A stretch of 64,000 bases of DNA. It comes from an uncultured virus (IMG/VR IMGVR_UViG_3300025879_001642) (lineage: Duplodnaviria; Heunggongvirae; Uroviricota; Caudoviricetes). The position numbers and the translations under genes are program-made. The stretch is from the IMG/VR virus record IMGVR_UViG_3300025879_001642. One strand, 5' to 3'. The notes under the pieces were generated by a model. That model did no database searches. It was not told the DNA's origin and was given only the letters and a program-made list of their open reading frames with translations. Shown here piece by piece: positions 1 through 64,000 of this stretch (the first letter of the stretch is position 1; each line of letters opens with the position of its first letter).

Positions 1-1
1 T

Positions 2-391
2 TCTTGATTTGATTACTAACGCACCAACAGGGTCAAAACCTTCATCTTCATACTTCACTTCAATAACCACATTATTATCTAAAGGGAAACATAGTTCATA
101 TAAACGATAGAAAAATTGTCTTGGTGGATACCACGCTGACTCGATAGAGAACACCCCTTCATCTATTGAATCATATAATTGAGTCCACTTAGGTCCTAAA
201 TTTTCATACGACCAACTATTCATTACACTACCACCATCTTCACTTAACTCTACGTTATCATAGAATGCCTTTGCAAATGCAACAATAGCATCTTCATCAC
301 TATCATTTACTTGGTCAACCAACGAATCAACTAACTTTACCACTTCTTCGTTACCCTTTACTTCAACGTAACTTTTTAAATTATTTGCCAT
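2..391 (-). CDS. YubB/DUF1281-like protein, runs off the window edge; paralogue of 409..978
   Basis: Manually translated from ATG at 391: MANNLKSYVEVKGNEEVV...NLGPKW...SIESAWYPP...EVKYEDEGFDPVGALV. G-x-KW and SAW-x-PP motifs; aligns end to end with the neighbouring ORF. Confidence 0.6.
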   Translation of the reverse strand, partial: MANNLKSYVEVKGNEEVVKLVDSLVDQVNDSDEDAIVAFAKAFYDNVELSEDGGSVMNSWSYENLGPKWTQLYDSIDEGVFSIESAWYPPRQFFYRLYELCFPLDNNVVIEVKYEDEGFDPVGALVIKSR

Positions 392-408
392 TTTATATTT
401 TTTTTAAA

Positions 409-978
409 TTAAACTTCTATTTTATTTCCTTCACCACTCCAAACCGTATCGTGAGCGTAATTTAAAGAACCAATCATAATATCATCCAACTCTTCCATAA
501 ACTCCATCTGAGTATCTTCATAGTCTTCATCGTCAAAATCCATATCCTCAGTTGGGTCTTCAATGTCGTAATCCTCTGACATCGACCATGCAGGAACACC
601 ATTGTGGTCTTTTTTAACTACCAATCCACCGACTGGCTCGTATGACTCATCTTGGAACTTAACTAAGATTTCAACATTCGGGTCAATCTTAGATGCCAAC
701 TTATATAACTGTACCCAAAAATGTTCAGGAGTATAACCTGCCGATGAAATATTCCATTCTCCACGGTCCATTTCATTTTCAACGTAAATCCACTTAGCAC
801 CTACATTATCAAATAACCAATCGTGTGGTACCCCTTTTTCGTAATCCGTTCCGTAAAACGTATTTACGAACGTATGAGTCTCTGCGTACCCACCCGCGTT
901 TTTAAATAGGTTATCCATTGCTTCAATTACCTCGTCAGTACCATTAACTTCAAGGTAGTTTGTCATTGTATTCGCCAT
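409..978 (-). CDS. YubB/DUF1281-like protein with acidic tail
   Basis: 189 aa; NVGAKW, SSAGYTP, VKFQDESYEPVGGLV; paralogous to 2..391. Confidence 0.55.
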   Translation of the reverse strand: MANTMTNYLEVNGTDEVIEAMDNLFKNAGGYAETHTFVNTFYGTDYEKGVPHDWLFDNVGAKWIYVENEMDRGEWNISSAGYTPEHFWVQLYKLASKIDPNVEILVKFQDESYEPVGGLVVKKDHNGVPAWSMSEDYDIEDPTEDMDFDDEDYEDTQMEFMEELDDIMIGSLNYAHDTVWSGEGNKIEV

Positions 979-979
979 C

Positions 980-1180
980 TTATTCTTCTTTTAATTCAGG
1001 CCACTCAGTGTCCTCTAACACTTTGTCGTTCACCAGTTCAAACTCAACATTATCAATGATATCTTGTTGTAAATCATCATCACCTGAGTTCCAATCTTTC
1101 AATTGTTGTTCTGTCAATTCCTCCCAAGTTTCTTCATATCGTATTGTCGTAACAATAACTCTTCTTTCTAATTTTGCCAT
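980..1180 (-). CDS. hypothetical protein
   Basis: 66-aa ORF tightly packed in a co-directional run. Confidence 0.7.
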   Translation of the reverse strand: MAKLERRVIVTTIRYEETWEELTEQQLKDWNSGDDDLQQDIIDNVEFELVNDKVLEDTEWPELKEE

Positions 1181-1194
1181 TATATCTTTATTTT

Positions 1195-1569
1195 TTAATA
1201 TTCGTATTCACCGGTTTCACTCGCTTGGAAACCACCATATTTTGTGTACTCTTCATCTGGCACACCTACTTGAATGAATGATTCCTCACCCTTGTTACGA
1301 GAATCATAGAACTCCTCCATATCGTAAACCTCTTCCATACACAACTCATATACGGCGTCTTCACCATACACTTCTTTGTTAGTCTCGTTCTCATAGAACT
1401 CATATTCGTTATACACCTTGTTGTATAGGTATTGAACCAATTCCTTATCAGAGTCTCCCTCATATGGTGGTTCACACTTACGAAGTGCCTCTACGTTAAC
1501 CTCAATCGGTTCACTTGCCGCTGAGACTGTCCAAGTCTCTACTTTACGGACATAAACTTTTTCTGACAT
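1195..1569 (-). CDS. hypothetical acidic protein
   Basis: 124-aa ORF, packed operon. Confidence 0.75.
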   Translation of the reverse strand: MSEKVYVRKVETWTVSAASEPIEVNVEALRKCEPPYEGDSDKELVQYLYNKVYNEYEFYENETNKEVYGEDAVYELCMEEVYDMEEFYDSRNKGEESFIQVGVPDEEYTKYGGFQASETGEYEY

Positions 1570-1575
1570 AATACC

Positions 1576-1779
1576 TTAGTTTAAAATTCCTTTTCCTAAA
1601 ACCATCGGTGAACCGTCTTTGTGTGTCGCCACCAAAAATATTGATTCTCTCTCCTCAATAATTGGGGTAACTCCTTTGAATACGTTAGGATAGTTTTTCT
1701 GTACATAAGCAGTAACTTGCTCCTCAACCTGTTTGTCAATTTTTTTCTCCATATCTTTTATTATTTTTTTTAGATTCAC
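1576..1779 (-). CDS. hypothetical protein (start may be the ATG at 1752)
   Basis: 67-aa ORF; a TACATTTG -7 element at 1782-1789 lies immediately upstream. Confidence 0.65.
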   Translation of the reverse strand: MNLKKIIKDMEKKIDKQVEEQVTAYVQKNYPNVFKGVTPIIEERESIFLVATHKDGSPMVLGKGILN

Positions 1780-1822
1780 TACAAATGTAAGACATTATAT
1801 CTTATAAAAAAAAAGTATTTCT

Positions 1823-2056
1823 CTATTTCTTTAAATTTTTTATTCTTCTTTCCAAATACCAAAGCGCCTTCTCTAAGTCCTGTACTGGTGGGTTACCATC
1901 TTTCTTACCCTTTCTACCAATATATTTAATGACATTGAATAGGTAAGCATCTTCATCTAATCCCCACGCTTCCGCAACTTTAACAACCTCATATGGGTTC
2001 TCTTCTCCCCCGTAATGTTCAGGGTGTTTTACCATTTCATTATTACCTTCTTCCAT
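1823..2056 (-). CDS. DUF3310 (SaV / T7 gp1.7-like) protein
   Basis: VKHPEHYG...NVIKYIGR..KKDG...QDLEKALWYL signature. Confidence 0.85.
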   Translation of the reverse strand: MEEGNNEMVKHPEHYGGEENPYEVVKVAEAWGLDEDAYLFNVIKYIGRKGKKDGNPPVQDLEKALWYLERRIKNLKK

Positions 2057-2071
2057 TCCTATACTATAACT

Positions 2072-2209
2072 TTATAATCCGATTATAATTTCCCACTTCA
2101 ACCAACCAATGATTAATTCTATATCACCATTAAGTAGTCTATCGTGGGTTAGTTTAATAAATGGTGTCACATATATTTGACCCCATACTTCACATTTTGT
2201 TATTTTCAT
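2072..2209 (-). CDS. small hypothetical protein (45 aa)
   Basis: Manual translation MKITKCEVWGQIYVTPFIKLTHDRLLNGDIELIIGWLKWEIIIGL; fills the gap between neighbours. Confidence 0.55.
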   Translation of the reverse strand: MKITKCEVWGQIYVTPFIKLTHDRLLNGDIELIIGWLKWEIIIGL

Positions 2210-2211
2210 AT

Positions 2212-2805
2212 CTATACTATCATTGAATTAGCAAAGTTTATACTCAATACCAACGAAGTGATTAATATCTTCATACCAATCGCAATCAGTATAATACCAA
2301 AAACTCTTTCCATTATTGTAATACCCACAACTCCCAACTTATTCTGAATCCACGATGCCGATTTTAAGAATACATAGATAACCATCGCATTTAGTACGAT
2401 ACCAATAATAATAACCAAATCATTCATATCCTGAGTCAATGACATAATTGTTGATAACGTACCTGGACCTGCAATGATTGGGAACGCAATTGGGAATATC
2501 GTCGCAGGCATCGGTTGAGACTTATCTTGCTCATCAATACCTAAAACCATTTTAACACCAAAGTAAAGTAGTAACATCGCCCCCGCCAATGCGAAATGAA
2601 ATGTTTCAATACCTAACAAAGTAAACAGGGTCTTACCAACAAATAACATAGTCACCATTATACATACTGATATAACTGTCGCCTTAAGCGATTCAATCTC
2701 ACCATTCTCTTTCCTTAATCGTATAATCAAAGGAACATTCCCCGGCATATCTATCACCGCAAACAATGTCAAAAATACTGTCAGTATGTTTAATACAATT
2801 TCCAT
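2212..2805 (-). CDS. marC: MarC family integral membrane protein
   Basis: LFAVIDMPGNVP, IFPIAFPIIAGPGT, ERVFGIILIAIG motifs; about six hydrophobic segments. Confidence 0.9.
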   Translation of the reverse strand: MEIVLNILTVFLTLFAVIDMPGNVPLIIRLRKENGEIESLKATVISVCIMVTMLFVGKTLFTLLGIETFHFALAGAMLLLYFGVKMVLGIDEQDKSQPMPATIFPIAFPIIAGPGTLSTIMSLTQDMNDLVIIIGIVLNAMVIYVFLKSASWIQNKLGVVGITIMERVFGIILIAIGMKILITSLVLSINFANSMIV

Positions 2806-2806
2806 T

Positions 2807-4579
2807 TTACTTAATCCACATTTTTTCGTTAATAACTAATATGTCAACATCACAACCGTTGTATAGGTTGAATGCATCTTCAGGGGTTTCAACAATCGGT
2901 TCCCCCGCTAAGTTCAGAGAAGTGTTAAGAATTACTGGTACTCCACTATGTTTCTCAAACGCACGTATTAAATCGTAGTATCTTTCATTGTCACTTCTTT
3001 CAACTGTCTGAATTCTTGCGGTACCATCAACGTGAGTTACCGAAGGAATCTTATCTGAAATCACATCACAAATCTTCAACATATACGGAGACTCACCTTT
3101 AAAGTCAAAGTACTCCTCAACATTTTCAATACAAACTGCCGGTGCGAATGGTCTAAACCACTCTCTGTTCTTGATGTCAAAGTTAATATAATCTCTCATA
3201 TTTTCCAAACATGGATTCGCAATAAAACTTCTATGACCTAAGGCTCTCGGACCGAACTCAGAACCACCTTGGAACCAAGCGATTACCTTACCCTTATTTA
3301 AATGGTCTCCTAATACTTCGTAATCAATTAACTGACCACCTTCAGGAGTATCGTACTCTTTACCTGTATAAACTACCTCACCGACCGTCTTAGTAACTCT
3401 ATCGATGTCTAATATGTTATGCGTAACGTATAATGCACAACCCACTGATAATCCGTCATCACCAGCTCCTGGATATGGAGACACCGTACTAAAGGATGTA
3501 TTATGTTGTATCTTACCGTTTGTGGTACAGTTTAAGAACCCACCACCCGCAAGACATAGATTACCTCCATTATATCTTTTTGTTTCGTTATATAGTTTCT
3601 CAGCAAATCTAAAGATGGTATGTTCAAATATGTACTGAATAGTTGCCGCTGCATCCATAGCTTCTTGCGAATCAGAAGTTTCTTTGGTGAAATACTCTAC
3701 GTTGAAGAAGTTATCCGACTCCATAATCTCACCAGGATGTGGGTTAGTAATCACCTTACCAGTAACTTTCATAAATAATCTATACACCCATCTCCAATCA
3801 TCACCACCATCATTTCTTTCCCAATACGATTTAGTGTATTCATCAATATCTTTTACAATATCAGGGTTTACCTTACCATAAGGAGCTAATCCCATAGTAG
3901 TTCCCGCTTTAAACAACCCAGGACCCAAACCTAACGTCTCTGTAAACATAGAGTACGCATGTGCGATATTAACACCAGGGTAGTATAGAGTTTCTAACTT
4001 ATTCCCATAACCGTAACTAAACAATGAACATGCATAAGGGTCAGCCTCTGTTGAATCCAAAGTGAATATCGCAGCTTTGTCGTGGTTCGTTGTATAATAA
4101 GTCGACGCAGCATGTGCGTGATGGTGATTGATAAACCAACCCGGAATAGTCACTCCGTAGATGTCCAAATTAATCTTAACATTCTCAACAGGTCTTTTAG
4201 TTGTTGGAGGACTTAGAAGAACTAAATCTTCAGTAACCTGAAACCCTTTGTTTGGAACAAACTTATCTTTAATATCACCTTCTAAACTTAAGTTGAAACT
4301 ATCTGAAAAGATACTTTTGTCCTCAACGTACATCTTAATGTCTTCAAAGTCATTTTTCCATTCACTACGATTCTCAAACCAATATGAGATACCCACATAA
4401 TCAACATCATTTATCGTTAGTCCCGCTTCTCCCAACACATAATCCATCATTGGTTGTGTGATGTACCTATCTTTCTTAACTCTCGATAGTCTCTCTCTAG
4501 AAATTGCTGAGACTATTTTTCCATCGACCACCAAACAAAGTGATGAGTCGTGATTTGGTGATATACCTAATACTACCAT
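2807..4579 (-). CDS. O-carbamoyltransferase (NodU/CmcH/TobZ family)
   Basis: HDSS, ERLSRVK, HHHAHAAS, MGLAPYG, GDDGLSVG, EFGPRALGHRS, KNREWFRPFAP, HVDGTARIQTV, LNTSLN. Confidence 0.95.
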   Translation of the reverse strand: MVVLGISPNHDSSLCLVVDGKIVSAISRERLSRVKKDRYITQPMMDYVLGEAGLTINDVDYVGISYWFENRSEWKNDFEDIKMYVEDKSIFSDSFNLSLEGDIKDKFVPNKGFQVTEDLVLLSPPTTKRPVENVKINLDIYGVTIPGWFINHHHAHAASTYYTTNHDKAAIFTLDSTEADPYACSLFSYGYGNKLETLYYPGVNIAHAYSMFTETLGLGPGLFKAGTTMGLAPYGKVNPDIVKDIDEYTKSYWERNDGGDDWRWVYRLFMKVTGKVITNPHPGEIMESDNFFNVEYFTKETSDSQEAMDAAATIQYIFEHTIFRFAEKLYNETKRYNGGNLCLAGGGFLNCTTNGKIQHNTSFSTVSPYPGAGDDGLSVGCALYVTHNILDIDRVTKTVGEVVYTGKEYDTPEGGQLIDYEVLGDHLNKGKVIAWFQGGSEFGPRALGHRSFIANPCLENMRDYINFDIKNREWFRPFAPAVCIENVEEYFDFKGESPYMLKICDVISDKIPSVTHVDGTARIQTVERSDNERYYDLIRAFEKHSGVPVILNTSLNLAGEPIVETPEDAFNLYNGCDVDILVINEKMWIK

Positions 4580-4584
4580 ATTTA

Positions 4585-4815
4585 CTATTTTAATTTAACT
4601 GTTATATATCCAGGGTTATAAATGTCCCCTATTTCATACTCCAAATTATAATCATCCAAAGTATCTGTTACTATTTCTTCCATCCTATCAGATAGTCCCG
4701 TTATTATCTCAACGGTATAAAAATTACTGAGTAATACACTATTCATAAACTCATCCACTTTTCGAGGAACGTCTTTATGTCTCACACCGTGTAAGTCTAA
4801 AGAATCTCGTTTCAT
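4585..4815 (-). CDS. stand-alone Smr-domain protein
   Basis: LDLHG...IITG...NPG layout in 76 aa. Confidence 0.7.
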   Translation of the reverse strand: MKRDSLDLHGVRHKDVPRKVDEFMNSVLLSNFYTVEIITGLSDRMEEIVTDTLDDYNLEYEIGDIYNPGYITVKLK

Positions 4816-4816
4816 C

Positions 4817-5680
4817 TTACTTATCCAATACCATTTCGACCTGAGCCATTTCAGCCTTAGTCTTATTTATCCTACCCTCAGATTGTTTAACATAGTTTTC
4901 TGACAATTCAATACCAACATATCTTCTGTTGTGTACCATCGCAGCAACCGCCGTTGTTCCTGAACCTGAGAATGGGTCCATTACTATATCGTTCTGATAC
5001 GATAATATCTTAATCGCTTTCACAGGAATGTCCATAGAGAACGTAGCCTTAGTCAACTGATTGGTGTCTGCAAAGTAACTCCACTGACCAAACACCAAAC
5101 TCATAAACTCCTTTTTATCCTTATCGTCATACTCAACCCTCTTCCTCATTCCTTCACCGTTGGTTTTTTCAACCATCTTTATCTCTGAAGGTGACCATTG
5201 AGGTTCTCCTTTAACTTTCTTTTTATAATCCTTTTTATATCCTAAAATAACACACTCCTTTGGATTATAAATGTACGGAGCCGATGGACTCATCCAACTA
5301 CCCCAAGCCGTTGTCTTACTTCTATGTGGTGAATCCTCATCTAAGTCAACCAACCCAAAAAATCCAAACCCTATCTCTTTCATTATTTGGTAGAACTCAG
5401 ACGCAAAAAATATTCGACCACCTCTCTCTCTTACATTGGTTTCGTAAGGGATATTAATTGCAACTCGACCGTCATCCTTAAGAGTATCATAAGCTCCCTG
5501 TAACCATTGACGAGTGAAGTCCCAATACTCTTCCATCGACATCTCATCCATATGTGTGTCGTAATTGATGCCCACATTGTATGGTGGCGAGGTAATCATT
5601 AAGTCAACAGACTCATTAGGCATCTCTTTAAGTACGTCAATACAACTACCCTGAGTAATCTTATTTATATATTTCTCCAT
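4817..5680 (-). CDS. DNA methyltransferase, beta class (probably N4-cytosine)
   Basis: Motif IV TSPPY precedes motif I DPFSGSGTT. Confidence 0.92.
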   Translation of the reverse strand: MEKYINKITQGSCIDVLKEMPNESVDLMITSPPYNVGINYDTHMDEMSMEEYWDFTRQWLQGAYDTLKDDGRVAINIPYETNVRERGGRIFFASEFYQIMKEIGFGFFGLVDLDEDSPHRSKTTAWGSWMSPSAPYIYNPKECVILGYKKDYKKKVKGEPQWSPSEIKMVEKTNGEGMRKRVEYDDKDKKEFMSLVFGQWSYFADTNQLTKATFSMDIPVKAIKILSYQNDIVMDPFSGSGTTAVAAMVHNRRYVGIELSENYVKQSEGRINKTKAEMAQVEMVLDK

Positions 5681-5739
5681 TCTATATTATCGTTTTAGTA
5701 AGTATAGAAAAAATAAATCGTAAAGTCCAGTAATGACAT

Positions 5740-5775
5740 AAAAAAAAAACACCCATTAGATTTCTCCAATGAGTG
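5740..5775 (-). terminator. intrinsic terminator
   Basis: Minus strand CACTCATTGGA-GAAA-TCTAATGGGTG followed by a long T run; the G-U pairs work only on this strand. Confidence 0.85.
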
Positions 5776-5820
5776 CTTAATCAATTTATTAGGAAATAAA
5801 CTTAGGGACGGTAATAAATA

Positions 5821-6150
5821 CTACCTTAGTTCCATTTGTTTAACTTTTTCTATAAAAAGTTCAACATCATTAACAGACAACTTTGTCTGTATCGGTTCCC
5901 CATCAATTAATTCGATATCCCCCTGAACTTTATTACATAGAGCAACCTCAAAGGTACTCTTTATTCTATTGGTCCACACACTAAAGTCATTATCTATCAA
6001 AGCAATACGGTCATACTTATTTAAATCTCCGTAAGCTCCACCACCACTACATACCGATACGTACCAATTTTCATTGATGGGATAGATACCGTGAATACCT
6101 TTACCCTCTAACCTGTGTTCTTCAAATTTGATGTTATTAAACTCTAACAT
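5821..6150 (-). CDS. hypothetical protein
   Basis: 109-aa ORF. Confidence 0.7.
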   Translation of the reverse strand: MLEFNNIKFEEHRLEGKGIHGIYPINENWYVSVCSGGGAYGDLNKYDRIALIDNDFSVWTNRIKSTFEVALCNKVQGDIELIDGEPIQTKLSVNDVELFIEKVKQMELR

Positions 6151-6260
6151 AACTTACATCTCATTAGATAATATGTAAGTTAAGAACACAACAGTGTCAA
6201 TATTAAAAGATACCATGTTTCCGAAAGATATAACCTGTTCATACATTTTAGAGTACATAC

Positions 6261-6398
6261 CTACTTAAATTCTTTAACTTTTTCCAACCTCTTAGTTAGT
6301 TCCTTTATTAACTCACTACTACCACCACCAGATTTTGTCTTCTCATTCTGAATCGTATTTTCTAGTAGACCTATAATTTCTTTCTTTTTATTACTCAT
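6261..6398 (-). CDS. small hypothetical protein (45 aa)
   Basis: Manual translation MSNKKKEIIGLLENTIQNEK...; packed with neighbours. Confidence 0.5.
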   Translation of the reverse strand: MSNKKKEIIGLLENTIQNEKTKSGGGSSELIKELTKRLEKVKEFK

Positions 6399-6400
6399 CC

Positions 6401-6580
6401 TTATTGTATTTTATTTTTAGATTTTATTTGTTTCCATAGGTCTTCATATACATCACTCAACCTACCTTTGTATCCTCCGTCTTTAACCTTTCTAACCTCA
6501 TCAATAAGATGACTTCTCAGACCTCTCTTATTGGCCTCAAATAATATTTCTTCAATATACTCCTCAGATGAAAATCCCAT
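6401..6580 (-). CDS. small hypothetical protein (59 aa)
   Basis: Manual translation MGFSSEEYIEEILFEANKRGL...; 4 nt from the upstream stop. Confidence 0.6.
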   Translation of the reverse strand: MGFSSEEYIEEILFEANKRGLRSHLIDEVRKVKDGGYKGRLSDVYEDLWKQIKSKNKIQ

Positions 6581-6584
6581 ACCT

Positions 6585-7358
6585 TTATTTTGTTAATGTT
6601 GTTAATAAAAATTTAAATATCTTAGTGTAGTGCACATCATAATTCTCACCACCCATTGGTATTACATTCGCACTGGTCGGACAAACTTCTAACATCCGTC
6701 TTACCTTTAAAGACTCCGCAATTGAATAGTATTCATTTTGATTACCGATAAATAATGAACATCCCTTAATGATTTGAGCCGCATCCATATAATCTTTAGG
6801 TTTGATATGAATTAGATTGTTAACTTTTTCACTAATTCTTTGGTATTCCAAATCATCACCAATGAATACAAACTTAACATCTGGAAAGTCATTGATAACC
6901 GACCAATCCACATTCTCATTTTGATATGACAATGAACGAGATAAAACTACCTTACGATTATACCTCTCGTTTGATTTTAGATTAATACACGGTCTCTCAA
7001 ATGGGACACTTAATCCCATCATTGTTGAAAAGTATCTAACAATAGACCCTGATTTATAATTGATTGGTTGTTCTCTGAAAATATCTAAGTCGACATTTAT
7101 TTTTGTAGTATCCCCATCAAAGATTTTAACGTCATCGATGTAGTATTGATTCTTTAATAGATTCTTAAGTGAATCGACATCCTCTTTGATTAACATAAAA
7201 GGCCTATGTGAGTAACCCTCTGTAAATTTTTCCTTATTATCCATACCCACCTGTAAGTGTAGTATTGCTTGAGTGTCGTTTAAGTCACACGCAGTTTTAA
7301 TTGAAGGTAATGAATAGAATAAATCGCTTACCGTTCCTGAATGTTTAAAGTGAATCAT
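6585..7358 (-). CDS. GT-B glycosyltransferase, GT9/heptosyltransferase-like
   Basis: N-terminal HSGTVSDLFYSLP (variant of G.GD...SLP) and C-terminal DAAQIIKGCSLFIGNQ...IAESL. Confidence 0.65.
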   Translation of the reverse strand: MIHFKHSGTVSDLFYSLPSIKTACDLNDTQAILHLQVGMDNKEKFTEGYSHRPFMLIKEDVDSLKNLLKNQYYIDDVKIFDGDTTKINVDLDIFREQPINYKSGSIVRYFSTMMGLSVPFERPCINLKSNERYNRKVVLSRSLSYQNENVDWSVINDFPDVKFVFIGDDLEYQRISEKVNNLIHIKPKDYMDAAQIIKGCSLFIGNQNEYYSIAESLKVRRMLEVCPTSANVIPMGGENYDVHYTKIFKFLLTTLTK

Positions 7359-7395
7359 ATTGTTTTTTTTATCTATTACTAAAACATAATAAAAT

Positions 7396-7427
7396 AAAAA
7401 AGGGGAGTCAATATTTGACTCCCCTTT
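7396..7427 (-). terminator. intrinsic terminator
   Basis: Perfect 13-bp inverted repeat AAAGGGGAGTCAA/TTGACTCCCCTTT with a T tail on the minus strand. Confidence 0.85.
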
Positions 7428-7447
7428 GGTAAATGTTTTTAAGTAAT

Positions 7448-7663
7448 TTAGATTATATCAGAATTCTCTAACATCCCTTTAATTATCTCACTATTCTTCG
7501 AGAAGAATATACCGAAACCGATACCTCCAATAAATGGATATCCACCTAAAAGAAATAAAGAACCTAAACCTAAAGCCACCATTGCGGTGAAACCCTTTGT
7601 TTTCGCAAAATCAACTGCCTTACCATACAGACCCTTTGCAATTTGAAAAAATGATTTTAACAT
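7448..7663 (-). CDS. small membrane protein
   Basis: Gly-rich hydrophobic hairpin; own promoter motif and terminator. Confidence 0.75.
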   Translation of the reverse strand: MLKSFFQIAKGLYGKAVDFAKTKGFTAMVALGLGSLFLLGGYPFIGGIGFGIFFSKNSEIIKGMLENSDII

Positions 7664-7698
7664 ACCTTTAAAATTATTAATTACGTTTATTACTCATA

Positions 7699-7706
7699 TA
7701 TAAATA
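7699..7706 (-). promoter_or_regulatory. TATTTATA phage (late-type) promoter motif
   Basis: Recurrent intergenic motif upstream of ATG 7663. Confidence 0.7.
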
Positions 7707-7808
7707 TCACCGAATACTAAAATAACTTTGTAGTATCGATTTATTTTCTATCGATTTTAATAAACTTTAACTTAAAGTAGTTAAAATAATATATAATTGA
7801 GATAAAAT

Positions 7809-8228
7809 TTATTCTTCTGTCTCTTCTTCGTCCTCTTCACTCATCATCTTATCAACTAAAGCTGAACCTGCACCTGCAGCCGCTGCTCTACCTAATGACA
7901 TAGCAATTGGATTTTCGTTTAATTCTTCTTCTGTCATCCATCCTTCAGAGATTGAAGTGTCAGCACATTTCTTACCGTACGTCTCCATCATATCATTAAC
8001 AGACTCACACATACCTTGGTAAGACTCTAAACATTCTTTACCTTCCATACATGCAATTTCGTACATCATAGAACCACAGTCCTCTAACATCTCCATTAAT
8101 TTTGTTTTCTTCTCTTCTGATTCATTGATTGTGAATTCAAATCTACCGAAATCTAATTTTTTAGGTGCCGAATCGTGTAAGTTTTTGATTCTATCTACCT
8201 CTTCTTGTAATAATCTTAAGTTTTTCAT
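7809..8228 (-). CDS. acidic putative head-associated protein
   Basis: LLQEE, INESE, ISEG, LNEN motifs; TATTTATA at 8245-8252. Confidence 0.6.
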   Translation of the reverse strand: MKNLRLLQEEVDRIKNLHDSAPKKLDFGRFEFTINESEEKKTKLMEMLEDCGSMMYEIACMEGKECLESYQGMCESVNDMMETYGKKCADTSISEGWMTEEELNENPIAMSLGRAAAAGAGSALVDKMMSEEDEEETEE

Positions 8229-8285
8229 AATAATTTTTTATATCTATAAATAGTTAAGGTTTTAAAAAAACCTCTCTAATTGGTA

Positions 8286-8627
8286 TTAATAACCAAATAA
8301 TTTACCTAATAACTTATACCATACATCTTCAGATACTGTTGTTTTTCTGAATGACCACATTCTTCTATCCGATAATTCTGAATAGTATCTAAGTAGTGGT
8401 GTTCTTAAGAATAGAAAATCACACTCATACGAAGTTTTTCTTACCTCAGCACCGTTAGGTAGTCTGAAGGTAACTTTAAGAAATGAGTAACTTCTTAATT
8501 TGTACTCAACCCTAAAAAAATCAAACCCCCATTCGTGGTGGTGATTGTGTAATAAGACTTCTAATAAAATTACAGACAAATTTAGTCTCCTAGTCTTCCA
8601 ACTTATTTTTTGTAGTATCTTTTTCAT
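8286..8627 (-). CDS. hypothetical protein
   Basis: 113-aa ORF. Confidence 0.65.
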   Translation of the reverse strand: MKKILQKISWKTRRLNLSVILLEVLLHNHHHEWGFDFFRVEYKLRSYSFLKVTFRLPNGAEVRKTSYECDFLFLRTPLLRYYSELSDRRMWSFRKTTVSEDVWYKLLGKLFGY

Positions 8628-8790
8628 AGTATGGATTATTTCTATTGTATTTATTCTTACTAACGTTTTTCCTTAATGGTATATCAATATCGTAGGGGAT
8701 AGTATTCTTCCTGTAAACCTTTGGTGTATGGTAGAAACCACAGGAGGTAAACAAAAGACATACTAACCCTATCAATATCTTATTCATCAT
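8590..8790 (-). CDS. small lipoprotein
   Basis: Basic N-terminus, hydrophobic stretch, lipobox LFTS-C. Confidence 0.6.
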   Translation of the reverse strand: MMNKILIGLVCLLFTSCGFYHTPKVYRKNTIPYDIDIPLRKNVSKNKYNRNNPYYEKDTTKNKLED

Positions 8791-9935
8791 TTCTTTTCGT
8801 AAAGTTCTAAAATCAAATCTTCGTGGAACTTAACGTTCGCAGGATTCAGAGAAGCGTGTTCCCAAATAGTTTCCTTAGAAGCTTGTTTGTATTGTGCTAA
8901 GTTCTCATCGTGAGTCTCAAAAGCCTCAATCAACTTTTCTTTACCCATATTCACATCCCACCCTTCGTAGTAGTAACCTGCGTCTTTGATGAAGTGAGCG
9001 TTGTGGATAAGTGGGTAGTTACCGTAAAGTACATCATACCACATATAGTTAAGCGCATTTTCAGTTTGCCACGATACAACCGCATCGACATATTCTGACA
9101 TAAACCACGGTAATTTGTATCTCGCTTCAAACGATGCTTTGTTATCTTTAACAATATCTAAAGTGTTTGAGAAGTGTCTGAAAATCTCACCTTCTTTAAT
9201 CTTCGCAGCGTTAGTCACAAAGATATCTCCCATTCTATGCTCTTCCTCAGATAATCCTAAGTCTCTTTTGTAGTGACGATAAGTATCTTCCATAACTAAC
9301 ATCGGGTAGTGACAGGTCTTTAACATATTAATGTTTGGTTCAAACACTCCTAAGTTCCACTTAGCCTTTCCTGGCTGGTACTCGTACGGTTTCTTACATT
9401 GTTGAGCAACTTTATCAATAAAGAATGGGTCCCAAATGTGTGGTACTTCTTTAACCTCAGTATCGTAAGCCAATCTAAAGTAATGATAGTTAGTGTTGAT
9501 GTGTTGTGGTGTCGTCCAAATCGCATCATACTCAATTCCGATGAATACGGCACCTGGCTTTTGACCAAACAACGTTCTCTCAGTATCAATCCAAAAGTCG
9601 TTACCACCTTTGTACGCAACAACCTTACCTCCGTTATCTTTAACCTTACCAGTGATAACTGAACCTGTCTGAGCACCTAACTCAATAAGGAAGTCAATCT
9701 TATCTTCAACATCTGTGAATCTAACAACCTTCACATCCACATCGTCCATCATCAATAGAGATGGGTCTTCACCATCACCTACATTAATAATATAAATCTC
9801 GTTGAATTTATCTGATTGCTTTAGCAACTTATAGAACATCAATACGTTCTGTTTGATTCCGTTTGAGAAAATAGAATCACCGTCTTTCTTTATGTATAAT
9901 GATATTCCTATATCAATTTTACCGTTCTTTCCCAT
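8787..9935 (-). CDS. DUF2827-family putative glycosyltransferase
   Basis: SIFSNGIKQN, VPHIWDP, FEPNINMLKT, VVSWQTENALNY..YD.LYGNYPLIHN, GYYYEG. Confidence 0.8.
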   Translation of the reverse strand: MGKNGKIDIGISLYIKKDGDSIFSNGIKQNVLMFYKLLKQSDKFNEIYIINVGDGEDPSLLMMDDVDVKVVRFTDVEDKIDFLIELGAQTGSVITGKVKDNGGKVVAYKGGNDFWIDTERTLFGQKPGAVFIGIEYDAIWTTPQHINTNYHYFRLAYDTEVKEVPHIWDPFFIDKVAQQCKKPYEYQPGKAKWNLGVFEPNINMLKTCHYPMLVMEDTYRHYKRDLGLSEEEHRMGDIFVTNAAKIKEGEIFRHFSNTLDIVKDNKASFEARYKLPWFMSEYVDAVVSWQTENALNYMWYDVLYGNYPLIHNAHFIKDAGYYYEGWDVNMGKEKLIEAFETHDENLAQYKQASKETIWEHASLNPANVKFHEDLILELYEKK

Positions 9936-9993
9936 TATTTGTTATTAATTTATTTATTTAACCAACTAAGGTCTTTATTTAAATATCCGACGC

Positions 9994-10140
9994 TTAGTCA
10001 TTAATGAATATAGCCATAATAATATATACAATCAAGGTGGTTCCGAATGTTGACATTGCGGATATAACAAACCCAATTCTAAATAATATTGTAGGAATAT
10101 TTGTTATTCTCTCTAACCTTTTACACAATCCTGTTATCAT
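9994..10140 (-). CDS. PspC-domain miniprotein (48 aa)
   Basis: Manual translation MITGLCKRLERITNIPTILFRIGFVISAMSTFGTTLIVYIIMAIFIND; G-L-C...R...V...YII pattern of PspC. Confidence 0.65.
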   Translation of the reverse strand: MITGLCKRLERITNIPTILFRIGFVISAMSTFGTTLIVYIIMAIFIND

Positions 10141-10159
10141 AATTTTTTATTGTTTAATA

Positions 10160-10191
10160 CAAACTTACAAAGTTTTATTTTAACTACCAAA
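10160..10191 (-). promoter_or_regulatory. Bacteroidota housekeeping-sigma promoter
   Basis: TTTG-N20-TAAGTTTG. Confidence 0.8.
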
Positions 10192-10192
10192 T

Positions 10193-11263
10193 TTAATTTG
10201 ATAGTGGTGCTTTAATACTTGGGTGAGATTGATAATCATCTAATACAAAATCATTAACTCTCAAAATATCTATAATTGAATCGAAGTCTTTTAGATGGCT
10301 TTTGAAAAGTAACTTAGTTAATTTCATAGGCTCTCTACTAATCTGTTCTTTAGCTTGTTCAATATGATTTGAATATAAATGAACATCTCCTAAATTACCA
10401 ATTAATTCATCAGGAACCATATTTACTTCTTTAGCAATGATTTCCAATAACAATCCGTAAGAAGCAATATTAAATGGTAAACCCAAGAATGTATCTACTG
10501 AACGTTGATTCCACATTAAGGATATAGACCTCTTTGGTGTTGCCGTATAATAATCATCATCAAAATTAGGTATGTTAGATTCATTGTATTCCATACCCGT
10601 CTCATAATTATTTTTAAACCAATAGGCATACCTCTCATTATCACTCAACTCTCTTGTATAAACTTGAAAACCATAGTGGCATGGTGGAAGTGTCATTTGG
10701 TCTATCTCACCGACATTCCAAGCATTAACCATTAATCGTCTTGAGTCTGGATTTGTTTTTAAATCATTGATTAGGTTTTGGATTTGGTCTATTTGTTTTG
10801 TATAAACGCCAGGGTCAACTATTTTCTCATCACGAGTTGCATTTCTGCTCCAACTTCTCCATTGTTTACCATAAATTGGTCCTAATTCACCCCAATCTCT
10901 AGCAAAAGCATCATTAGTTTTAATTAACTCTATAAATTGTTCTTGAGTATATCGGGGTCCATGCCAACCGGGAACAAATTGGTCTGCGTACTTCTTATAA
11001 GCATCACCATTCCAAATGTTACACCCATTATCAACTAGGTATTTAATGTTAGTATCTCCTTTTAAAAACCAAAGTAACTCGGTTACCATAGTTTTAAACG
11101 CCATCTTCTTAGTAGTAAGAAGTGGGAAACCATCACTCATTTTATGTCTGATTTGTCTACCAAATACTGAAATAGTTCCAGTACCTGTCCTATCCTCTTT
11201 CTTTACTCCATTTTCAAGTACATCTTTTAGGAGTGATTGGTAATCTTTATCTAGTTTATTCAT
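10193..11263 (-). CDS. thyA: thymidylate synthase
   Basis: DRTGTGT, FPLLTTKK, ELLWFL, LGPIYGKQWR, SRRL, LPPCH, QRSVDTFLGLPFNIASY, GDVHLYSNH. Confidence 0.98.
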   Translation of the reverse strand: MNKLDKDYQSLLKDVLENGVKKEDRTGTGTISVFGRQIRHKMSDGFPLLTTKKMAFKTMVTELLWFLKGDTNIKYLVDNGCNIWNGDAYKKYADQFVPGWHGPRYTQEQFIELIKTNDAFARDWGELGPIYGKQWRSWSRNATRDEKIVDPGVYTKQIDQIQNLINDLKTNPDSRRLMVNAWNVGEIDQMTLPPCHYGFQVYTRELSDNERYAYWFKNNYETGMEYNESNIPNFDDDYYTATPKRSISLMWNQRSVDTFLGLPFNIASYGLLLEIIAKEVNMVPDELIGNLGDVHLYSNHIEQAKEQISREPMKLTKLLFKSHLKDFDSIIDILRVNDFVLDDYQSHPSIKAPLSN

Positions 11264-11264
11264 T

Positions 11265-11468
11265 TTAAAATTCGTTAAGGTCTGTTAAATCCAGTGTGGT
11301 TCCTGTAAGTTCACTTTTGACTTCTATGAATTGTCCTATCCCATCAGTATAAGTAATCCATTTAATCATACCAACTTGCCCGTGTATTGTTTTAATCGCA
11401 GCAACCCAAGTATTATAAGCCTTTTGTTGCTCATCGTTTAATTCGATATTGATTTGTTTATTTTTCAT
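11265..11468 (-). CDS. hypothetical protein
   Basis: 67-aa ORF adjacent to thyA. Confidence 0.7.
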   Translation of the reverse strand: MKNKQINIELNDEQQKAYNTWVAAIKTIHGQVGMIKWITYTDGIGQFIEVKSELTGTTLDLTDLNEF

Positions 11469-11625
11469 CTTTATTTAGTCTTCTATCAATTACTTCAAAT
11501 AATTCACGTTCAATTTCTTCTTCTGTTACATCATCTAAATTAAAGTACCAATCATCAAATCCTGGACGGTCATATAATTTATCTAATATCTCAGCAACTG
11601 CCTTCTTAATTTCTACGTTTTTCAT
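11458..11625 (-). CDS. small hypothetical protein (55 aa)
   Basis: Manual translation MKNVEIKKAVAEILDKLYDRPGFDDWYFNL... Confidence 0.6.
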   Translation of the reverse strand: MKNVEIKKAVAEILDKLYDRPGFDDWYFNLDDVTEEEIERELFEVIDRRLNKDEK

Positions 11626-11633
11626 TCTATAAT

Positions 11634-11915
11634 TTACGACTTTCTCTGTAAAAAGTCCATAGCCGATGTAAATAGTTTAATCCCCTCTAAAGAATCACCG
11701 TATTGTGGTATATTCCCTAAATTAGACATTAAATTATCATGTTCAGTATTTCCGACATACTTCTCTAAGAACTTAGCATGAACATCCACATACGTAAAAC
11801 CCTCGTCTAACTTCCACTTCTTTATGTCGTTAGCTAATACTTCAGACATTAAATTTTGGTAGTTATTATCCATCACTGTACTCCTTATATTTCCCTTTAT
11901 AATTGGATATCTCAT
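11634..11915 (-). CDS. hypothetical protein
   Basis: ORF in a co-directional run; true start uncertain. Confidence 0.6.
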   Translation of the reverse strand: MRYPIIKGNIRSTVMDNNYQNLMSEVLANDIKKWKLDEGFTYVDVHAKFLEKYVGNTEHDNLMSNLGNIPQYGDSLEGIKLFTSAMDFLQRKS

Positions 11916-12198
11916 CCATTAGTTTTTGGAGGTCAGAACACATCTCGTAGTTCTCAACCTCTTCAAAGTAATCCAAACTTAGTTCTAAGTTAAGTAGGAA
12001 ATCTGAATCTTCAGCACTAATAACCATCTCGTCATTATTCCCTTCAATCGTGAAGGACATAAGCTCAACGTTATTGTATTTATCTCCGTAAAAATTATCT
12101 CGTATTTTCTCGAAACAGGTGGTATGATACCACTCTGCATTGTCTCTAAGGTAGTTTAGTAAAACTTCTTCGTTTGATTCCATCATATAATTTTCCAT
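11866..12198 (-). CDS. hypothetical protein with UVR-like C-terminal helix pair (start reassigned downstream of the promoter)
   Basis: YFEEVENYEMCSDLQKL; the listed start at 12219 falls inside the -7 element. Confidence 0.6.
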   Translation of the reverse strand: MENYMMESNEEVLLNYLRDNAEWYHTTCFEKIRDNFYGDKYNNVELMSFTIEGNNDEMVISAEDSDFLLNLELSLDYFEEVENYEMCSDLQKLMDEISNYKGKYKEYSDG

Positions 12199-12216
12199 AA
12201 TTCGTATTGTATAGTA

Positions 12217-12248
12217 CAAATATATGAAAATTATTTAGTAATACCAAA
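12217..12248 (-). promoter_or_regulatory. Bacteroidota housekeeping-sigma promoter
   Basis: TTTG-N20-TATATTTG. Confidence 0.8.
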
Positions 12249-12255
12249 CAATTTA

Positions 12256-12528
12256 CTACTCAGAGTCCGTATTATTTCTACCACCCCATATCTTGTCAAC
12301 CGAAGTTAGACCTAAAGCCCCGAACGCTAAAGCAGCAACTGCATTGACTAACGCATCTGAAGGTGCAATAGTAATATCAGTAAAACTATTAGCAACCATA
12401 GTAGCACATAATGAAAGACCTGAGATTAGACCTAATAACCTTTTAGATGATGGTACACCATTCTCATCATTAAGTAATCCTTTAACCCAATTTAAAAGTT
12501 TGTTTGAACCGTTTTTGATAGCACCCAT
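12256..12528 (-). CDS. holin-like two-TM membrane protein
   Basis: SSKR followed by two hydrophobic helices ending FGALGLTSVDK; TATTTATA at 12545-12552. Confidence 0.55.
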   Translation of the reverse strand: MGAIKNGSNKLLNWVKGLLNDENGVPSSKRLLGLISGLSLCATMVANSFTDITIAPSDALVNAVAALAFGALGLTSVDKIWGGRNNTDSE

Positions 12529-12554
12529 AATATAATTCTTTCTATATAAATAGT

Positions 12555-13259
12555 CTAAAGAATCTGTTTGGGGGCATTTCTATTTAGTATTTTTCTTCTA
12601 ACGATAGGAAGTACCGTACTGTTGAAAGGGTATGGTTGGTGTCCTTTAACCACATAACAGTTAATCGTGGTTTTATCTGTTTGTTGTATTAAATGAAATT
12701 TAACATCGTATATGGATTCAAACCTATTTTTAGGTAAGGTCTCTACTTTTTCAATATACACAAACCTATTTCCATTAACATCGATTAATATATTACCAAT
12801 ATTATATTGGTATAGGTCCAACTCGTTACCTTCAAAGATAATATAACCTGACTCTTCATCGGGAGAACCAACTCCCAACTTCTTAACTTCTATGTCTTCA
12901 GAGATTTCACCGTATATTACAATACCCATTTGAGTATAATCCAATAAAGTATCTAACCCCCACTGTATGATTTCTGATAACTCTTCAGTTATGTCTTGGT
13001 TAGCATACTCATTAACCTCGTATATTATCTCTCTCTTTTCTAAATCTATCCCCACCATTTCTTTAGGGAATAAATCTTCAATTTCTTTTTTGTTCTTACT
13101 AATCGTATTTAGTATCCCGTGATACTCAACCAAATTTGTTAGGTGAGGGTATAGTTTATATTGGTCCCAATCATTATCAACATCTTTCAAATAAGACATC
13201 AACTTATACTGCTTATACTCTAAATCTATCGGACCAACATCTAACCACTCTATTATCAT
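12555..13259 (-). CDS. hypothetical protein resembling a conserved Bacteroidota family
   Basis: IDLEYKQYKLMSYL...KLYPHL and C-terminal PFNSTVLPIVRR; family recalled from memory. Confidence 0.55.
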   Translation of the reverse strand: MIIEWLDVGPIDLEYKQYKLMSYLKDVDNDWDQYKLYPHLTNLVEYHGILNTISKNKKEIEDLFPKEMVGIDLEKREIIYEVNEYANQDITEELSEIIQWGLDTLLDYTQMGIVIYGEISEDIEVKKLGVGSPDEESGYIIFEGNELDLYQYNIGNILIDVNGNRFVYIEKVETLPKNRFESIYDVKFHLIQQTDKTTINCYVVKGHQPYPFNSTVLPIVRRKILNRNAPKQIL

Positions 13260-14686
13260 AGTTTTACTAAATTTCCTTTTTTAAACTCTTCGTAATTCTC
13301 TCCCTTCTTAAATTTATAATACTTACCGTCTCTTACGTATTGTATGATACCCGCATTTTTTAAAGAAGAAAAGAATGTTGAAAAGTATCCTCCAATATTA
13401 ATTGGACTACCCCCATTATAGAATACCCCATTTTTCTCAGTTAATTTACCAGTCTTTAAAAAGAAATCTTTTTTACTACCTAAACCGTTATCACCTAAGT
13501 CATCCAAATATTTAACCATCTGTTGGGTCAATTTACCATTACGGTTAAACTTATATGTTGACATCCTGTTGGTATCACTCCAAAAAGCCTTACCCGTTAA
13601 CTCTTTAAGTTTTTCAGGTGTAAAGTATCTCTCCGATATGTATTTCTGTAACATATCCTTAAACTTCTTAAAACTAACGTAATCACCATTAGACTTATAA
13701 CGACCATCTCTTAATTCTGTATCCTCTCCATCATCACCAGGATAGTATCTTAATCCGTCAGTCACCTGAAGGTTCGCATGTAACCCATTATTAGTATGAA
13801 CTATTTTAACCGATGCAGTAAAATGTACATTATCCTCATCTTTAAACCTGAAATTTAATTCAATATTAGAACCATAAACCTCAACATCACCTATATTAAT
13901 CTTAAGTTGTTTTACCGCTAAATCTTTATACTTTATTTCTAAATCTAAGATATATGGTACATTATCTAACTTTAACGCCTCAAATGTTTTATTTACCTTA
14001 TCCTCATTAGACCTATTATCATTTTTCTTTTCATTTACATATTTGATTATTGTCTCATAAATACCATCACCTAAAACCATCTTAGATAACTTTTGCTCAC
14101 CCCTACCTAATCTATCATCTTTAGAGTCATACCACGTCTCGTTATTATTATATATATTATAATGAATCGCCATTTTATAGTATGGGTTATCCTTTGTGAA
14201 TTTCTTTAAGAAAATATAGAACAATATACCACTACTCGTATAATTTGAAAATGCTTGAGGGTTTTTAGCCGTGGTACACCACTTAGTACCCGCACCATAC
14301 TTACACGAAGCCTCGTGTGTCTTTGGGACGACAACCAATACATCCTCAGTATCTATAATCTTATCGTAGTCATCACCAACTTCTAACTTATCAGGTCTAT
14401 CACCTTCATATTTAGCTATGACATCAAATAACTCTGAGTATGTTTTGTATTGGTTAATATCTTTCTTCTCTAAGTTCTTACGATATTTCTCGAATTTTTC
14501 AATAGTGTCATCTCCATCTTCAATCCTTTCGATGTCACTACCTGTACTATAGTATTGTTTTAAATACCAATCAGCATACTTGTAATTTGTCTTAACGTGA
14601 ATATCTGAGTTGGTTAGATAGTCCTTAATCAACTCCTCATCACCATACTTAGCAATTAAATTTTCTTTTCTTCCTTCGTTTAACAT
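13256..14686 (-). CDS. phage protein with G-T-x-W-C-T (PcfJ-related) domain
   Basis: DINQYK, ASCKYGAGTKWCTT, WYDSKD; paralogous core in 50087..51532. Confidence 0.6.
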   Translation of the reverse strand: MLNEGRKENLIAKYGDEELIKDYLTNSDIHVKTNYKYADWYLKQYYSTGSDIERIEDGDDTIEKFEKYRKNLEKKDINQYKTYSELFDVIAKYEGDRPDKLEVGDDYDKIIDTEDVLVVVPKTHEASCKYGAGTKWCTTAKNPQAFSNYTSSGILFYIFLKKFTKDNPYYKMAIHYNIYNNNETWYDSKDDRLGRGEQKLSKMVLGDGIYETIIKYVNEKKNDNRSNEDKVNKTFEALKLDNVPYILDLEIKYKDLAVKQLKINIGDVEVYGSNIELNFRFKDEDNVHFTASVKIVHTNNGLHANLQVTDGLRYYPGDDGEDTELRDGRYKSNGDYVSFKKFKDMLQKYISERYFTPEKLKELTGKAFWSDTNRMSTYKFNRNGKLTQQMVKYLDDLGDNGLGSKKDFFLKTGKLTEKNGVFYNGGSPINIGGYFSTFFSSLKNAGIIQYVRDGKYYKFKKGENYEEFKKGNLVKL

Positions 14687-14689
14687 ATC

Positions 14690-15778
14690 TTAATTGGTTC
14701 TATATACATAATAACTTACACCATCAATATCTTGGTATTCTTCATTACCATCATAATGTGAAAGAGTGTTACCCCTTCCGTCATGCCTTAAGATATCATC
14801 AGCAACACCATCCATATCTACGTAATCTTTAACATCCCATCCTTCATATTCTAAGTTTACATAATCTGACATTAAATCTTCTGCCCTATCATTAGCCATC
14901 TCTTCAGCCTTCTCTTCAATATCATCATCACTAGGGTGTGTCTCTTCGTCATCCTCATCATAGTCCTCGAAGTAATCTGATAGGTCATAGGTAATATCAT
15001 CTCTGTAATGTTCCAAATAGGAAGCTACCAAATCTTCTTTTAACCGACTATCATTAATATTATCTTCGATAACCCATGAACTAATACCTTCGATACCTAA
15101 CTCATCTAATTGATTAGTTAACGATTCTTTTGCCGCATCATCAGCCTCTTCATCTGTACCAACCGCATACTCCCCGTAACTATCACAATCAAAATGCCTT
15201 AATCCGTAATGTTCCCATTGTGATTCGTATAATATTGCGTAGATACCATACTCATCAACCATTTCTTCTGCTTCGTCATATTGAGCTTCTAACGTATCTA
15301 TTTTAAGTTCGACGTATTCAATCTTATCGTCGTATTTACCATCATCGTTAATATCTGTTAGTCTCTCTAACTTATTCTTTAACTTTTTGATTTTAGGACC
15401 TAACTCGTTAATCTCATCTACATAGATATCAATTTCTTCAACACCTTCATTTTCTATTAAGTGTAGATACACTGCCTGAGCATGTGGGTCGTCTTCATAA
15501 ACCTTATTTTCTTTATTAGTCGCTTTTGTTCTTCTAATCTCAAGTTGTCTTTGACGTTCCCTCTCTTTAAATTCTCTATCACGCTTCTCCTTTGCTATCA
15601 TTTCGTCATTCTGTTTTGACGCTCTATCGATAACCTCTTGGTCCACACCAAACTTTTTCATTGAGTCTAATGCCGTTTGTCTATCTTTTGCCTTATCTTC
15701 GGAGTTGTCGTACTTTTTTTGAAAGTCATATCCAAAATATTTATAAATCTTTTCAGTTGATTTTTCTTTCCAATTCAT
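14690..15778 (-). CDS. acidic hypothetical protein
   Basis: 362 aa; TATTTATT motif at 15797-15804. Confidence 0.75.
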   Translation of the reverse strand: MNWKEKSTEKIYKYFGYDFQKKYDNSEDKAKDRQTALDSMKKFGVDQEVIDRASKQNDEMIAKEKRDREFKERERQRQLEIRRTKATNKENKVYEDDPHAQAVYLHLIENEGVEEIDIYVDEINELGPKIKKLKNKLERLTDINDDGKYDDKIEYVELKIDTLEAQYDEAEEMVDEYGIYAILYESQWEHYGLRHFDCDSYGEYAVGTDEEADDAAKESLTNQLDELGIEGISSWVIEDNINDSRLKEDLVASYLEHYRDDITYDLSDYFEDYDEDDEETHPSDDDIEEKAEEMANDRAEDLMSDYVNLEYEGWDVKDYVDMDGVADDILRHDGRGNTLSHYDGNEEYQDIDGVSYYVYRTN

Positions 15779-15866
15779 TTTAGTCAGTCGTTTAGTAATA
15801 AATAGTTCATTATTTGACTTTGTATATAGAAAAAGATAATATTTAGTTAAATCAAAAACATAATTT

Positions 15867-16439
15867 ATGCGTTATCGTTACGACAAAAACTCATTAGAAT
15901 TTAGTAAAGACAACAAAAGTATCTTTATCTGTATTTTAATCTCACTAACATTAGTCGTGGTATCTTACTTTGTTGGTAAGTATTCACATAAACCTTCAGA
16001 AATTGTTGAGTTGGAAAAAGAACTAATCATTATTAAAAACGAATGTCATACCACACCATTTTATAGAGACACTCTCATCAGTGAATTAAAAAGACTTAAC
16101 GTTAACTTTCCACATATCGTATTAGCACAGTCAATCGTTGAAACAGGTCATTGGACCAGTACCATCTTTATTGAGAATAATAACTTATTTGGAATGAAAG
16201 AAGCCTCTATTAGAATTCACACTTCTATAGGGACTCAAAGAGGACACGCATATTACACCAATTGGAAAGAATCACTTTACGATTATTGTTTCTACCAAAG
16301 TAGATATCTAAGTAAGTTAAAAACTGAAGAAGAGTATTACAATTATTTAAGTAGGTCATACGCAGAAGCCGATAACTATATATCATCACTTAAAAGGGTA
16401 ATAAAAAAGGAAAAACTGAAGGAACTATTTAACGACTAA
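15867..16439 (+). CDS. membrane-anchored glucosaminidase (GH73-like peptidoglycan hydrolase)
   Basis: N-terminal TM; LAQSIVETG, NNLFGMK, YAEADNY motifs. Confidence 0.8.
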   Translation: MRYRYDKNSLEFSKDNKSIFICILISLTLVVVSYFVGKYSHKPSEIVELEKELIIIKNECHTTPFYRDTLISELKRLNVNFPHIVLAQSIVETGHWTSTIFIENNNLFGMKEASIRIHTSIGTQRGHAYYTNWKESLYDYCFYQSRYLSKLKTEEEYYNYLSRSYAEADNYISSLKRVIKKEKLKELFND

Positions 16440-17515
16440 TAGTCGTGAATGTAATCGGTAAAGATTTCATTCATATCTTTTTCGAGAATAGTCGAATCTG
16501 CATAGTCAGGGTAACTAGCACTCAAAGAATCTTGGTAGGATAAATTATCACAATATTCTTCTAACACAGTTTCAAAACCACCGTAATACCAAAGGTCCTG
16601 ACCCTCATCTATTATGTATTGGATAACATCAGTATAAATATTAGTAACGTCAATCTCCGTATTAACTATTGAATACGTATATTTATCCCCGTTACGATGA
16701 TATCCAACACCTGTCTTACCAGTATCTACCTGAGTATGTTTAGAACCAAAGAAATTCTCTATCGCTTCGTATACATTATTATACGCTTCGGATTCTAATG
16801 CCGACTCATAAGAGTAGTTGTAAATACGTCTTAGATTATCCTTTAAACCCTCAAAGAAATCTATTCCTATTAATGCATCTGCAATTGTTGAGTTACTCAT
16901 AAAAATCTCATCAAACGTTTCTTTAGTTAACTCACCGTCATCCTGTGAGATAACATCACTCAACATCTCATTGTCCCCATCGTAATTAACATACTCTCCG
17001 AAACCTTGCTCTAACATTAAATCTTTTAATTCTTTTAAATTAACGTCATTTAATGAATCAAGTATATCATCTTCAATACTAATATATTCTGAGAAGTCAC
17101 TTCCTGAATAAAAATCACCTTCACCAACTAATATATTTTCAATCCAATCAGTCCCCATATTACGGTCACTATAGAAAAATTTAGTCAACTCGTCAGCACT
17201 ATTTAATACCATAATCACCTTATCGTTCCTAACCTCAATGTCAGGAAATCCAGGTGCCGTATGTTTTATTAATCTATGATTGTCTTTACTACTAATTAAT
17301 GTTTGGAGAATCGTGTTGTATGTAACTTCATCGTATGAGTCTTCATCTGATACCATATCAATCAGAAAACTATCTAATTGATTACGCATTATTAAATACT
17401 TATATAAATTTTCAGGGTCCCCTTCAAAAGTCTTTGCTATTATACTGAACTTATTTTCAGTAATAGGTACCACACCTTCTTTAATAATTTGTTTAATAGT
17501 CTCGATTAACCTCAT
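16436..17515 (-). CDS. acidic hypothetical protein, putative head cargo
   Basis: N-terminus MRLIETIKQIIKEG; TATTTATT 3 nt before the ATG. Confidence 0.7.
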   Translation of the reverse strand: MRLIETIKQIIKEGVVPITENKFSIIAKTFEGDPENLYKYLIMRNQLDSFLIDMVSDEDSYDEVTYNTILQTLISSKDNHRLIKHTAPGFPDIEVRNDKVIMVLNSADELTKFFYSDRNMGTDWIENILVGEGDFYSGSDFSEYISIEDDILDSLNDVNLKELKDLMLEQGFGEYVNYDGDNEMLSDVISQDDGELTKETFDEIFMSNSTIADALIGIDFFEGLKDNLRRIYNYSYESALESEAYNNVYEAIENFFGSKHTQVDTGKTGVGYHRNGDKYTYSIVNTEIDVTNIYTDVIQYIIDEGQDLWYYGGFETVLEEYCDNLSYQDSLSASYPDYADSTILEKDMNEIFTDYIHDY

Positions 17516-17527
17516 CCTAATAAATAG

Positions 17528-17650
17528 TTACTTCTTTATTTTATTGTATTTGTTAATCACAACTTTAATTTGATTTTTTAATTCGTCGTTTGTAACAACA
17601 GGTTTTTGAGGAACCTGATTTGTACTTTTCTTTTTACATCCACAACCCAT
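17528..17650 (-). CDS. small basic protein with MGCGC N-terminus (40 aa)
   Basis: Manual translation MGCGCKKKSTNQVPQKPVVTNDELKNQIKVVINKYNKIKK; own TATTTATA at 17682-17689. Confidence 0.7.
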   Translation of the reverse strand: MGCGCKKKSTNQVPQKPVVTNDELKNQIKVVINKYNKIKK

Positions 17651-17715
17651 AATCTTTTTTTTTAAGGTATTTATTCTTTATTATAAATATACACTATTAC
17701 CATAATTAAATAAAC

Positions 17716-17744
17716 AAAAAACCCCCACATTTCTGTGAGGGTTT
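17716..17744 (-). terminator. intrinsic terminator closing the collagen operon
   Basis: Minus strand AAACCCTCACA-GAAA-TGTGGGGGTTTTTT. Confidence 0.85.
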
Positions 17745-17764
17745 CTTATCTTTAATCTTAAGTA

Positions 17765-20575
17765 TTAAGACATTTCATCTAAATCATCACTTAACTTACT
17801 CAACTTAGCGTGTTGTTCGTTAAACGCATTTACTAATAACGATGTCATCTGTGGGTAATTAACCTTTAAGAATCCATCAGCACTTTCAACAACTAATTCA
17901 GGTAAAACTTTCTGTACTTCCTGTGCGATTACACCGATATCCGTTGGAGTTTCCAACGACTTTGGTTTATAATCACCTTTCCATACGAACTCAACACCTC
18001 TAATGCTCATTGCTTTATCTAACGAATTAGAAATCAATTCTACATTTTTCTTAGCTCTTATATCAGATGCGGGTCCTGTATAACCTCTAGGTCCTTTAGC
18101 TCCTGTATAACCTCTAGGTCCTTTAGGCGCTCCTAATGGTACTATACCAGCAGGTCCTTTAATCCCTTTATAACCTTGTGGTCCTCTAACACCTTTTGTG
18201 GTATTACCGTAACCTTGCGGTCCTTGATTACCTCTACTGTTACTCGCAGTACCTTGGTTACCAGGTTCACCTACATTTCCTGTTGGTCCTTGGTTACCTC
18301 TTGGTTGTGGGTCTCCTATTGAATTCCAATATTCCCTTCCATTTAACCCTCGGCTACCTTTTTTACCTTTAACACCTTTATTACCTTTAGGTCCTCCGTC
18401 ACCAGGTCCTCCACGGTAGCTATCACCTTGTGGTCCTTGTGCACCAGTGGCTCCCATAGTTTTACCAGGTCTGTTACCTTTGATACCTTTGTAACCCTTA
18501 ACACCTTTAGTAGTATTTGCATCCCCACCTTGTCCACCAGGTCCTCTATTACCTTTAGTTCCGATATTACCTTTAGGTCCTTTTGGTGAGTATCCTGTTG
18601 GTCCTTGGTTACCTGTAGCACCTTTGTAACCTTTGTTACCTTTAGTACCTTTATCTCCAGGTCCTCCTTGTGGCCCTACTGGTCCTTGTGGTCCTACTGG
18701 TTGATATCCTTTAGGTCCTGCGTTTCCTTTAGGTCCTTTTCCACCAGCATTACCTTTAAGTAAGTTGGTCGTGTAACCTTTGTCCCCTAATGGTCCTACG
18801 TCTCCTCTATTACCTTTAGGTCCTTTGTTACCTTTAACCCCTTGAGGTCTAGCACCAATATTACCTTTAAGTCCTACGTAACCTTTAACACCTTTGATAC
18901 CTTTTCCACCTGTTGGTCCTTGTGGTCCCGTTGGTCCTACTGGTCCTTGTGGTCCTCCCGGTCCTTGTGGTCCCTGTACACCTTGTGGTTGATAACCTTT
19001 AGCACCTTGGTATCCTTGTGGTCCACGGTCTCCAGCGTTACCTTTGTAACCTTTGTTACCAGTAGCACCTTTATAACCTTTAACCCCTTTATATCCTTGA
19101 GGTCCTTGTGGTCCTTGTCCACCTCTGTTACCTTTGGTATTACCACCTTGTGGCCCTCTAGGTCCTTGCGGTCCTGTTGGTCCTCCCGGTCCTGTAATAC
19201 CTTTATCACCAATAGGTCCTGTTGAACTATCACCAACACCACCACGATATCCTTGAACACCCTGTGTTCCTCTGTAACCTTTATCACCACCAGGTCCTGT
19301 AATACCTTTTGCTGATGTGTTACCTTTGATACCCTTAAGTCCTTGGTAACCTTGTGGTCCCGTTGGTCCTTGTGGTCCTAAAATGTTAGAGACACCTTTT
19401 CTACCTTTTCCACCTGTTGGTCCTTGTGGTCCTGTAGCTACTGAAGGTCCTTTAAGACCTTTATAACCTTTAGGTCCAATTATACCTTTATAACCTTTAA
19501 TGTTTCCACCTTGGTTACCCTGTGGTCCTCTGTATCCCTTAACACCTTGATTACCCTGTGGTCCTCTAGGTCCTTTTGGTCCTGTTCCTCCACGATAACC
19601 TTTGTCACCACCTTGACCTACAGGTCCTCTTGGTCCTTGCGGTCCTTGATATCCCTGAGCTCCTTGGGCTCCTTGTGCTGATGGAGTACCTACAACACCT
19701 TTATCACCTTGCGGTCCTTGGAACCCTTGAAGTCCTCTAGGTCCTTTAGTTGTGTTAGCATCACCCTGAATACCACGGTCACCATTAACACCTTTAAAAC
19801 CTTTGATACCTTTGATACCTTTTTGTCCTACCGGTCCTGTAATACCTTTAGGTCCCTGTGGTGAAACACCTTGAGGTCCCTGATAACCAGTATTACCCTG
19901 TGGTCCTACGACACCTTTGTTACCTTTGATACCTTTAGCACCTTGGTCCCCTACAGGTCCTAAGTTACCTACAGACCCTATATTTCCTTGTGGTCCTCTG
20001 TATCCTTTTGGTCCGATATTACCTTTAGTCCCTTGCGGTCCTGTTGGTCCTACGACACCCTTCTCACCAATAATACCTTTAGTACCTTTGAATCCTTTGT
20101 CACCAGGTCCTCCTTGGACTCCCTTGTTACCTTTGTTTCCTTTGGTACCGATATTACCTTTAATACCTAATGGTCCTTTATCACCGTTTATACCAGCGTA
20201 ACCTTTAGGTCCTGTCGGCCCTGTTGGTCCCGTTGGGCCAGTGGTACCTTTAGTACCCTTAGCTCCAACGTTACCTACATAACCTTTTATGTTAGTGATA
20301 GACCCAACCCAATTACCGTTTTCATCGATAACTATGTCAGTTAAACCTTCACCGTTTTTCATTATAATCTTACCGTCCACAAGTTTTAAACCTCCAGACA
20401 TTTTTACCCCACCAGAACCAATTTCTAATGCTGATATTTCTCCGTCGTTACCTACTGTTAGTGGAAGGTTTTCACCCATAGATACTTTCATATCCACAGT
20501 ACCGTTATTTACAAACAATATCTCTGGAGATGATAACCCTTCTCTATTTGGTGTTATTAATATATTCTTAGCCAT
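17765..20575 (-). CDS. collagen-like fibre chain 1 with C-terminal intramolecular chaperone (peptidase S74)
   Basis: Gly-X-Y from residue 98 to 836; SDIRAKKN...RGVEFVW...GVIAQEV...LPELV. Confidence 0.92.
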   Translation of the reverse strand: MAKNILITPNREGLSSPEILFVNNGTVDMKVSMGENLPLTVGNDGEISALEIGSGGVKMSGGLKLVDGKIIMKNGEGLTDIVIDENGNWVGSITNIKGYVGNVGAKGTKGTTGPTGPTGPTGPKGYAGINGDKGPLGIKGNIGTKGNKGNKGVQGGPGDKGFKGTKGIIGEKGVVGPTGPQGTKGNIGPKGYRGPQGNIGSVGNLGPVGDQGAKGIKGNKGVVGPQGNTGYQGPQGVSPQGPKGITGPVGQKGIKGIKGFKGVNGDRGIQGDANTTKGPRGLQGFQGPQGDKGVVGTPSAQGAQGAQGYQGPQGPRGPVGQGGDKGYRGGTGPKGPRGPQGNQGVKGYRGPQGNQGGNIKGYKGIIGPKGYKGLKGPSVATGPQGPTGGKGRKGVSNILGPQGPTGPQGYQGLKGIKGNTSAKGITGPGGDKGYRGTQGVQGYRGGVGDSSTGPIGDKGITGPGGPTGPQGPRGPQGGNTKGNRGGQGPQGPQGYKGVKGYKGATGNKGYKGNAGDRGPQGYQGAKGYQPQGVQGPQGPGGPQGPVGPTGPQGPTGGKGIKGVKGYVGLKGNIGARPQGVKGNKGPKGNRGDVGPLGDKGYTTNLLKGNAGGKGPKGNAGPKGYQPVGPQGPVGPQGGPGDKGTKGNKGYKGATGNQGPTGYSPKGPKGNIGTKGNRGPGGQGGDANTTKGVKGYKGIKGNRPGKTMGATGAQGPQGDSYRGGPGDGGPKGNKGVKGKKGSRGLNGREYWNSIGDPQPRGNQGPTGNVGEPGNQGTASNSRGNQGPQGYGNTTKGVRGPQGYKGIKGPAGIVPLGAPKGPRGYTGAKGPRGYTGPASDIRAKKNVELISNSLDKAMSIRGVEFVWKGDYKPKSLETPTDIGVIAQEVQKVLPELVVESADGFLKVNYPQMTSLLVNAFNEQHAKLSKLSDDLDEMS

Positions 20576-20580
20576 ATCTA

Positions 20581-23500
20581 TTATTTATTGTTTAGTCTAA
20601 GTTTATTTATTTCTTCCTCTAATTTGTCAATATTAATCTGTTCCGCTTTAATAGCTTCAATGATTAATGGTACAACTCTAGAGTACGACATTGTTAAGAA
20701 ACCTAAAGAGTTCGTAGTAACCGATGCCGGTAATACTTCCTTAGCGTTCTGTGCAACAAATCCGATATCATGTTTACCATAGTATCCAACTTCTGCCCAT
20801 TCTTTCTCTAATGACTCTTGTGTCCAATCATACTCAACAGGTACTAAGTCCATGATTTTATCTAAAGGATTTGATATTTCAACAATATCAGTCTTTAGTC
20901 TAACATCCGAAGATGATAATCCACCACCATCATTTTGTGGATAATCACCGCCTGGTCCTCTACACGTAGAAGCCTGAGACCATGAAATACCATTCCAGTA
21001 ATATGTCGACCCGTTAGCAGAATAATATCCTGGTTCCGCTAATTGACCACCAAATGGGTCCAAATAGATAGGATTACTAAAACTGAAAGTACTAGACGTT
21101 TGGAAAATCTCTATATTCCTAGGAGAATTACAACTAGAAAAATAATCACGACCATTAGCAATTATGTGACTGTAGTAAGTAGTTTGTGCTGGACCTGAAA
21201 GTCCTGTATCACCACGATTACCTTTAGTACCAGTAGCTCCTCTATTACCTTTAAGTCCTACAGTTGCGTCAGCTCCAGCATTACCTTTTGGTCCTACCGC
21301 TCCTCTATAACCTTTTACTCCGTTAGCCCCTTTTGGTCCTCTAGGTCCTTTATAACCTTGAGTTCCTGCCGGACCTGTAGGTCCTTGATAACCTCTAGGT
21401 CCTTTAACACCTTTAGGTCCAATCGTTGGTGTGTAGTTACCTCTAGAACCAGGTCCACCTGGGCTACCTGCGTAACCTTGTATACCTCTGTTTCCTTTAG
21501 GTCCTTTTGCACCTTGATTTCCACTTGCGTATCCTTTGTCTCCTGTTGGTCCTTTGTCTCCACCGGCACCTGTAGGTCCACTAGCACCTTGATACCCTGT
21601 TGGTCCTCTACCACCGTTATAACCTTTAGCTCCTTTATAACCTTTATCTCCTTGTGGTCCTGTTGGTCCTACATTACCTATGTTACCTTTAGTTGCGGTA
21701 TTACCTCTTGGTCCTTTTGGTGATGGTCCTGTATAACCTTTAGGTCCTTGGTCTCCACGGTATCCTTTAGGTCCTATGTTACCTTTGATACCTTTGTTAC
21801 CTTTGGTTCCAGTATTACCTCTATCACCTTGTGCTCCTCTATTACCTTTAGTACCTACTGGTCCTTGATAATGTGGTCCTCTGTAACCTTTAACACCTTT
21901 ATAACCTTTAGGTCCTCTGTTACCTTTGTAACCTTGAGGTCCTTGTGGGGCAGTACCACCTACAGGTCCTTGACCACCTTGGCCACCTCTAGGTCCTTGT
22001 GGTTGGTATCCTTTAACACCTTTGTTACCCTTATAACCTTTGTTACCTTTGTAACCTTTATCACCTACTGGTCCTGTCGGTCCTTGCGGTCCTGTACCAC
22101 CTCTAAGTCCTGTCGGTCCTCTGTTACCTTTATGACCTTTCTGACCGATAACCCCTTTTGGGCTACTACCTTGTGGTCCTCTGTAACCTTGAGGTCCTCT
22201 ATTACCTTTGTAACCTTTGTCTCCTACAGGTCCTTGTCCACCTATTGGTCCACCAGGTCCACCAGGTCCTACATTACCTTTGATACCTTTATTACCTTTG
22301 GTTCCAACGTAACCTTTAACACCTTTAGGTGCGATATAACCTTTATCTCCTGTAGGTCCTCTATCACCCGTAATTCCCGTGTTACCACGATTACCTTTGT
22401 TACCTTTAAGTGCTGGTGTTTGATTACCCTGAGGTCCAACATCTCCTTGTGGTCCTATATAACCTTTAACACCTTTGTTACCTTTGGCTCCAGTATTACC
22501 GATATACCCTTGTGGTCCTTTAACACCTTTAGGTGCTACTAATCCCGGAGTATTTGGGTCGTCATTCTGAGGTAAACCTTTAGGTCCCTGTGGTCCTCTA
22601 TAACCTTGTGGTCCTTGATTACCTCTGTCACCTGTTGGTCCTACATTACCTATGTTACCTGTAAGTCCTCTATCTCCAGTATTACCTATGTTACCTTTAA
22701 GTCCTTTACCACCGCCTGGTCCTGCAACACCTTTGTTACCTTTATTACCTTTGTAACCTTTGTCACCTCCTGGTCCTGTTGGTCCTTTTGGTCCTGTTGG
22801 TCCTTTTGGTGATGAACCGATACCCCCTTGGATACCTTTATCACCTACAGGTCCTCTGTTACCAATATTACCTTTTAAACCTACAGGTCCTTTTGGTTGA
22901 TAACCTTTTGGTCCTTGACCTCCTCTGTTACCTTGGTTTCCTTGAACTCCTTTAAGTCCTTTCGCCCCAATGTTACCTTTAGTTCCTACAGGTCCTAAGT
23001 CACCAGTATATCCCTTAGCTCCGATGTTACCTTTGATACCTTGCGGTCCTTGATACCCAACGTTACCCGTTATACCTTTGATTCCTTTATAACCCTGAGG
23101 TCCTTTTGGTCCGATTTCACCTTTTGGTCCTCTAGGCCCTACAGGTCCTAAGTCACCAACGTTACCCTTGATACCTTTAATTCCCTGAATACCTTTTGGT
23201 CCTTGCGGTCCATCGTTACCTCTATAACCTTTATCACCAGGTGCTCCATTATCTGAAGTTTCACCCTGTGGTCCAACGTTACCTTGAATACCTTTGTTAC
23301 CTTTAGGTCCCTTCTGACCTACTGGTCCTCTGTTACCTACAGTACCTTTGATACCCTTTATTCCTTTTACTCCTTGATATCCTTGTGGACCCTTTAAACC
23401 TTGAGGTCCTTTAATATCACCTAAGTAAACACCGTTCTCATTAATGATTACGTTACCCTGAGAATCCTTCAAATCACCTTCAATAATAAGGTCACCTTGA

Positions 23501-23700
23501 ATTACGAATCTCTCAGTACCTGAGGTTTTCATTCTTGCAACCTCAGAACCGTTTAACATAACAACTAAATCATTCGTAGATGCTTCAGTCACTAATGTGT
23601 ATTCCGTACCACCATTATATAATTCAATATTTGGTGCTCCGTCGGCTTCTGCTCTATTAGGATAAATAATTACCCCTTTTGTTCCTTTTTCTAGTGCCAT
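20581..23700 (-). CDS. collagen-like fibre chain 2 with extra globular domain and S74 chaperone
   Basis: Gly-X-Y residues 98-838; about 92-aa aromatic insert; SDVRLKTD...PVEYDW...GFVAQ. Confidence 0.92.
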   Translation of the reverse strand: MALEKGTKGVIIYPNRAEADGAPNIELYNGGTEYTLVTEASTNDLVVMLNGSEVARMKTSGTERFVIQGDLIIEGDLKDSQGNVIINENGVYLGDIKGPQGLKGPQGYQGVKGIKGIKGTVGNRGPVGQKGPKGNKGIQGNVGPQGETSDNGAPGDKGYRGNDGPQGPKGIQGIKGIKGNVGDLGPVGPRGPKGEIGPKGPQGYKGIKGITGNVGYQGPQGIKGNIGAKGYTGDLGPVGTKGNIGAKGLKGVQGNQGNRGGQGPKGYQPKGPVGLKGNIGNRGPVGDKGIQGGIGSSPKGPTGPKGPTGPGGDKGYKGNKGNKGVAGPGGGKGLKGNIGNTGDRGLTGNIGNVGPTGDRGNQGPQGYRGPQGPKGLPQNDDPNTPGLVAPKGVKGPQGYIGNTGAKGNKGVKGYIGPQGDVGPQGNQTPALKGNKGNRGNTGITGDRGPTGDKGYIAPKGVKGYVGTKGNKGIKGNVGPGGPGGPIGGQGPVGDKGYKGNRGPQGYRGPQGSSPKGVIGQKGHKGNRGPTGLRGGTGPQGPTGPVGDKGYKGNKGYKGNKGVKGYQPQGPRGGQGGQGPVGGTAPQGPQGYKGNRGPKGYKGVKGYRGPHYQGPVGTKGNRGAQGDRGNTGTKGNKGIKGNIGPKGYRGDQGPKGYTGPSPKGPRGNTATKGNIGNVGPTGPQGDKGYKGAKGYNGGRGPTGYQGASGPTGAGGDKGPTGDKGYASGNQGAKGPKGNRGIQGYAGSPGGPGSRGNYTPTIGPKGVKGPRGYQGPTGPAGTQGYKGPRGPKGANGVKGYRGAVGPKGNAGADATVGLKGNRGATGTKGNRGDTGLSGPAQTTYYSHIIANGRDYFSSCNSPRNIEIFQTSSTFSFSNPIYLDPFGGQLAEPGYYSANGSTYYWNGISWSQASTCRGPGGDYPQNDGGGLSSSDVRLKTDIVEISNPLDKIMDLVPVEYDWTQESLEKEWAEVGYYGKHDIGFVAQNAKEVLPASVTTNSLGFLTMSYSRVVPLIIEAIKAEQINIDKLEEEINKLRLNNK

Positions 23701-26501
23701 TATTTATTGTTTTTTGATTTGATAATCTCAAGTTTATTATTTAAATCCTGAACGATTTGTCTTTGTTCTCTTAAAGAAGCAATTAAAATCGATGTCATTT
23801 TTGCATAATTAACGATTACCGCCCCACCAGGAACTTCAGTCGTCAATTCAGGTAATACTTCCTTCACCTCTTGAGCGATGAAACCAGTATCTTTACCTTT
23901 CTGTTTAAGTATATTAAATTCAGAATCTTCAATCCACTCAAAGTTTACCCCTCTTAACTTAGTGATTTTATCAATCGCCATTGTTAATTCTGTGATATTC
24001 TCTTTAAGTCTCTTATCCGATGGTGGTCCTTGTGACCCTATAGGTCCTTTAGCTCCTTGATACCCTGTAGGACCTCTAAGACCTTGTGGTCCTGAACCTC
24101 CTGGTGAAGTTGCAGTAGCACCTACCGGTCCTCTGTTACCTTTAGTACCTACTGGTCCTCTAGGGCCTCCGCCACCTTCATTACCTCTATAACCTTTTGG
24201 TCCTAATTTACCTTTATTACCTTTATTACCTTTGGTACCTCTGTTACCTTTAAGTCCTCCTGGGAAAGTAATCCCTAAGTTATCATTAGTTCCTGAATAA
24301 CCTTTGTCACCTGTTGGTCCTGTTGGTCCTCTACCTCCAGTATTACCTCTGTAACCTTTTGGTGCGGTACCAGCGTTACCTTTAAATCCTTTAGCACCTT
24401 TGTAACCTTTATACCCTTGAGGTCCCGTTGGTCCTCCTGGTCCTCTCGGTCCTTTTGGTCCTGAACCTCCTCTAGGTCCTGCATTACCTTTTGGTCCTTT
24501 ATTACCTTTGTAACCTTTTTCACCAGCGGCACTGTTAGCCCCTTTATTTCCTATGTTACCTTTAGTTCCTGTATCACCTTGTGGTCCTCTATCACCAATT
24601 CCACCTTTAGCGCCTCTACCACCTTGGTTTCCTTGTGCACCTTGGTTTCCTTGGCCTCCAGCACCTCCTTTATATCCTTTGTCACCGACAGGTCCTTGAT
24701 ATCCTTTATCTCCTTTTCCACCAACGATACCTGTAGTACCTCTAGACCCTTGTGGTCCTCTATCACCACCAGGTCCTGCGTTACCTTTAATACCTTTGTT
24801 TCCTGTGTAACCTTTGATACCTTTTGCACCTGTTGGTCCTGTTGGTCCCTGTGGTCCTGTTATACCTCTAGGCCCTTGTGGTCCTTGGTTTCCTTTAGCT
24901 CCAATATTTCCTTTAACACCTTTGTTACCTTTAATACCTTTACCTCCAGTATTACCTTTAAGTCCAATATAACCTTTTGGTCCTGTATATCCTTTAGGTC
25001 CTTTATTACCTTGAGTACCTACCGGTCCTGTTGGACCTCCTGGTCCTCTATTTCCTTTAACTCCAATGTTACCTTTAGGTCCTTTAATACCTTTGTTACC
25101 AACGTAACCCTTAACACCTTTATTACCAGGTCCTCCTTGTGGCCCTTGATAACCCTGAGCACCCTGTGGTCCTCTTGGTGAGTTACCCGTATAACCTTTA
25201 ACACCTTTATTACCCTTGATACCTTTGTCACCAGGTCCCCCTTGTGGCCCTTGATAACCCTGTGCACCAGGTGAACCTACAGGTCCTATAACTCCTTTGT
25301 TACCTTTATTACCTGTATTACCAAGGTTACCCTGTGGTCCTTGAGTACCTACCGGTCCTTGAGCTCCTCTGTTACCTTTAGTTCCTGTTAAACCACCTGA
25401 ACCGATTGGACCTAAGTCTCCTCCTCCATTTTGTGGTCCTCTTGGTCCTTTAGGTCCAAAGTTACCTTTAATACCTTTATAACCTTGCGGTCCTTGGATT
25501 CCTTTAATCCCTTTGTATCCTATAGGCCCTTGTGGTTGATATCCTTTATCTCCTTGTCCCCCTTGAGGTCCTTGATATCCGATAACACCTTTATTTCCTT
25601 TGATACCTTTAATACCTTTGTTACCTTTAAGTCCTTTAGCCGCTGAATAACCTTTGTCACCCGTCGTACCTTTAGTACCTTTGTAACCTTTATCTCCTTG
25701 TGGTCCAAAGTTACCTCTGTAACCCTTAAGTCCAGTATCCCCTCTGTCTCCAGTTGGTCCTGTTGGTCCCTGTGGTCCTTGCGGTCCTTGTTGACCTTGT
25801 GGTCCAACATTACCTGTTGCACCTTTATTACCTTTAATACCCTTAGCTCCTCTGTTTCCTGTCGGTCCCTGTGGTCCTAATGGTCCGGTAATTCCTTTTG
25901 GAGAAAGTCCTTTTTGTCCTTGTTCTCCTCTGTTTCCTTTTATCCCTATAGGTCCCTGATTACCTACGTAACCTTTGTTTCCTTTAAGTCCTTGTTGTCC
26001 TTGTGGTCCTTGACCTCCTTGAGGTCCTATTGGACCGATTGGGCCTTGTTGTCCTTGGGCACCAATTGCTCCTTTTTGAGCAGTTGGTCCTACTATCCCT
26101 TCTGGACCTTTAGCACCTTGTGGGCCGATTACCCCTCTGGAACCAATGTATCCTTTCAAACCTTTTTGTCCTTGATTACCTTGAGCTCCCTGAGCTCCTG
26201 TTGGTCCTGTGTTTCCTTTTCTACCCTTGTCTCCAATAAAATTAGAGGTATCACCTACGTAGTCACTTTCGATGAATGAGTCTTGTTCTTTGTTCTTAAT
26301 TAAACCTGTTTGAAGGTTTTGGTTCTTTACTGTGGCAGTACCCTGAGCGTCAAATTCCATAAGTGTTGTTCCACCAGACTTGAAGATAAGAGAACCACCG
26401 GGGGTTAACCCGATGGTAATCTCTTCTACTCCATGTGTGATAACAATACTTGGATTACTTGACCCCGTAATATTCGGTGTGATTTTAATGTTCTTAGCCA
26501 T
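23700..26501 (-). CDS. collagen-like fibre chain 3 with S74 chaperone
   Basis: Gly-X-Y residues 90-827; SDKRLKEN...RGVNFEW...GFIAQEV; stop overlaps the next start (TAATG). Confidence 0.92.
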   Translation of the reverse strand: MAKNIKITPNITGSSNPSIVITHGVEEITIGLTPGGSLIFKSGGTTLMEFDAQGTATVKNQNLQTGLIKNKEQDSFIESDYVGDTSNFIGDKGRKGNTGPTGAQGAQGNQGQKGLKGYIGSRGVIGPQGAKGPEGIVGPTAQKGAIGAQGQQGPIGPIGPQGGQGPQGQQGLKGNKGYVGNQGPIGIKGNRGEQGQKGLSPKGITGPLGPQGPTGNRGAKGIKGNKGATGNVGPQGQQGPQGPQGPTGPTGDRGDTGLKGYRGNFGPQGDKGYKGTKGTTGDKGYSAAKGLKGNKGIKGIKGNKGVIGYQGPQGGQGDKGYQPQGPIGYKGIKGIQGPQGYKGIKGNFGPKGPRGPQNGGGDLGPIGSGGLTGTKGNRGAQGPVGTQGPQGNLGNTGNKGNKGVIGPVGSPGAQGYQGPQGGPGDKGIKGNKGVKGYTGNSPRGPQGAQGYQGPQGGPGNKGVKGYVGNKGIKGPKGNIGVKGNRGPGGPTGPVGTQGNKGPKGYTGPKGYIGLKGNTGGKGIKGNKGVKGNIGAKGNQGPQGPRGITGPQGPTGPTGAKGIKGYTGNKGIKGNAGPGGDRGPQGSRGTTGIVGGKGDKGYQGPVGDKGYKGGAGGQGNQGAQGNQGGRGAKGGIGDRGPQGDTGTKGNIGNKGANSAAGEKGYKGNKGPKGNAGPRGGSGPKGPRGPGGPTGPQGYKGYKGAKGFKGNAGTAPKGYRGNTGGRGPTGPTGDKGYSGTNDNLGITFPGGLKGNRGTKGNKGNKGKLGPKGYRGNEGGGGPRGPVGTKGNRGPVGATATSPGGSGPQGLRGPTGYQGAKGPIGSQGPPSDKRLKENITELTMAIDKITKLRGVNFEWIEDSEFNILKQKGKDTGFIAQEVKEVLPELTTEVPGGAVIVNYAKMTSILIASLREQRQIVQDLNNKLEIIKSKNNK

Positions 26502-26550
26502 TACAAAGAATCAATTTAATTTAGTTTATTATTATTACAATTATTCATTA

Positions 26551-26558
26551 TATAAATA
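26551..26558 (-). promoter_or_regulatory. TATTTATA promoter motif heading the collagen operon
   Basis: Exact motif 49 nt upstream of ATG 26501. Confidence 0.7.
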
Positions 26559-29500
26559 TTACGCTGAAAATTCAACTTTCAATTTGTATAAATCTTTTCT
26601 TTCAGCGTGTACGATGTAGTAAGCATTTACTTCACCTTCCGCAGAAACTTCAACCTTATTGTCAGCGACTGAAGAAACATAGTGTTGTGTTGGTTTACCG
26701 AACGGTGTTAATTGAACCGTGATAGTGTCCTCGTCAACAAGACCAGTCCAATAATCAGGTAATTCAATTACTCCGTCACCCGTAACTTTACCTCTTACAT
26801 AAACTCCGTGTTCTGGTCCCTCTAAGTTACCATACTGAAGTTTCATATTTGGTTTAGTTGGGTGGTCAATTAAGAACGATTTACTCTGTGCTCTTAACTC
26901 ACCCATAATCTCAACATCTTGGTTAATCATTAATGCTCCACCAATATCTGTTAATCTATTTTGACCAACAAATACATTAGTTGCCACAACATGAGTTGCA
27001 GTTACATCATTAAACCTTACGTTATCGGTTGTTCTTAGATTTTGGTTCATTAAGTGAACTTCAGTTGCTCCTTGACCCGTATTAACAGTACTAAACGTTA
27101 CCGCTGAGTTTGTTTTTACGTGTTGGTTCATTGTGTCCGCGTAACCATTATCTGTAAACCTACCATCTAAATCAATATTGATATCAGATAAAGAACCTGA
27201 CCTTCCTATTGTTAATACCCCGTTTGCGGTATTGAAAGATGCTCCGTCAACGTAGTTGTTGTTATCTACAGTATCAACTAAGTATCTACCATCTAAATCG
27301 ATTGTTAAATCTGATAAAGAACCTGTTCTACCGATAGTTAATTGACCATTAGTTGTATTGAATGCCACTGAATCTGCGTAGTTATCAGTATCCGTGTCAA
27401 TAGCAAATCCTGAAACCGCCACACTATCACCATCTGACTTAGTCAGTGTTAATGTTTGTGTTCCTGAATTGTATGTACCACCTGTTACTGTAACATCCGT
27501 CGTTAATGACGATAAGTTAACATTGTAAGATTCATTTGTACCACCAACTGTTAATGTTGTACCGTTAAGTGATGCTCCAGCTAAACCGTTTACATCTTCA
27601 ATTTCAATAGATAACTGACCGTCAGACGCGATTCTCGCAGTCTCTTCAGCCGCTATTCTATTTGTTAATGAAGTGTCAGCGGTTCCTCTAACAGACTCTT
27701 CATTACCTACCCTAGTGTGTAATGAAGTTACTTCTCCATTTGTTACACCTATCTCAGTAGACAATCCTGTTGAGATTGTACCTACTCTCGTATGTAATGA
27801 ATTATCTTTTACTAATCTCGTAGACTCTTCTTTAGAAATTCTCACTTCTAATGAACCGTCGGCAGAACCTGCAGAACCTTCTACGTTATTAATTCTCGAG
27901 TGTAACTGTACAATATCAGCATCTGTAGTATCAATCTCAGTAGATAATGCTGACGATACTTGTGCGAATCTATTATGTAATGATGTTTCACCCGCACTAT
28001 ATGCGTTTGATACATTCACTACGTTATTAGCGATTGAATTATCTTTCACTAATCTCGTAGACTCTTCTTTAGAAATTCTAGTATGTAATGAAGTTACTTC
28101 ACCATTTGTTGTACCAATTTCGTTACCGATTCTAGTATTTAATGAATTTACCTCACCATTTGTAGTATTAATTTCTGAAGATAAAGCTGCAGATACATTA
28201 CCTAATCCTGTAGATACTGCTCCTAATCCACCTTCAATAACATCAACTCTTTCGTTGATTGACGTATCGTCATAACCTGATTGCTCAATGTTCTGTACTC
28301 TAACGTTTAATGCGTTAATTTCAGTGTCTGTAGTGTTAATCTCGTCGAATAAATCTTTAGAAACTTCTCCGATAAGACCTATAACATCGTCAATCGCATC
28401 TTCTCTATTACCTTCCTCGTTAGCGATTCTTGTAGTTAATGAAGTATCAGCCGACGCTCTAACACCAGCCTCAGTACCTACTGCTGAAGATACATTTCCT
28501 ACCTTAGTAGTTAATGAGTCATCTCCTGCTTTGATAGCCACAGAAACTGCTACAGATGTAGCGTATGGATTAAGTGCTGAAGTTAATTCTCCACTCGTAG
28601 TGAACGTTCCTAAATTAACAGAAACAACCCCACCTTTTACTCTATTTAATTTTAATACTTGATTAGTTAACGATGCTCCCGATACATAATCTTCGTTATC
28701 GATAGCGTAATCAATTTTAGTATTTAACGATAAGTCACCAGCAATTCTTGCCGTAGCTTCATCACCTACTTCACTAGCCACCTGAGACGATACATCTGAT
28801 GATGTTGCGTATGGTGCTAATGCCGCAGTTACTTCACTTGCAGTTTGGTATTGACCTAAGTTAACCGATACGTTTCCGTTCTGTCTCGTTAATGTTAATA
28901 CGTCACCTGTGATAGATGCTCCTGTGATAAAGTTATCAGTATCTGTATCATCTTTGAATTGAGATAAGTCAACTGAAACAACACCACCAAGTGCTCTTGT
29001 TAATTCAAGTACGTCTCCGTCCATAGAAGCAGAAGATACATAATCTTCACTTCCAATTCTTGAAGAAGCTTCCGCACTAATCTGAGCCGCTAATGCCGCG
29101 TCCTGTGCGTCAACATATGATGTGTTCGCTTTCGGTGCAATTGCTGAAGCTAATTCTCCTGATGTTACAAAACCTGCTAACGATACCGATAATGGTGCTA
29201 AACCTTGTCTCGATAAGATTAAATCTTGTCCTGACATTGCCGCTCCTGTGATAAAGTTATCACCATCAACATCAACGTAGAAGTCAGATACCACTACTGT
29301 GTAACCATCAGACTTAGTTAATGTTAATTCACCCGTTGCTGAGTCGTAAGAACCTGAAGATACGTTTACGTCAGTCGCTAATGAACTTAAATCAACCGTG
29401 TAAGATTCTTCAGAACCTGAAACTGTTAATACGTTCGCTGCGAATGATGCTCCGTCTAATTCATTATGTGATGCAATATCACCGTCCATACTATCAAGTC

Positions 29501-32500
29501 TTGCAGTGATTGAAGCATCCTGTGCGTCAACATATACTGTATTCGCTTTCGGTGCGATTGCCGTACCTACATACGATTCAGTTGCGTAACCCGCGATTGC
29601 TGAATTGATTTGTGACGTTACTTCAGAAGCCGTTTGGTACTGACCTAAGTCTACCGTTACGTCTCCGTTTTGTCTTGATAAAGTTAATGTATCACCTGAG
29701 ATAGATGCTCCTGTTACGAAGTTATCCGTATCTGTGTCATCTTTAAATTGTGATAAGTCAACTGATACTAAACCACCCTTAGCTCTCGTAAGTTCTAAAG
29801 TGTCTCCGTCCATAGTTGCAGATACTACGAAGTCTTCTGACTCGATTCTACCACTTACTTCCGCAGAAATAGCAGATTCTAATGACGCGTCAGCCGCAAT
29901 TCTTGCAGTCTCTTCGTTTGTTAAACCTGACTCAGTTCCACCAACTCTAATGTTAATTGATGTATCATCATATGCTGAAGCTTCAACATTGTTCACTCTC
30001 GTATGTAATGAAGTAACTTCATCATTCGTAGTTGTGATTTCAGCTCCTAAAGCAGTTGATACACCGTTTATTTTTGTGTCTAATGATAAATCACCAGCAC
30101 TTCTTGCTGAACTCTCATCTCCAATTTTAGTTGTTAATGAACCTACCTCAACACCTGTTGTTGCAATTTCACTCGATAAATCAGAAGCTACGTCCGCAAT
30201 TTTATTTGATAAAGATAAATCAGCAGTTGAATAAGCAGTACCTACAGTGTTAAACCTGGTATTGATTGAACCTACTTCAATATCTGTTGTGCTAATCTCA
30301 TTTGATAAATCACCTGAAACAGATGCGATTACAAGACCTAAAGAATTATCTTTAGATACTCTTACACCTTCTTCTGTTGAAACTCTCGTAGTTAATGAGT
30401 TAACATCTATATTTGTTTGTGCGATTTCAGTAGATAAATTAGCTTCAACAACATCAACTCTATCGTTTAATTGTCCTTCCGCTACAACTCTATCTGAAAC
30501 CTCCGTTGAAATCTTACCGTCTAATACAACGTCTGCAGATATTCTGTCAGCAATTTCAGCGTCTATTTTATTATCGATTACTGTGTCATCGTATGCTCCT
30601 TGTTCGATATTACCTAAACGTGTATCGATAGAAGTAACTTCACCGTCAACTAAATCTTCAGCTAATGATACTCTCGTAGTTAATGAACCTGATTTACTCT
30701 CTTCAGCAGTTAATCTTGTTTTAATACCATTAACTTCACCATCTAATAATGAATCTTTAGCTAATCTCGTTGAAGCTTCACTAACAACCGCATTACTTAC
30801 AGAAGTAACAACACCATTAGTGTTTGTTATCTTAGTATTTAATGAACTATCAGCAGTCGCTCTGTTAACCTCCTCAGATGAAACTCTGTTGTGAAGTGAA
30901 ACGTCTTTTGCCGTTAATGAAGTATCAGCATCTTCTCTAGCACCTTCTTCAACACCAACTCTACTATTTAATGCAGTGATTTCACCACCTGTAGTGTTGA
31001 TTTCTGAAGCTAACGCCGTTGAGATGTTACCAATCTTATTACTTAATGAACCGTCAGCTAAAACTCTTGATGATGCTTCGTTAGAAATCTCAGAATCTAA
31101 ACTATCTTCAACACCACTAACTCTAATGTTAATTGATGTATCACTGTAAGCCGCATTGTCTAAAGAAACAACAGAAGATAATCTTACTGATTCTTCAGCC
31201 GCAATTCTATTAGTTAATGTGTCATCAGCAGTTTCTCTGTTAGCTTGTTCTAATGATAATGAATCCCCTAATTGAGCGATTTCTGTATCTATTGAAATAT
31301 CAGCAGAAACTCTATCAGCAACTTCATCAGAAATTAAGACTCCGTTTGCAATATCACCTTGTGTTCTGTAAACTTCTTCGTTAGAAATTCTCTCACCAAT
31401 CGATGCTTGGTTTGTTAAGATACTTGAAATATCACCATCATTATTTTCTAATTCAGTCTGTAACTCTTTTAACGTATCGTATGCTTCACCAGCACCGTTA
31501 ACTACACCGTCAATCGCATCTGCAATCGCAGCCTCTCTAACAGACGCTTCAATACTTACTTTAGAATCTATTTTAGAATCTAACGTGTTTAAAGAACCAC
31601 TAACTTCAACTAATCTATCATCAACTGATTCTACTCCGTCTTCTACGTTACTTACTCTAGTTACGATTGATGATGTATCACCACCTGTCGCAGCTTCTAA
31701 AGAGTCAATTCTTGAATCTAATTCATTGTCAGCAGCAATTCTACTACCTTCCTCTGAAGAAATCTGACCTTCTAAATCTTCAATAGATAAGTTAGTCTCT
31801 GATAAGTTGTCACCAATTACAGTTGCCAATGATTGGTCAGCTGCGAATCTTAATGAACCTTGTGCTGAAATTTCAATAGATAATTGGTTGTCTTTTGAAT
31901 CTGTATAAGACTCTAAATCACCAATCTTAGTAGCTAATGATGCATCAGCCGATTCTAATGTTGAAACCTCAGTATCAATTTTAGTGTTTAATGTATTATC
32001 ACCTAAAGTTCTAGCGTTTACTTCGTTTGTTAATTGACCACCTAATAATGTGATATCGTTTGATAACGTACCAACTTCAGAATCAATCTTAGAATCTAAA
32101 GAATCGTCAGCAACTACTCTTGTTGATGCTTCACCAACAATTTTAGTATCTAATGATGAATCTCCAGTTAATGATGTAGTAATCGCAGAGTTTAATTTAG
32201 CCGTTAATGATTCATCAGCAGTTGATAAATCAGAAGAAATTAAACCATCAACTAATGTTAATGATAAATCTTTAGCCGCTCTTAATGATTCTTCATCTGA
32301 AACTCTCGTCTCTAAAGATGCTGAGAAATCTTCTGAATCCCCAACTCTTTCGTTGATACTTGAATCGTTATATGCCGCAGCTTCTAACTCACTAATTTTA
32401 GTTTCTAATGAACCATCAGCAGTAACTCTTAATGCTGACTCCTCACCAATCTTAGTCTCTAATGAATCATCACCGTCAACTCTTAATGCTGATTCTACAC

Positions 32501-33311
32501 TAATCTTACTATCTAAAGTATCGTCAGCGTCAACTCTTGCAGCTGATTCAACACCAATTGCAGTATCAATAGATGCTACATCACCTGTTAATTGAGTGTC
32601 TAAGTCAGATATTAAACCTGATTTTGATACTTCTTCTAATGATAATCTTGTTTCAACTGAAACAACATCACCCTCAATTACTAAAGCTCTGTCATCTACT
32701 GAATCGATATCAGCAGTTACTTCACCTGTAATTTCATTTGTTAATGATGTGATTGCCGTTTCTCTAACTACTTCTTCAGTCGAGACTCTCGTCGCTAATG
32801 AACTTACTTCGAAGTTAGTCGTACTAATCTCATCACTTAGTTGTGTCGACACCCCTGTAGATACCTGACCAACTAATGTCGCTAACGAATCATCCGCAGA
32901 TAATCTCGTCGCCGCCTCTTCAGTAACTCTTTGAGCAACTGAATTAATCTCGGAAATAATATTCGCTTCTGTAATAGTACCGTCTCCAATTTTAGTTGCG
33001 ATTTCAACTAATGTATCCAAAGCAGCAGGTGCACCATCAACTAAGTTGGTGATTGCTAATTGAACATCATTAGACATTTTGGTTACTAACGAAGAGTCTC
33101 CAGCAACTCTTGCAGTTTCTTCTACCGCTACACGCTCTATTAATGACGTTAAACCTTCAATTGTAAGGTTCGAACCGTCACCATAAAACACATCAGCAGA
33201 TACCGAACCTGCAAAGATTTCATCTAAAGGATTCGTTGGTGTACCAAAATCGACTTCACGACCTTTTGGGTCAGTATTAAGTTGGAATAATCCTAATTGT
33301 CTTAATGCCAT
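26559..33311 (-). CDS. very long fibre protein (coiled-coil repeats, beta-rich modules, C-terminal KSF-x-IDHP domain)
   Basis: 2250 aa; E..R...D.SL repeats; GAPAALDTLVEIA and GAGEAYDTLKEL motifs; DLDGR modules; AQSKSFLIDHP...LEGPE..VYVRG. Confidence 0.85.
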   Translation of the reverse strand: MALRQLGLFQLNTDPKGREVDFGTPTNPLDEIFAGSVSADVFYGDGSNLTIEGLTSLIERVAVEETARVAGDSSLVTKMSNDVQLAITNLVDGAPAALDTLVEIATKIGDGTITEANIISEINSVAQRVTEEAATRLSADDSLATLVGQVSTGVSTQLSDEISTTNFEVSSLATRVSTEEVVRETAITSLTNEITGEVTADIDSVDDRALVIEGDVVSVETRLSLEEVSKSGLISDLDTQLTGDVASIDTAIGVESAARVDADDTLDSKISVESALRVDGDDSLETKIGEESALRVTADGSLETKISELEAAAYNDSSINERVGDSEDFSASLETRVSDEESLRAAKDLSLTLVDGLISSDLSTADESLTAKLNSAITTSLTGDSSLDTKIVGEASTRVVADDSLDSKIDSEVGTLSNDITLLGGQLTNEVNARTLGDNTLNTKIDTEVSTLESADASLATKIGDLESYTDSKDNQLSIEISAQGSLRFAADQSLATVIGDNLSETNLSIEDLEGQISSEEGSRIAADNELDSRIDSLEAATGGDTSSIVTRVSNVEDGVESVDDRLVEVSGSLNTLDSKIDSKVSIEASVREAAIADAIDGVVNGAGEAYDTLKELQTELENNDGDISSILTNQASIGERISNEEVYRTQGDIANGVLISDEVADRVSADISIDTEIAQLGDSLSLEQANRETADDTLTNRIAAEESVRLSSVVSLDNAAYSDTSINIRVSGVEDSLDSEISNEASSRVLADGSLSNKIGNISTALASEINTTGGEITALNSRVGVEEGAREDADTSLTAKDVSLHNRVSSEEVNRATADSSLNTKITNTNGVVTSVSNAVVSEASTRLAKDSLLDGEVNGIKTRLTAEESKSGSLTTRVSLAEDLVDGEVTSIDTRLGNIEQGAYDDTVIDNKIDAEIADRISADVVLDGKISTEVSDRVVAEGQLNDRVDVVEANLSTEIAQTNIDVNSLTTRVSTEEGVRVSKDNSLGLVIASVSGDLSNEISTTDIEVGSINTRFNTVGTAYSTADLSLSNKIADVASDLSSEIATTGVEVGSLTTKIGDESSARSAGDLSLDTKINGVSTALGAEITTTNDEVTSLHTRVNNVEASAYDDTSINIRVGGTESGLTNEETARIAADASLESAISAEVSGRIESEDFVVSATMDGDTLELTRAKGGLVSVDLSQFKDDTDTDNFVTGASISGDTLTLSRQNGDVTVDLGQYQTASEVTSQINSAIAGYATESYVGTAIAPKANTVYVDAQDASITARLDSMDGDIASHNELDGASFAANVLTVSGSEESYTVDLSSLATDVNVSSGSYDSATGELTLTKSDGYTVVVSDFYVDVDGDNFITGAAMSGQDLILSRQGLAPLSVSLAGFVTSGELASAIAPKANTSYVDAQDAALAAQISAEASSRIGSEDYVSSASMDGDVLELTRALGGVVSVDLSQFKDDTDTDNFITGASITGDVLTLTRQNGNVSVNLGQYQTASEVTAALAPYATSSDVSSQVASEVGDEATARIAGDLSLNTKIDYAIDNEDYVSGASLTNQVLKLNRVKGGVVSVNLGTFTTSGELTSALNPYATSVAVSVAIKAGDDSLTTKVGNVSSAVGTEAGVRASADTSLTTRIANEEGNREDAIDDVIGLIGEVSKDLFDEINTTDTEINALNVRVQNIEQSGYDDTSINERVDVIEGGLGAVSTGLGNVSAALSSEINTTNGEVNSLNTRIGNEIGTTNGEVTSLHTRISKEESTRLVKDNSIANNVVNVSNAYSAGETSLHNRFAQVSSALSTEIDTTDADIVQLHSRINNVEGSAGSADGSLEVRISKEESTRLVKDNSLHTRVGTISTGLSTEIGVTNGEVTSLHTRVGNEESVRGTADTSLTNRIAAEETARIASDGQLSIEIEDVNGLAGASLNGTTLTVGGTNESYNVNLSSLTTDVTVTGGTYNSGTQTLTLTKSDGDSVAVSGFAIDTDTDNYADSVAFNTTNGQLTIGRTGSLSDLTIDLDGRYLVDTVDNNNYVDGASFNTANGVLTIGRSGSLSDINIDLDGRFTDNGYADTMNQHVKTNSAVTFSTVNTGQGATEVHLMNQNLRTTDNVRFNDVTATHVVATNVFVGQNRLTDIGGALMINQDVEIMGELRAQSKSFLIDHPTKPNMKLQYGNLEGPEHGVYVRGKVTGDGVIELPDYWTGLVDEDTITVQLTPFGKPTQHYVSSVADNKVEVSAEGEVNAYYIVHAERKDLYKLKVEFSA
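28840..29880 (-). repeat. internal duplicated modules in the long fibre gene
   Basis: SEDxVxSAxMDGDxLELTRAxGGxVSVDLSQFKDDTDTDNF...LGQYQTASEVT occurs twice (about 789 nt apart); APKANTxYVDAQDA also twice. Confidence 0.8.
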
Positions 33312-33379
33312 TTTGTAATGTTTATTTTACTTTATTTATTTCTGTTTTCACAGATTATTGTTGATTTCTCAACGGGTAT

Positions 33380-34810
33380 TTATATCAACGCACCTAAATC
33401 TCCATTCATTTGGTCACGGAATTCAAAATATGTACCTATATATAGGTCTGACTCCGCTTGCCATGATGGTCTATCGAATGCTACGTTAGATACAGAAATA
33501 TCACCTAAGTTGTTGATAGTCGCTGAACCTGTAACCGCACCGTCTAAAACGATTTGTTGTGTTTTGTTTATTACTGTTGATGAGTCAATCTCACCATCAA
33601 ATTTCCATTTGTTTCCATCAAATAAGATAGACGCTAATGGTAAGTTTTCATCACCTATTTTAACTCCTGCTGGCGATGCTAATAATTCTTCATTAGTCGC
33701 TCCTGAACCTACAACAATTGCTTTATCCTCAATAGTAACCTCTGTTGAGTTAACAGTAAAGGTTTCACCCGTAACATATAAGTTACCTTCAACCGTTACC
33801 GCTCCGTTACCTTCAGAAATTAATGAATCAGTTACTGATAAACCGTCATCACCAAACTTTGCTAATCTATTTGTAGTACCTGATACTGATGAATCACCAG
33901 TGTTGTAATATAATACTGCAATTTCAGAGCCATTACTTGGTACACCCGCAAAATTAATTGTCTGTCCGTTAGTTGAGTAGTTTTCATTCATTAACTGAAC
34001 TAAACCATTTATCTCAACATAAACAACCTGAGATAAATTCTCAGAAACTGTTACAGAATCTAATGAACCATCAGCAACAAATTTTTGATATCTTAATACT
34101 GGTTTAGAACCACCATAGAAATAAGTAATCTGTACTGTATCACCTTCAATCGGTGCTTCATTAAATGTTATTGTCTTTTCATACTCAACGTGAGTAAATG
34201 CATCATCTTTTTCTTGCACTAATCCGTTCACATCCACCATAACTAAAGAAGTCATAGTTTTTGATACGACAAACTCAGTAGTCGCCCCGTCACCAATAAA
34301 GGTTTCGTGATATACTAATGGTTTTGCTTCACCTGATTGAATTGGTACACCTGACTGGTATATCTGACCTGATAAATGTAGGTCGTTATATTGTTTCTCT
34401 GATGCTCCTAAGTCCTTTGTAGAATCTACACTAGGAATTAAGTTAGAAGTTAATTCTGATACGTCTAAAGTCCCTACCTCAACACCAGCGAATGTTGGTG
34501 CGTCAGCAATAGCAACTCCTTGGTCCATTACATCTGCGAATTCATTGTCGGTAAATCTACCGTCTAAATCTACAGTTACAGTTGAACCATCACCCTTTGT
34601 TAACGTAAAAATTCCATCAGTTATGTCAAATGAAAGATTTGAAACTGTGGAATCTGATAACAAACCGTCGATTTCGGTTTCTGTGTAGTACCTCGTATCT
34701 AATGAACCTCCGTTGATGTCAGCCACATCTTGTGTGTGTGTATTTACCTTACCGATAATTGTATTCAATTTCGACGCGATAATTTGTGCTAAATCTTGGT
34801 ATTGTGTCAT
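33380..34810 (-). CDS. fibre/baseplate-associated structural protein
   Basis: DLDGRFTDN module shared with the 2250-aa protein; two F.GDG...V.VNGLVQ...I.F...P..G repeats; TVNSTEVTIED. Confidence 0.75.
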   Translation of the reverse strand: MTQYQDLAQIIASKLNTIIGKVNTHTQDVADINGGSLDTRYYTETEIDGLLSDSTVSNLSFDITDGIFTLTKGDGSTVTVDLDGRFTDNEFADVMDQGVAIADAPTFAGVEVGTLDVSELTSNLIPSVDSTKDLGASEKQYNDLHLSGQIYQSGVPIQSGEAKPLVYHETFIGDGATTEFVVSKTMTSLVMVDVNGLVQEKDDAFTHVEYEKTITFNEAPIEGDTVQITYFYGGSKPVLRYQKFVADGSLDSVTVSENLSQVVYVEINGLVQLMNENYSTNGQTINFAGVPSNGSEIAVLYYNTGDSSVSGTTNRLAKFGDDGLSVTDSLISEGNGAVTVEGNLYVTGETFTVNSTEVTIEDKAIVVGSGATNEELLASPAGVKIGDENLPLASILFDGNKWKFDGEIDSSTVINKTQQIVLDGAVTGSATINNLGDISVSNVAFDRPSWQAESDLYIGTYFEFRDQMNGDLGALI

Positions 34811-34845
34811 TATAAAATGTTTTTTTTTATTGGTTTATATAAGAA

Positions 34846-34868
34846 GGGGGAGAGATATCCCCTCCCCC
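34846..34868 (-). terminator. GC-rich hairpin; weak terminator or attenuator
   Basis: Minus strand GGGGGAGGGG-ATA-TCTCTCCCCC followed by an interrupted TTCTTAT tail. Confidence 0.6.
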
Positions 34869-34891
34869 AATTTTTTTAATTATAAACTATC

Positions 34892-37408
34892 TTAGTTTAA
34901 TGCTATTAAATTAGCGTTTAACGTAGTTTCAAACTCATTTACAGTTCCTTGGAATGCAATGTGGTTAGCTAAAGCTACCTCGTCTAAACCAACTCTTTCT
35001 TCTAATGAAGTTAAGTCACCGTTAATTGCTGCGTCAGCATTAGCTCTAGCAACCTCTTCAGTTGAGATTCTCGTAGTTAATACTGTATCAGCCGCTCCTC
35101 TTGCGTCAGCCTCTTCTTCAATTAATGCTTGTAAAGATGCATCACCTGCACTTAATACAACACCAATAGAAGCGTCTTTCTGAATTCTCGTAGCAGACTC
35201 ACCGTCTAATCTAGTAGATAATACTGTATCAACAGATGCTCTTGCAACTTCTTCGTTAGATACTCTTGTATTGATTGATACGAAATCATCACCCGCTTTA
35301 GAATCTAATGATTCAACCGCTGAAGCTCTTACTGATTCCTCAGTTGAGATTCTTGAAGTTAATGTAGCATCACCTGCGATTCTTGCTTCAGCCTCTAAAG
35401 AGATACTTTCAGCTAATGAACCTTCAGCAACTTGTCTACCTTCGATTTCAACATCGATTTTAGCATCTAATACACCGTCAGCGTTAGCTCTTACAACTTC
35501 TTCAGTTGAAAGTCTTGAAGTTAATGAACCGTCAGCAGAAATCATTGCCGCTGATAATGAATTATCTTTAGCTAATCTCGTAGACTCTTCACCTGATAAT
35601 CTTGTCGTTAACGACATGTCAGCAGATGCTGATGTAGACTCTTCACCAGATAATCTAGTTTCTAATGAACCGTCAGCAGAATTTAATGTGTCAACCGCCT
35701 CAATGAACTCTTGGTGGTTACTCTCAACTAATTCAGCGATTGCCGTGTCAGCAGATGCTGATGTAGACTCTTCAGTCGATAATCTTGTCTCTAATGAATC
35801 AACACCGTCTAATTGGTTTTCTTCTAAAGTAGATACTCTAGCGTCAATTGAACCATCAGCAGATACATAAGCATTTACGATAGACGTGTCAGCAGCACCT
35901 AAACCAGCGATTTGGTTTACGAAAGTCGCTTGTAACGTGTTATCAGCAGCTAATTCATCAGCGATTTCTTTTAATGTATCAAACGCTTCAGGTGCACCGT
36001 TAATTAAACCGTTTACCGCTACGTCAATAGCATTGTCTCTGTTTACAACCTCGTTAGAGATTTCAACAGATAATTTGTTAGTGATTGAGATATCAGTTGA
36101 TTCAACTGAAGATACAACACCTGAGATTCTAGAGTTTAAAGAAACTTTAGCATCTACTAACGCTCCTTCGTCAGCTAATACTCTCTCGTCAATAGATACG
36201 AAATCTTGACCCGCTTTAGCGTCTAATGAAACAACAGAAGATAATCTTACTGATTCCTCAGTTGATACTCTTACGTCTACAGACTCTACCTCAGCAGACA
36301 TGTAGTCTTGTAATGAGTTAGTTAAAGAAACTGTAGCTTCTTCTTCCTCACCTAATCTTGTTTGTAATGAACCTTCGATTGCAACTGCTCTCTCGAATTC
36401 AGCATTGATTTTACCGTCTAATACTTCCTCAGCACCTTCAGCTCTTAAAGTCTCGATTGAAACCTTAGCGTCTAATGCGATAACGTCAGAGTTAGTTGAA
36501 GAAATCTCAGTACTTAAAGCCTCGTCTAATGCGTCAAACGCATTTCCTCTCGCCACTTCTTCAGCAGAAATTCTGTTAGTTAATGAACCATCAGCAGAAA
36601 CGTAAGCCGTTACGATTGATGCGTCCTTGTTAGCAGATAATACTTCTTCGTTTGATAATCTAGTTTCGATTGAACCTACACCACCAGCTAATTGAGCATC
36701 TACTGATTCGATAGCAGAAACTCTATCAGAAACCTCTGTAGAAATTTTACCATCTAATACAACATCAGCCGCAGTATAAGCAGTAACGATTGAAGCGTCT
36801 TTATTAGCTCTGATTGTAGCTTCTTCTTGAATCGAAGCGTTTAAAGCGATATCGCCTTCGTTACTTGCAGATTCTACTTCACCAATTTTAGTCGCTAAAG
36901 ATGCGTCAGCAGCAAATCTTGTAGATGCTTCTGATGAAATCTTAGTCGCTAATGAAGCGTCTTTTTGTGTGAACGCAGTTTCTACTGAGTTTACTTTGTT
37001 TGTCATTGCAACAGTTACAGAAGCGTCTCCTGAAACTCTTGATGACTCCTCCGCTGAAATTCTTGTGTCAGCCGAAGTTAATTTTGCACTTACTGATTGA
37101 GATGCCGCTAAATCCGCTGCCGCTCTATCAGATACCTCTACAGATAGTTTTGAAGCTAATGAATTGTCCCCTACTAAACGAGTTGACTCTTCCGCTGAAA
37201 CTCTTACCTCTAAAGAAGTTGCCGCTGAATTGTTATCAACGATTAAGTCTACGATAGAATTATCAGCAGAAAGTCTTGTTGACTCTTCGTTTGAAACTCT
37301 AGTGACTAATGATGTCCTACCAGTGGTGTTGGTGTTTACCTTACCAATGATTAGATTTAACTTACCCGCAATAAGTGATGCTAAATCTTGAAATTGAGTG
37401 TTTGCCAT
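34892..37408 (-). CDS. coiled-coil fibre protein
   Basis: 838 aa of R.S.EE..R...D.SL repeats; GAPEAFDTLKEIA; TATTTATA at 37445-37452. Confidence 0.85.
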   Translation of the reverse strand: MANTQFQDLASLIAGKLNLIIGKVNTNTTGRTSLVTRVSNEESTRLSADNSIVDLIVDNNSAATSLEVRVSAEESTRLVGDNSLASKLSVEVSDRAAADLAASQSVSAKLTSADTRISAEESSRVSGDASVTVAMTNKVNSVETAFTQKDASLATKISSEASTRFAADASLATKIGEVESASNEGDIALNASIQEEATIRANKDASIVTAYTAADVVLDGKISTEVSDRVSAIESVDAQLAGGVGSIETRLSNEEVLSANKDASIVTAYVSADGSLTNRISAEEVARGNAFDALDEALSTEISSTNSDVIALDAKVSIETLRAEGAEEVLDGKINAEFERAVAIEGSLQTRLGEEEEATVSLTNSLQDYMSAEVESVDVRVSTEESVRLSSVVSLDAKAGQDFVSIDERVLADEGALVDAKVSLNSRISGVVSSVESTDISITNKLSVEISNEVVNRDNAIDVAVNGLINGAPEAFDTLKEIADELAADNTLQATFVNQIAGLGAADTSIVNAYVSADGSIDARVSTLEENQLDGVDSLETRLSTEESTSASADTAIAELVESNHQEFIEAVDTLNSADGSLETRLSGEESTSASADMSLTTRLSGEESTRLAKDNSLSAAMISADGSLTSRLSTEEVVRANADGVLDAKIDVEIEGRQVAEGSLAESISLEAEARIAGDATLTSRISTEESVRASAVESLDSKAGDDFVSINTRVSNEEVARASVDTVLSTRLDGESATRIQKDASIGVVLSAGDASLQALIEEEADARGAADTVLTTRISTEEVARANADAAINGDLTSLEERVGLDEVALANHIAFQGTVNEFETTLNANLIALN

Positions 37409-37521
37409 TTGTTTTTTTTTAAATTAATGGTTTATTATTGTTATTATAAATACTACGAAAATGTAGTAATTATTCTTTAAATGAAAAATAAGTTTGTATT
37501 TATGAAACTTTTTTTTCTATA

Positions 37522-38397
37522 TTACACAAGACCATTTAGATTGTCATCTAAATAGTTTTGGAAATCAGTATTAATACGGTGAGTTAATTCATCTTCAGTC
37601 ACAACATCAACCTCTCCTTCTTCAGGAGAATCAGATACTAAATTATCTTCATTATCTTTTAAAGAAGATAAATCAACTGAGAAAATATCACCACCACCAG
37701 CACTCGAAAATGTAATTTGATTCGTTTGGTTGTCAAAAGCGGCACTATCAACGATAGTATTAACTAACCCCTGTAATGGAATCTCAACATCATCCGCCCC
37801 TGATATATTTAATGTAAGTACTCCTGAGTTGTAAGACCCTCCGTACACAAAACGGTCATCTATACCTGATAAGTCTACACTTACGTTAGGTTCACCGTTA
37901 CTTTGTTTAATCGTCAATACAGAACCCGTTAAAGTAGTTCCTGTTACTGAACTACCCGAACCACCGCCACTGAAGTCTAATTGTTCCCAAGCATCATCGT
38001 GGTTTCCTGTTCCTGTTAATTGTGAGAAGGTTGAAAAGTCAAATGCTGAAGTAGTAGGGTCTAACCATACTAACTTTTGTGCGTCTGACGCTGAATCCCA
38101 CTCTTCTATAGTTACTAACGTTCCGTTAGCTCTCTTTGGGTTTAATTGAAATAACTTTCTCTCCCCAATAACATAAACCATCATACCTAGTCTTCTTCTA
38201 CCTGAAGAATAACCGTCAGCACCAATAGTTGATGATACAGGAATGTCATTTCTGAAGTCCATATTTGGAACCTCCACATAACCACCGACACCTAAGTAAG
38301 AGTAATGAGTACCATACGTCGCATCACTTGATGCTGGTACCATCCCCGCTCCTGTCCTTAGACCTCCTGGTTCAATTGGAAAAACATTTTCTGACAT
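37522..38397 (-). CDS. fibre-associated structural protein
   Basis: RRLGMMVYV motif; VDLS beta modules shared with neighbours. Confidence 0.7.
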   Translation of the reverse strand: MSENVFPIEPGGLRTGAGMVPASSDATYGTHYSYLGVGGYVEVPNMDFRNDIPVSSTIGADGYSSGRRRLGMMVYVIGERKLFQLNPKRANGTLVTIEEWDSASDAQKLVWLDPTTSAFDFSTFSQLTGTGNHDDAWEQLDFSGGGSGSSVTGTTLTGSVLTIKQSNGEPNVSVDLSGIDDRFVYGGSYNSGVLTLNISGADDVEIPLQGLVNTIVDSAAFDNQTNQITFSSAGGGDIFSVDLSSLKDNEDNLVSDSPEEGEVDVVTEDELTHRINTDFQNYLDDNLNGLV

Positions 38398-38431
38398 ATT
38401 ATTTTATTAAAAAATATATTAATTTATTTAC

Positions 38432-40567
38432 TTATAAACAAGTACTAACCTTCACCGTAAATTGTGTTCCATCAGGTTGTCCTAATAACCATCTATAAAC
38501 TTTATATGATGACCCATTAATCGTAACCGTCTGACCACCATTTGGTGTTACATTATACACTAAATTAGTCGCAGTGTCAATAATTGTTTCTACAGTACCC
38601 TGTGATACAGGGTGTAAATAGAACGCCTGTACTTCATTAGAAGATGAACTATCACCAACATAATCTAAAGTATATGTTACGGTTGCTTTATCTGAACAAA
38701 CGTCATGAGTAAATGTAGTTATTTTATTTGAATTGTTAAGTCTATCATTTACAAATGAATCAAATGTTGTTGGAGCCCCTTGAGTTAAGAATGGATAGAA
38801 CTGATTATTATTACCATTAAATAATACTTGTCCCGCTCCCGCTCCTGAATCAGCATACATTAAGTATGACTCTGTAGGAGCACTTGTTGTTGTTGGTGTT
38901 GTACTTCCACCACCACTAGCAACCTCAGTTGAGTGGTAATATTCTACCTTATCATCTAAAGAAGTAATTGTAGATGACTGAGCACTTATTAAAGTCTGTA
39001 AACTACTCACTAAACTATTTAAATTACTAATGTCATTATTAATGACCGTACTTAATTTACTATCTAATGAGATGATTGATGAATCGTTTGTTGAGATACT
39101 ACTATTAATAGATTGCTCATCTAAATCGTGAGTGGTCTCTAAGTTACTTAACCTAGATGTTAATGATAGGTCACCAGTTAAACGATTGTCCTCTTCATTA
39201 CTCACCCTACTATTAATAGAACCATCGTTATACTCTGTAGGTATTGAAATTGAATCGATGTCACTTTCTAATGTAGATACTCTACTATTAATTGATGTAT
39301 CATTGTAAGTTGAACCTCCAATGTTGTCAACTCTACTATTTAACGAATTAACCGAAGATGCAGTTGTAGATTCCTGACCACTAAGTCTCGTCTCGATAGA
39401 TGTATCATCATAAGACTCAGATGAAGGTAATCCACTAACTGTTTGTTCTACTGTAGAAATTCTAGAAGATAACGAAGAATCATCAAAAGATGGGTGTATT
39501 AATAACCCTGCATAGTCTGATAATTCAGAAATATCAGAAACCATCGTAGGTATTACAATACCATCAACTCTTTGGTTTAATGAACTAACACTTAATGTCA
39601 TCTCATTTTTAACTGACTCATCACCTGAGATTCTACTACTTACTTCATTAGTGATACTAAGGTCAAGTCTAGCCTCGGTAGAAATTAAATTAACTTCGTC
39701 AGTCGATACTCTACTATTAATAGATGTGTCATTATATGAATCCGTTGAGATTGAATCGATTCTTTGTGATAATGAATAATCTGAAGATTCTAAATTACTA
39801 ACCGAAGAACTAAGTCTATTCTGAATAGATGCATCATTATATGTAGCACCACCAATATTATCGAATCTACTATTTAAAGATGAAACCGATTGGTCCGTAC
39901 CACTAATCCTTACCTCTAAAGAAGAAGGGTTAAATGACTCAGGTATTACAATACCATTTAATGAACTCTCAATAGACGATACCTTTGTTGTTAATGAACT
40001 ATCGTCAAACTCGTTTGGTATTACTATACCGTCAATTTTATCATTTATAGAAGAAGTCGAACTAGTTAAATCCCCCTCAACCTCTGAAACACGACTAACT
40101 AAAGACGTGTCATTATATTCCGTAATACCAGTGATTCTTGTCTCCAATGAATCATCCCCTGATATTCTTAAACTCTCTTCTATTGATATGTTTGATGTTA
40201 ATCCCTCATCTATAGTAGACCCTTGAGTACTTACCGCAACACTTAATGAGTCAACGATAGTCCCTTGGTCCAAACTTGATAAGTCAACTAAGAATTCGTC
40301 ACCACCTGTTGTTGTTATTTTTAAAGAGGTACCAATTAAGTCAACCGTACTAACACTGTTAGCCGCAACCTCACCAGTACTAATAGGGGTCAAATCTACC
40401 TGCTCAGTACTACCATCGTTTCTCTTAATAAGTAAGTCAGCACCACTAAGTTCTAACCCTGAAATAAGACCTGAGTCAACAATACTCGCTAACTCTTTTA
40501 TCGTATCCACATTAGGACTTACACCCTGTATCGTAGTCGTTGTTGTTGTTTTATTGTATATAGCCAT
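38432..40567 (-). CDS. Ser-rich coiled-coil fibre protein with C-terminal globular domain
   Basis: YNDTSINSRVS repeats; N-terminal VDTIKELA; Thr-rich linker; TATTTATA at 40589-40596. Confidence 0.8.
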   Translation of the reverse strand: MAIYNKTTTTTTIQGVSPNVDTIKELASIVDSGLISGLELSGADLLIKRNDGSTEQVDLTPISTGEVAANSVSTVDLIGTSLKITTTGGDEFLVDLSSLDQGTIVDSLSVAVSTQGSTIDEGLTSNISIEESLRISGDDSLETRITGITEYNDTSLVSRVSEVEGDLTSSTSSINDKIDGIVIPNEFDDSSLTTKVSSIESSLNGIVIPESFNPSSLEVRISGTDQSVSSLNSRFDNIGGATYNDASIQNRLSSSVSNLESSDYSLSQRIDSISTDSYNDTSINSRVSTDEVNLISTEARLDLSITNEVSSRISGDESVKNEMTLSVSSLNQRVDGIVIPTMVSDISELSDYAGLLIHPSFDDSSLSSRISTVEQTVSGLPSSESYDDTSIETRLSGQESTTASSVNSLNSRVDNIGGSTYNDTSINSRVSTLESDIDSISIPTEYNDGSINSRVSNEEDNRLTGDLSLTSRLSNLETTHDLDEQSINSSISTNDSSIISLDSKLSTVINNDISNLNSLVSSLQTLISAQSSTITSLDDKVEYYHSTEVASGGGSTTPTTTSAPTESYLMYADSGAGAGQVLFNGNNNQFYPFLTQGAPTTFDSFVNDRLNNSNKITTFTHDVCSDKATVTYTLDYVGDSSSSNEVQAFYLHPVSQGTVETIIDTATNLVYNVTPNGGQTVTINGSSYKVYRWLLGQPDGTQFTVKVSTCL

Positions 40568-40650
40568 CTATCTATTCTTTTTGTTGTATATAAATATCTT
40601 AAACTTTATTATGAGTTTTAAAATCCTTACGTTTATAAAAAATAATTAAC

Positions 40651-41622
40651 ATGAGGTATAGAAATTATAAATCCTACTCAACATATAATAAGGTATTACT
40701 ACCTAACATCATTAGTGAAACTATTGTAGATTACTTTACACATTTGAATATCACTCATCCTTATAACATAAATACTTTAATTTATGATAAACACTGTAAG
40801 GTTTATATTCCTAAGACAAATATATTAGAATTAAAAAATTACTTATATAGTCAGAATAACGACTTAATTTCTAACTTTAAGAACTTAGAGTTTATTGAAA
40901 CTTCTGAACCGTTCTTTTCCGATTACCTATCGTATGGTAATTACTACGGATACGCAATCAGTAATAATTATGGGTCCATACCTAAGGGTAAAAGTATATC
41001 AAATACAATACTCAATAAATTAGACGAGAAACATTCGAGTATCCTTCAGGTAACTTATGATACTAAGAATGATAACCTAACACGGTTAACTCTATTTACA
41101 ACCGATAAAACCGTTGATAGTAATTTTGTATTTACATTATCGGAATATATCACTGAAGATACAAACATTAAAGTTGTTTATACAAACCACAATACTAACG
41201 GTGAGTTTTATACCAATAACTCTAATCTACACATTACACACGAGATTCCGAGTCATAACCCATTATTTGTAGGGGCAGACCCATTAAGTCCGTCTAAAGT
41301 TATACCACTATATCTTAGACATATCGCCAAGTCAATGGTGAACTCATCACTTTTAGATGAATGTCTTATAACTGCGAACTACACCAATAACTCTTTAATC
41401 CCCGTCACACTGAATATCGACTCTTTTGGTACTGAGAAATACCCGATGAAATATATTTATACATGTCTAATGGATGTTTTTCCTTTATCATTAAAGGATA
41501 TTAAAAAAGAGATTGACTTTTTTAAACCGATATATAGACAATCCTCAGAGTGTGATTATGTTAATAATATTAATTTACCTTGGGAGAGCACTAATAAGTC
41601 AAAAGATTTGATTATATTTTAA
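40651..41622 (+). CDS. degenerate S-adenosylmethionine synthetase (MetK) homologue, catalytic motifs absent
   Basis: NIISETIVD, YGYA, FVGADP, RHIAKSMV..SLLDEC....Y, IDSFGTEK, KPIYRQ, LPWE parallel MetK; no GHPDK, GAGDQG, GLTGRK or GGGAFSGK. Confidence 0.7.
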   Translation: MRYRNYKSYSTYNKVLLPNIISETIVDYFTHLNITHPYNINTLIYDKHCKVYIPKTNILELKNYLYSQNNDLISNFKNLEFIETSEPFFSDYLSYGNYYGYAISNNYGSIPKGKSISNTILNKLDEKHSSILQVTYDTKNDNLTRLTLFTTDKTVDSNFVFTLSEYITEDTNIKVVYTNHNTNGEFYTNNSNLHITHEIPSHNPLFVGADPLSPSKVIPLYLRHIAKSMVNSSLLDECLITANYTNNSLIPVTLNIDSFGTEKYPMKYIYTCLMDVFPLSLKDIKKEIDFFKPIYRQSSECDYVNNINLPWESTNKSKDLIIF

Positions 41623-41624
41623 AT

Positions 41625-42173
41625 ATGAATAATACTAAAAAATGGATTTTTAAATATCGTTATCTTCAATTAGAGTTAGACGAAACTAAAGAAAAACAAG
41701 ATAACTATACTAAGAAGTTTATGGAAGACTTTCATGAAGTCTTAGTCGACGAAAAAAATCAAGAAGGGATTAACAACGCATCTGAAGAAGGTAAACAACT
41801 TATAGACGCAATCAGTGATGAGGTTAAACCAAAAAATAAATCTAAATTAGCAAAAGAACTTTACAGAAACATATCCCGTAAAACACATCCCGATGTGACA
41901 AAAGACGAAGATATGAATAATATCTTTAGTGAAGCCGCAGACGCATACGAAGAACTAAACCTTATGGAGTTAATTATGCTATCCGATAAGTTGGGTATTG
42001 ATATTAGTTCTGAGATTGATGATAAAGATTTACAAATGGTTCAAACTAACTGTGAGCAGGTTCAGGTAGAAATCGATACAATCAAATCAACATTAACGTG
42101 GCAATGGTGTACAACACCAGAAGAAAACAAAGAGGAACTTAAAGAATACTTTATAGGTCTGTTGGTAAGGTAA
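41625..42173 (+). CDS. J-domain-containing protein
   Basis: ELYRNISRKTHPD...FSEAADAYE. Confidence 0.8.
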   Translation: MNNTKKWIFKYRYLQLELDETKEKQDNYTKKFMEDFHEVLVDEKNQEGINNASEEGKQLIDAISDEVKPKNKSKLAKELYRNISRKTHPDVTKDEDMNNIFSEAADAYEELNLMELIMLSDKLGIDISSEIDDKDLQMVQTNCEQVQVEIDTIKSTLTWQWCTTPEENKEELKEYFIGLLVR

Positions 42174-42175
42174 TC

Positions 42176-44017
42176 TTACTTAAGAAGTCTCTTAACTTCT
42201 TCTTCCTCAGCAATTAACTTTAATTTTGAAGGAGTTATATACCCAATAGATTCGTCAATATTATATACGTTGGTCTTACGGTCAATAAATCCTACTGTCT
42301 CAAAAGTAGAATTGTTAACAAAGGTTGTTTTACCATTCTCAACAATCATATTATGTGTCGCTAAGAAAAACTCTTTAACCTCGTCCTCACTAATCATAGC
42401 TGAAAAGTGTTCCATATCATATATGTATTTACTCAACAATCTATCAAAAGTTTCTGGACTGTCCATATTACCCATATCGAAGTAATCTCCTTCATCATCA
42501 ATAATCGTAATATCCCCATTATTTGAAACTCTTATATATAAGGTTTCCAAATCACCATCAATAATCATAACAAATCCAAAATCATTATATTCGTCTTTGT
42601 CTGAGTAATCAACTACGTGTCTTGGTCTATACCCTATATTCGTTAACGTATCAGTTATATAGTCAATAATTTCTTCACTATTGTGGTGGTCAAACTCTTC
42701 GTTTATTAACCTACTTTCATTTAATGTATCACTTACCTCATCAACTGTCGTTGTTACTTCAGGGTATTTACCACCAATCTTACTTTCGTCTTTATCTTTA
42801 TAGTCGATGTTCTTTAGAACGTGTCTTAATAAATTTAAGGTACCAACTCTTTTGTCATTACTATCAACAACAGTCCACGGCATCGCCTCTTTAGTCTGTG
42901 TCAATACTTTCTCCTTATACTCCGTATAACTATCCCACTTATCAATCGACTTTTCATCGTTGGGTGAGAACTTCCAATATTTTAATGGTGAATTCTTTCT
43001 TAGGTCGAATCTTTTCTTTTGAGTTTCTGAAGTGATTGACAACCAAAACTTAAATAGTTTAACCCCTCTATCAACTAACGACTTCTCAAAATCGTTTACA
43101 GTATTCATAAAGTCAAAATACTCTTCTTCACTACCGTAACCCATAACAGGTTCAACTATACCTCTGTTGTACCAACTACGGTCAAAGAATGTTATCTTTC
43201 CTGGTTCAATATACTTTTCATATCTTCCGAACCAATCTTTTCTTTCCTCATCTGATGGTATACCTAAAGCCACAACCTTAAAATACTTAGGGTCTAAGTA
43301 TTCTGTCATTTTTTTAATTGTAGAACCTTTACCTGCAGAATCTCTTCCTTCCATTACAATAGCAACAGGAGTACTAGTTTCTTTTACATGTTCCTGTAGT
43401 TTTAATAACTCAACCTGTAGGGGTAATAATTCTTTTTTGAATTGCTTTCTACCAATCTTAGATTGTTCTGGCTCGATACCACCATAAAGAAAATCATCGT
43501 CAATACCAAAATCATCTGACGGGTCAGACTTTGAATCTTCCCTACTCTTAATTGAGTCGATGTATTTTTGGATGTACTTTTTTATGTTTTCAGTTTTATC
43601 TCCCGACTTAAGTAATTTTCTATCTAAATTTCTAATAAATGAATCTGAGATATCATCATCAGTTAACTGACCAACTAAATCTTCTAAAGATTCTGAATCA
43701 ATTTCACTATCTCTTAATTTGTCTTTTAAGGTATCAACACTTTCAACAACCAATCCTAACATCTTATTAATGAATGTTGTTGGAAATACATTATAGATAT
43801 CCTCTTTAATAATATCCTTACCGTTTTTCTTTATAGTATAGAAAACTTCACCATTACGCGATTCTGTTAATGTTGTATTTTTTGCAATTGAGATATTATA
43901 ATACTCTCCCGTACTCTCTTCAATGAATACAAAGTTTTTAAATCCTATCGCCTCATTAACCTCTAATAATGTCTTACCTTTAACATTTAAAAGTAATTTG
44001 GATTCTGTGATGTTCAT
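42176..44017 (-). CDS. ppk2: polyphosphate kinase 2 with long N- and C-terminal extensions
   Basis: EGRDSAGKGSTIK (Walker A), FDRSWYNR (Walker B), VEPVMG, KFWLSI, PLKYWKFSPND, PWTVVDSNDK. Confidence 0.93.
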   Translation of the reverse strand: MNITESKLLLNVKGKTLLEVNEAIGFKNFVFIEESTGEYYNISIAKNTTLTESRNGEVFYTIKKNGKDIIKEDIYNVFPTTFINKMLGLVVESVDTLKDKLRDSEIDSESLEDLVGQLTDDDISDSFIRNLDRKLLKSGDKTENIKKYIQKYIDSIKSREDSKSDPSDDFGIDDDFLYGGIEPEQSKIGRKQFKKELLPLQVELLKLQEHVKETSTPVAIVMEGRDSAGKGSTIKKMTEYLDPKYFKVVALGIPSDEERKDWFGRYEKYIEPGKITFFDRSWYNRGIVEPVMGYGSEEEYFDFMNTVNDFEKSLVDRGVKLFKFWLSITSETQKKRFDLRKNSPLKYWKFSPNDEKSIDKWDSYTEYKEKVLTQTKEAMPWTVVDSNDKRVGTLNLLRHVLKNIDYKDKDESKIGGKYPEVTTTVDEVSDTLNESRLINEEFDHHNSEEIIDYITDTLTNIGYRPRHVVDYSDKDEYNDFGFVMIIDGDLETLYIRVSNNGDITIIDDEGDYFDMGNMDSPETFDRLLSKYIYDMEHFSAMISEDEVKEFFLATHNMIVENGKTTFVNNSTFETVGFIDRKTNVYNIDESIGYITPSKLKLIAEEEEVKRLLK

Positions 44018-44032
44018 ACTATTAAGTTTTAA

Positions 44033-44040
44033 TATAAATA
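44033..44040 (-). promoter_or_regulatory. TATTTATA promoter motif upstream of ppk2
   Basis: Exact motif 15 nt upstream of ATG 44017. Confidence 0.7.
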
Positions 44041-44574
44041 CTACTTTAGTTTAGAAATTAACGTAAAGTAATCAATATTACTATCACAGTAATGTACAAT
44101 AGATTCTAATAGTGTTCTAAACTTCTTAACTTTAGGTTTAACCTTCTCACTTAAGATATAAAGATTAATAACCGTTGATAACATCTCTATCGATAACTCA
44201 CCGTAAAAATTAAGTTCCGAATATTCACCTAACACCCTGTCAAAATCAAAGACATAACTATCTCTCTCTTCAACACTTGAGGGTACCACCATAGTATCCC
44301 ATATCATTAAAAAATCAACGATAAAATCTTTGGTTAGTTCTTTGTTCTGCTGAGCCTTTAATAGAAGGTCAACACCAATCATACAGTATGAAGGAGTTCT
44401 CAGATTTTTAGACTTACTCGTATCTAAATACTTCACCATAAAGTCCATATCTGTTATATCCCCATCAAATGTGGCGATAACAACACCCTCATCCAACTGA
44501 AACTCTCTAATAGATTTTAATCTAGGACCTCTAGGTACTTTATATTCTAACCCAACCTTAGTCTCAACTATCAT
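44041..44574 (-). CDS. hypothetical protein
   Basis: 177-aa ORF coupled to glutaredoxin (ATGA overlap). Confidence 0.7.
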   Translation of the reverse strand: MIVETKVGLEYKVPRGPRLKSIREFQLDEGVVIATFDGDITDMDFMVKYLDTSKSKNLRTPSYCMIGVDLLLKAQQNKELTKDFIVDFLMIWDTMVVPSSVEERDSYVFDFDRVLGEYSELNFYGELSIEMLSTVINLYILSEKVKPKVKKFRTLLESIVHYCDSNIDYFTLISKLK

Positions 44575-44843
44575 AGATATTCCTTTATTAGTGTTACCGC
44601 ATCGGGTAAGTCATGAAAATCTCTATCAGGTGTCAAATACCTTTTAGTGAATTTTTCATCATCTCTTATTTCTATTGCCGGAATAAATTCATTTTTAGTA
44701 TGGTCTACTAATAACGCATACTGCATTTCGTAGTCATCACAATTTCTTTCAGTATACACCACCTTACTTTCATCCAATAACTCCTTCATTTGAAGACAGT
44801 AAGGACACGTATCCATCGTATAAACAAAAACCGTTTTAGACAT
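44571..44843 (-). CDS. glutaredoxin-like protein
   Basis: VYT..TCPYC...K; cis-Pro motif FIP. Confidence 0.85.
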   Translation of the reverse strand: MSKTVFVYTMDTCPYCLQMKELLDESKVVYTERNCDDYEMQYALLVDHTKNEFIPAIEIRDDEKFTKRYLTPDRDFHDLPDAVTLIKEYL

Positions 44844-45156
44844 TTAATGACTCTTTTATAGTTTCAATTAGGTGTTGTTTAGATTGTACCCCAGAATATC
44901 TCTCTTTGATTTCACCGTTATCAATCATAACAAACGTTGGAATTCCTCTAACCCCAAACTCTGCAGATAATTCTCTCTCCTCATCAGCGTTTACCTTAAC
45001 AAAAGTAACTTCACTATCCTTAAACTCTTCAGATACTGTTTCTAATACAGGCATCATCATCTTACACGGTCCACACCAATCAGCGTAGAAATCTATAAAC
45101 ACTTTATTGTTTCCGTTTTGTAATTCTTTAAATTCTTCGTAATTTACTTTTTCCAT
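44836..45156 (-). CDS. trxA: thioredoxin
   Basis: DFYADWCGPCK...VRGIPT. Confidence 0.95.
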   Translation of the reverse strand: MEKVNYEEFKELQNGNNKVFIDFYADWCGPCKMMMPVLETVSEEFKDSEVTFVKVNADEERELSAEFGVRGIPTFVMIDNGEIKERYSGVQSKQHLIETIKESLNV

Positions 45157-45206
45157 TATATTATATTTTATACAATCTTAATCAATTAATTTATTTTTAT
45201 AAAGTA

Positions 45207-45791
45207 TTATTTAGCAACTCTAAAAATACTATAATCTAATCCTTTTAAATTTTCATTTGGGAATCTATATTCCAATGTATCATTACTCGTGGTGATAATC
45301 TTAGTGAATGAGGTTGGTAACTCAGCCCCATACGGTAACATAACACTACCCTCAAAGTTCACAGTAACCTTTACAGTGACTTTTCCGTATTTCTTAAGTA
45401 ATTCCCTTTCATACTTTTCTAAGTCCTTCCACGGTCCTCTATTAAGTCCCTCGTGTTGAAGGGAACAGTTTAAATAACTAAAGGTGGTTTTTAAATCCTC
45501 TTCGTCGCAATTAAAGTCCGCCGCTGGTGCAATATGACCCTTATCCCAAACATTATTTTTATAATCTTGGTTATTGGAAGTGACAACTCCCTTATACGAC
45601 CTAAAGTCCAATCCTTTACGACTATACTTACTCTCGTAACATAATACTTCATACTCAACCATTAGTGGTTGTTGCTTAACCTCAGAATAAATTACTTTAT
45701 ATATCCCCATATCCACAAAAACACTATCTCTAAGTGTCTGTGAATATAAGTTTCCAAAACTTAATACAAAAATTATCGTTAATATTCTCAT
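45207..45791 (-). CDS. secreted DNA/RNA non-specific endonuclease (Serratia NucA family)
   Basis: Signal peptide; WDKGHIAPAAD, TFSYLN, Q..GLNRGPW..LE..ER. Confidence 0.9.
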   Translation of the reverse strand: MRILTIIFVLSFGNLYSQTLRDSVFVDMGIYKVIYSEVKQQPLMVEYEVLCYESKYSRKGLDFRSYKGVVTSNNQDYKNNVWDKGHIAPAADFNCDEEDLKTTFSYLNCSLQHEGLNRGPWKDLEKYERELLKKYGKVTVKVTVNFEGSVMLPYGAELPTSFTKIITTSNDTLEYRFPNENLKGLDYSIFRVAK

Positions 45792-47428
45792 TAAAATTCT
45801 ATTTCTATTCTATCATAATCATTATCCATATATTCATCGAATGTCAAACCTCTGGATAGTCTCTTATAATTTCTTTTATCTTCACCCTCTAATATAGTAT
45901 AACTGTCACTCTTAGTATTGTAAACTTTAACTTTAAAATCTGATAGCGATTTTTTCCTTACCAACTGTTTAATAATATTCTCAATATATTCTGCCGAGTC
46001 ATACATAGACTCATCTATGTCTTTGTTGAATCTCATTCTTTTCTGAATACACTGACCCTTCATATTAAACTCCATTGTAATTCTTTCTTTACCCTTTCTA
46101 GCAGATACTATAATAGTGTTGAATTTATCGGCATAAGTCCTCACACAATTATGTTGGTAAATCGACTCTTCAATATAGTCCATATCATTTTCCAATAACT
46201 TATACTCTGTCCCATTAAAGTTTGTATTGATAGTCTCTTTAACCTCGTCATCAAAAAGATAATAAATCTCTTCAGACTTCGCATACATCTGTATTCTTTG
46301 ACTACACGAATAATGAACCTCTTTAAATTGTTCAATAGTAAATTCACCAAATTTTAATTCAGGTTCAAAAGGTTTAAGGGAGTCCATTATTCTTAAATGG
46401 TCAATAATGATTCCAGTTAAATTAGTTCTTTGGTGCTCGTTAAACTTAACCGCAACCCCCTGTTGACTAACATATAAATTTATTAACTTAACAATGTTTT
46501 TTCTATCATTGTCAGTTAACCATTCATAATTTAACTCATTCCTTTGTTCTTCCCAATTGGTCAAATCTTTGTTATTCCCGTATAATCTTTTTTCTGATTT
46601 AAAAAACTCTCTATCTATGGTTTTGAAGTATTTAATCCCTAATATCTGTAAATAGTCAACCATAATCGACACATCAGGCAATCCCTGATTAAAAACCTTA
46701 TTGAAGTACTTACCCTTAAAATTCAATTTACTCATTAAAGACTTTACGATATTCCCATCGTTCTTCTTCATCGCCACTTTACCAGGGTAATACTTAAGGA
46801 AATAATTATATATGTTGTTCGGTCCTTTATAACCGTTTCTTTTTACAAAAACATCAATAAGTGAGTAATGGATTGGATACTTATACTCAACGTCATCATC
46901 TAACTCAGATAGGAAAGCCTTAAATATGCTATTAATCTCAACTCCGTTTATATTGAATCTTTTAATCTCATTATTAAACGTACTACTCAACATCTCAAAA
47001 TTATTAACGTATATCTTACTACGTTCTCGATTATATAAAGATTTTTCTTTCTCTATGATGTAAAAATTATTCGTCCTCTTATTATATGTTAAAAATATTC
47101 GATAATATGTCTTTGAAAAGAATTTTTTACCTACCTTTCTATGTTTGTTGTATTCGTAAAGACCAATCCTTACTTTATCTCCCTCAGTCTCAACAACCAC
47201 AGTTTTTCGATAACAGTCTAACTCCGCTAATCCATTTGAGTAATTATCCACAAAGGATTCCTCAGTATGTTCCGAGTTCTTAATTCTAAACCTATACTCA
47301 CTCCCGTTTCTTTCAAATCGAGTCCTAGTGTATGCTCCACGCACAATGATATCATCGAGACTATTCTCCACCTCGTGAAATATAACATTGTATTCCTTAA
47401 ATACTTCTTTGAGTATTACTCGTCTCAT
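45791..47428 (-). CDS. PcfJ-domain protein
   Basis: C-terminal EESIYQHNCVRTY...RITMEF...Q.R..FN. Confidence 0.75.
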   Translation of the reverse strand: MRRVILKEVFKEYNVIFHEVENSLDDIIVRGAYTRTRFERNGSEYRFRIKNSEHTEESFVDNYSNGLAELDCYRKTVVVETEGDKVRIGLYEYNKHRKVGKKFFSKTYYRIFLTYNKRTNNFYIIEKEKSLYNRERSKIYVNNFEMLSSTFNNEIKRFNINGVEINSIFKAFLSELDDDVEYKYPIHYSLIDVFVKRNGYKGPNNIYNYFLKYYPGKVAMKKNDGNIVKSLMSKLNFKGKYFNKVFNQGLPDVSIMVDYLQILGIKYFKTIDREFFKSEKRLYGNNKDLTNWEEQRNELNYEWLTDNDRKNIVKLINLYVSQQGVAVKFNEHQRTNLTGIIIDHLRIMDSLKPFEPELKFGEFTIEQFKEVHYSCSQRIQMYAKSEEIYYLFDDEVKETINTNFNGTEYKLLENDMDYIEESIYQHNCVRTYADKFNTIIVSARKGKERITMEFNMKGQCIQKRMRFNKDIDESMYDSAEYIENIIKQLVRKKSLSDFKVKVYNTKSDSYTILEGEDKRNYKRLSRGLTFDEYMDNDYDRIEIEF

Positions 47429-47467
47429 CTTAACTATTTTTATAATATTAACTAAAATAAAAACAAT

Positions 47468-47497
47468 AAAAAAGAGGACCGTAGTCCTCTTTTTTTT
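47468..47497. terminator. bidirectional intrinsic terminator
   Basis: AAAAAAGAGGAC-CGTA-GTCCTCTTTTTT; C(UACG)G tetraloop on the minus strand. Confidence 0.85.
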
Positions 47498-48308
47498 AAC
47501 TGTAAATGTTTTGTGTTTGTGTGACGTAATTCTGTGTTACTTCCCAAAGAGCTTCGTTAATCTTTATCTTTAGGTCCACATTGGTAATTGCTCTTACCGT
47601 CTGTTTTCTTTTAGATGGTAACTCATATGTAATACCACCCTCTAAGATTCTGTTTTGGATGTTTTTAAATGCGTCCCATAGACTTACATTCTCACCCTTC
47701 AAAGGTTTAAGTAATACCTGAGAAAGAATGTTTGGATAATCCTTACCCCAACGAGTCATCATCGCCTTTAAGATATAGTTACGTTGTTCTTTAACTGTAA
47801 TCTGAGTGTTTGATAAACTCTCAACCTGCTCAATCAATAATGGTAAGTGGTTAGTAACCTTCTGAGCCACCTCTCTAACCTCATTTAATGTATACCATTG
47901 GTGTTTGATTCTTAAGTTATCGATTGTCTGATGAGACATAATGAAAGAAGTCCCCGACTCATTATTATACAATCCAACGTGGAATTGAAACGCATTTCTA
48001 CCGTCGTGTGAGTTAGTCAAAGTAATCTCAGGAATACATCCTTTGATAGACTCTAATTGGTCATTACGAAAACGTAGTAAGTGTTTTGTGAAGTTATTAC
48101 GTACTTTAGTTCTTGCTGAACGTTGCTCTGCCGAATAAACTTTCCAACCTAACCCTGACATATCCTCAATTACTTGAGTTGTTGGGATAAAGGTGTATTT
48201 ATCCGATACGTGTCCCGAAGCCGAGTCAGCATAAACTGAAGGGGCTATTTCTCTGATTTCTGATTCTGTTAGTGGAATCGCTCTGTGGTATTTTAATAAG
48301 TCAGTCAT
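47496..48308 (-). CDS. DUF932/DUF945-family protein
   Basis: APSVY, SDKYTFIPT, FTKHLLRFR, PEITLTNSHDG. Confidence 0.8.
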   Translation of the reverse strand: MTDLLKYHRAIPLTESEIREIAPSVYADSASGHVSDKYTFIPTTQVIEDMSGLGWKVYSAEQRSARTKVRNNFTKHLLRFRNDQLESIKGCIPEITLTNSHDGRNAFQFHVGLYNNESGTSFIMSHQTIDNLRIKHQWYTLNEVREVAQKVTNHLPLLIEQVESLSNTQITVKEQRNYILKAMMTRWGKDYPNILSQVLLKPLKGENVSLWDAFKNIQNRILEGGITYELPSKRKQTVRAITNVDLKIKINEALWEVTQNYVTQTQNIYS

Positions 48309-48332
48309 ATCTTTGTTTTTTTATTTCTTATA

Positions 48333-48365
48333 CAAATATACAATATTTTTTCTTTGTAGTCCAAA
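48333..48365 (-). promoter_or_regulatory. Bacteroidota housekeeping-sigma promoter
   Basis: TTTG-N21-TATATTTG. Confidence 0.8.
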
Positions 48366-48367
48366 CT

Positions 48368-49762
48368 TTATTGTAGAAACTTTCCAAAATATCTTTTATT
48401 TGTCACAAACATGAAATGATTAAGTGAACGTATATGATTACACAGTACAACAAAATGGTCGTTACCGTAACTCTCATCTTTAGTCCTCACATATAACTCT
48501 AAGTACTTATTTGATGTAATTGTTTCGTAGTCAAACATAATAACACCTCTCACAAATGGTACGTTAAAGGTACCCACTTTTTCATAGTCTCTGTATTTGA
48601 AGTAATTATCGTGGTCCCTAAAATAACCGTACTCATCAACACCACACCAGAAGTTAGATTCTAAACTCTGCTCCGTGTTCAACATTGGAGCAACAATACT
48701 TTTATTCTCTCCTAATAATATTTGAATGGTATCGTGGTTTTTAACGTAGTAATTAGAATCCATCACTAATACATTACTTACCTTATAGTTTCTAACGGCA
48801 AAAATAGCACGGTCTCTTAAGACGAACGTACTCTCCCCTTCTAAATAATGATAATCAGTACTATTATATTGTTCCCCATACTTCTTAATGAAGTTAGTTA
48901 TCTCCCAATGATTTCTAATACTGTTGTTAATCACATATAAGTCAATTAACGACTTATCGTAAGTAAGGTAACCAATACTATCCATTATTACTGATGGGTT
49001 TGAGTGGTCCTCGTCAAAGATTACCTGAACTAAAACCTTATCTTTACCCGAAACCTCTATCGTATAATTAATTGGTTGATTCATATCGTTATATAACGTA
49101 TTTAAGAAAGTTCTAACAGAAACCCCTCCGTTTGCGTGTATTACGGTTGGGTGAGTATCTGTAATAATATTATGAACGTAACCATCATTTATCTCAACAT
49201 CCTCTGTTGATTCATTAAGTGTTTGGAATATATCTAAGTTATAATCTAACTTTATCCCTTCACCGTTTAAAAATTTAAGAGTGTAGTATAGTTGGTCATC
49301 ATCAGTATTCTCACACGGAGTCTCCGTTAATACCTTAAGGTCTGACACACGACCAATAAACCCACCACTATTTAAAAATCTGTATTCCGTTTTTGAGTTA
49401 GGGTATTTTTCAATTAGATTCGTATCGGGCCAGCAAGTTTTCTCAGCAGTGAACAATACACCTTCTCCGTCCCAATTTTTCAATACGTCTTTAGGTCCTC
49501 CCGAAAACACCACATCATACGAATCAGTGAAAAGAATAATGGTATCATCGTCCTGAGTGGTTAAGTATTCTTTAAGTAAGTTAACCTTCATTCCCCCACC
49601 AGGAAACACTAATCTACCGTTAACGGCCTCTCCACCACTCCATTCCATACCCAAACCTAATATTTGGTAATCGAATCCGTAATGAGTCGCAGATTCTTTG
49701 AATCTGTTTAGCTCATCGGTTTTATGTGTAGCAACCGTAACTAATTTTATCGTTTCACTCAT
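48368..49762 (-). CDS. PLOD/LH3-like collagen glycosyltransferase (GT plus accessory domain, no lysyl-hydroxylase domain)
   Basis: TVAT, LGLGMEWSGG, GGGMKV, FTDSYDV, FTAEKTCWP, RFLNSGGFIG, DDDQLYYT, IFQTLN, IHANG; then ILLGENKSIVAPML, SNFWCG, VGTFNVPF, N...FG. Confidence 0.88.
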   Translation of the reverse strand: MSETIKLVTVATHKTDELNRFKESATHYGFDYQILGLGMEWSGGEAVNGRLVFPGGGMKVNLLKEYLTTQDDDTIILFTDSYDVVFSGGPKDVLKNWDGEGVLFTAEKTCWPDTNLIEKYPNSKTEYRFLNSGGFIGRVSDLKVLTETPCENTDDDQLYYTLKFLNGEGIKLDYNLDIFQTLNESTEDVEINDGYVHNIITDTHPTVIHANGGVSVRTFLNTLYNDMNQPINYTIEVSGKDKVLVQVIFDEDHSNPSVIMDSIGYLTYDKSLIDLYVINNSIRNHWEITNFIKKYGEQYNSTDYHYLEGESTFVLRDRAIFAVRNYKVSNVLVMDSNYYVKNHDTIQILLGENKSIVAPMLNTEQSLESNFWCGVDEYGYFRDHDNYFKYRDYEKVGTFNVPFVRGVIMFDYETITSNKYLELYVRTKDESYGNDHFVVLCNHIRSLNHFMFVTNKRYFGKFLQ

Positions 49763-49809
49763 ATTCTATTTTTATACAAATATAAAAAAAGTATGAGACA
49801 AAAAAAAGT

Positions 49810-50076
49810 CTAATTTAAAAAAATCGGTGGAAACCCTTCCATTTCGAAAATTGGGGCCGATGTATCGGGTAGTAAATTCGTCCTAACATCCTCATACTGT
49901 CCCTTAGTAAGTTGTGGGTCCTTACCCTCAGATACATTAATATCCGACAGTCTCTCAACCTCATCCATAAAGGTATCTATCGACACCCCATTTGGTAGGA
50001 ACAATTTTTTAGCATCATCAGAAGTATTCAGATACTTCCTTAAGTTTTTAAGATAAACTTCTTTATCTACACTCAT
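49810..50076 (-). CDS. hypothetical protein
   Basis: 88-aa ORF. Confidence 0.7.
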   Translation of the reverse strand: MSVDKEVYLKNLRKYLNTSDDAKKLFLPNGVSIDTFMDEVERLSDINVSEGKDPQLTKGQYEDVRTNLLPDTSAPIFEMEGFPPIFLN

Positions 50077-50086
50077 TACCTATGTT

Positions 50087-51532
50087 TTATGTTGCTGGAA
50101 CTAAAAGGAATCCTCTTTTTTCGATTGGGACACTATCGTCATTGTTTTTGTATTCAATAGCATCTAAAATTTCTTGGTCTAATTCTGTCACCCCTGAACC
50201 TTTAAGCATAAGTGCCGATAAGTTACCATTCCTAATTAAATTAGCCACTGATTTTGGTAATTTAGTTAACTTTTTACTCTCAGGTACCGCAAGGATATTA
50301 AGATTTGTCAACTCACCAATACTCTCAGGTAATTGACTAACACATCCAGACAGTAATAAGTGACTTAGTTTTTTAAATCTACCAAATGACTCAGGTAATA
50401 CTAAATCATCTAACGGTTCAACATTATCTCTACCATATCTAGAACTAGTCGAACTCTCAAACTCAAAAGTATCTAAATCGTCAGGTAAATTATTTACAAA
50501 TTCATCAAAACCGAATAACCCAATAATCTTAGAAATACCGTCATTAGGATAATTTATATCCACTGATGTCCCCACATTTTTATCACTTGAGAAGTGATTT
50601 TTGATAATCGGTTTAAACGCCTCTTTAAGTGATTCATTCTCTTTGAAGAACGAAACGAAATCAATTTGTCTATCATCCGCGTTCATAAATTGATTAGACT
50701 CGAAGTGGAATTGATATCTATGTGCCGGTAATCCTGACACCTCACCCTTTTTAGAGTCTGTCTTATCCATAATAACATAGTATGGTCCCTGTCTTAAATA
50801 ATTAAAGTAATAATTTTGACCAGGAGCCGAAGTACACCATGACGTTTCATTCCTACGTGTTTTTTGATTACTACCACCGTAGTATATCGCGGCTTCTTTA
50901 CCTAACTCTGAGTTTTCACTCATCTTAACAACATACCACTTATCATCCTCATACATAAACTCAGCACCTGGATGTAACATTGAAGACTTTCTTTCTTCTT
51001 TAGTTGTTGTCGCCATCTCTAACGATAAATCAGCAACCGCGTCTTCTAATGTAGTTAAATTGTATTTGTTAATATCTGCTTCAGATATCTTATCCGAAGA
51101 CTTAAATCTATGGAACTTAATTAAGTTTTCTTTGGTATCGAATAAATCCTCAAAGAATAACCTTTGTTTCTCTGATAACTCTTCTTCAAAACCTGGCTCA
51201 CCATAAGGAGTGCTTAAGTTTTGAGGTATAGACTTATATTGTTTAATCATCCATTGAGTATACTCACCTGTCTTTAAAACGTCTTCAGGGGTTTTTTTGG
51301 TGATTGTTTCTTGGTCATATGTCTGTGTAGACTCTAAACCCTGTATTCTCGATGTAGGGTCATTCGCAACAATAATCATTAATTGATTAGCAGTAAGAGG
51401 GGCTTTCTTAACCTTTTTCTTACCTGTCTCTTGATTAACTTTAACGATATCTTTATGTGCATGTGTCTTTAATAAATGCTCCAATCTAGCATCCTCAATA
51501 ATCATTGATTTAAGTAACTCCTGAAATTTCAT
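50087..51532 (-). CDS. T-x-W-C-T domain protein with C-terminal leucine-rich repeats
   Basis: ETSWCTS, RYQFHFESNQFMNADD; LPESFGRFKKL, LPESIGELTNL, LPKSVANL; TATTTATA at 51551-51558. Confidence 0.75.
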   Translation of the reverse strand: MKFQELLKSMIIEDARLEHLLKTHAHKDIVKVNQETGKKKVKKAPLTANQLMIIVANDPTSRIQGLESTQTYDQETITKKTPEDVLKTGEYTQWMIKQYKSIPQNLSTPYGEPGFEEELSEKQRLFFEDLFDTKENLIKFHRFKSSDKISEADINKYNLTTLEDAVADLSLEMATTTKEERKSSMLHPGAEFMYEDDKWYVVKMSENSELGKEAAIYYGGSNQKTRRNETSWCTSAPGQNYYFNYLRQGPYYVIMDKTDSKKGEVSGLPAHRYQFHFESNQFMNADDRQIDFVSFFKENESLKEAFKPIIKNHFSSDKNVGTSVDINYPNDGISKIIGLFGFDEFVNNLPDDLDTFEFESSTSSRYGRDNVEPLDDLVLPESFGRFKKLSHLLLSGCVSQLPESIGELTNLNILAVPESKKLTKLPKSVANLIRNGNLSALMLKGSGVTELDQEILDAIEYKNNDDSVPIEKRGFLLVPAT

Positions 51533-51583
51533 ATATAATCTTTTTACTTATATAAATATAATGACATACTAAAATATCCTATT

Positions 51584-52459
51584 TTATCCCTTTTCTTCGA
51601 GTAAATCCTTTTTTAAGTCAATACCCTCAATCACTTGGTTAAATTCCCCATAATTCATAATGAGTAATTCACTTGCCTTATTTTGTTTTTTACCTGATAC
51701 CGCTCCCGCTGATTTAGCATAGTCTTTAGCCTTCCAACAGAACTTATCATTTGGATATAAATCATCCAACTCTTTAAAGTGATAATATGAAAGACTGAAC
51801 TTACCCTTAATGTTAGATAACGACTCCGCCAATCTGTCGTGGTCATCTCTATCAAAATCTTGATTTGAGTAGTAGTCCTCTGTTTTCCAATATGGTGGGT
51901 CTAAGTAAAAGTAGGTATCCTCAGCATCATAAGTTTTAATAATATCCTCAAAGTCCATATTATGAACGTGCGTTATCTTATCAAAGTGATTAAAGAACTT
52001 TGGATTGTTCAATTTATTTCTAAACGCATTAAACTTTGAATTGTACTTACCCTTTAAGTCTATGAAGTTAGATGTCTCAGGGCGAATACCACTGAAAACT
52101 TGGGTAACCACATAAATATACTCCAATCCTTTTTGGTAATCAGGCTTATCAGGGTCGAAATCAAAGTCTGAGAATGCAGATTTCTGATATTCAACGAAAC
52201 GGTCTCTCTCCTGAGCGGGAATATCCTTAATGTATTCAAAAAACTCTTTATAGTTTTTTACACACGCAAATAAGTTCGCGTTAACTTTATTAAAGTCGTT
52301 ATAAACCACCCTCTCTAAATTAGGGTACTTTGTTAGGTCCATATTGTAGTACACCCAAAAGGCACCACTAAACGGTTCAACATACGTCTTAATATCGGTA
52401 GGGATGTATTCCTTTATCCACTTACCTATTTTACTCTTACCTCCTATATAACTAAACAT
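51584..52459 (-). CDS. DNA adenine methyltransferase, Dam/D12 class (start reassigned to 52459)
   Basis: MFSYIGGKS, YVEPFSG, YND, YLDPPY, ELLIMNY; a promoter sits in the listed 5' extension. Confidence 0.92.
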   Translation of the reverse strand: MFSYIGGKSKIGKWIKEYIPTDIKTYVEPFSGAFWVYYNMDLTKYPNLERVVYNDFNKVNANLFACVKNYKEFFEYIKDIPAQERDRFVEYQKSAFSDFDFDPDKPDYQKGLEYIYVVTQVFSGIRPETSNFIDLKGKYNSKFNAFRNKLNNPKFFNHFDKITHVHNMDFEDIIKTYDAEDTYFYLDPPYWKTEDYYSNQDFDRDDHDRLAESLSNIKGKFSLSYYHFKELDDLYPNDKFCWKAKDYAKSAGAVSGKKQNKASELLIMNYGEFNQVIEGIDLKKDLLEEKG

Positions 52460-52479
52460 ATCTTTTCTTTTAATTTCTA

Positions 52480-52511
52480 CAAATGTAATATAAAAAATCG
52501 TAAAAGGCAAA
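52480..52511 (-). promoter_or_regulatory. Bacteroidota housekeeping-sigma promoter
   Basis: TTTG-N20-TACATTTG. Confidence 0.8.
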
Positions 52512-52535
52512 TGTTTTTAGTGTTAAAATATAAGA

Positions 52536-52569
52536 TTTGACAATTTCAAGTGATAACACTATATTTATA
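52536..52569 (+). promoter_or_regulatory. hybrid promoter TTTG-N20-TATATTTA containing TATTTATA
   Basis: The only intergenic plus-strand copy noted, upstream of a plus-strand gene, supporting the motif's orientation. Confidence 0.65.
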
Positions 52570-52606
52570 ATAAGATAACATTAAGATAACATTAAAACTA
52601 AAAACT

Positions 52607-52960
52607 ATGAAAATGAAAAGTTTATTAACAATTTTAGTAGGGTTATTTATTATGACAGTATCTTACGGACAAAGTAAGACTTACTCTGTTGATGAGTATG
52701 GTCGTATAACATATACCCTTACCGATGATAATGGTAACCTAAAAGAAAAGGGGGAATATCTAAACGGTAAAAAACATGGAACGTGGAAGTCATACCACCC
52801 AAACGGTAAAATTCAAGCAATAGCAACTTATCGTAATGATAAAAGAGATGGTAGATGGAAATTCTACAAATCAAACGGAGACTTAGAAGCTATTTTAGTA
52901 TTCGATAACAATAAGAGAGAAAGAGCCATCGTACATCAAACATTGGTTTATAATTTTTAA
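52607..52960 (+). CDS. exported MORN-repeat-variant (YwqK-like) protein
   Basis: Signal peptide; G.Y.NGKKHG.W..YHPNG repeats. Confidence 0.85.
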   Translation: MKMKSLLTILVGLFIMTVSYGQSKTYSVDEYGRITYTLTDDNGNLKEKGEYLNGKKHGTWKSYHPNGKIQAIATYRNDKRDGRWKFYKSNGDLEAILVFDNNKRERAIVHQTLVYNF

Positions 52961-52980
52961 CTTAACCTAACGTAATGTTT

Positions 52981-53015
52981 AATCCCCTTATTTTTTAATG
53001 AGGGGATTATTTTTT
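52981..53015 (+). terminator. intrinsic terminator
   Basis: AATCCCCTTATT-TTTT-AATGAGGGGATT followed by ATTTTTT. Confidence 0.75.
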
Positions 53016-53068
53016 CCCCACTATTTACACTAAACTAAATTTATTTATTTTTAATAAAAAACAATACT

Positions 53069-53227
53069 ATGTCTTGCAGTAAATGTAAAAAGAAAGAAGA
53101 AAGAGAATTTATCGAAAAAGAAATTAATCGATTGGAACGACCAGTACAGATATTTGTATTTGCGGGATTAGCACTTACACTATACGGTATTGTATCATTA
53201 GTGATTAAAGTTGTCTCCCTTTTTTAA
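53069..53227 (+). CDS. small membrane protein with N-terminal CxxC (52 aa)
   Basis: Manual translation MSCSKCKKKEEREF...IFVFAGLALTLYGIVSLVIKVVSLF. Confidence 0.6.
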   Translation: MSCSKCKKKEEREFIEKEINRLERPVQIFVFAGLALTLYGIVSLVIKVVSLF

Positions 53228-53998
53228 TTCCTCTAATAATCTAATCTCTGTGTCCGTTAGTTGTTTCGGACTAATCACCTTAAACTTAATGTATAGGTCT
53301 CCCTGACCGTAACTAGTCATAAAACCCTTACCTCTAACTCTTATCGGTTGGTCTGGTTGTAAACACGTTGGTGAGTTTACTTTTATCTTAGTTGTAAATA
53401 AATCCACAATTACTTCAGTACCCAATAACACGTCAATAGGATTTATACTATGGGTATATATAATATCATTACCGTACTTTTCGTAAACACCGTCACTCTC
53501 AATACTAATAATAACGATTAGGTCACCTGTGAATCTCTGACCCTCATTACCACCACCACGAACTCTAAACATATTACCGTCATCACAATTGCTTGGGATG
53601 TTAATTTTTATAGTTCTTAATTCTTCTCTACCCTGAAGGTCTTTTCGGTAATACCTTATCTCTTTATCTAAACCTAAAACACAATCCTTAACCGTAATAG
53701 ATAAGTCTATTTTAATATCTGACCCTCTTAAGTTCGCATTCCTTCTCTGAGACCTAAAGATATCCTCACCAAAATGTTGTCCGAAGAAATCTGAGAAGTT
53801 AATTTTTGGGGTGTCGTACTCTCTTCTCTTATTCTCATCACCTAAAACACTATACGCCTCATTAATCTTTTTAAACATTTCATCGTTACCATCATTAATA
53901 TCTGGATGGTATTTTTTGGACAACTGTCTGTACATCTTTTTGATGTCGTCTTGACTCGCCTGTTTACTTATTCCTAAAATGTCGTAATAATTATTCAT
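53198..53998 (-). CDS. DnaJ-class co-chaperone lacking zinc fingers (CbpA-like)
   Basis: YYDILG...KYHPD...FKKINEAYSVL; G.D, GDL and R.RGKG C-terminal domain motifs. Confidence 0.9.
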   Translation of the reverse strand: MNNYYDILGISKQASQDDIKKMYRQLSKKYHPDINDGNDEMFKKINEAYSVLGDENKRREYDTPKINFSDFFGQHFGEDIFRSQRRNANLRGSDIKIDLSITVKDCVLGLDKEIRYYRKDLQGREELRTIKINIPSNCDDGNMFRVRGGGNEGQRFTGDLIVIISIESDGVYEKYGNDIIYTHSINPIDVLLGTEVIVDLFTTKIKVNSPTCLQPDQPIRVRGKGFMTSYGQGDLYIKFKVISPKQLTDTEIRLLEELKKGDNFNH

Positions 53999-54634
53999 AT
54001 GGGTAAAGATAAAAAATATATTATAGTCCTTTTCTCTAATCGAAAAAAACGTAGAGTATTGTTTAAATCTAACAACCTAAACAACACTAAGAAGAAATAT
54101 AAAGAATTTTTAGAAAAAGAAAAACCTTTGTTTCCTCAAGTTTTTAGGAATAAGACAAAAGTAAACTATGAGGTCGCTATTGTTACCACTGTAAACCATA
54201 ATATCCCAGAACTTTTTACTAAGGATGATATTGGTAGGATAAACAAAGCAGAGTTTCAATCTGACGTACATTACTTCTTAGATATACAACCGTATGAAAT
54301 TTCTGAGAAACTATGGGATTTTCAAGATGATATATATATTGACGCGGAAACTCTATACTCCAAAATTAAAAAAGGTAACCTATTCAAACAGGTATTCACC
54401 CTTAATAATAAAATATTTGTTCAAATTGATGATAAAGTTAAAGGATACGGTTTAAAGAATATCGAAGACTGTCAAAGACTATTCAATATATTAAGGAATC
54501 ATTCTATTGATGAATCATTAGGAAATATTATGTATGTTCAGGATATATCAACCGCACAAAGAAAAGACCTGTACATTCTATTGCAAAAAAATGGATTCCC
54601 GAAGGAATCCTTGTATCGTCACTATTCGTATTAA
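53999..54634 (+). CDS. basic hypothetical protein
   Basis: 211-aa ORF in AT-rich DNA. Confidence 0.75.
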   Translation: MGKDKKYIIVLFSNRKKRRVLFKSNNLNNTKKKYKEFLEKEKPLFPQVFRNKTKVNYEVAIVTTVNHNIPELFTKDDIGRINKAEFQSDVHYFLDIQPYEISEKLWDFQDDIYIDAETLYSKIKKGNLFKQVFTLNNKIFVQIDDKVKGYGLKNIEDCQRLFNILRNHSIDESLGNIMYVQDISTAQRKDLYILLQKNGFPKESLYRHYSY

Positions 54635-54864
54635 CTTCTTTTGAAGGTAAACTCAATTCCCGATATATTTAACTTAAACGTTTTTTTAGGTATTTGTAAG
54701 AATCCTCTCCTCTTTATCACTTTTTCGTGTAACTCATCAAATTCTTCTGAAGGTAAATCAAATTCAACCGTTACATTGTTAGACTCTAAATTTACATTGT
54801 CCAACAATTCAGATATAATACCTAATTGGTTCATTACATCCCCAACACCTTTTTTAATCTCCAT
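54631..54864 (-). CDS. hypothetical protein
   Basis: 77-aa ORF in an overlapping run. Confidence 0.6.
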   Translation of the reverse strand: MEIKKGVGDVMNQLGIISELLDNVNLESNNVTVEFDLPSEEFDELHEKVIKRRGFLQIPKKTFKLNISGIEFTFKRS

Positions 54865-55019
54865 ATTACACCTTTATTTTCAGTTGTTTTAGTAGTTATT
54901 GTATTACCAATGTCTTCCCTATTTAACGAGGTGATTTCATTGATTAACTTATTTTTGTGTTTTTTAACTTCAACACTATCCTTGACTACTTGTCTCTCCA
55001 ACCAATTCTTGTCCTTCAT
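54834..55019 (-). CDS. hypothetical protein
   Basis: 61-aa ORF in an overlapping run. Confidence 0.6.
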   Translation of the reverse strand: MKDKNWLERQVVKDSVEVKKHKNKLINEITSLNREDIGNTITTKTTENKGVIWRLKKVLGM

Positions 55020-55422
55020 TTAATTCGATTTCTTCAGTGTTAGTCCCTTCTTCGTTAACCTCAAAATGTAAATCCTTTAATTTATTCAATTCTGTGGTTT
55101 CAAACCTTCTCTTTAATTCGATAATTTTTTCCTGTAATAATCTATCTTTTTCCTCTCTCTCTTCATTGTTAGTGATAACCTTTAGAATGGTATTAACCGC
55201 CAATTGAACGTGAATAGACTCACTCTTAGAATAGAAAGATAAGTATCTTTTATTACCCTTAACTCCGTTATCTTTTACTCCGATATCTCCTTTAACACTT
55301 ACAACCTCATCTTTATAGGTCCATTGTGTTGGTAATGTTACGTCAATGATAAAAAATGACTGATGCTTTCTAATCGCATGGAAAAAAGGTTCCATCAATT
55401 CTATGTTTTCGTATAATGTCAT
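54976..55422 (-). CDS. hypothetical protein (start reassigned to 55422)
   Basis: ATGA overlap with the upstream small ORF. Confidence 0.7.
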   Translation of the reverse strand: MTLYENIELMEPFFHAIRKHQSFFIIDVTLPTQWTYKDEVVSVKGDIGVKDNGVKGNKRYLSFYSKSESIHVQLAVNTILKVITNNEEREEKDRLLQEKIIELKRRFETTELNKLKDLHFEVNEEGTNTEEIELNEGQELVGETSSQG

Positions 55423-55595
55423 AATAGTATATATGTTAAAATGTATGATATTGTAGAACCCCAAATAATCTTTTCTCTCCAATCAATAATGAACGGTTGA
55501 GGTGGTGTTTTCATAAAACTTCTTACAATCCTTAATATAATATCAACATTATGGAATATTGATAAGAAAAATATAAATAATTCTAATTCTTTCAT
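55419..55595 (-). CDS. small two-TM membrane protein (58 aa)
   Basis: Manual translation MKELELFIFFLSIFHNVDIILRIV...IIWGSTISYILTYILL. Confidence 0.6.
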   Translation of the reverse strand: MKELELFIFFLSIFHNVDIILRIVRSFMKTPPQPFIIDWREKIIWGSTISYILTYILL

Positions 55596-55597
55596 TC

Positions 55598-55771
55598 TTA
55601 TTTTTTTGTTGCGTCTAACACTTCTTTTCTTAAGTCCTGTAATAACTGTTTGATTTCCTGAGCAGTTTTTCTTGCTCGGGTAGCAGCACTTTTATTTCCC
55701 TTATCAATCGCCTTTTGTGAATCAACAGACAATAATTCAGTCAATTCTTTTATTTTAGATAATGTATCCAT
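55598..55771 (-). CDS. histone H1-like (Hc1 family) nucleoid protein, 57 aa
   Basis: Manual translation contains KGNKSAATRARKTAQEIKQLLQDLRK, the Hc1-family signature. Confidence 0.8.
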   Translation of the reverse strand: MDTLSKIKELTELLSVDSQKAIDKGNKSAATRARKTAQEIKQLLQDLRKEVLDATKK

Positions 55772-55825
55772 ATTTAATTAATTGTGATTCTTAATAGTTT
55801 AAATGTAATAATTTTAAACCTTATG

Positions 55826-56296
55826 TCAAGTCTTTAACGCATTTTCGAGTATTTTGTATAAATCAGTATACATATCTAACTCACTCTTAGTCTTCTTACC
55901 TTTAAGATTAAAAAGACTTTTAAAAAATATTTTAATATTGTCGACAGACTCTCTAGTTTCTTCAAAGTAGAATGCGTCGTCAAAGAACGACCAAAAATAA
56001 TCGTAATGCTGACCCTTACTAGAAAAGTTTATGTTTTCTTTCTCAAAGTCTTCTATGACTTTACTGAAGCACCAGTTAAAGTGTCCTTGTTTATCCTCAT
56101 CGGTAAACACGACATCATCCCCTAAGTAAGTCATTTCGACTAAACTATATAGGGTTAAAACAAAATCATAAAATAAATCAGAATATTCTGGTATTATGTT
56201 ATTTGCCTTTAACCAAACTTCTATTTGATTTTCGTTCATCGGTTGGGTTAAGTACCCGTAAAACTCACTAACTAAAAAGTTTTCATTTCTCTCCAT
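55826..56296 (-). CDS. hypothetical protein
   Basis: 156-aa ORF. Confidence 0.75.
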   Translation of the reverse strand: MERNENFLVSEFYGYLTQPMNENQIEVWLKANNIIPEYSDLFYDFVLTLYSLVEMTYLGDDVVFTDEDKQGHFNWCFSKVIEDFEKENINFSSKGQHYDYFWSFFDDAFYFEETRESVDNIKIFFKSLFNLKGKKTKSELDMYTDLYKILENALKT

Positions 56297-56333
56297 AAGG
56301 AAAGGTAAATCAACTTATAAAGATATTCAAGTA

Positions 56334-57257
56334 TTACTGAGTCTTTTTAGTATAATCAACAAGTTTTTTCATTTTTTTCATATCTGAAATAACTTTGTCG
56401 TTAATCATCGACTCATTCACTGTCTCAACTTTCTGAGGAAAAGTATTATACCCTTTTTTCTTTTCTTTCGCTAAACCTTCTCTCTTACGAGTTTTGTTAA
56501 CTTTTTCACCTGTCTCGGTTGGTACTACATTCCCTAACGGTTCACCGAATACGTCGAATTGAGCGTTTCCTTGAGTGGAATCTCCTTTAAGTTGTTTTTC
56601 TGTTTTTTCTTCAAAATTTTCAGGAGTTCTGTCATATTCTAAAGCTTGCATTCCACCTTTCATATCCTCAATGAATTCAAGCTCCTCATCTTTTTCAACT
56701 CTCTCCCCTTTTATTTCACCACCAGTTTGTATTGGGAATTCATTACCTGTATTACCTTCGATGTCAGTATACTCCTTCATCTTTTTGGTAACCAAGTCAT
56801 TGTTATCTTTGTTATGTTTACCTGATTCTTTGTGTGACTTCTTATATGTGTCAATACCAGGTACGTTTTGTTCTGAAACTAATTTTTCTACCAATTCTAT
56901 TAAATCAGATTCTGTAAGTCTTAAAACTTTCTTAGTTGATTCTTTAACAGGGTACGTTTTTCCGTCAACATCAAATTCTTCTTCTCCTGCTTCTTTCGCT
57001 TTAGAAAGTGCGTCTGTGAATTTATTTCCTTCTTCAACGTCTGTTTCTGATTCGCTAACAGGACATTTACATTCAGTTTCGTTTAAACCACATGACTCAC
57101 AAACCGCTACTTCAGATTCGTTAATTCCACATTGGCATTCACCTGACTTGCACTTATCACAACCGCCTTCAGTTATATTCATCGCTTTAAGGACTTCTTC
57201 CTTAACAACGCTCTCTATCAATTTTCCTATTTCAGTATTAATCTTACTCAATTTCAT
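56334..57257 (-). CDS. prohead core/scaffold-like protein
   Basis: Many [ILV]-x-E motifs; EEGNKF..AL..AK..G..EF.VDGK.Y.VKE; Cys clusters; TATTTATA at 57274-57281. Confidence 0.6.
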   Translation of the reverse strand: MKLSKINTEIGKLIESVVKEEVLKAMNITEGGCDKCKSGECQCGINESEVAVCESCGLNETECKCPVSESETDVEEGNKFTDALSKAKEAGEEEFDVDGKTYPVKESTKKVLRLTESDLIELVEKLVSEQNVPGIDTYKKSHKESGKHNKDNNDLVTKKMKEYTDIEGNTGNEFPIQTGGEIKGERVEKDEELEFIEDMKGGMQALEYDRTPENFEEKTEKQLKGDSTQGNAQFDVFGEPLGNVVPTETGEKVNKTRKREGLAKEKKKGYNTFPQKVETVNESMINDKVISDMKKMKKLVDYTKKTQ

Positions 57258-57292
57258 TTTAATGGTCTTTAGTTATAAATATCACAGAACCT

Positions 57293-59122
57293 TTATTTGT
57301 CTGTGTTTTTATTATTTTTTTCAGCCTTATCCATTCTTTCCTGGTTAGTCTGTTTCATTCTTTCTCTAAAAAGTGATTCTTCTAAATCGTTTAAAATAAT
57401 CGACTTTACTTTTAATGGGTCTTCCCCCATATCCTTAGCTACTTTATCAGCCATCTTAGAATACTTACCGTCTTCGAATAATTCCAAAGCCTTAATGTCC
57501 CCCTGATTACAATATGGGTAAGTCTTACACTTATCCTTTATCTTTACAAATTTACCGTTCGGTATTTGTGTTTTGGCAGCTCCTCTATGATTCTTAGCAT
57601 CTTTAGCTAAGAAAAATGGTGTCTCATAAGAACCTGAACTACTCGATAATGTAGCCTCCTTTGTATCCATCTTAACTGTTTCTTCAGATAATTTAGATAA
57701 TTCAGTTGCCGTCTCAATACCCACTATACCATCAACCTTTAGTTTCTTATCTTTCTGAAACTTACTCACTGCCGACTTAGTTTCAGGACCGTACTGACCG
57801 TCAATACCTTTTTTAGGTAAATCATACCCATTAGACATTAAAGTCGATTGTAGGTCATTTACTCCCTCACCACTAGACCCTACGGCTAATAGTTGAGAGT
57901 TATCTCCGTTATCAACAATATCTTTTATTGTTAGGTTCTGTTTAACTATATTAGTTTTTTTCTTACCTGTCGAGACTTTTTGATTATTTTCTCCCTCAGT
58001 ATTTGAAACGTGTAAATGATTTTTGTGTGAACCATCATTCATATACCATAACACTGCCTTAGGGTTTCTACTTCCCTCCGCATTACGATTATATCCTAAC
58101 TTTTCTAATTCAGAACATAGTCTATCTCCCGCAACTTTAAAACCTTTAGGGTTATCTTTGTAACTCATCGGTTTTGTCTCATTTGAGTTTTCTAAATCTT
58201 GTAATCTAGAAACATCAACCGCTAATCCCCTATAGTGTCTACTAACATTTCCTGACTTTGTCATCTTACCGTGACCTGATGTCCCGTAAGTAATCTCCGC
58301 TTTAACATTAGCTCTGTCAGCAGCAATTCCTATATCATCCACTAAATCTTTATTAGTATAATCATCTTCCGCTCTACCACTAACATCAAGATTTGGTAAA
58401 CTTTCGTCACCAATTCTCATCATTACCTCATCAACATCACCTCTTAGGTCTTCATCTCTGTCGATAACTTTTTTTAATATACGATTCATTACATCCGTTG
58501 TCAAACCTTCGGTCTCACCATTTGGATTATCGTCAGACTTTAATTGAGGAGAGAATCCCATTCCCTCATCTAAATCACTTTCTTTCTCACTAACAGTATA
58601 TGGTTTAATATTCCCCATCGGTCTTTTAATGACCTGAGTTTTCTTAGTTGATGGTGATACGAATAATGGACCTAAGAAAGACCCACCTGACGCGGCACCT
58701 GTAACTTCAGTCAACTCATCAACCGCATTATCAATCGCATCAATTCTATCATTGAAATCATTAGGGGTGAAACTCTTTATACGACTTTCAATATCCACCT
58801 TAGTTTGATTCAATAGTTTTAAAATCTCTGGTAATTGTTTTACCTTAATTTTTGGTAACTCCTTAAGTATTGATGATACAAACTTCTTAGTTATTTTCTC
58901 AATTCTCTTTTTAGGGTTTGAAAATGGGTTTAATGAAATCTCATCAATATCACCTTCGATACTCATCGCTTCATCCAACGCATCTAAAACATTTTGTTTA
59001 CCGTATTTCTTTTTACCCTCAATCATAGATAACATCTTTGACGTATCCGTAGATTTATTAATATGATTTACTGACGACATGTTTTTAACTGTTGCCGATT
59101 TGATATCGTTAGTTAGACTCAT
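57293..59122 (-). CDS. multidomain protein with M15/LAS-type Zn peptidase and peptidoglycan-binding domain
   Basis: SRHYRGLAVDV...HKNHLHVS; DGQYGPETKSAV..FQ...L.VDGIVG.ET. Confidence 0.75.
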   Translation of the reverse strand: MSLTNDIKSATVKNMSSVNHINKSTDTSKMLSMIEGKKKYGKQNVLDALDEAMSIEGDIDEISLNPFSNPKKRIEKITKKFVSSILKELPKIKVKQLPEILKLLNQTKVDIESRIKSFTPNDFNDRIDAIDNAVDELTEVTGAASGGSFLGPLFVSPSTKKTQVIKRPMGNIKPYTVSEKESDLDEGMGFSPQLKSDDNPNGETEGLTTDVMNRILKKVIDRDEDLRGDVDEVMMRIGDESLPNLDVSGRAEDDYTNKDLVDDIGIAADRANVKAEITYGTSGHGKMTKSGNVSRHYRGLAVDVSRLQDLENSNETKPMSYKDNPKGFKVAGDRLCSELEKLGYNRNAEGSRNPKAVLWYMNDGSHKNHLHVSNTEGENNQKVSTGKKKTNIVKQNLTIKDIVDNGDNSQLLAVGSSGEGVNDLQSTLMSNGYDLPKKGIDGQYGPETKSAVSKFQKDKKLKVDGIVGIETATELSKLSEETVKMDTKEATLSSSSGSYETPFFLAKDAKNHRGAAKTQIPNGKFVKIKDKCKTYPYCNQGDIKALELFEDGKYSKMADKVAKDMGEDPLKVKSIILNDLEESLFRERMKQTNQERMDKAEKNNKNTDK

Positions 59123-59370
59123 TACGTTCTTATATTTTTAACTGGTTGTTCCCAGAAATTACGTCTCATCCATAGTTGTCTAAATAACTCAACCAATGCC
59201 TTTGACGAAATATCCACAACATCTTTTTTATTTACAACACCCTGTTTTTTTAACTCTTCTTCTACTGTTTTTAAAACAATTTTTTGTGCCTTTGTACTGT
59301 CCATAAAGTCTTTAATCTCTTTACGAACTATTCTTTCTATTTTTTGTGTATCTGTTTTAGTTAGTGCCAT
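59122..59370 (-). CDS. basic hypothetical protein
   Basis: 82 aa; TATTTATA 4 nt before the ATG. Confidence 0.75.
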   Translation of the reverse strand: MALTKTDTQKIERIVRKEIKDFMDSTKAQKIVLKTVEEELKKQGVVNKKDVVDISSKALVELFRQLWMRRNFWEQPVKNIRT

Positions 59371-59382
59371 ATCTTATAAATA

Positions 59383-60279
59383 TTAAAAAATCTTATAACC
59401 TACAGTTAACCCGATACCGATTGATGGAGTGAACACTCCATTACCATAACCTAAGTTTAATGTCGGTCCAATCATCGCGCCAAAACCTGTCCTCTTTCTT
59501 TTAATCACAGGTAGTGGTATCGTCTTAGGTTCTACATCTATAAAGTTTACTCCATCAGCATATGGTATATTCAATATACTACTCGGAATATCCTTACCGT
59601 AAATGTCAACAGGGTTTATCAGAATCCTCGTATTACCGTTTGGTAGTTCTAATTGCCCAATATTTAATGTGAAATTCAAACCATGTGTAATCTGTGTACT
59701 CTTAGACGGACCATACTTATCTAACAATGTCAATCTTAAAGTATCACCATAAGGTTCAAACGTAAACCACGTCTTAGTCTCAATATCAAAAACACTATTA
59801 CTCTCTTTAACCTCTAAACTATATTCTAAACTGTCAACTTTAGTAACATTTGTAGTCGCATCAGTACTAACCGTCTGAGAAGATACATCAACAACAAATA
59901 CGTTCTTAACGTCAGATTTCTCATTCAACTCCTTACTTATTTGACTAATTTTTTGATTCGCATCACTTAGTCTCTTAGTTAGTATGACCGTTTCACTATC
60001 TTTAACCCTAACAACATCTTTTAAGTATGAGAAATTATCCTCATAGTATTTAACACTATCTTTTAATGCATTGATGTTATTAAGAGTTCGATTACTTTCG
60101 TTTTTAACATCCACCTCCATTCTTTCAATGGTTCCCTTTAACTGTCTGTTAGTCTCACACTGTTTAAAGAATAGAATAATGAACGCAGCAACAATCAACC
60201 CTAAAAAAAACTTTGGATGTTTCTTTAAGAATTGAATAAATGTTGACGATATTTGTAGTATACTACTCAGTATCTGCAT
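59383..60279 (-). CDS. membrane-anchored coiled-coil protein with C-terminal beta-signal-like strands (spanin candidate; start uncertain)
   Basis: N-terminal TM, coiled coil, C-terminus GFGAMIGP...GYG...PSIGIGLTVGYKIF. Confidence 0.55.
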   Translation of the reverse strand: MQILSSILQISSTFIQFLKKHPKFFLGLIVAAFIILFFKQCETNRQLKGTIERMEVDVKNESNRTLNNINALKDSVKYYEDNFSYLKDVVRVKDSETVILTKRLSDANQKISQISKELNEKSDVKNVFVVDVSSQTVSTDATTNVTKVDSLEYSLEVKESNSVFDIETKTWFTFEPYGDTLRLTLLDKYGPSKSTQITHGLNFTLNIGQLELPNGNTRILINPVDIYGKDIPSSILNIPYADGVNFIDVEPKTIPLPVIKRKRTGFGAMIGPTLNLGYGNGVFTPSIGIGLTVGYKIF

Positions 60280-60790
60280 CTTCAGAGTCTGTTTGTTTTC
60301 TTGTAGCAACTAATTTAGCCCACTTACTTGAGAAAATCTTATAGTACGACCTTAATTTCTGTATCATACTAATAAAGTCGTCATCCACTTTAGTCATTTG
60401 ACCGTTGAAGTATATTCCGTTGTTCTCACCTAACGTGTAGAAAAATTCTAAGTCAAATTTAACTAACTTACCTGACCACTCAATATTATCAGGGTAAAGG
60501 TGTAACGCATCATAATCAACTAAATCAGAGACCTGTTCAACAAACTCATCCATTGTTTCTTGGAAGTTCTGCTTTTCGTCAGCAGTGATGTCTAATTCTG
60601 ATTCACTATATCCGTGTACCACAATTTTACCACCCGATACTGTATGTTCTCTTCTTTTTTCTTCAGGTTTAGTTTCAGTGTCTTCACCTGTATCATCGAT
60701 ACTCTGTCTGGTATCAATTTGTTCTGTAAGAGCTCTCGAACGTCTCAATAAGTTCTTAATTTCGTCGTACTCGTTAATCGTTTTTTTCAT
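60263..60790 (-). CDS. hypothetical protein, putative head cargo
   Basis: MKKTINEY...ALTEQ N-terminus. Confidence 0.7.
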   Translation of the reverse strand: MKKTINEYDEIKNLLRRSRALTEQIDTRQSIDDTGEDTETKPEEKRREHTVSGGKIVVHGYSESELDITADEKQNFQETMDEFVEQVSDLVDYDALHLYPDNIEWSGKLVKFDLEFFYTLGENNGIYFNGQMTKVDDDFISMIQKLRSYYKIFSSKWAKLVATRKQTDSEDADTE

Positions 60791-61376
60791 TTGTCATTTC
60801 TATTAATTTATCAAAATCAAATGCCGGTGACACTCCTGTGTATAAATCCGAATAATTCGACTTTGATGTTATTCCTTTAAAATTTTCAACCCCTGATACT
60901 TTTGTATTATGTCCAACATAATCCATTTCAATACCAAACTCTTCAGTCAGTTCTTTGATTAGTTTTGATAGTTCAATATACTGTTCTTCAGTATAAGGGT
61001 CCCAAAAACCATAACCTCTCCACTTTTTCTCAAAGGGTTTATTAAAATAAATATCACCAATCCAGTTCATAAACTTACCAGAGATGTGATGTTTCTTTAA
61101 CCACCCATTATTTTCTAATGAAATAATGATGGATTTGTTATCGACTCTCTTCATATCCATATAGTTTGAACTATACTTCGACTCAAAGAATTGCTTTCTA
61201 TTACCTTCTTTACTTATCACAAAATGAGGTACCTTCTCATATTTACCTCCGAAACGATACTTTAACGCCATTAAATAATACCTCACACTTCTCGATGTGT
61301 GTGTTAAAATGATTTGCGTCTTATTTTGTTTCCTTCGTATATGAAAATACTTCCTCTTATCCACCGTATCTGTCAT
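60774..61376 (-). CDS. N-acetylmuramoyl-L-alanine amidase (Amidase_2-like), divergent
   Basis: IILTHT, PHFVISKEG, SIIISLEN.G, YTEEQY..L..L, SPAFDF. Confidence 0.7.
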   Translation of the reverse strand: MTDTVDKRKYFHIRRKQNKTQIILTHTSRSVRYYLMALKYRFGGKYEKVPHFVISKEGNRKQFFESKYSSNYMDMKRVDNKSIIISLENNGWLKKHHISGKFMNWIGDIYFNKPFEKKWRGYGFWDPYTEEQYIELSKLIKELTEEFGIEMDYVGHNTKVSGVENFKGITSKSNYSDLYTGVSPAFDFDKLIEMTNEKND

Positions 61377-62766
61377 TTCTTGGAATTATTCTATTACCGA
61401 CTCTTAAGAATGGTGAAACATTATCTTTATCAATCTTTGGTGGAGCAACTTCCTTTAACTCTTCCTCTTCATATGTTGTGTCATCACCCAAATCCTCATC
61501 TTCTTCCTCAAAGATAATATCTTCTTCAAATTTAAGTTCCTCATCTGTCATATCGCTGACCATATCATTCATAACCATATCTAAAGCGTGGTCTTCGTCA
61601 AATTCAACCTCTGTTTTAAGTTCTTCCTTTGGTTCTTCTTCATCCCACTCCTCAGAATCCTCTATCTCTTCAAACTGATTTCTAAAGTCATACATCTCCT
61701 CTTCAGACCAATACAATCCTTCATACTCATCATTAGGTGTTTCTTCTAACCTTTCCTCAAACCATTTAGGTGGTGTATCTTCCATATCACTATCATCACC
61801 AATAAACTCATCCTCAACTAACTCTTCTTTAGTTACTGGTTCTTTATTGATTAGTGAATCCTCTATCTTACCTAATTGTTCTTCGGTAAGTACAATAGGT
61901 TTTGGTCCCTCGTCTAACTCATCTTCCTCTGATTCGTCTTTAGGGTCTTTCTTTATCTTATCGAACGCGAAGTTAGCCGCAACCACCAACGCAATCGCTA
62001 ATGGGTCAAATACGAATATAATAATCAATAATAGGATGTTGATAATACTACCCATATCTGAACCTGTAAGTTCACTTAAGTATTTTAGGGGTCCTAATTC
62101 CCCCGCTAAATCAGATTCTGTCTTTACGTCCAATACTCTCATATCTAAAGAGTTTATTGAATCTGTTGTGACTTCTATCTTTTTAGCTATCTCATTTCTT
62201 TGAGTGATAGCCCCATCAAGCTGAGCCTGTAATGCTCTTCGATTACTTGATGAGGTGGTCGTAATAATCTGACCTGTCTCTCTATCTTTATATTGAATAA
62301 CATTATTCGCTAAACCGTCTCTTAACGATTTAATACTCTTATCTATCTCACTTTTCTCCTCTAAAAAATAGGCTCTGTCTTCAGTATATCGATTCTTCTT
62401 TAACTCGTAGACCTCAACCTCTTTATCCACTAACCCTGACTTCGTAGCCGTCTCTTGGTAAGCGGCAGATAAGAATCCGTAAATCCCCGCAGATGTAATT
62501 AGTATTAATATGAAAGTTGCCGTTGTTAAATATACCTTTAACAGTCTATTTAATTGTGACCAATATTGGTATAGTAAAGATGCGATTACCAATTTAGCAA
62601 ACTCTAACGAACCCGCCATAATAATAACCTCAAAAGACGCTCCTGCAAATAACTTACTTAAACCCGTTACCGAATAAAAAGCCGCTGAAGCACTTACCGA
62701 TAATGCCGATAACGCAATAATCGTTGGGAACGTTCTCTTTTTTAACTCATTTAAAAATTTAATCAT
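61357..62766 (-). CDS. multi-TM membrane protein with periplasmic coiled coil and acidic tail
   Basis: SAAFYSVTGL..LFAG, LE.AKLV, TS.GIYGFLS, ELGPLKYL, IIFVFDPLA. Confidence 0.75.
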   Translation of the reverse strand: MIKFLNELKKRTFPTIIALSALSVSASAAFYSVTGLSKLFAGASFEVIIMAGSLEFAKLVIASLLYQYWSQLNRLLKVYLTTATFILILITSAGIYGFLSAAYQETATKSGLVDKEVEVYELKKNRYTEDRAYFLEEKSEIDKSIKSLRDGLANNVIQYKDRETGQIITTTSSSNRRALQAQLDGAITQRNEIAKKIEVTTDSINSLDMRVLDVKTESDLAGELGPLKYLSELTGSDMGSIINILLLIIIFVFDPLAIALVVAANFAFDKIKKDPKDESEEDELDEGPKPIVLTEEQLGKIEDSLINKEPVTKEELVEDEFIGDDSDMEDTPPKWFEERLEETPNDEYEGLYWSEEEMYDFRNQFEEIEDSEEWDEEEPKEELKTEVEFDEDHALDMVMNDMVSDMTDEELKFEEDIIFEEEDEDLGDDTTYEEEELKEVAPPKIDKDNVSPFLRVGNRIIPRNDRYGG

Positions 62767-62817
62767 AATATAGTTTTAATTAATAAATTTAACATACCTA
62801 CATAAATAGTCAAATCT

Positions 62818-63609
62818 TTATAAGTAATCGAAAATCACATCAGACTCATTACGTAGTTTTCTTAATGCCTTTTCTTTAATCTGTCTAACTCTTTCTTTTG
62901 TCAAACCAAAATCACCACCGATATCCTCTAAAGTTCTCGGAGTACCGACAAGACCAAAGTAGTCTTTCACAATCGCATTTTCACGACTATCTAACACATC
63001 CATTATTTTGATTAGTTGTTTTTTAACAATATCATCACCATCTAACTTAGAGTCAGGCATAATCGCATCTGAATCTTCTAAAAGGTCAAACATTGTATCA
63101 CCCTCATCATTGATGTGGTCGTCAAAGGTAACCGCATGAGCCAAATTACTTAACTTAGGATTCACATCCTCGATTCTCGTATCACTCTTTTTTGCTCTCT
63201 GTACCTCTTGTACTACATTAACTGGTAGTCTAATAGTCCTTGCATTCTCATTAAGTGTCTGTAAGATTGATTGTCTAACCCACCATACCGCATATGAGAT
63301 AAATCTAAACCCTCTCTCCCAATCGAAGTTTTTAATTGCCTTCATAAGACCTAAGTTCCCTTCGGAAATTAAATCAGACATATCAACACCCTGACCCTGA
63401 TAATCCTTAGCTACCGTTATTACGAATCTTAGATTACCTTCCAATAGTTCCTTATGAACCATATCAATCTCCTGTTGAGTAACGTCCTTCTTAGACATAA
63501 TCTCTGAAAGTTCTTTCTCTCTCTCAACTGTTATTACTGGTAATTTCCTTAACTCTTTAAGGTAATGTGAAATCTCGTCTTGGTTAATGTGTGAATTGTA
63601 TCCTGCCAT
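62818..63609 (-). CDS. RNA polymerase sigma-70 factor, RpoD/SigA-like
   Basis: YLKEL, NLRFVITVAK.Y, DLISEGNLGL, RGFRFISYAVWWVRQSI, IRLP, TLEDIG..FGLTKERVRQIKEKALRKL. Confidence 0.95.
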   Translation of the reverse strand: MAGYNSHINQDEISHYLKELRKLPVITVEREKELSEIMSKKDVTQQEIDMVHKELLEGNLRFVITVAKDYQGQGVDMSDLISEGNLGLMKAIKNFDWERGFRFISYAVWWVRQSILQTLNENARTIRLPVNVVQEVQRAKKSDTRIEDVNPKLSNLAHAVTFDDHINDEGDTMFDLLEDSDAIMPDSKLDGDDIVKKQLIKIMDVLDSRENAIVKDYFGLVGTPRTLEDIGGDFGLTKERVRQIKEKALRKLRNESDVIFDYL

Positions 63610-63621
63610 ATATCTATTTTT

Positions 63622-63978
63622 TTAATTTTGTTTGTTTAAAAATTCTTTTTCTTCTTCAGTTAGCGAAGATAAACCATTTTCTGTGATTTTATCTAATATT
63701 TCGTCTAAATCTAACTCTTTTGATTTTGTAATGTTCTTCACCCCTGAAACAAATTCCTCGAACATACCGTCTATCTTACCCAATAAATCACTCATATCGG
63801 GAAATAATTCCTCATCACTAAGTAAGTCATTGGTCATATCGATATCGTTTTGCCTTTTTACGATATGATTAGTATCAGTATCTAAGTCGAATAAATGCGT
63901 ATCCATCCCATCTTTAAAGTTATGACCTAACTTTCTTGGTTTTGGAGTAAAGATGTAATTAGTTATATAGTCAGGCAT
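63622..63978 (-). CDS. hypothetical protein with DUF6576-like C-terminal motif (may extend upstream)
   Basis: LDEILDKITENGLSSLTEEEKEFL. Confidence 0.6.
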   Translation of the reverse strand: MPDYITNYIFTPKPRKLGHNFKDGMDTHLFDLDTDTNHIVKRQNDIDMTNDLLSDEELFPDMSDLLGKIDGMFEEFVSGVKNITKSKELDLDEILDKITENGLSSLTEEEKEFLNKQN

Positions 63979-64000
63979 CTGACCCTTTATATAGTCATTG

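Follow-up and report, generated by a model that had tools for sequence, protein, structure and literature searches.

The window, the whole 64,000-nucleotide stretch analysed here from an uncultured member of the Caudoviricetes (IMG/VR record IMGVR_UViG_3300025879_001642), codes for three tandem collagen-like chains, whose genes overlap or nearly abut and form a compact unit. The chains are named A, B, and C in reading order, such that chain 1 of the initial annotation is C and its chain 3 is A, and the locus has the following features.

26551..26558, minus strand: promoter-like motif TATTTATA, upstream of chain A
23700..26501, minus strand: chain A (S74 class alpha), 933 aa
26235..26501, minus strand: chain A N-terminal domain, residues 1-89, presumed virion anchor
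24021..26234, minus strand: chain A collagen rod, residues 90-827; 738 aa, 235 triplets in 11 runs, 247 triplet equivalents
23703..24020, minus strand: chain A Peptidase_S74 chaperone, S828/K833, Pfam E 1.2e-16
20581..23700, minus strand: chain B (class beta, tip-bearing), 1039 aa; start overlaps the chain A stop
23410..23700, minus strand: chain B N-terminal domain, residues 1-97, related to those of A and C
21187..23409, minus strand: chain B collagen rod, residues 98-838; 741 aa, 228 triplets in 15 runs, 249 triplet equivalents
20911..21186, minus strand: tip domain, residues 839-930, beta-rich, 92 aa, two Cys; chain B only, before the cleavage site
20584..20910, minus strand: chain B Peptidase_S74 chaperone, S931/K936, Pfam E 2.7e-13
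17765..20575, minus strand: chain C (class gamma), 936 aa
20285..20575, minus strand: chain C N-terminal domain, residues 1-97, related to those of A and B
18068..20284, minus strand: chain C collagen rod, residues 98-836; 739 aa, 222 triplets in 22 runs, 249 triplet equivalents
17768..18067, minus strand: chain C Peptidase_S74 chaperone, S837/K842, Pfam E 1.3e-15
17712..17751, minus strand: intrinsic-terminator-like hairpin and T-run, after chain C

The initial annotation placed the trio between one promoter motif and one terminator, with a TAATG overlap and a 5-nt gap, and all of these are present in the sequence: the overlap at the A/B junction (23700), the gap, TATTTATA at 26558-26551, and the hairpin with its T-run at 17751-17712. 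Twelve of the 13 minus-strand copies of the motif in the 64-kb window are intergenic, in 10 of 14 trios the first chain has TATTTAT at most 80 nt upstream, and a comparable hairpin after chain C is visible in all five trios of the window's lineage. RNA-library contigs contain the trio stretch and are uninformative on transcript ends or level; the promoter and terminator stay putative. Among the 4 of 24 listed runs examined, a contig from run X8 covers 19403-27500 with no differences, reproducing the assembly, and a run X10 contig differs by 83 substitutions and is unchanged in net length.

All three chains match Pfam Collagen (PF01391) and Peptidase_S74 above the cut-off, the latter with 50-61 bits against a cut-off of 22, and these are the only Pfam domains present; the search found no COLFI, NC1, or gC1q C-terminal domain. 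The Gly-X-Y spans reported earlier (98-836, 98-838, and 90-827 in C, B, and A) were recovered on recounting, as was the contrast between many interruptions in C and few in A (10, 14, and 21 in A, B, and C). Pro is rare at Y in the rods, Lys occupies about one-third of Y positions, and the chain A rod has a net charge of +88. Each chain was also said to end in S-D-x-R-x-K. The motif is present in each, starting at A828, B931, and C837, but it marks the start of a domain of about 100-110 aa rather than the end of the chain, and in chain B a 92-aa non-collagen domain, overlooked previously, separates it from the end of the helix. A profile of the three S74 domains matches PDB 6f45, 7dc3, and 8jov. 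The Ser-x4-Lys dyad, the catalytic dyad of S74/ICA domains as defined in the available part of PMC8326128, is present in 57 of 57 S74 rows, which were chosen by that very motif.

Fourteen distinct complete trios, the window's own included, each contain every one of the three S74 classes once, and a 297-kb relative that is 99% complete has exactly three S74 matches. Rod lengths range from 685 to 1,163 aa across trios and differ by 0.4 to 3.7% within them; the summed range is as small in 1 of 14,400 label permutations across six lineages, and the equality noted in the window is therefore beyond chance. Pairwise length correlations are at least 0.997 over the 14 trios, which are not independent, so the lengths co-vary as a heterotrimer predicts and the proposed refutation by uncorrelated lengths fails. 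Related phages L236 and L239 differ by +136, +136, and +135 aa, all near rod position 705, and the chain A rod is held at 735-741 aa despite 35-39% non-Gly identity among the lineage's more distant phages. Two incomplete loci are less even, with an alpha rod of 1,276 beside a beta rod of ∼1,406 in L209, and 138 versus 94 at the contig end in L188. Both of the N-to-C domain pairings observed are cyclic permutations of one another. Word-index searches yielded no orthologue among 87 candidates for the chain B N terminus, and no trio-type N termini in 40 proteins inspected among at least 120 collagen-like proteins for the whole of chain A; six of the 12 matches from a profile search are N-terminal fragments from the family, and the 25 genome_contigs loci contain no trio. 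Two candidate relatives, L001 and a 735-kb phage record, proved unrelated. Length equality alone is not deciding evidence for a heterotrimer.

Charge pairing between the rods is more specific. When the register of Lys/Arg-to-Asp/Glu pairs is fitted, each of the 14 trios scores higher in the forward order (A to B to C to A) than in the reverse order, than as any of the three homotrimers, and than all of its 60 shifted nulls. The window scores 13.5 forward and 3.8 in reverse, none of 300 nulls equals the forward score, and among its 27 chain combinations the three ABC rotations rank first (13.5-16.0). Trios from a single phage average 16.9, compared with 7.6 when one chain is swapped (n = 36) and 2.8 when the chains come from three different phages (n = 24). 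When a single offset is fixed for each pair (the best of 10), the pairing is 17/17, 19/19, and 16/18 in L198 and 19/19, 17/18, and 23/23 in L159, in both cases at +1, +2, and +1 triplets; in canonical collagen register, the paired acidic residues number 52 of 54 and 59 of 60, respectively. These offsets correspond to the i+2, i+2, i+5 rule for inter-chain salt bridges given in the available part of PMC11923368. Fixed-offset pairing is weak in the window (A to B, 12/20, P = 0.09; B to C, 11/18, P = 0.1; C to A, 11/14, P = 0.004, uncorrected for the 10 offsets), and significance in its lineage requires a register with a few fitted shifts, which moves chain B by 2-3 triplets near its 14-aa interruption at residues 378-391 in all five trios. 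Fixed offsets in the L006 lineage total 1 (lateral), not 4. No clear peak of inter-chain cation-pi or amide-pi pairs was seen in the window's lineage.

Same-chain axial pairs are depleted in all 14 trios. Lys precedes acidic X residues within chains in 2 of 52 cases, leaving same-chain K-G-D/E nearly absent, although the available part of PMC11923368 describes KGD as anomalously common among collagen-like proteins, including those of viruses. The depletion is partly dialect, as Lys is also rare before G-A, G-S, and G-G (0.09-0.12); Shine-Dalgarno avoidance was rejected as its cause because Q-G-D shares the codon core and yet shows no depletion (ratio, 0.95). Same-chain K-G-Y/F, which would suit a homotrimer, is enriched ∼1.8-fold, and K-G-I and K-G-V are enriched equally.

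These data bear on how strictly the chains would assemble. An arrangement in which ABC is favored but homotrimers or AAB-type trimers also form and function is improbable, even though AAC (11.7) and ACA/CAA (10.9) score not far below the ABC rotations of the window, the beta homotrimer of the L006 lineage reaches 15-21 against 25-28, and the S74 coil charges differ modestly between classes (means of +1.5, -1.8, and -1.9, suggestive at most). Against it are the strict retention of one chain of each class in every trio and the negative homotrimer scores in L236, L239, L237, L198, and L159.

The positions of interruptions and the periodicity of the rods also bear on register. On a register fitted from charges alone, interruptions of the window coincide in 30 of 92 cases versus 15.5 expected (P = 0.015), and in four relatives P is 0.030, 0.068, 0.009, and 0.006. 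Unfitted coincidence at tight tolerance is significant in none of the five trios of the window's lineage and positive in 9 of 9 others, only six of them clean because a 359-aa insert in L006, L059, and L241 is misallocated in the count. With rescaled raw coordinates, coincidence is significant in 4 of 14 trios and not in the other 10, and in none of 14 when phase-shifting breaks alone are considered. In five of the 14 trios, all chains follow a single periodic sequence, offset by about one-third of a period, and the charge-derived stagger gives a screw shift of 49/49/49 residues in L198 and L159; in a regional screw test of L236, L239, and L237, where charges are few, shifts are equal in one of six regions, at 52 versus the expected 49.

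Three separate homotrimeric fibers, equalized in length by a common virion ruler, are a very improbable alternative. The other solved S74/ICA domains matched by the trio are homotrimers, as is that of MYRF (available part of PMC8326128); the differing interruption counts, and the lack of significant unfitted break coincidence in the window's lineage, also fit separate fibers. However, a common ruler accounts for total length only, leaving unexplained the insertions at the same level and the third-of-a-period shifts, as well as directional inter-chain pairing that is found in every trio and lost in chimeras; moreover, the homotrimers realize only 10 of 48, 15 of 63, and 8 of 57 of their possible bridges. 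Still less credible is a nine-chain cable of three homotrimers side by side in register, which would likewise yield matched lengths, same-level insertions, and some inter-chain pairing, but the +1, +2, +1 offsets and 49/49/49 shifts of L198 and L159 are those of a single triple helix with a one-residue stagger, and the depletion of same-chain axial pairs throughout also speaks against it. Least probable is that gene conversion among tandem paralogues equalizes the lengths as a side effect, without selection on register: paralogue rods do share sequence in 5 of 14 trios, and chains have exchanged their N and C ends, but this reading is largely refuted by the lack of comparable similarity in the window's trio (0 diagonals) and by its occurrence elsewhere at one-third of a period, identity near offset 0 being at background (0.17-0.27), and chain A has kept its 735-741 aa at the low identity given above.

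A mixed trimer was also modelled for the N-terminal domains. That of chain A is 23-33% identical to those of B and C; none has a PHROG match, the family profile has no PDB match, and an Atlas search returned only leads under 0.9. Built from residues 1-108 of each chain, a complex model of A, B, and C scores 0.84 compared with 0.16 for the best of three controls other than homotrimers, and its runs share at least 78% of contacts with partner pLDDT of at least 81. Of 157 solved complexes 116 attain the mark used for such models, as do 2 of 215 mismatched pairs; it is rough for the N-domain case and can be passed by close paralogues. The model supports binding of the three domains to one another as an ABC trimer.

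Taken together, each of the three genes very probably encodes a different strand of the same ABC collagen triple helix, forming a fiber of what is probably a T4-like marine jumbo phage. The case for a heterotrimer is strong and purely computational, and the 1:1:1 stoichiometry proposed in the initial annotation is favored over three separate fibers by the local-register tests. Collagen rises 0.286 nm per residue, and the 247-249 triplet equivalents of the rods thus give the proposed length of ∼210 nm. We infer that assembly would begin at the C terminus, where the three S74 domains would select the chains, trimerize, and set the register, and would then excise themselves at their Ser/Lys dyads, akin to a self-cleaving C-propeptide. 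The helix would zip toward the N terminus, clamped by Lys-Asp bridges between different chains, and the N-terminal domains would form a mixed trimer anchoring the fiber on the virion. The product would be a thin, strongly cationic ∼210-nm rod with a single chain B tip at its far end, most likely acting in host capture or adhesion. Rods in relatives may have grown through recombination between the three genes, with chain ends exchanged cyclically and equal length added to each strand.

Only beta chains have a Cys-containing segment at the tip position; 10 of the 14 trios carry it, and in the other four a 5-14-aa linker stands in its place. The tip model (pLDDT 68) gave a best Z of 3.9 in a fold search and no Foldseek match with E below 0.001, establishing neither a match nor a new fold, and a single-sequence fold of tip plus S74 (pLDDT 39.7) is unusable. 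No tip orthologue was found among 76 word-index candidates and no usable match in the Atlas; the 359-aa insert of L006, L059, and L241 has no PHROG or PDB match.

A further gene in the window may be connected with the trio.

48368..49762, minus strand: glycosyltransferase like LH3/PLOD3 and mimivirus R699, Pfam GT_PLOD

Its product matches LH3 (E 3e-54) and R699 (E 5e-48) in the PDB, a homologue is present in all five related records, and in L198 and L159 it lies ∼1.1 kb upstream of the trio. It is possibly the collagen-modifying enzyme of the trio; the window gene contains no lysyl-hydroxylase domain, and PF03171 is absent from all five relatives. Gp23 capsid and tail sheath genes are present in two of the five related records, including the near-complete 297-kb one, and not in the window. 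The host is presumably a bacterium.

Fibers with S74/ICA domains, including a long tail fiber distal subunit (6f45) and a tail fiber (8jov), share the S74 domain, the dyad, and a C-terminal coiled coil with the trio, and the group also includes a neck appendage (3gud), K1F endosialidase, and the MYRF ICA (7dc3). The trio differs in having three different S74 paralogues in each predicted fiber, a 740-aa collagen helix rather than a triple beta-helix as passenger, and one chain whose tip is looped out before the cleavage site. Collagen IV alpha3-alpha4-alpha5, collagen IX, and complement C1q are animal ABC heterotrimers, and share with the trio three different chains in fixed order, an interrupted helix, and a C-terminal trimerization domain. 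Inter-chain Lys-Asp/Glu bridges following i+2, i+2, i+5 are also shared (available part of PMC11923368). However, the trio is phage encoded, has S74 in place of NC1, COLFI, or gC1q, would cleave itself rather than use a separate proteinase, and has its own Pro and Lys usage at Y; no homology of its non-collagen domains to animal collagens was found. Prokaryotic and phage collagen-like proteins such as Scl2 and EPclA also have a Gly-X-Y rod between terminal domains, and PHROG tail-fiber families 6320, 5073, and 819 match the trio via the repeat, but these proteins are described as homotrimers in the available part of PMC8968730 and as KGD-rich in that of PMC11923368, unlike the trio. Mimivirus (L230, R699) combines Lys-rich collagens with an R699/LH3-like glycosyltransferase, as the window does, but the phage presumably infects a bacterium and its glycosyltransferase lacks a lysyl-hydroxylase domain.

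Descriptions of a collagen helix of three different chains were found for animal collagens only, and no phage or bacterial collagen heterotrimer appeared in the literature searched, which takes in few subscription papers. It is conceivable, though rather doubtful as a whole, that the trio represents an independent animal-like line, with an obligate ABC helix, three paralogous self-cleaving C-propeptides that choose and register the chains, modification by the LH3/R699-like glycosyltransferase (perhaps after a 2OG-Fe hydroxylase), and chirality-preserving cyclic swaps that yield a screw-symmetric three-strand module. If the heterotrimer is real, bacterial cells would be producing a natural ABC collagen whose chain-selection domain is part of the chains and removes itself, which would offer a route to recombinant heterotrimers. 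Paired interruptions and salt-bridge registers would also become available as a natural library, bearing on incommensurate interruptions, for which structures are lacking according to the available part of PMC11923368. A trimeric fiber could, moreover, present a single copy of a tip or side domain.

The three tandem collagen genes (chains A, B, and C) are organized head to tail, and all three products match Pfam Collagen and Peptidase_S74:

23700-26501, minus strand, chain A ORF
20581-23700, minus strand, chain B ORF
17765-20575, minus strand, chain C ORF

The Gly-X-Y rods of A, B, and C are 738, 741, and 739 aa long with 10, 14, and 21 interruptions, respectively, in agreement with the initial annotation on the lengths (739/741/738 in C/B/A order) and on the larger number of interruptions in C than in A; the gene overlap, gap, upstream motif (TATTTATA), and downstream hairpin that it described are all present. 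S-D-x-R-x-K, which it placed at the end of each chain, adjoins the rod in A and C; in B, a 92-aa domain (the tip) intervenes. The trio is a real feature, and most of its stretch is reproduced by contigs from other sequencing runs; it is present in 20 of 24 listed runs, with samples that are all marine or seawater, six being RNA libraries. Among the 38 window ORFs scanned, nearby genes code for a sigma factor, lysins, thymidylate synthase, and tail-fibre-like proteins. A short ORF (MGCGCKKK..., 17590-17630, minus strand) seemingly lies past the terminator and is preceded by a second TATTTATA at 17689, as read by eye. A cluster at 26559-40567 (minus strand) codes for acidic coiled-coil/repeat proteins of 2250, 476, 838, 291, and 711 aa, of which two match tail-fibre PHROGs weakly; the 2250-aa gene immediately precedes chain A in the five trios of this lineage (2015-2273 aa where complete). 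The phage also carries genes for polyphosphate kinase 2 (42176-44017), a carbamoyltransferase (2807-4579), and MarC (2212-2805).

Scans of three collections plus extensions, one scan taking the flanks of 80 of 127 stretches, yielded at least 14 distinct complete trios, the window's own (L162/L192) included and near-identical copies counted once; these represent about six lineages and hence are not 14 independent cases. S74 matches number exactly three in a 297-kb relative that is 99% complete and also encodes a Gp23 capsid and a tail sheath. The 57 S74 domains placed in a tree, built on 109 columns and with moderate deep forks, form three groups (support 95/77, 97/84, and 94/87), and every complete trio has one member of each, alpha (A), beta (B), and gamma (C). 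After removal of inserts of at least 25 aa, rods within a trio agree to 0.4-3.7% and span 685-1163 aa across trios; length co-variation in related phages, which the initial annotation had proposed as a check, is thus seen as matched rods across the 14 complete trios. The beta tip and single-chain globular inserts (164-167 or 359 aa) are gained or lost without altering this match. Such inserts lie within the rod of one chain at L006 5325-6401, at L236 1987-2487, and in the second chain of L163, and the 164-167-aa insert has a weak DUF642 match, below the cut-off. Among 27 incomplete loci, two are mismatched, L209 (alpha 1276, beta about 1406) and L188 (138 and 94, lengths cut by the contig end). 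The L209 mismatch is possibly a repeat collapse; the L163 and L168 betas are 99.9-100% identical to that of L209, with alpha longer than in L209. Frames are broken in L138, L075, L205, and L240.

At the C terminus, the S74 profile of the trio matches solved trimeric chaperones; according to PMC8326128, cleavage depends on the Ser/Lys dyad and on a trimer. At the N terminus, a complex model of residues 1-108 of A, B, and C, pieces that contain a few triplets, scored 0.84 (best of three controls, 0.16), with contact agreement of at least 78% and partner pLDDT of at least 81; the mark is reached by 116 of 157 solved complexes and 2 of 215 mismatched pairs, figures that are rough for this job. The model supports binding among the three N-terminal domains but adds little on mixed versus pure trimers, since paralogues of a homotrimer could pass. 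Two pairings of N-terminal with S74 classes occur across the trios, N1-alpha/N3-beta/N2-gamma and N1-beta/N3-gamma/N2-alpha. Each is a cyclic permutation of the other, and we infer that such swaps leave handedness unchanged at either end of a mixed trimer. In L165, the first pairing is made by domains that are sister to the second-pairing group; the window's own N-domains did not resolve among the three classes. One N-terminal class is split at L236 6024-6210, L239 9635-9819, and L237 5899-7845, with the first half a 46-aa ORF and the collagen chain beginning at the second; in L237 the split-off half is fused to a 648-aa LamG-containing protein.

Equal length cannot separate one mixed helix from three fibres, and local register was therefore tested. 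L236 and L239 differ in every chain by one block, of 136, 136, and 135 aa, near rod position 705. Within a phage, all three chains have the same internal repeat periods at matching levels, and in L198, L159, L236, L239, and L237 a single periodic sequence makes up all three chains, offset by about a third of a period (for example, 45/51/45 of 141), in a direction constant across the five trios. The periods (49, 46, and 22 triplets, plus 28 from the break map, for which the period search gave double, 56) are each 1 modulo 3, as a strand-to-strand screw requires. A search for between-chain repeat similarity found none in the lineages of the window and L006. At each level in L198, two chains share three 2-residue interruptions at one place, and the pair rotates. 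In the window rods, single 2-residue-type breaks alternate A, C, B, B, A, C, B over triplets 37-97 at about 10-triplet spacing, conserved in the lineage, and are possibly programmed kinks.

Charge pairing bears on the same question. Lys at i pairs with Asp/Glu at i+2 (leading to middle), i+2 (middle to trailing), and i+5 (trailing to leading), and the homotrimer form, KGD/KGE, is anomalously frequent, including in viral collagen-like proteins (PMC11923368). Here, Lys precedes only 2 of 52 acidic X residues within a chain, same-chain axial pairs fall under the background level in 14/14 trios, and inter-chain pairs show enrichment in the alpha-beta-gamma order, with much less in the opposite order. 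Offsets of +1, +2, +1 give partners to 52/54 acidic residues in L198 and 59/60 in L159, and the charge-derived stagger gives a repeat shift of 49/49/49 residues in both, so two independent features yield one chain order. Fixed offsets give a weak signal in the window (12/20, 11/18, and 11/14). With a three-chain register in which shifts are penalised, the window scores 13.5 forward versus 3.8 in reverse, and 0/300 shifted-chain nulls reach the forward value (0/150 at higher penalty); the fitted path provides partners for 44 of the 51 acidic residues, a count that fitting inflates. The forward-order outcome is repeated in 14/14 trios. Swapping chains among four of the five trios of the window's lineage lowered the score from 16.9 to 7.6 with one chain exchanged and to 2.8 when each chain came from a different phage, and 1 of 36 single-chain swaps reached the own score. 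As an out-of-sample check on the charge-fitted register, breaks coincide in the window (p 0.015), and at five levels they occur in all three chains.

Counted against a mixed helix are the weak unfitted charge signal in the window, unequal interruption numbers across chains, dialect effects on K-G-D and K-G-Y, the lateral offset sum and high beta-homotrimer score of the L006 lineage, unsettled screw-shift results in three trios, and the mismatched loci L209 and L188. The gene anatomy, one-of-each retention, matched co-varying rods, and directional inter-chain pairing are direct results, and the last three back the heterotrimer claim of the initial annotation; the trio very probably encodes one heterotrimeric collagen fibre. 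Its domains make it a phage fibre with an S74 chaperone, and its mechanism is most likely like that of animal ABC collagens, with no descent from them. No phage or bacterial collagen heterotrimer was found in the literature searched, including the available portions of PMC8968730, PMC12086834, PMC9546862, and PMC12279948.

Other repeat proteins include Lys-rich collagens of similar triplet dialect and without the S74 motif in a 1.02-Mb virus record (L003 4121-13462), and proteins of up to 3487 aa, mostly Gly-Thr-Ser/Gly-Ser-Ser triplets, in a 735-kb phage record (L002 10565-41035). The latter might, at a guess, be related to TLP-3, a tripeptide triplex fibril that is glycosylated and has Ser/Thr in third position (bioRxiv 10.1101/2025.09.30.679562).

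An LH3/PLOD3- and mimivirus R699-like glycosyltransferase, lacking a hydroxylase domain, has a homologue in 5/5 related records:

48368-49762, minus strand, window copy
11171-13249, L198 copy, with an inserted methyltransferase domain
7430-8863, L159 copy

PF13640 oxygenases are present in 5/5 relatives and the LH-type family PF03171 in 0/5; in two relatives, about 4-6 kb separate the trio from a downstream PF13640 2OG-Fe oxygenase gene, at G003 C1 26916-27191 and G002 C1 48468-48746. The glycosyltransferase and oxygenases could modify the trio chains.

Coupled genes would balance synthesis of the three chains, and a mixed S74 trimer would nucleate folding and then leave; in other fibres, S74 domains occupy the distal end and are released. 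The N-terminal domains would anchor the fibre on the virion, and the product would be a cationic rod of about 210 nm (net rod charges +88, +88, and +84), whose single tip may serve adhesion.
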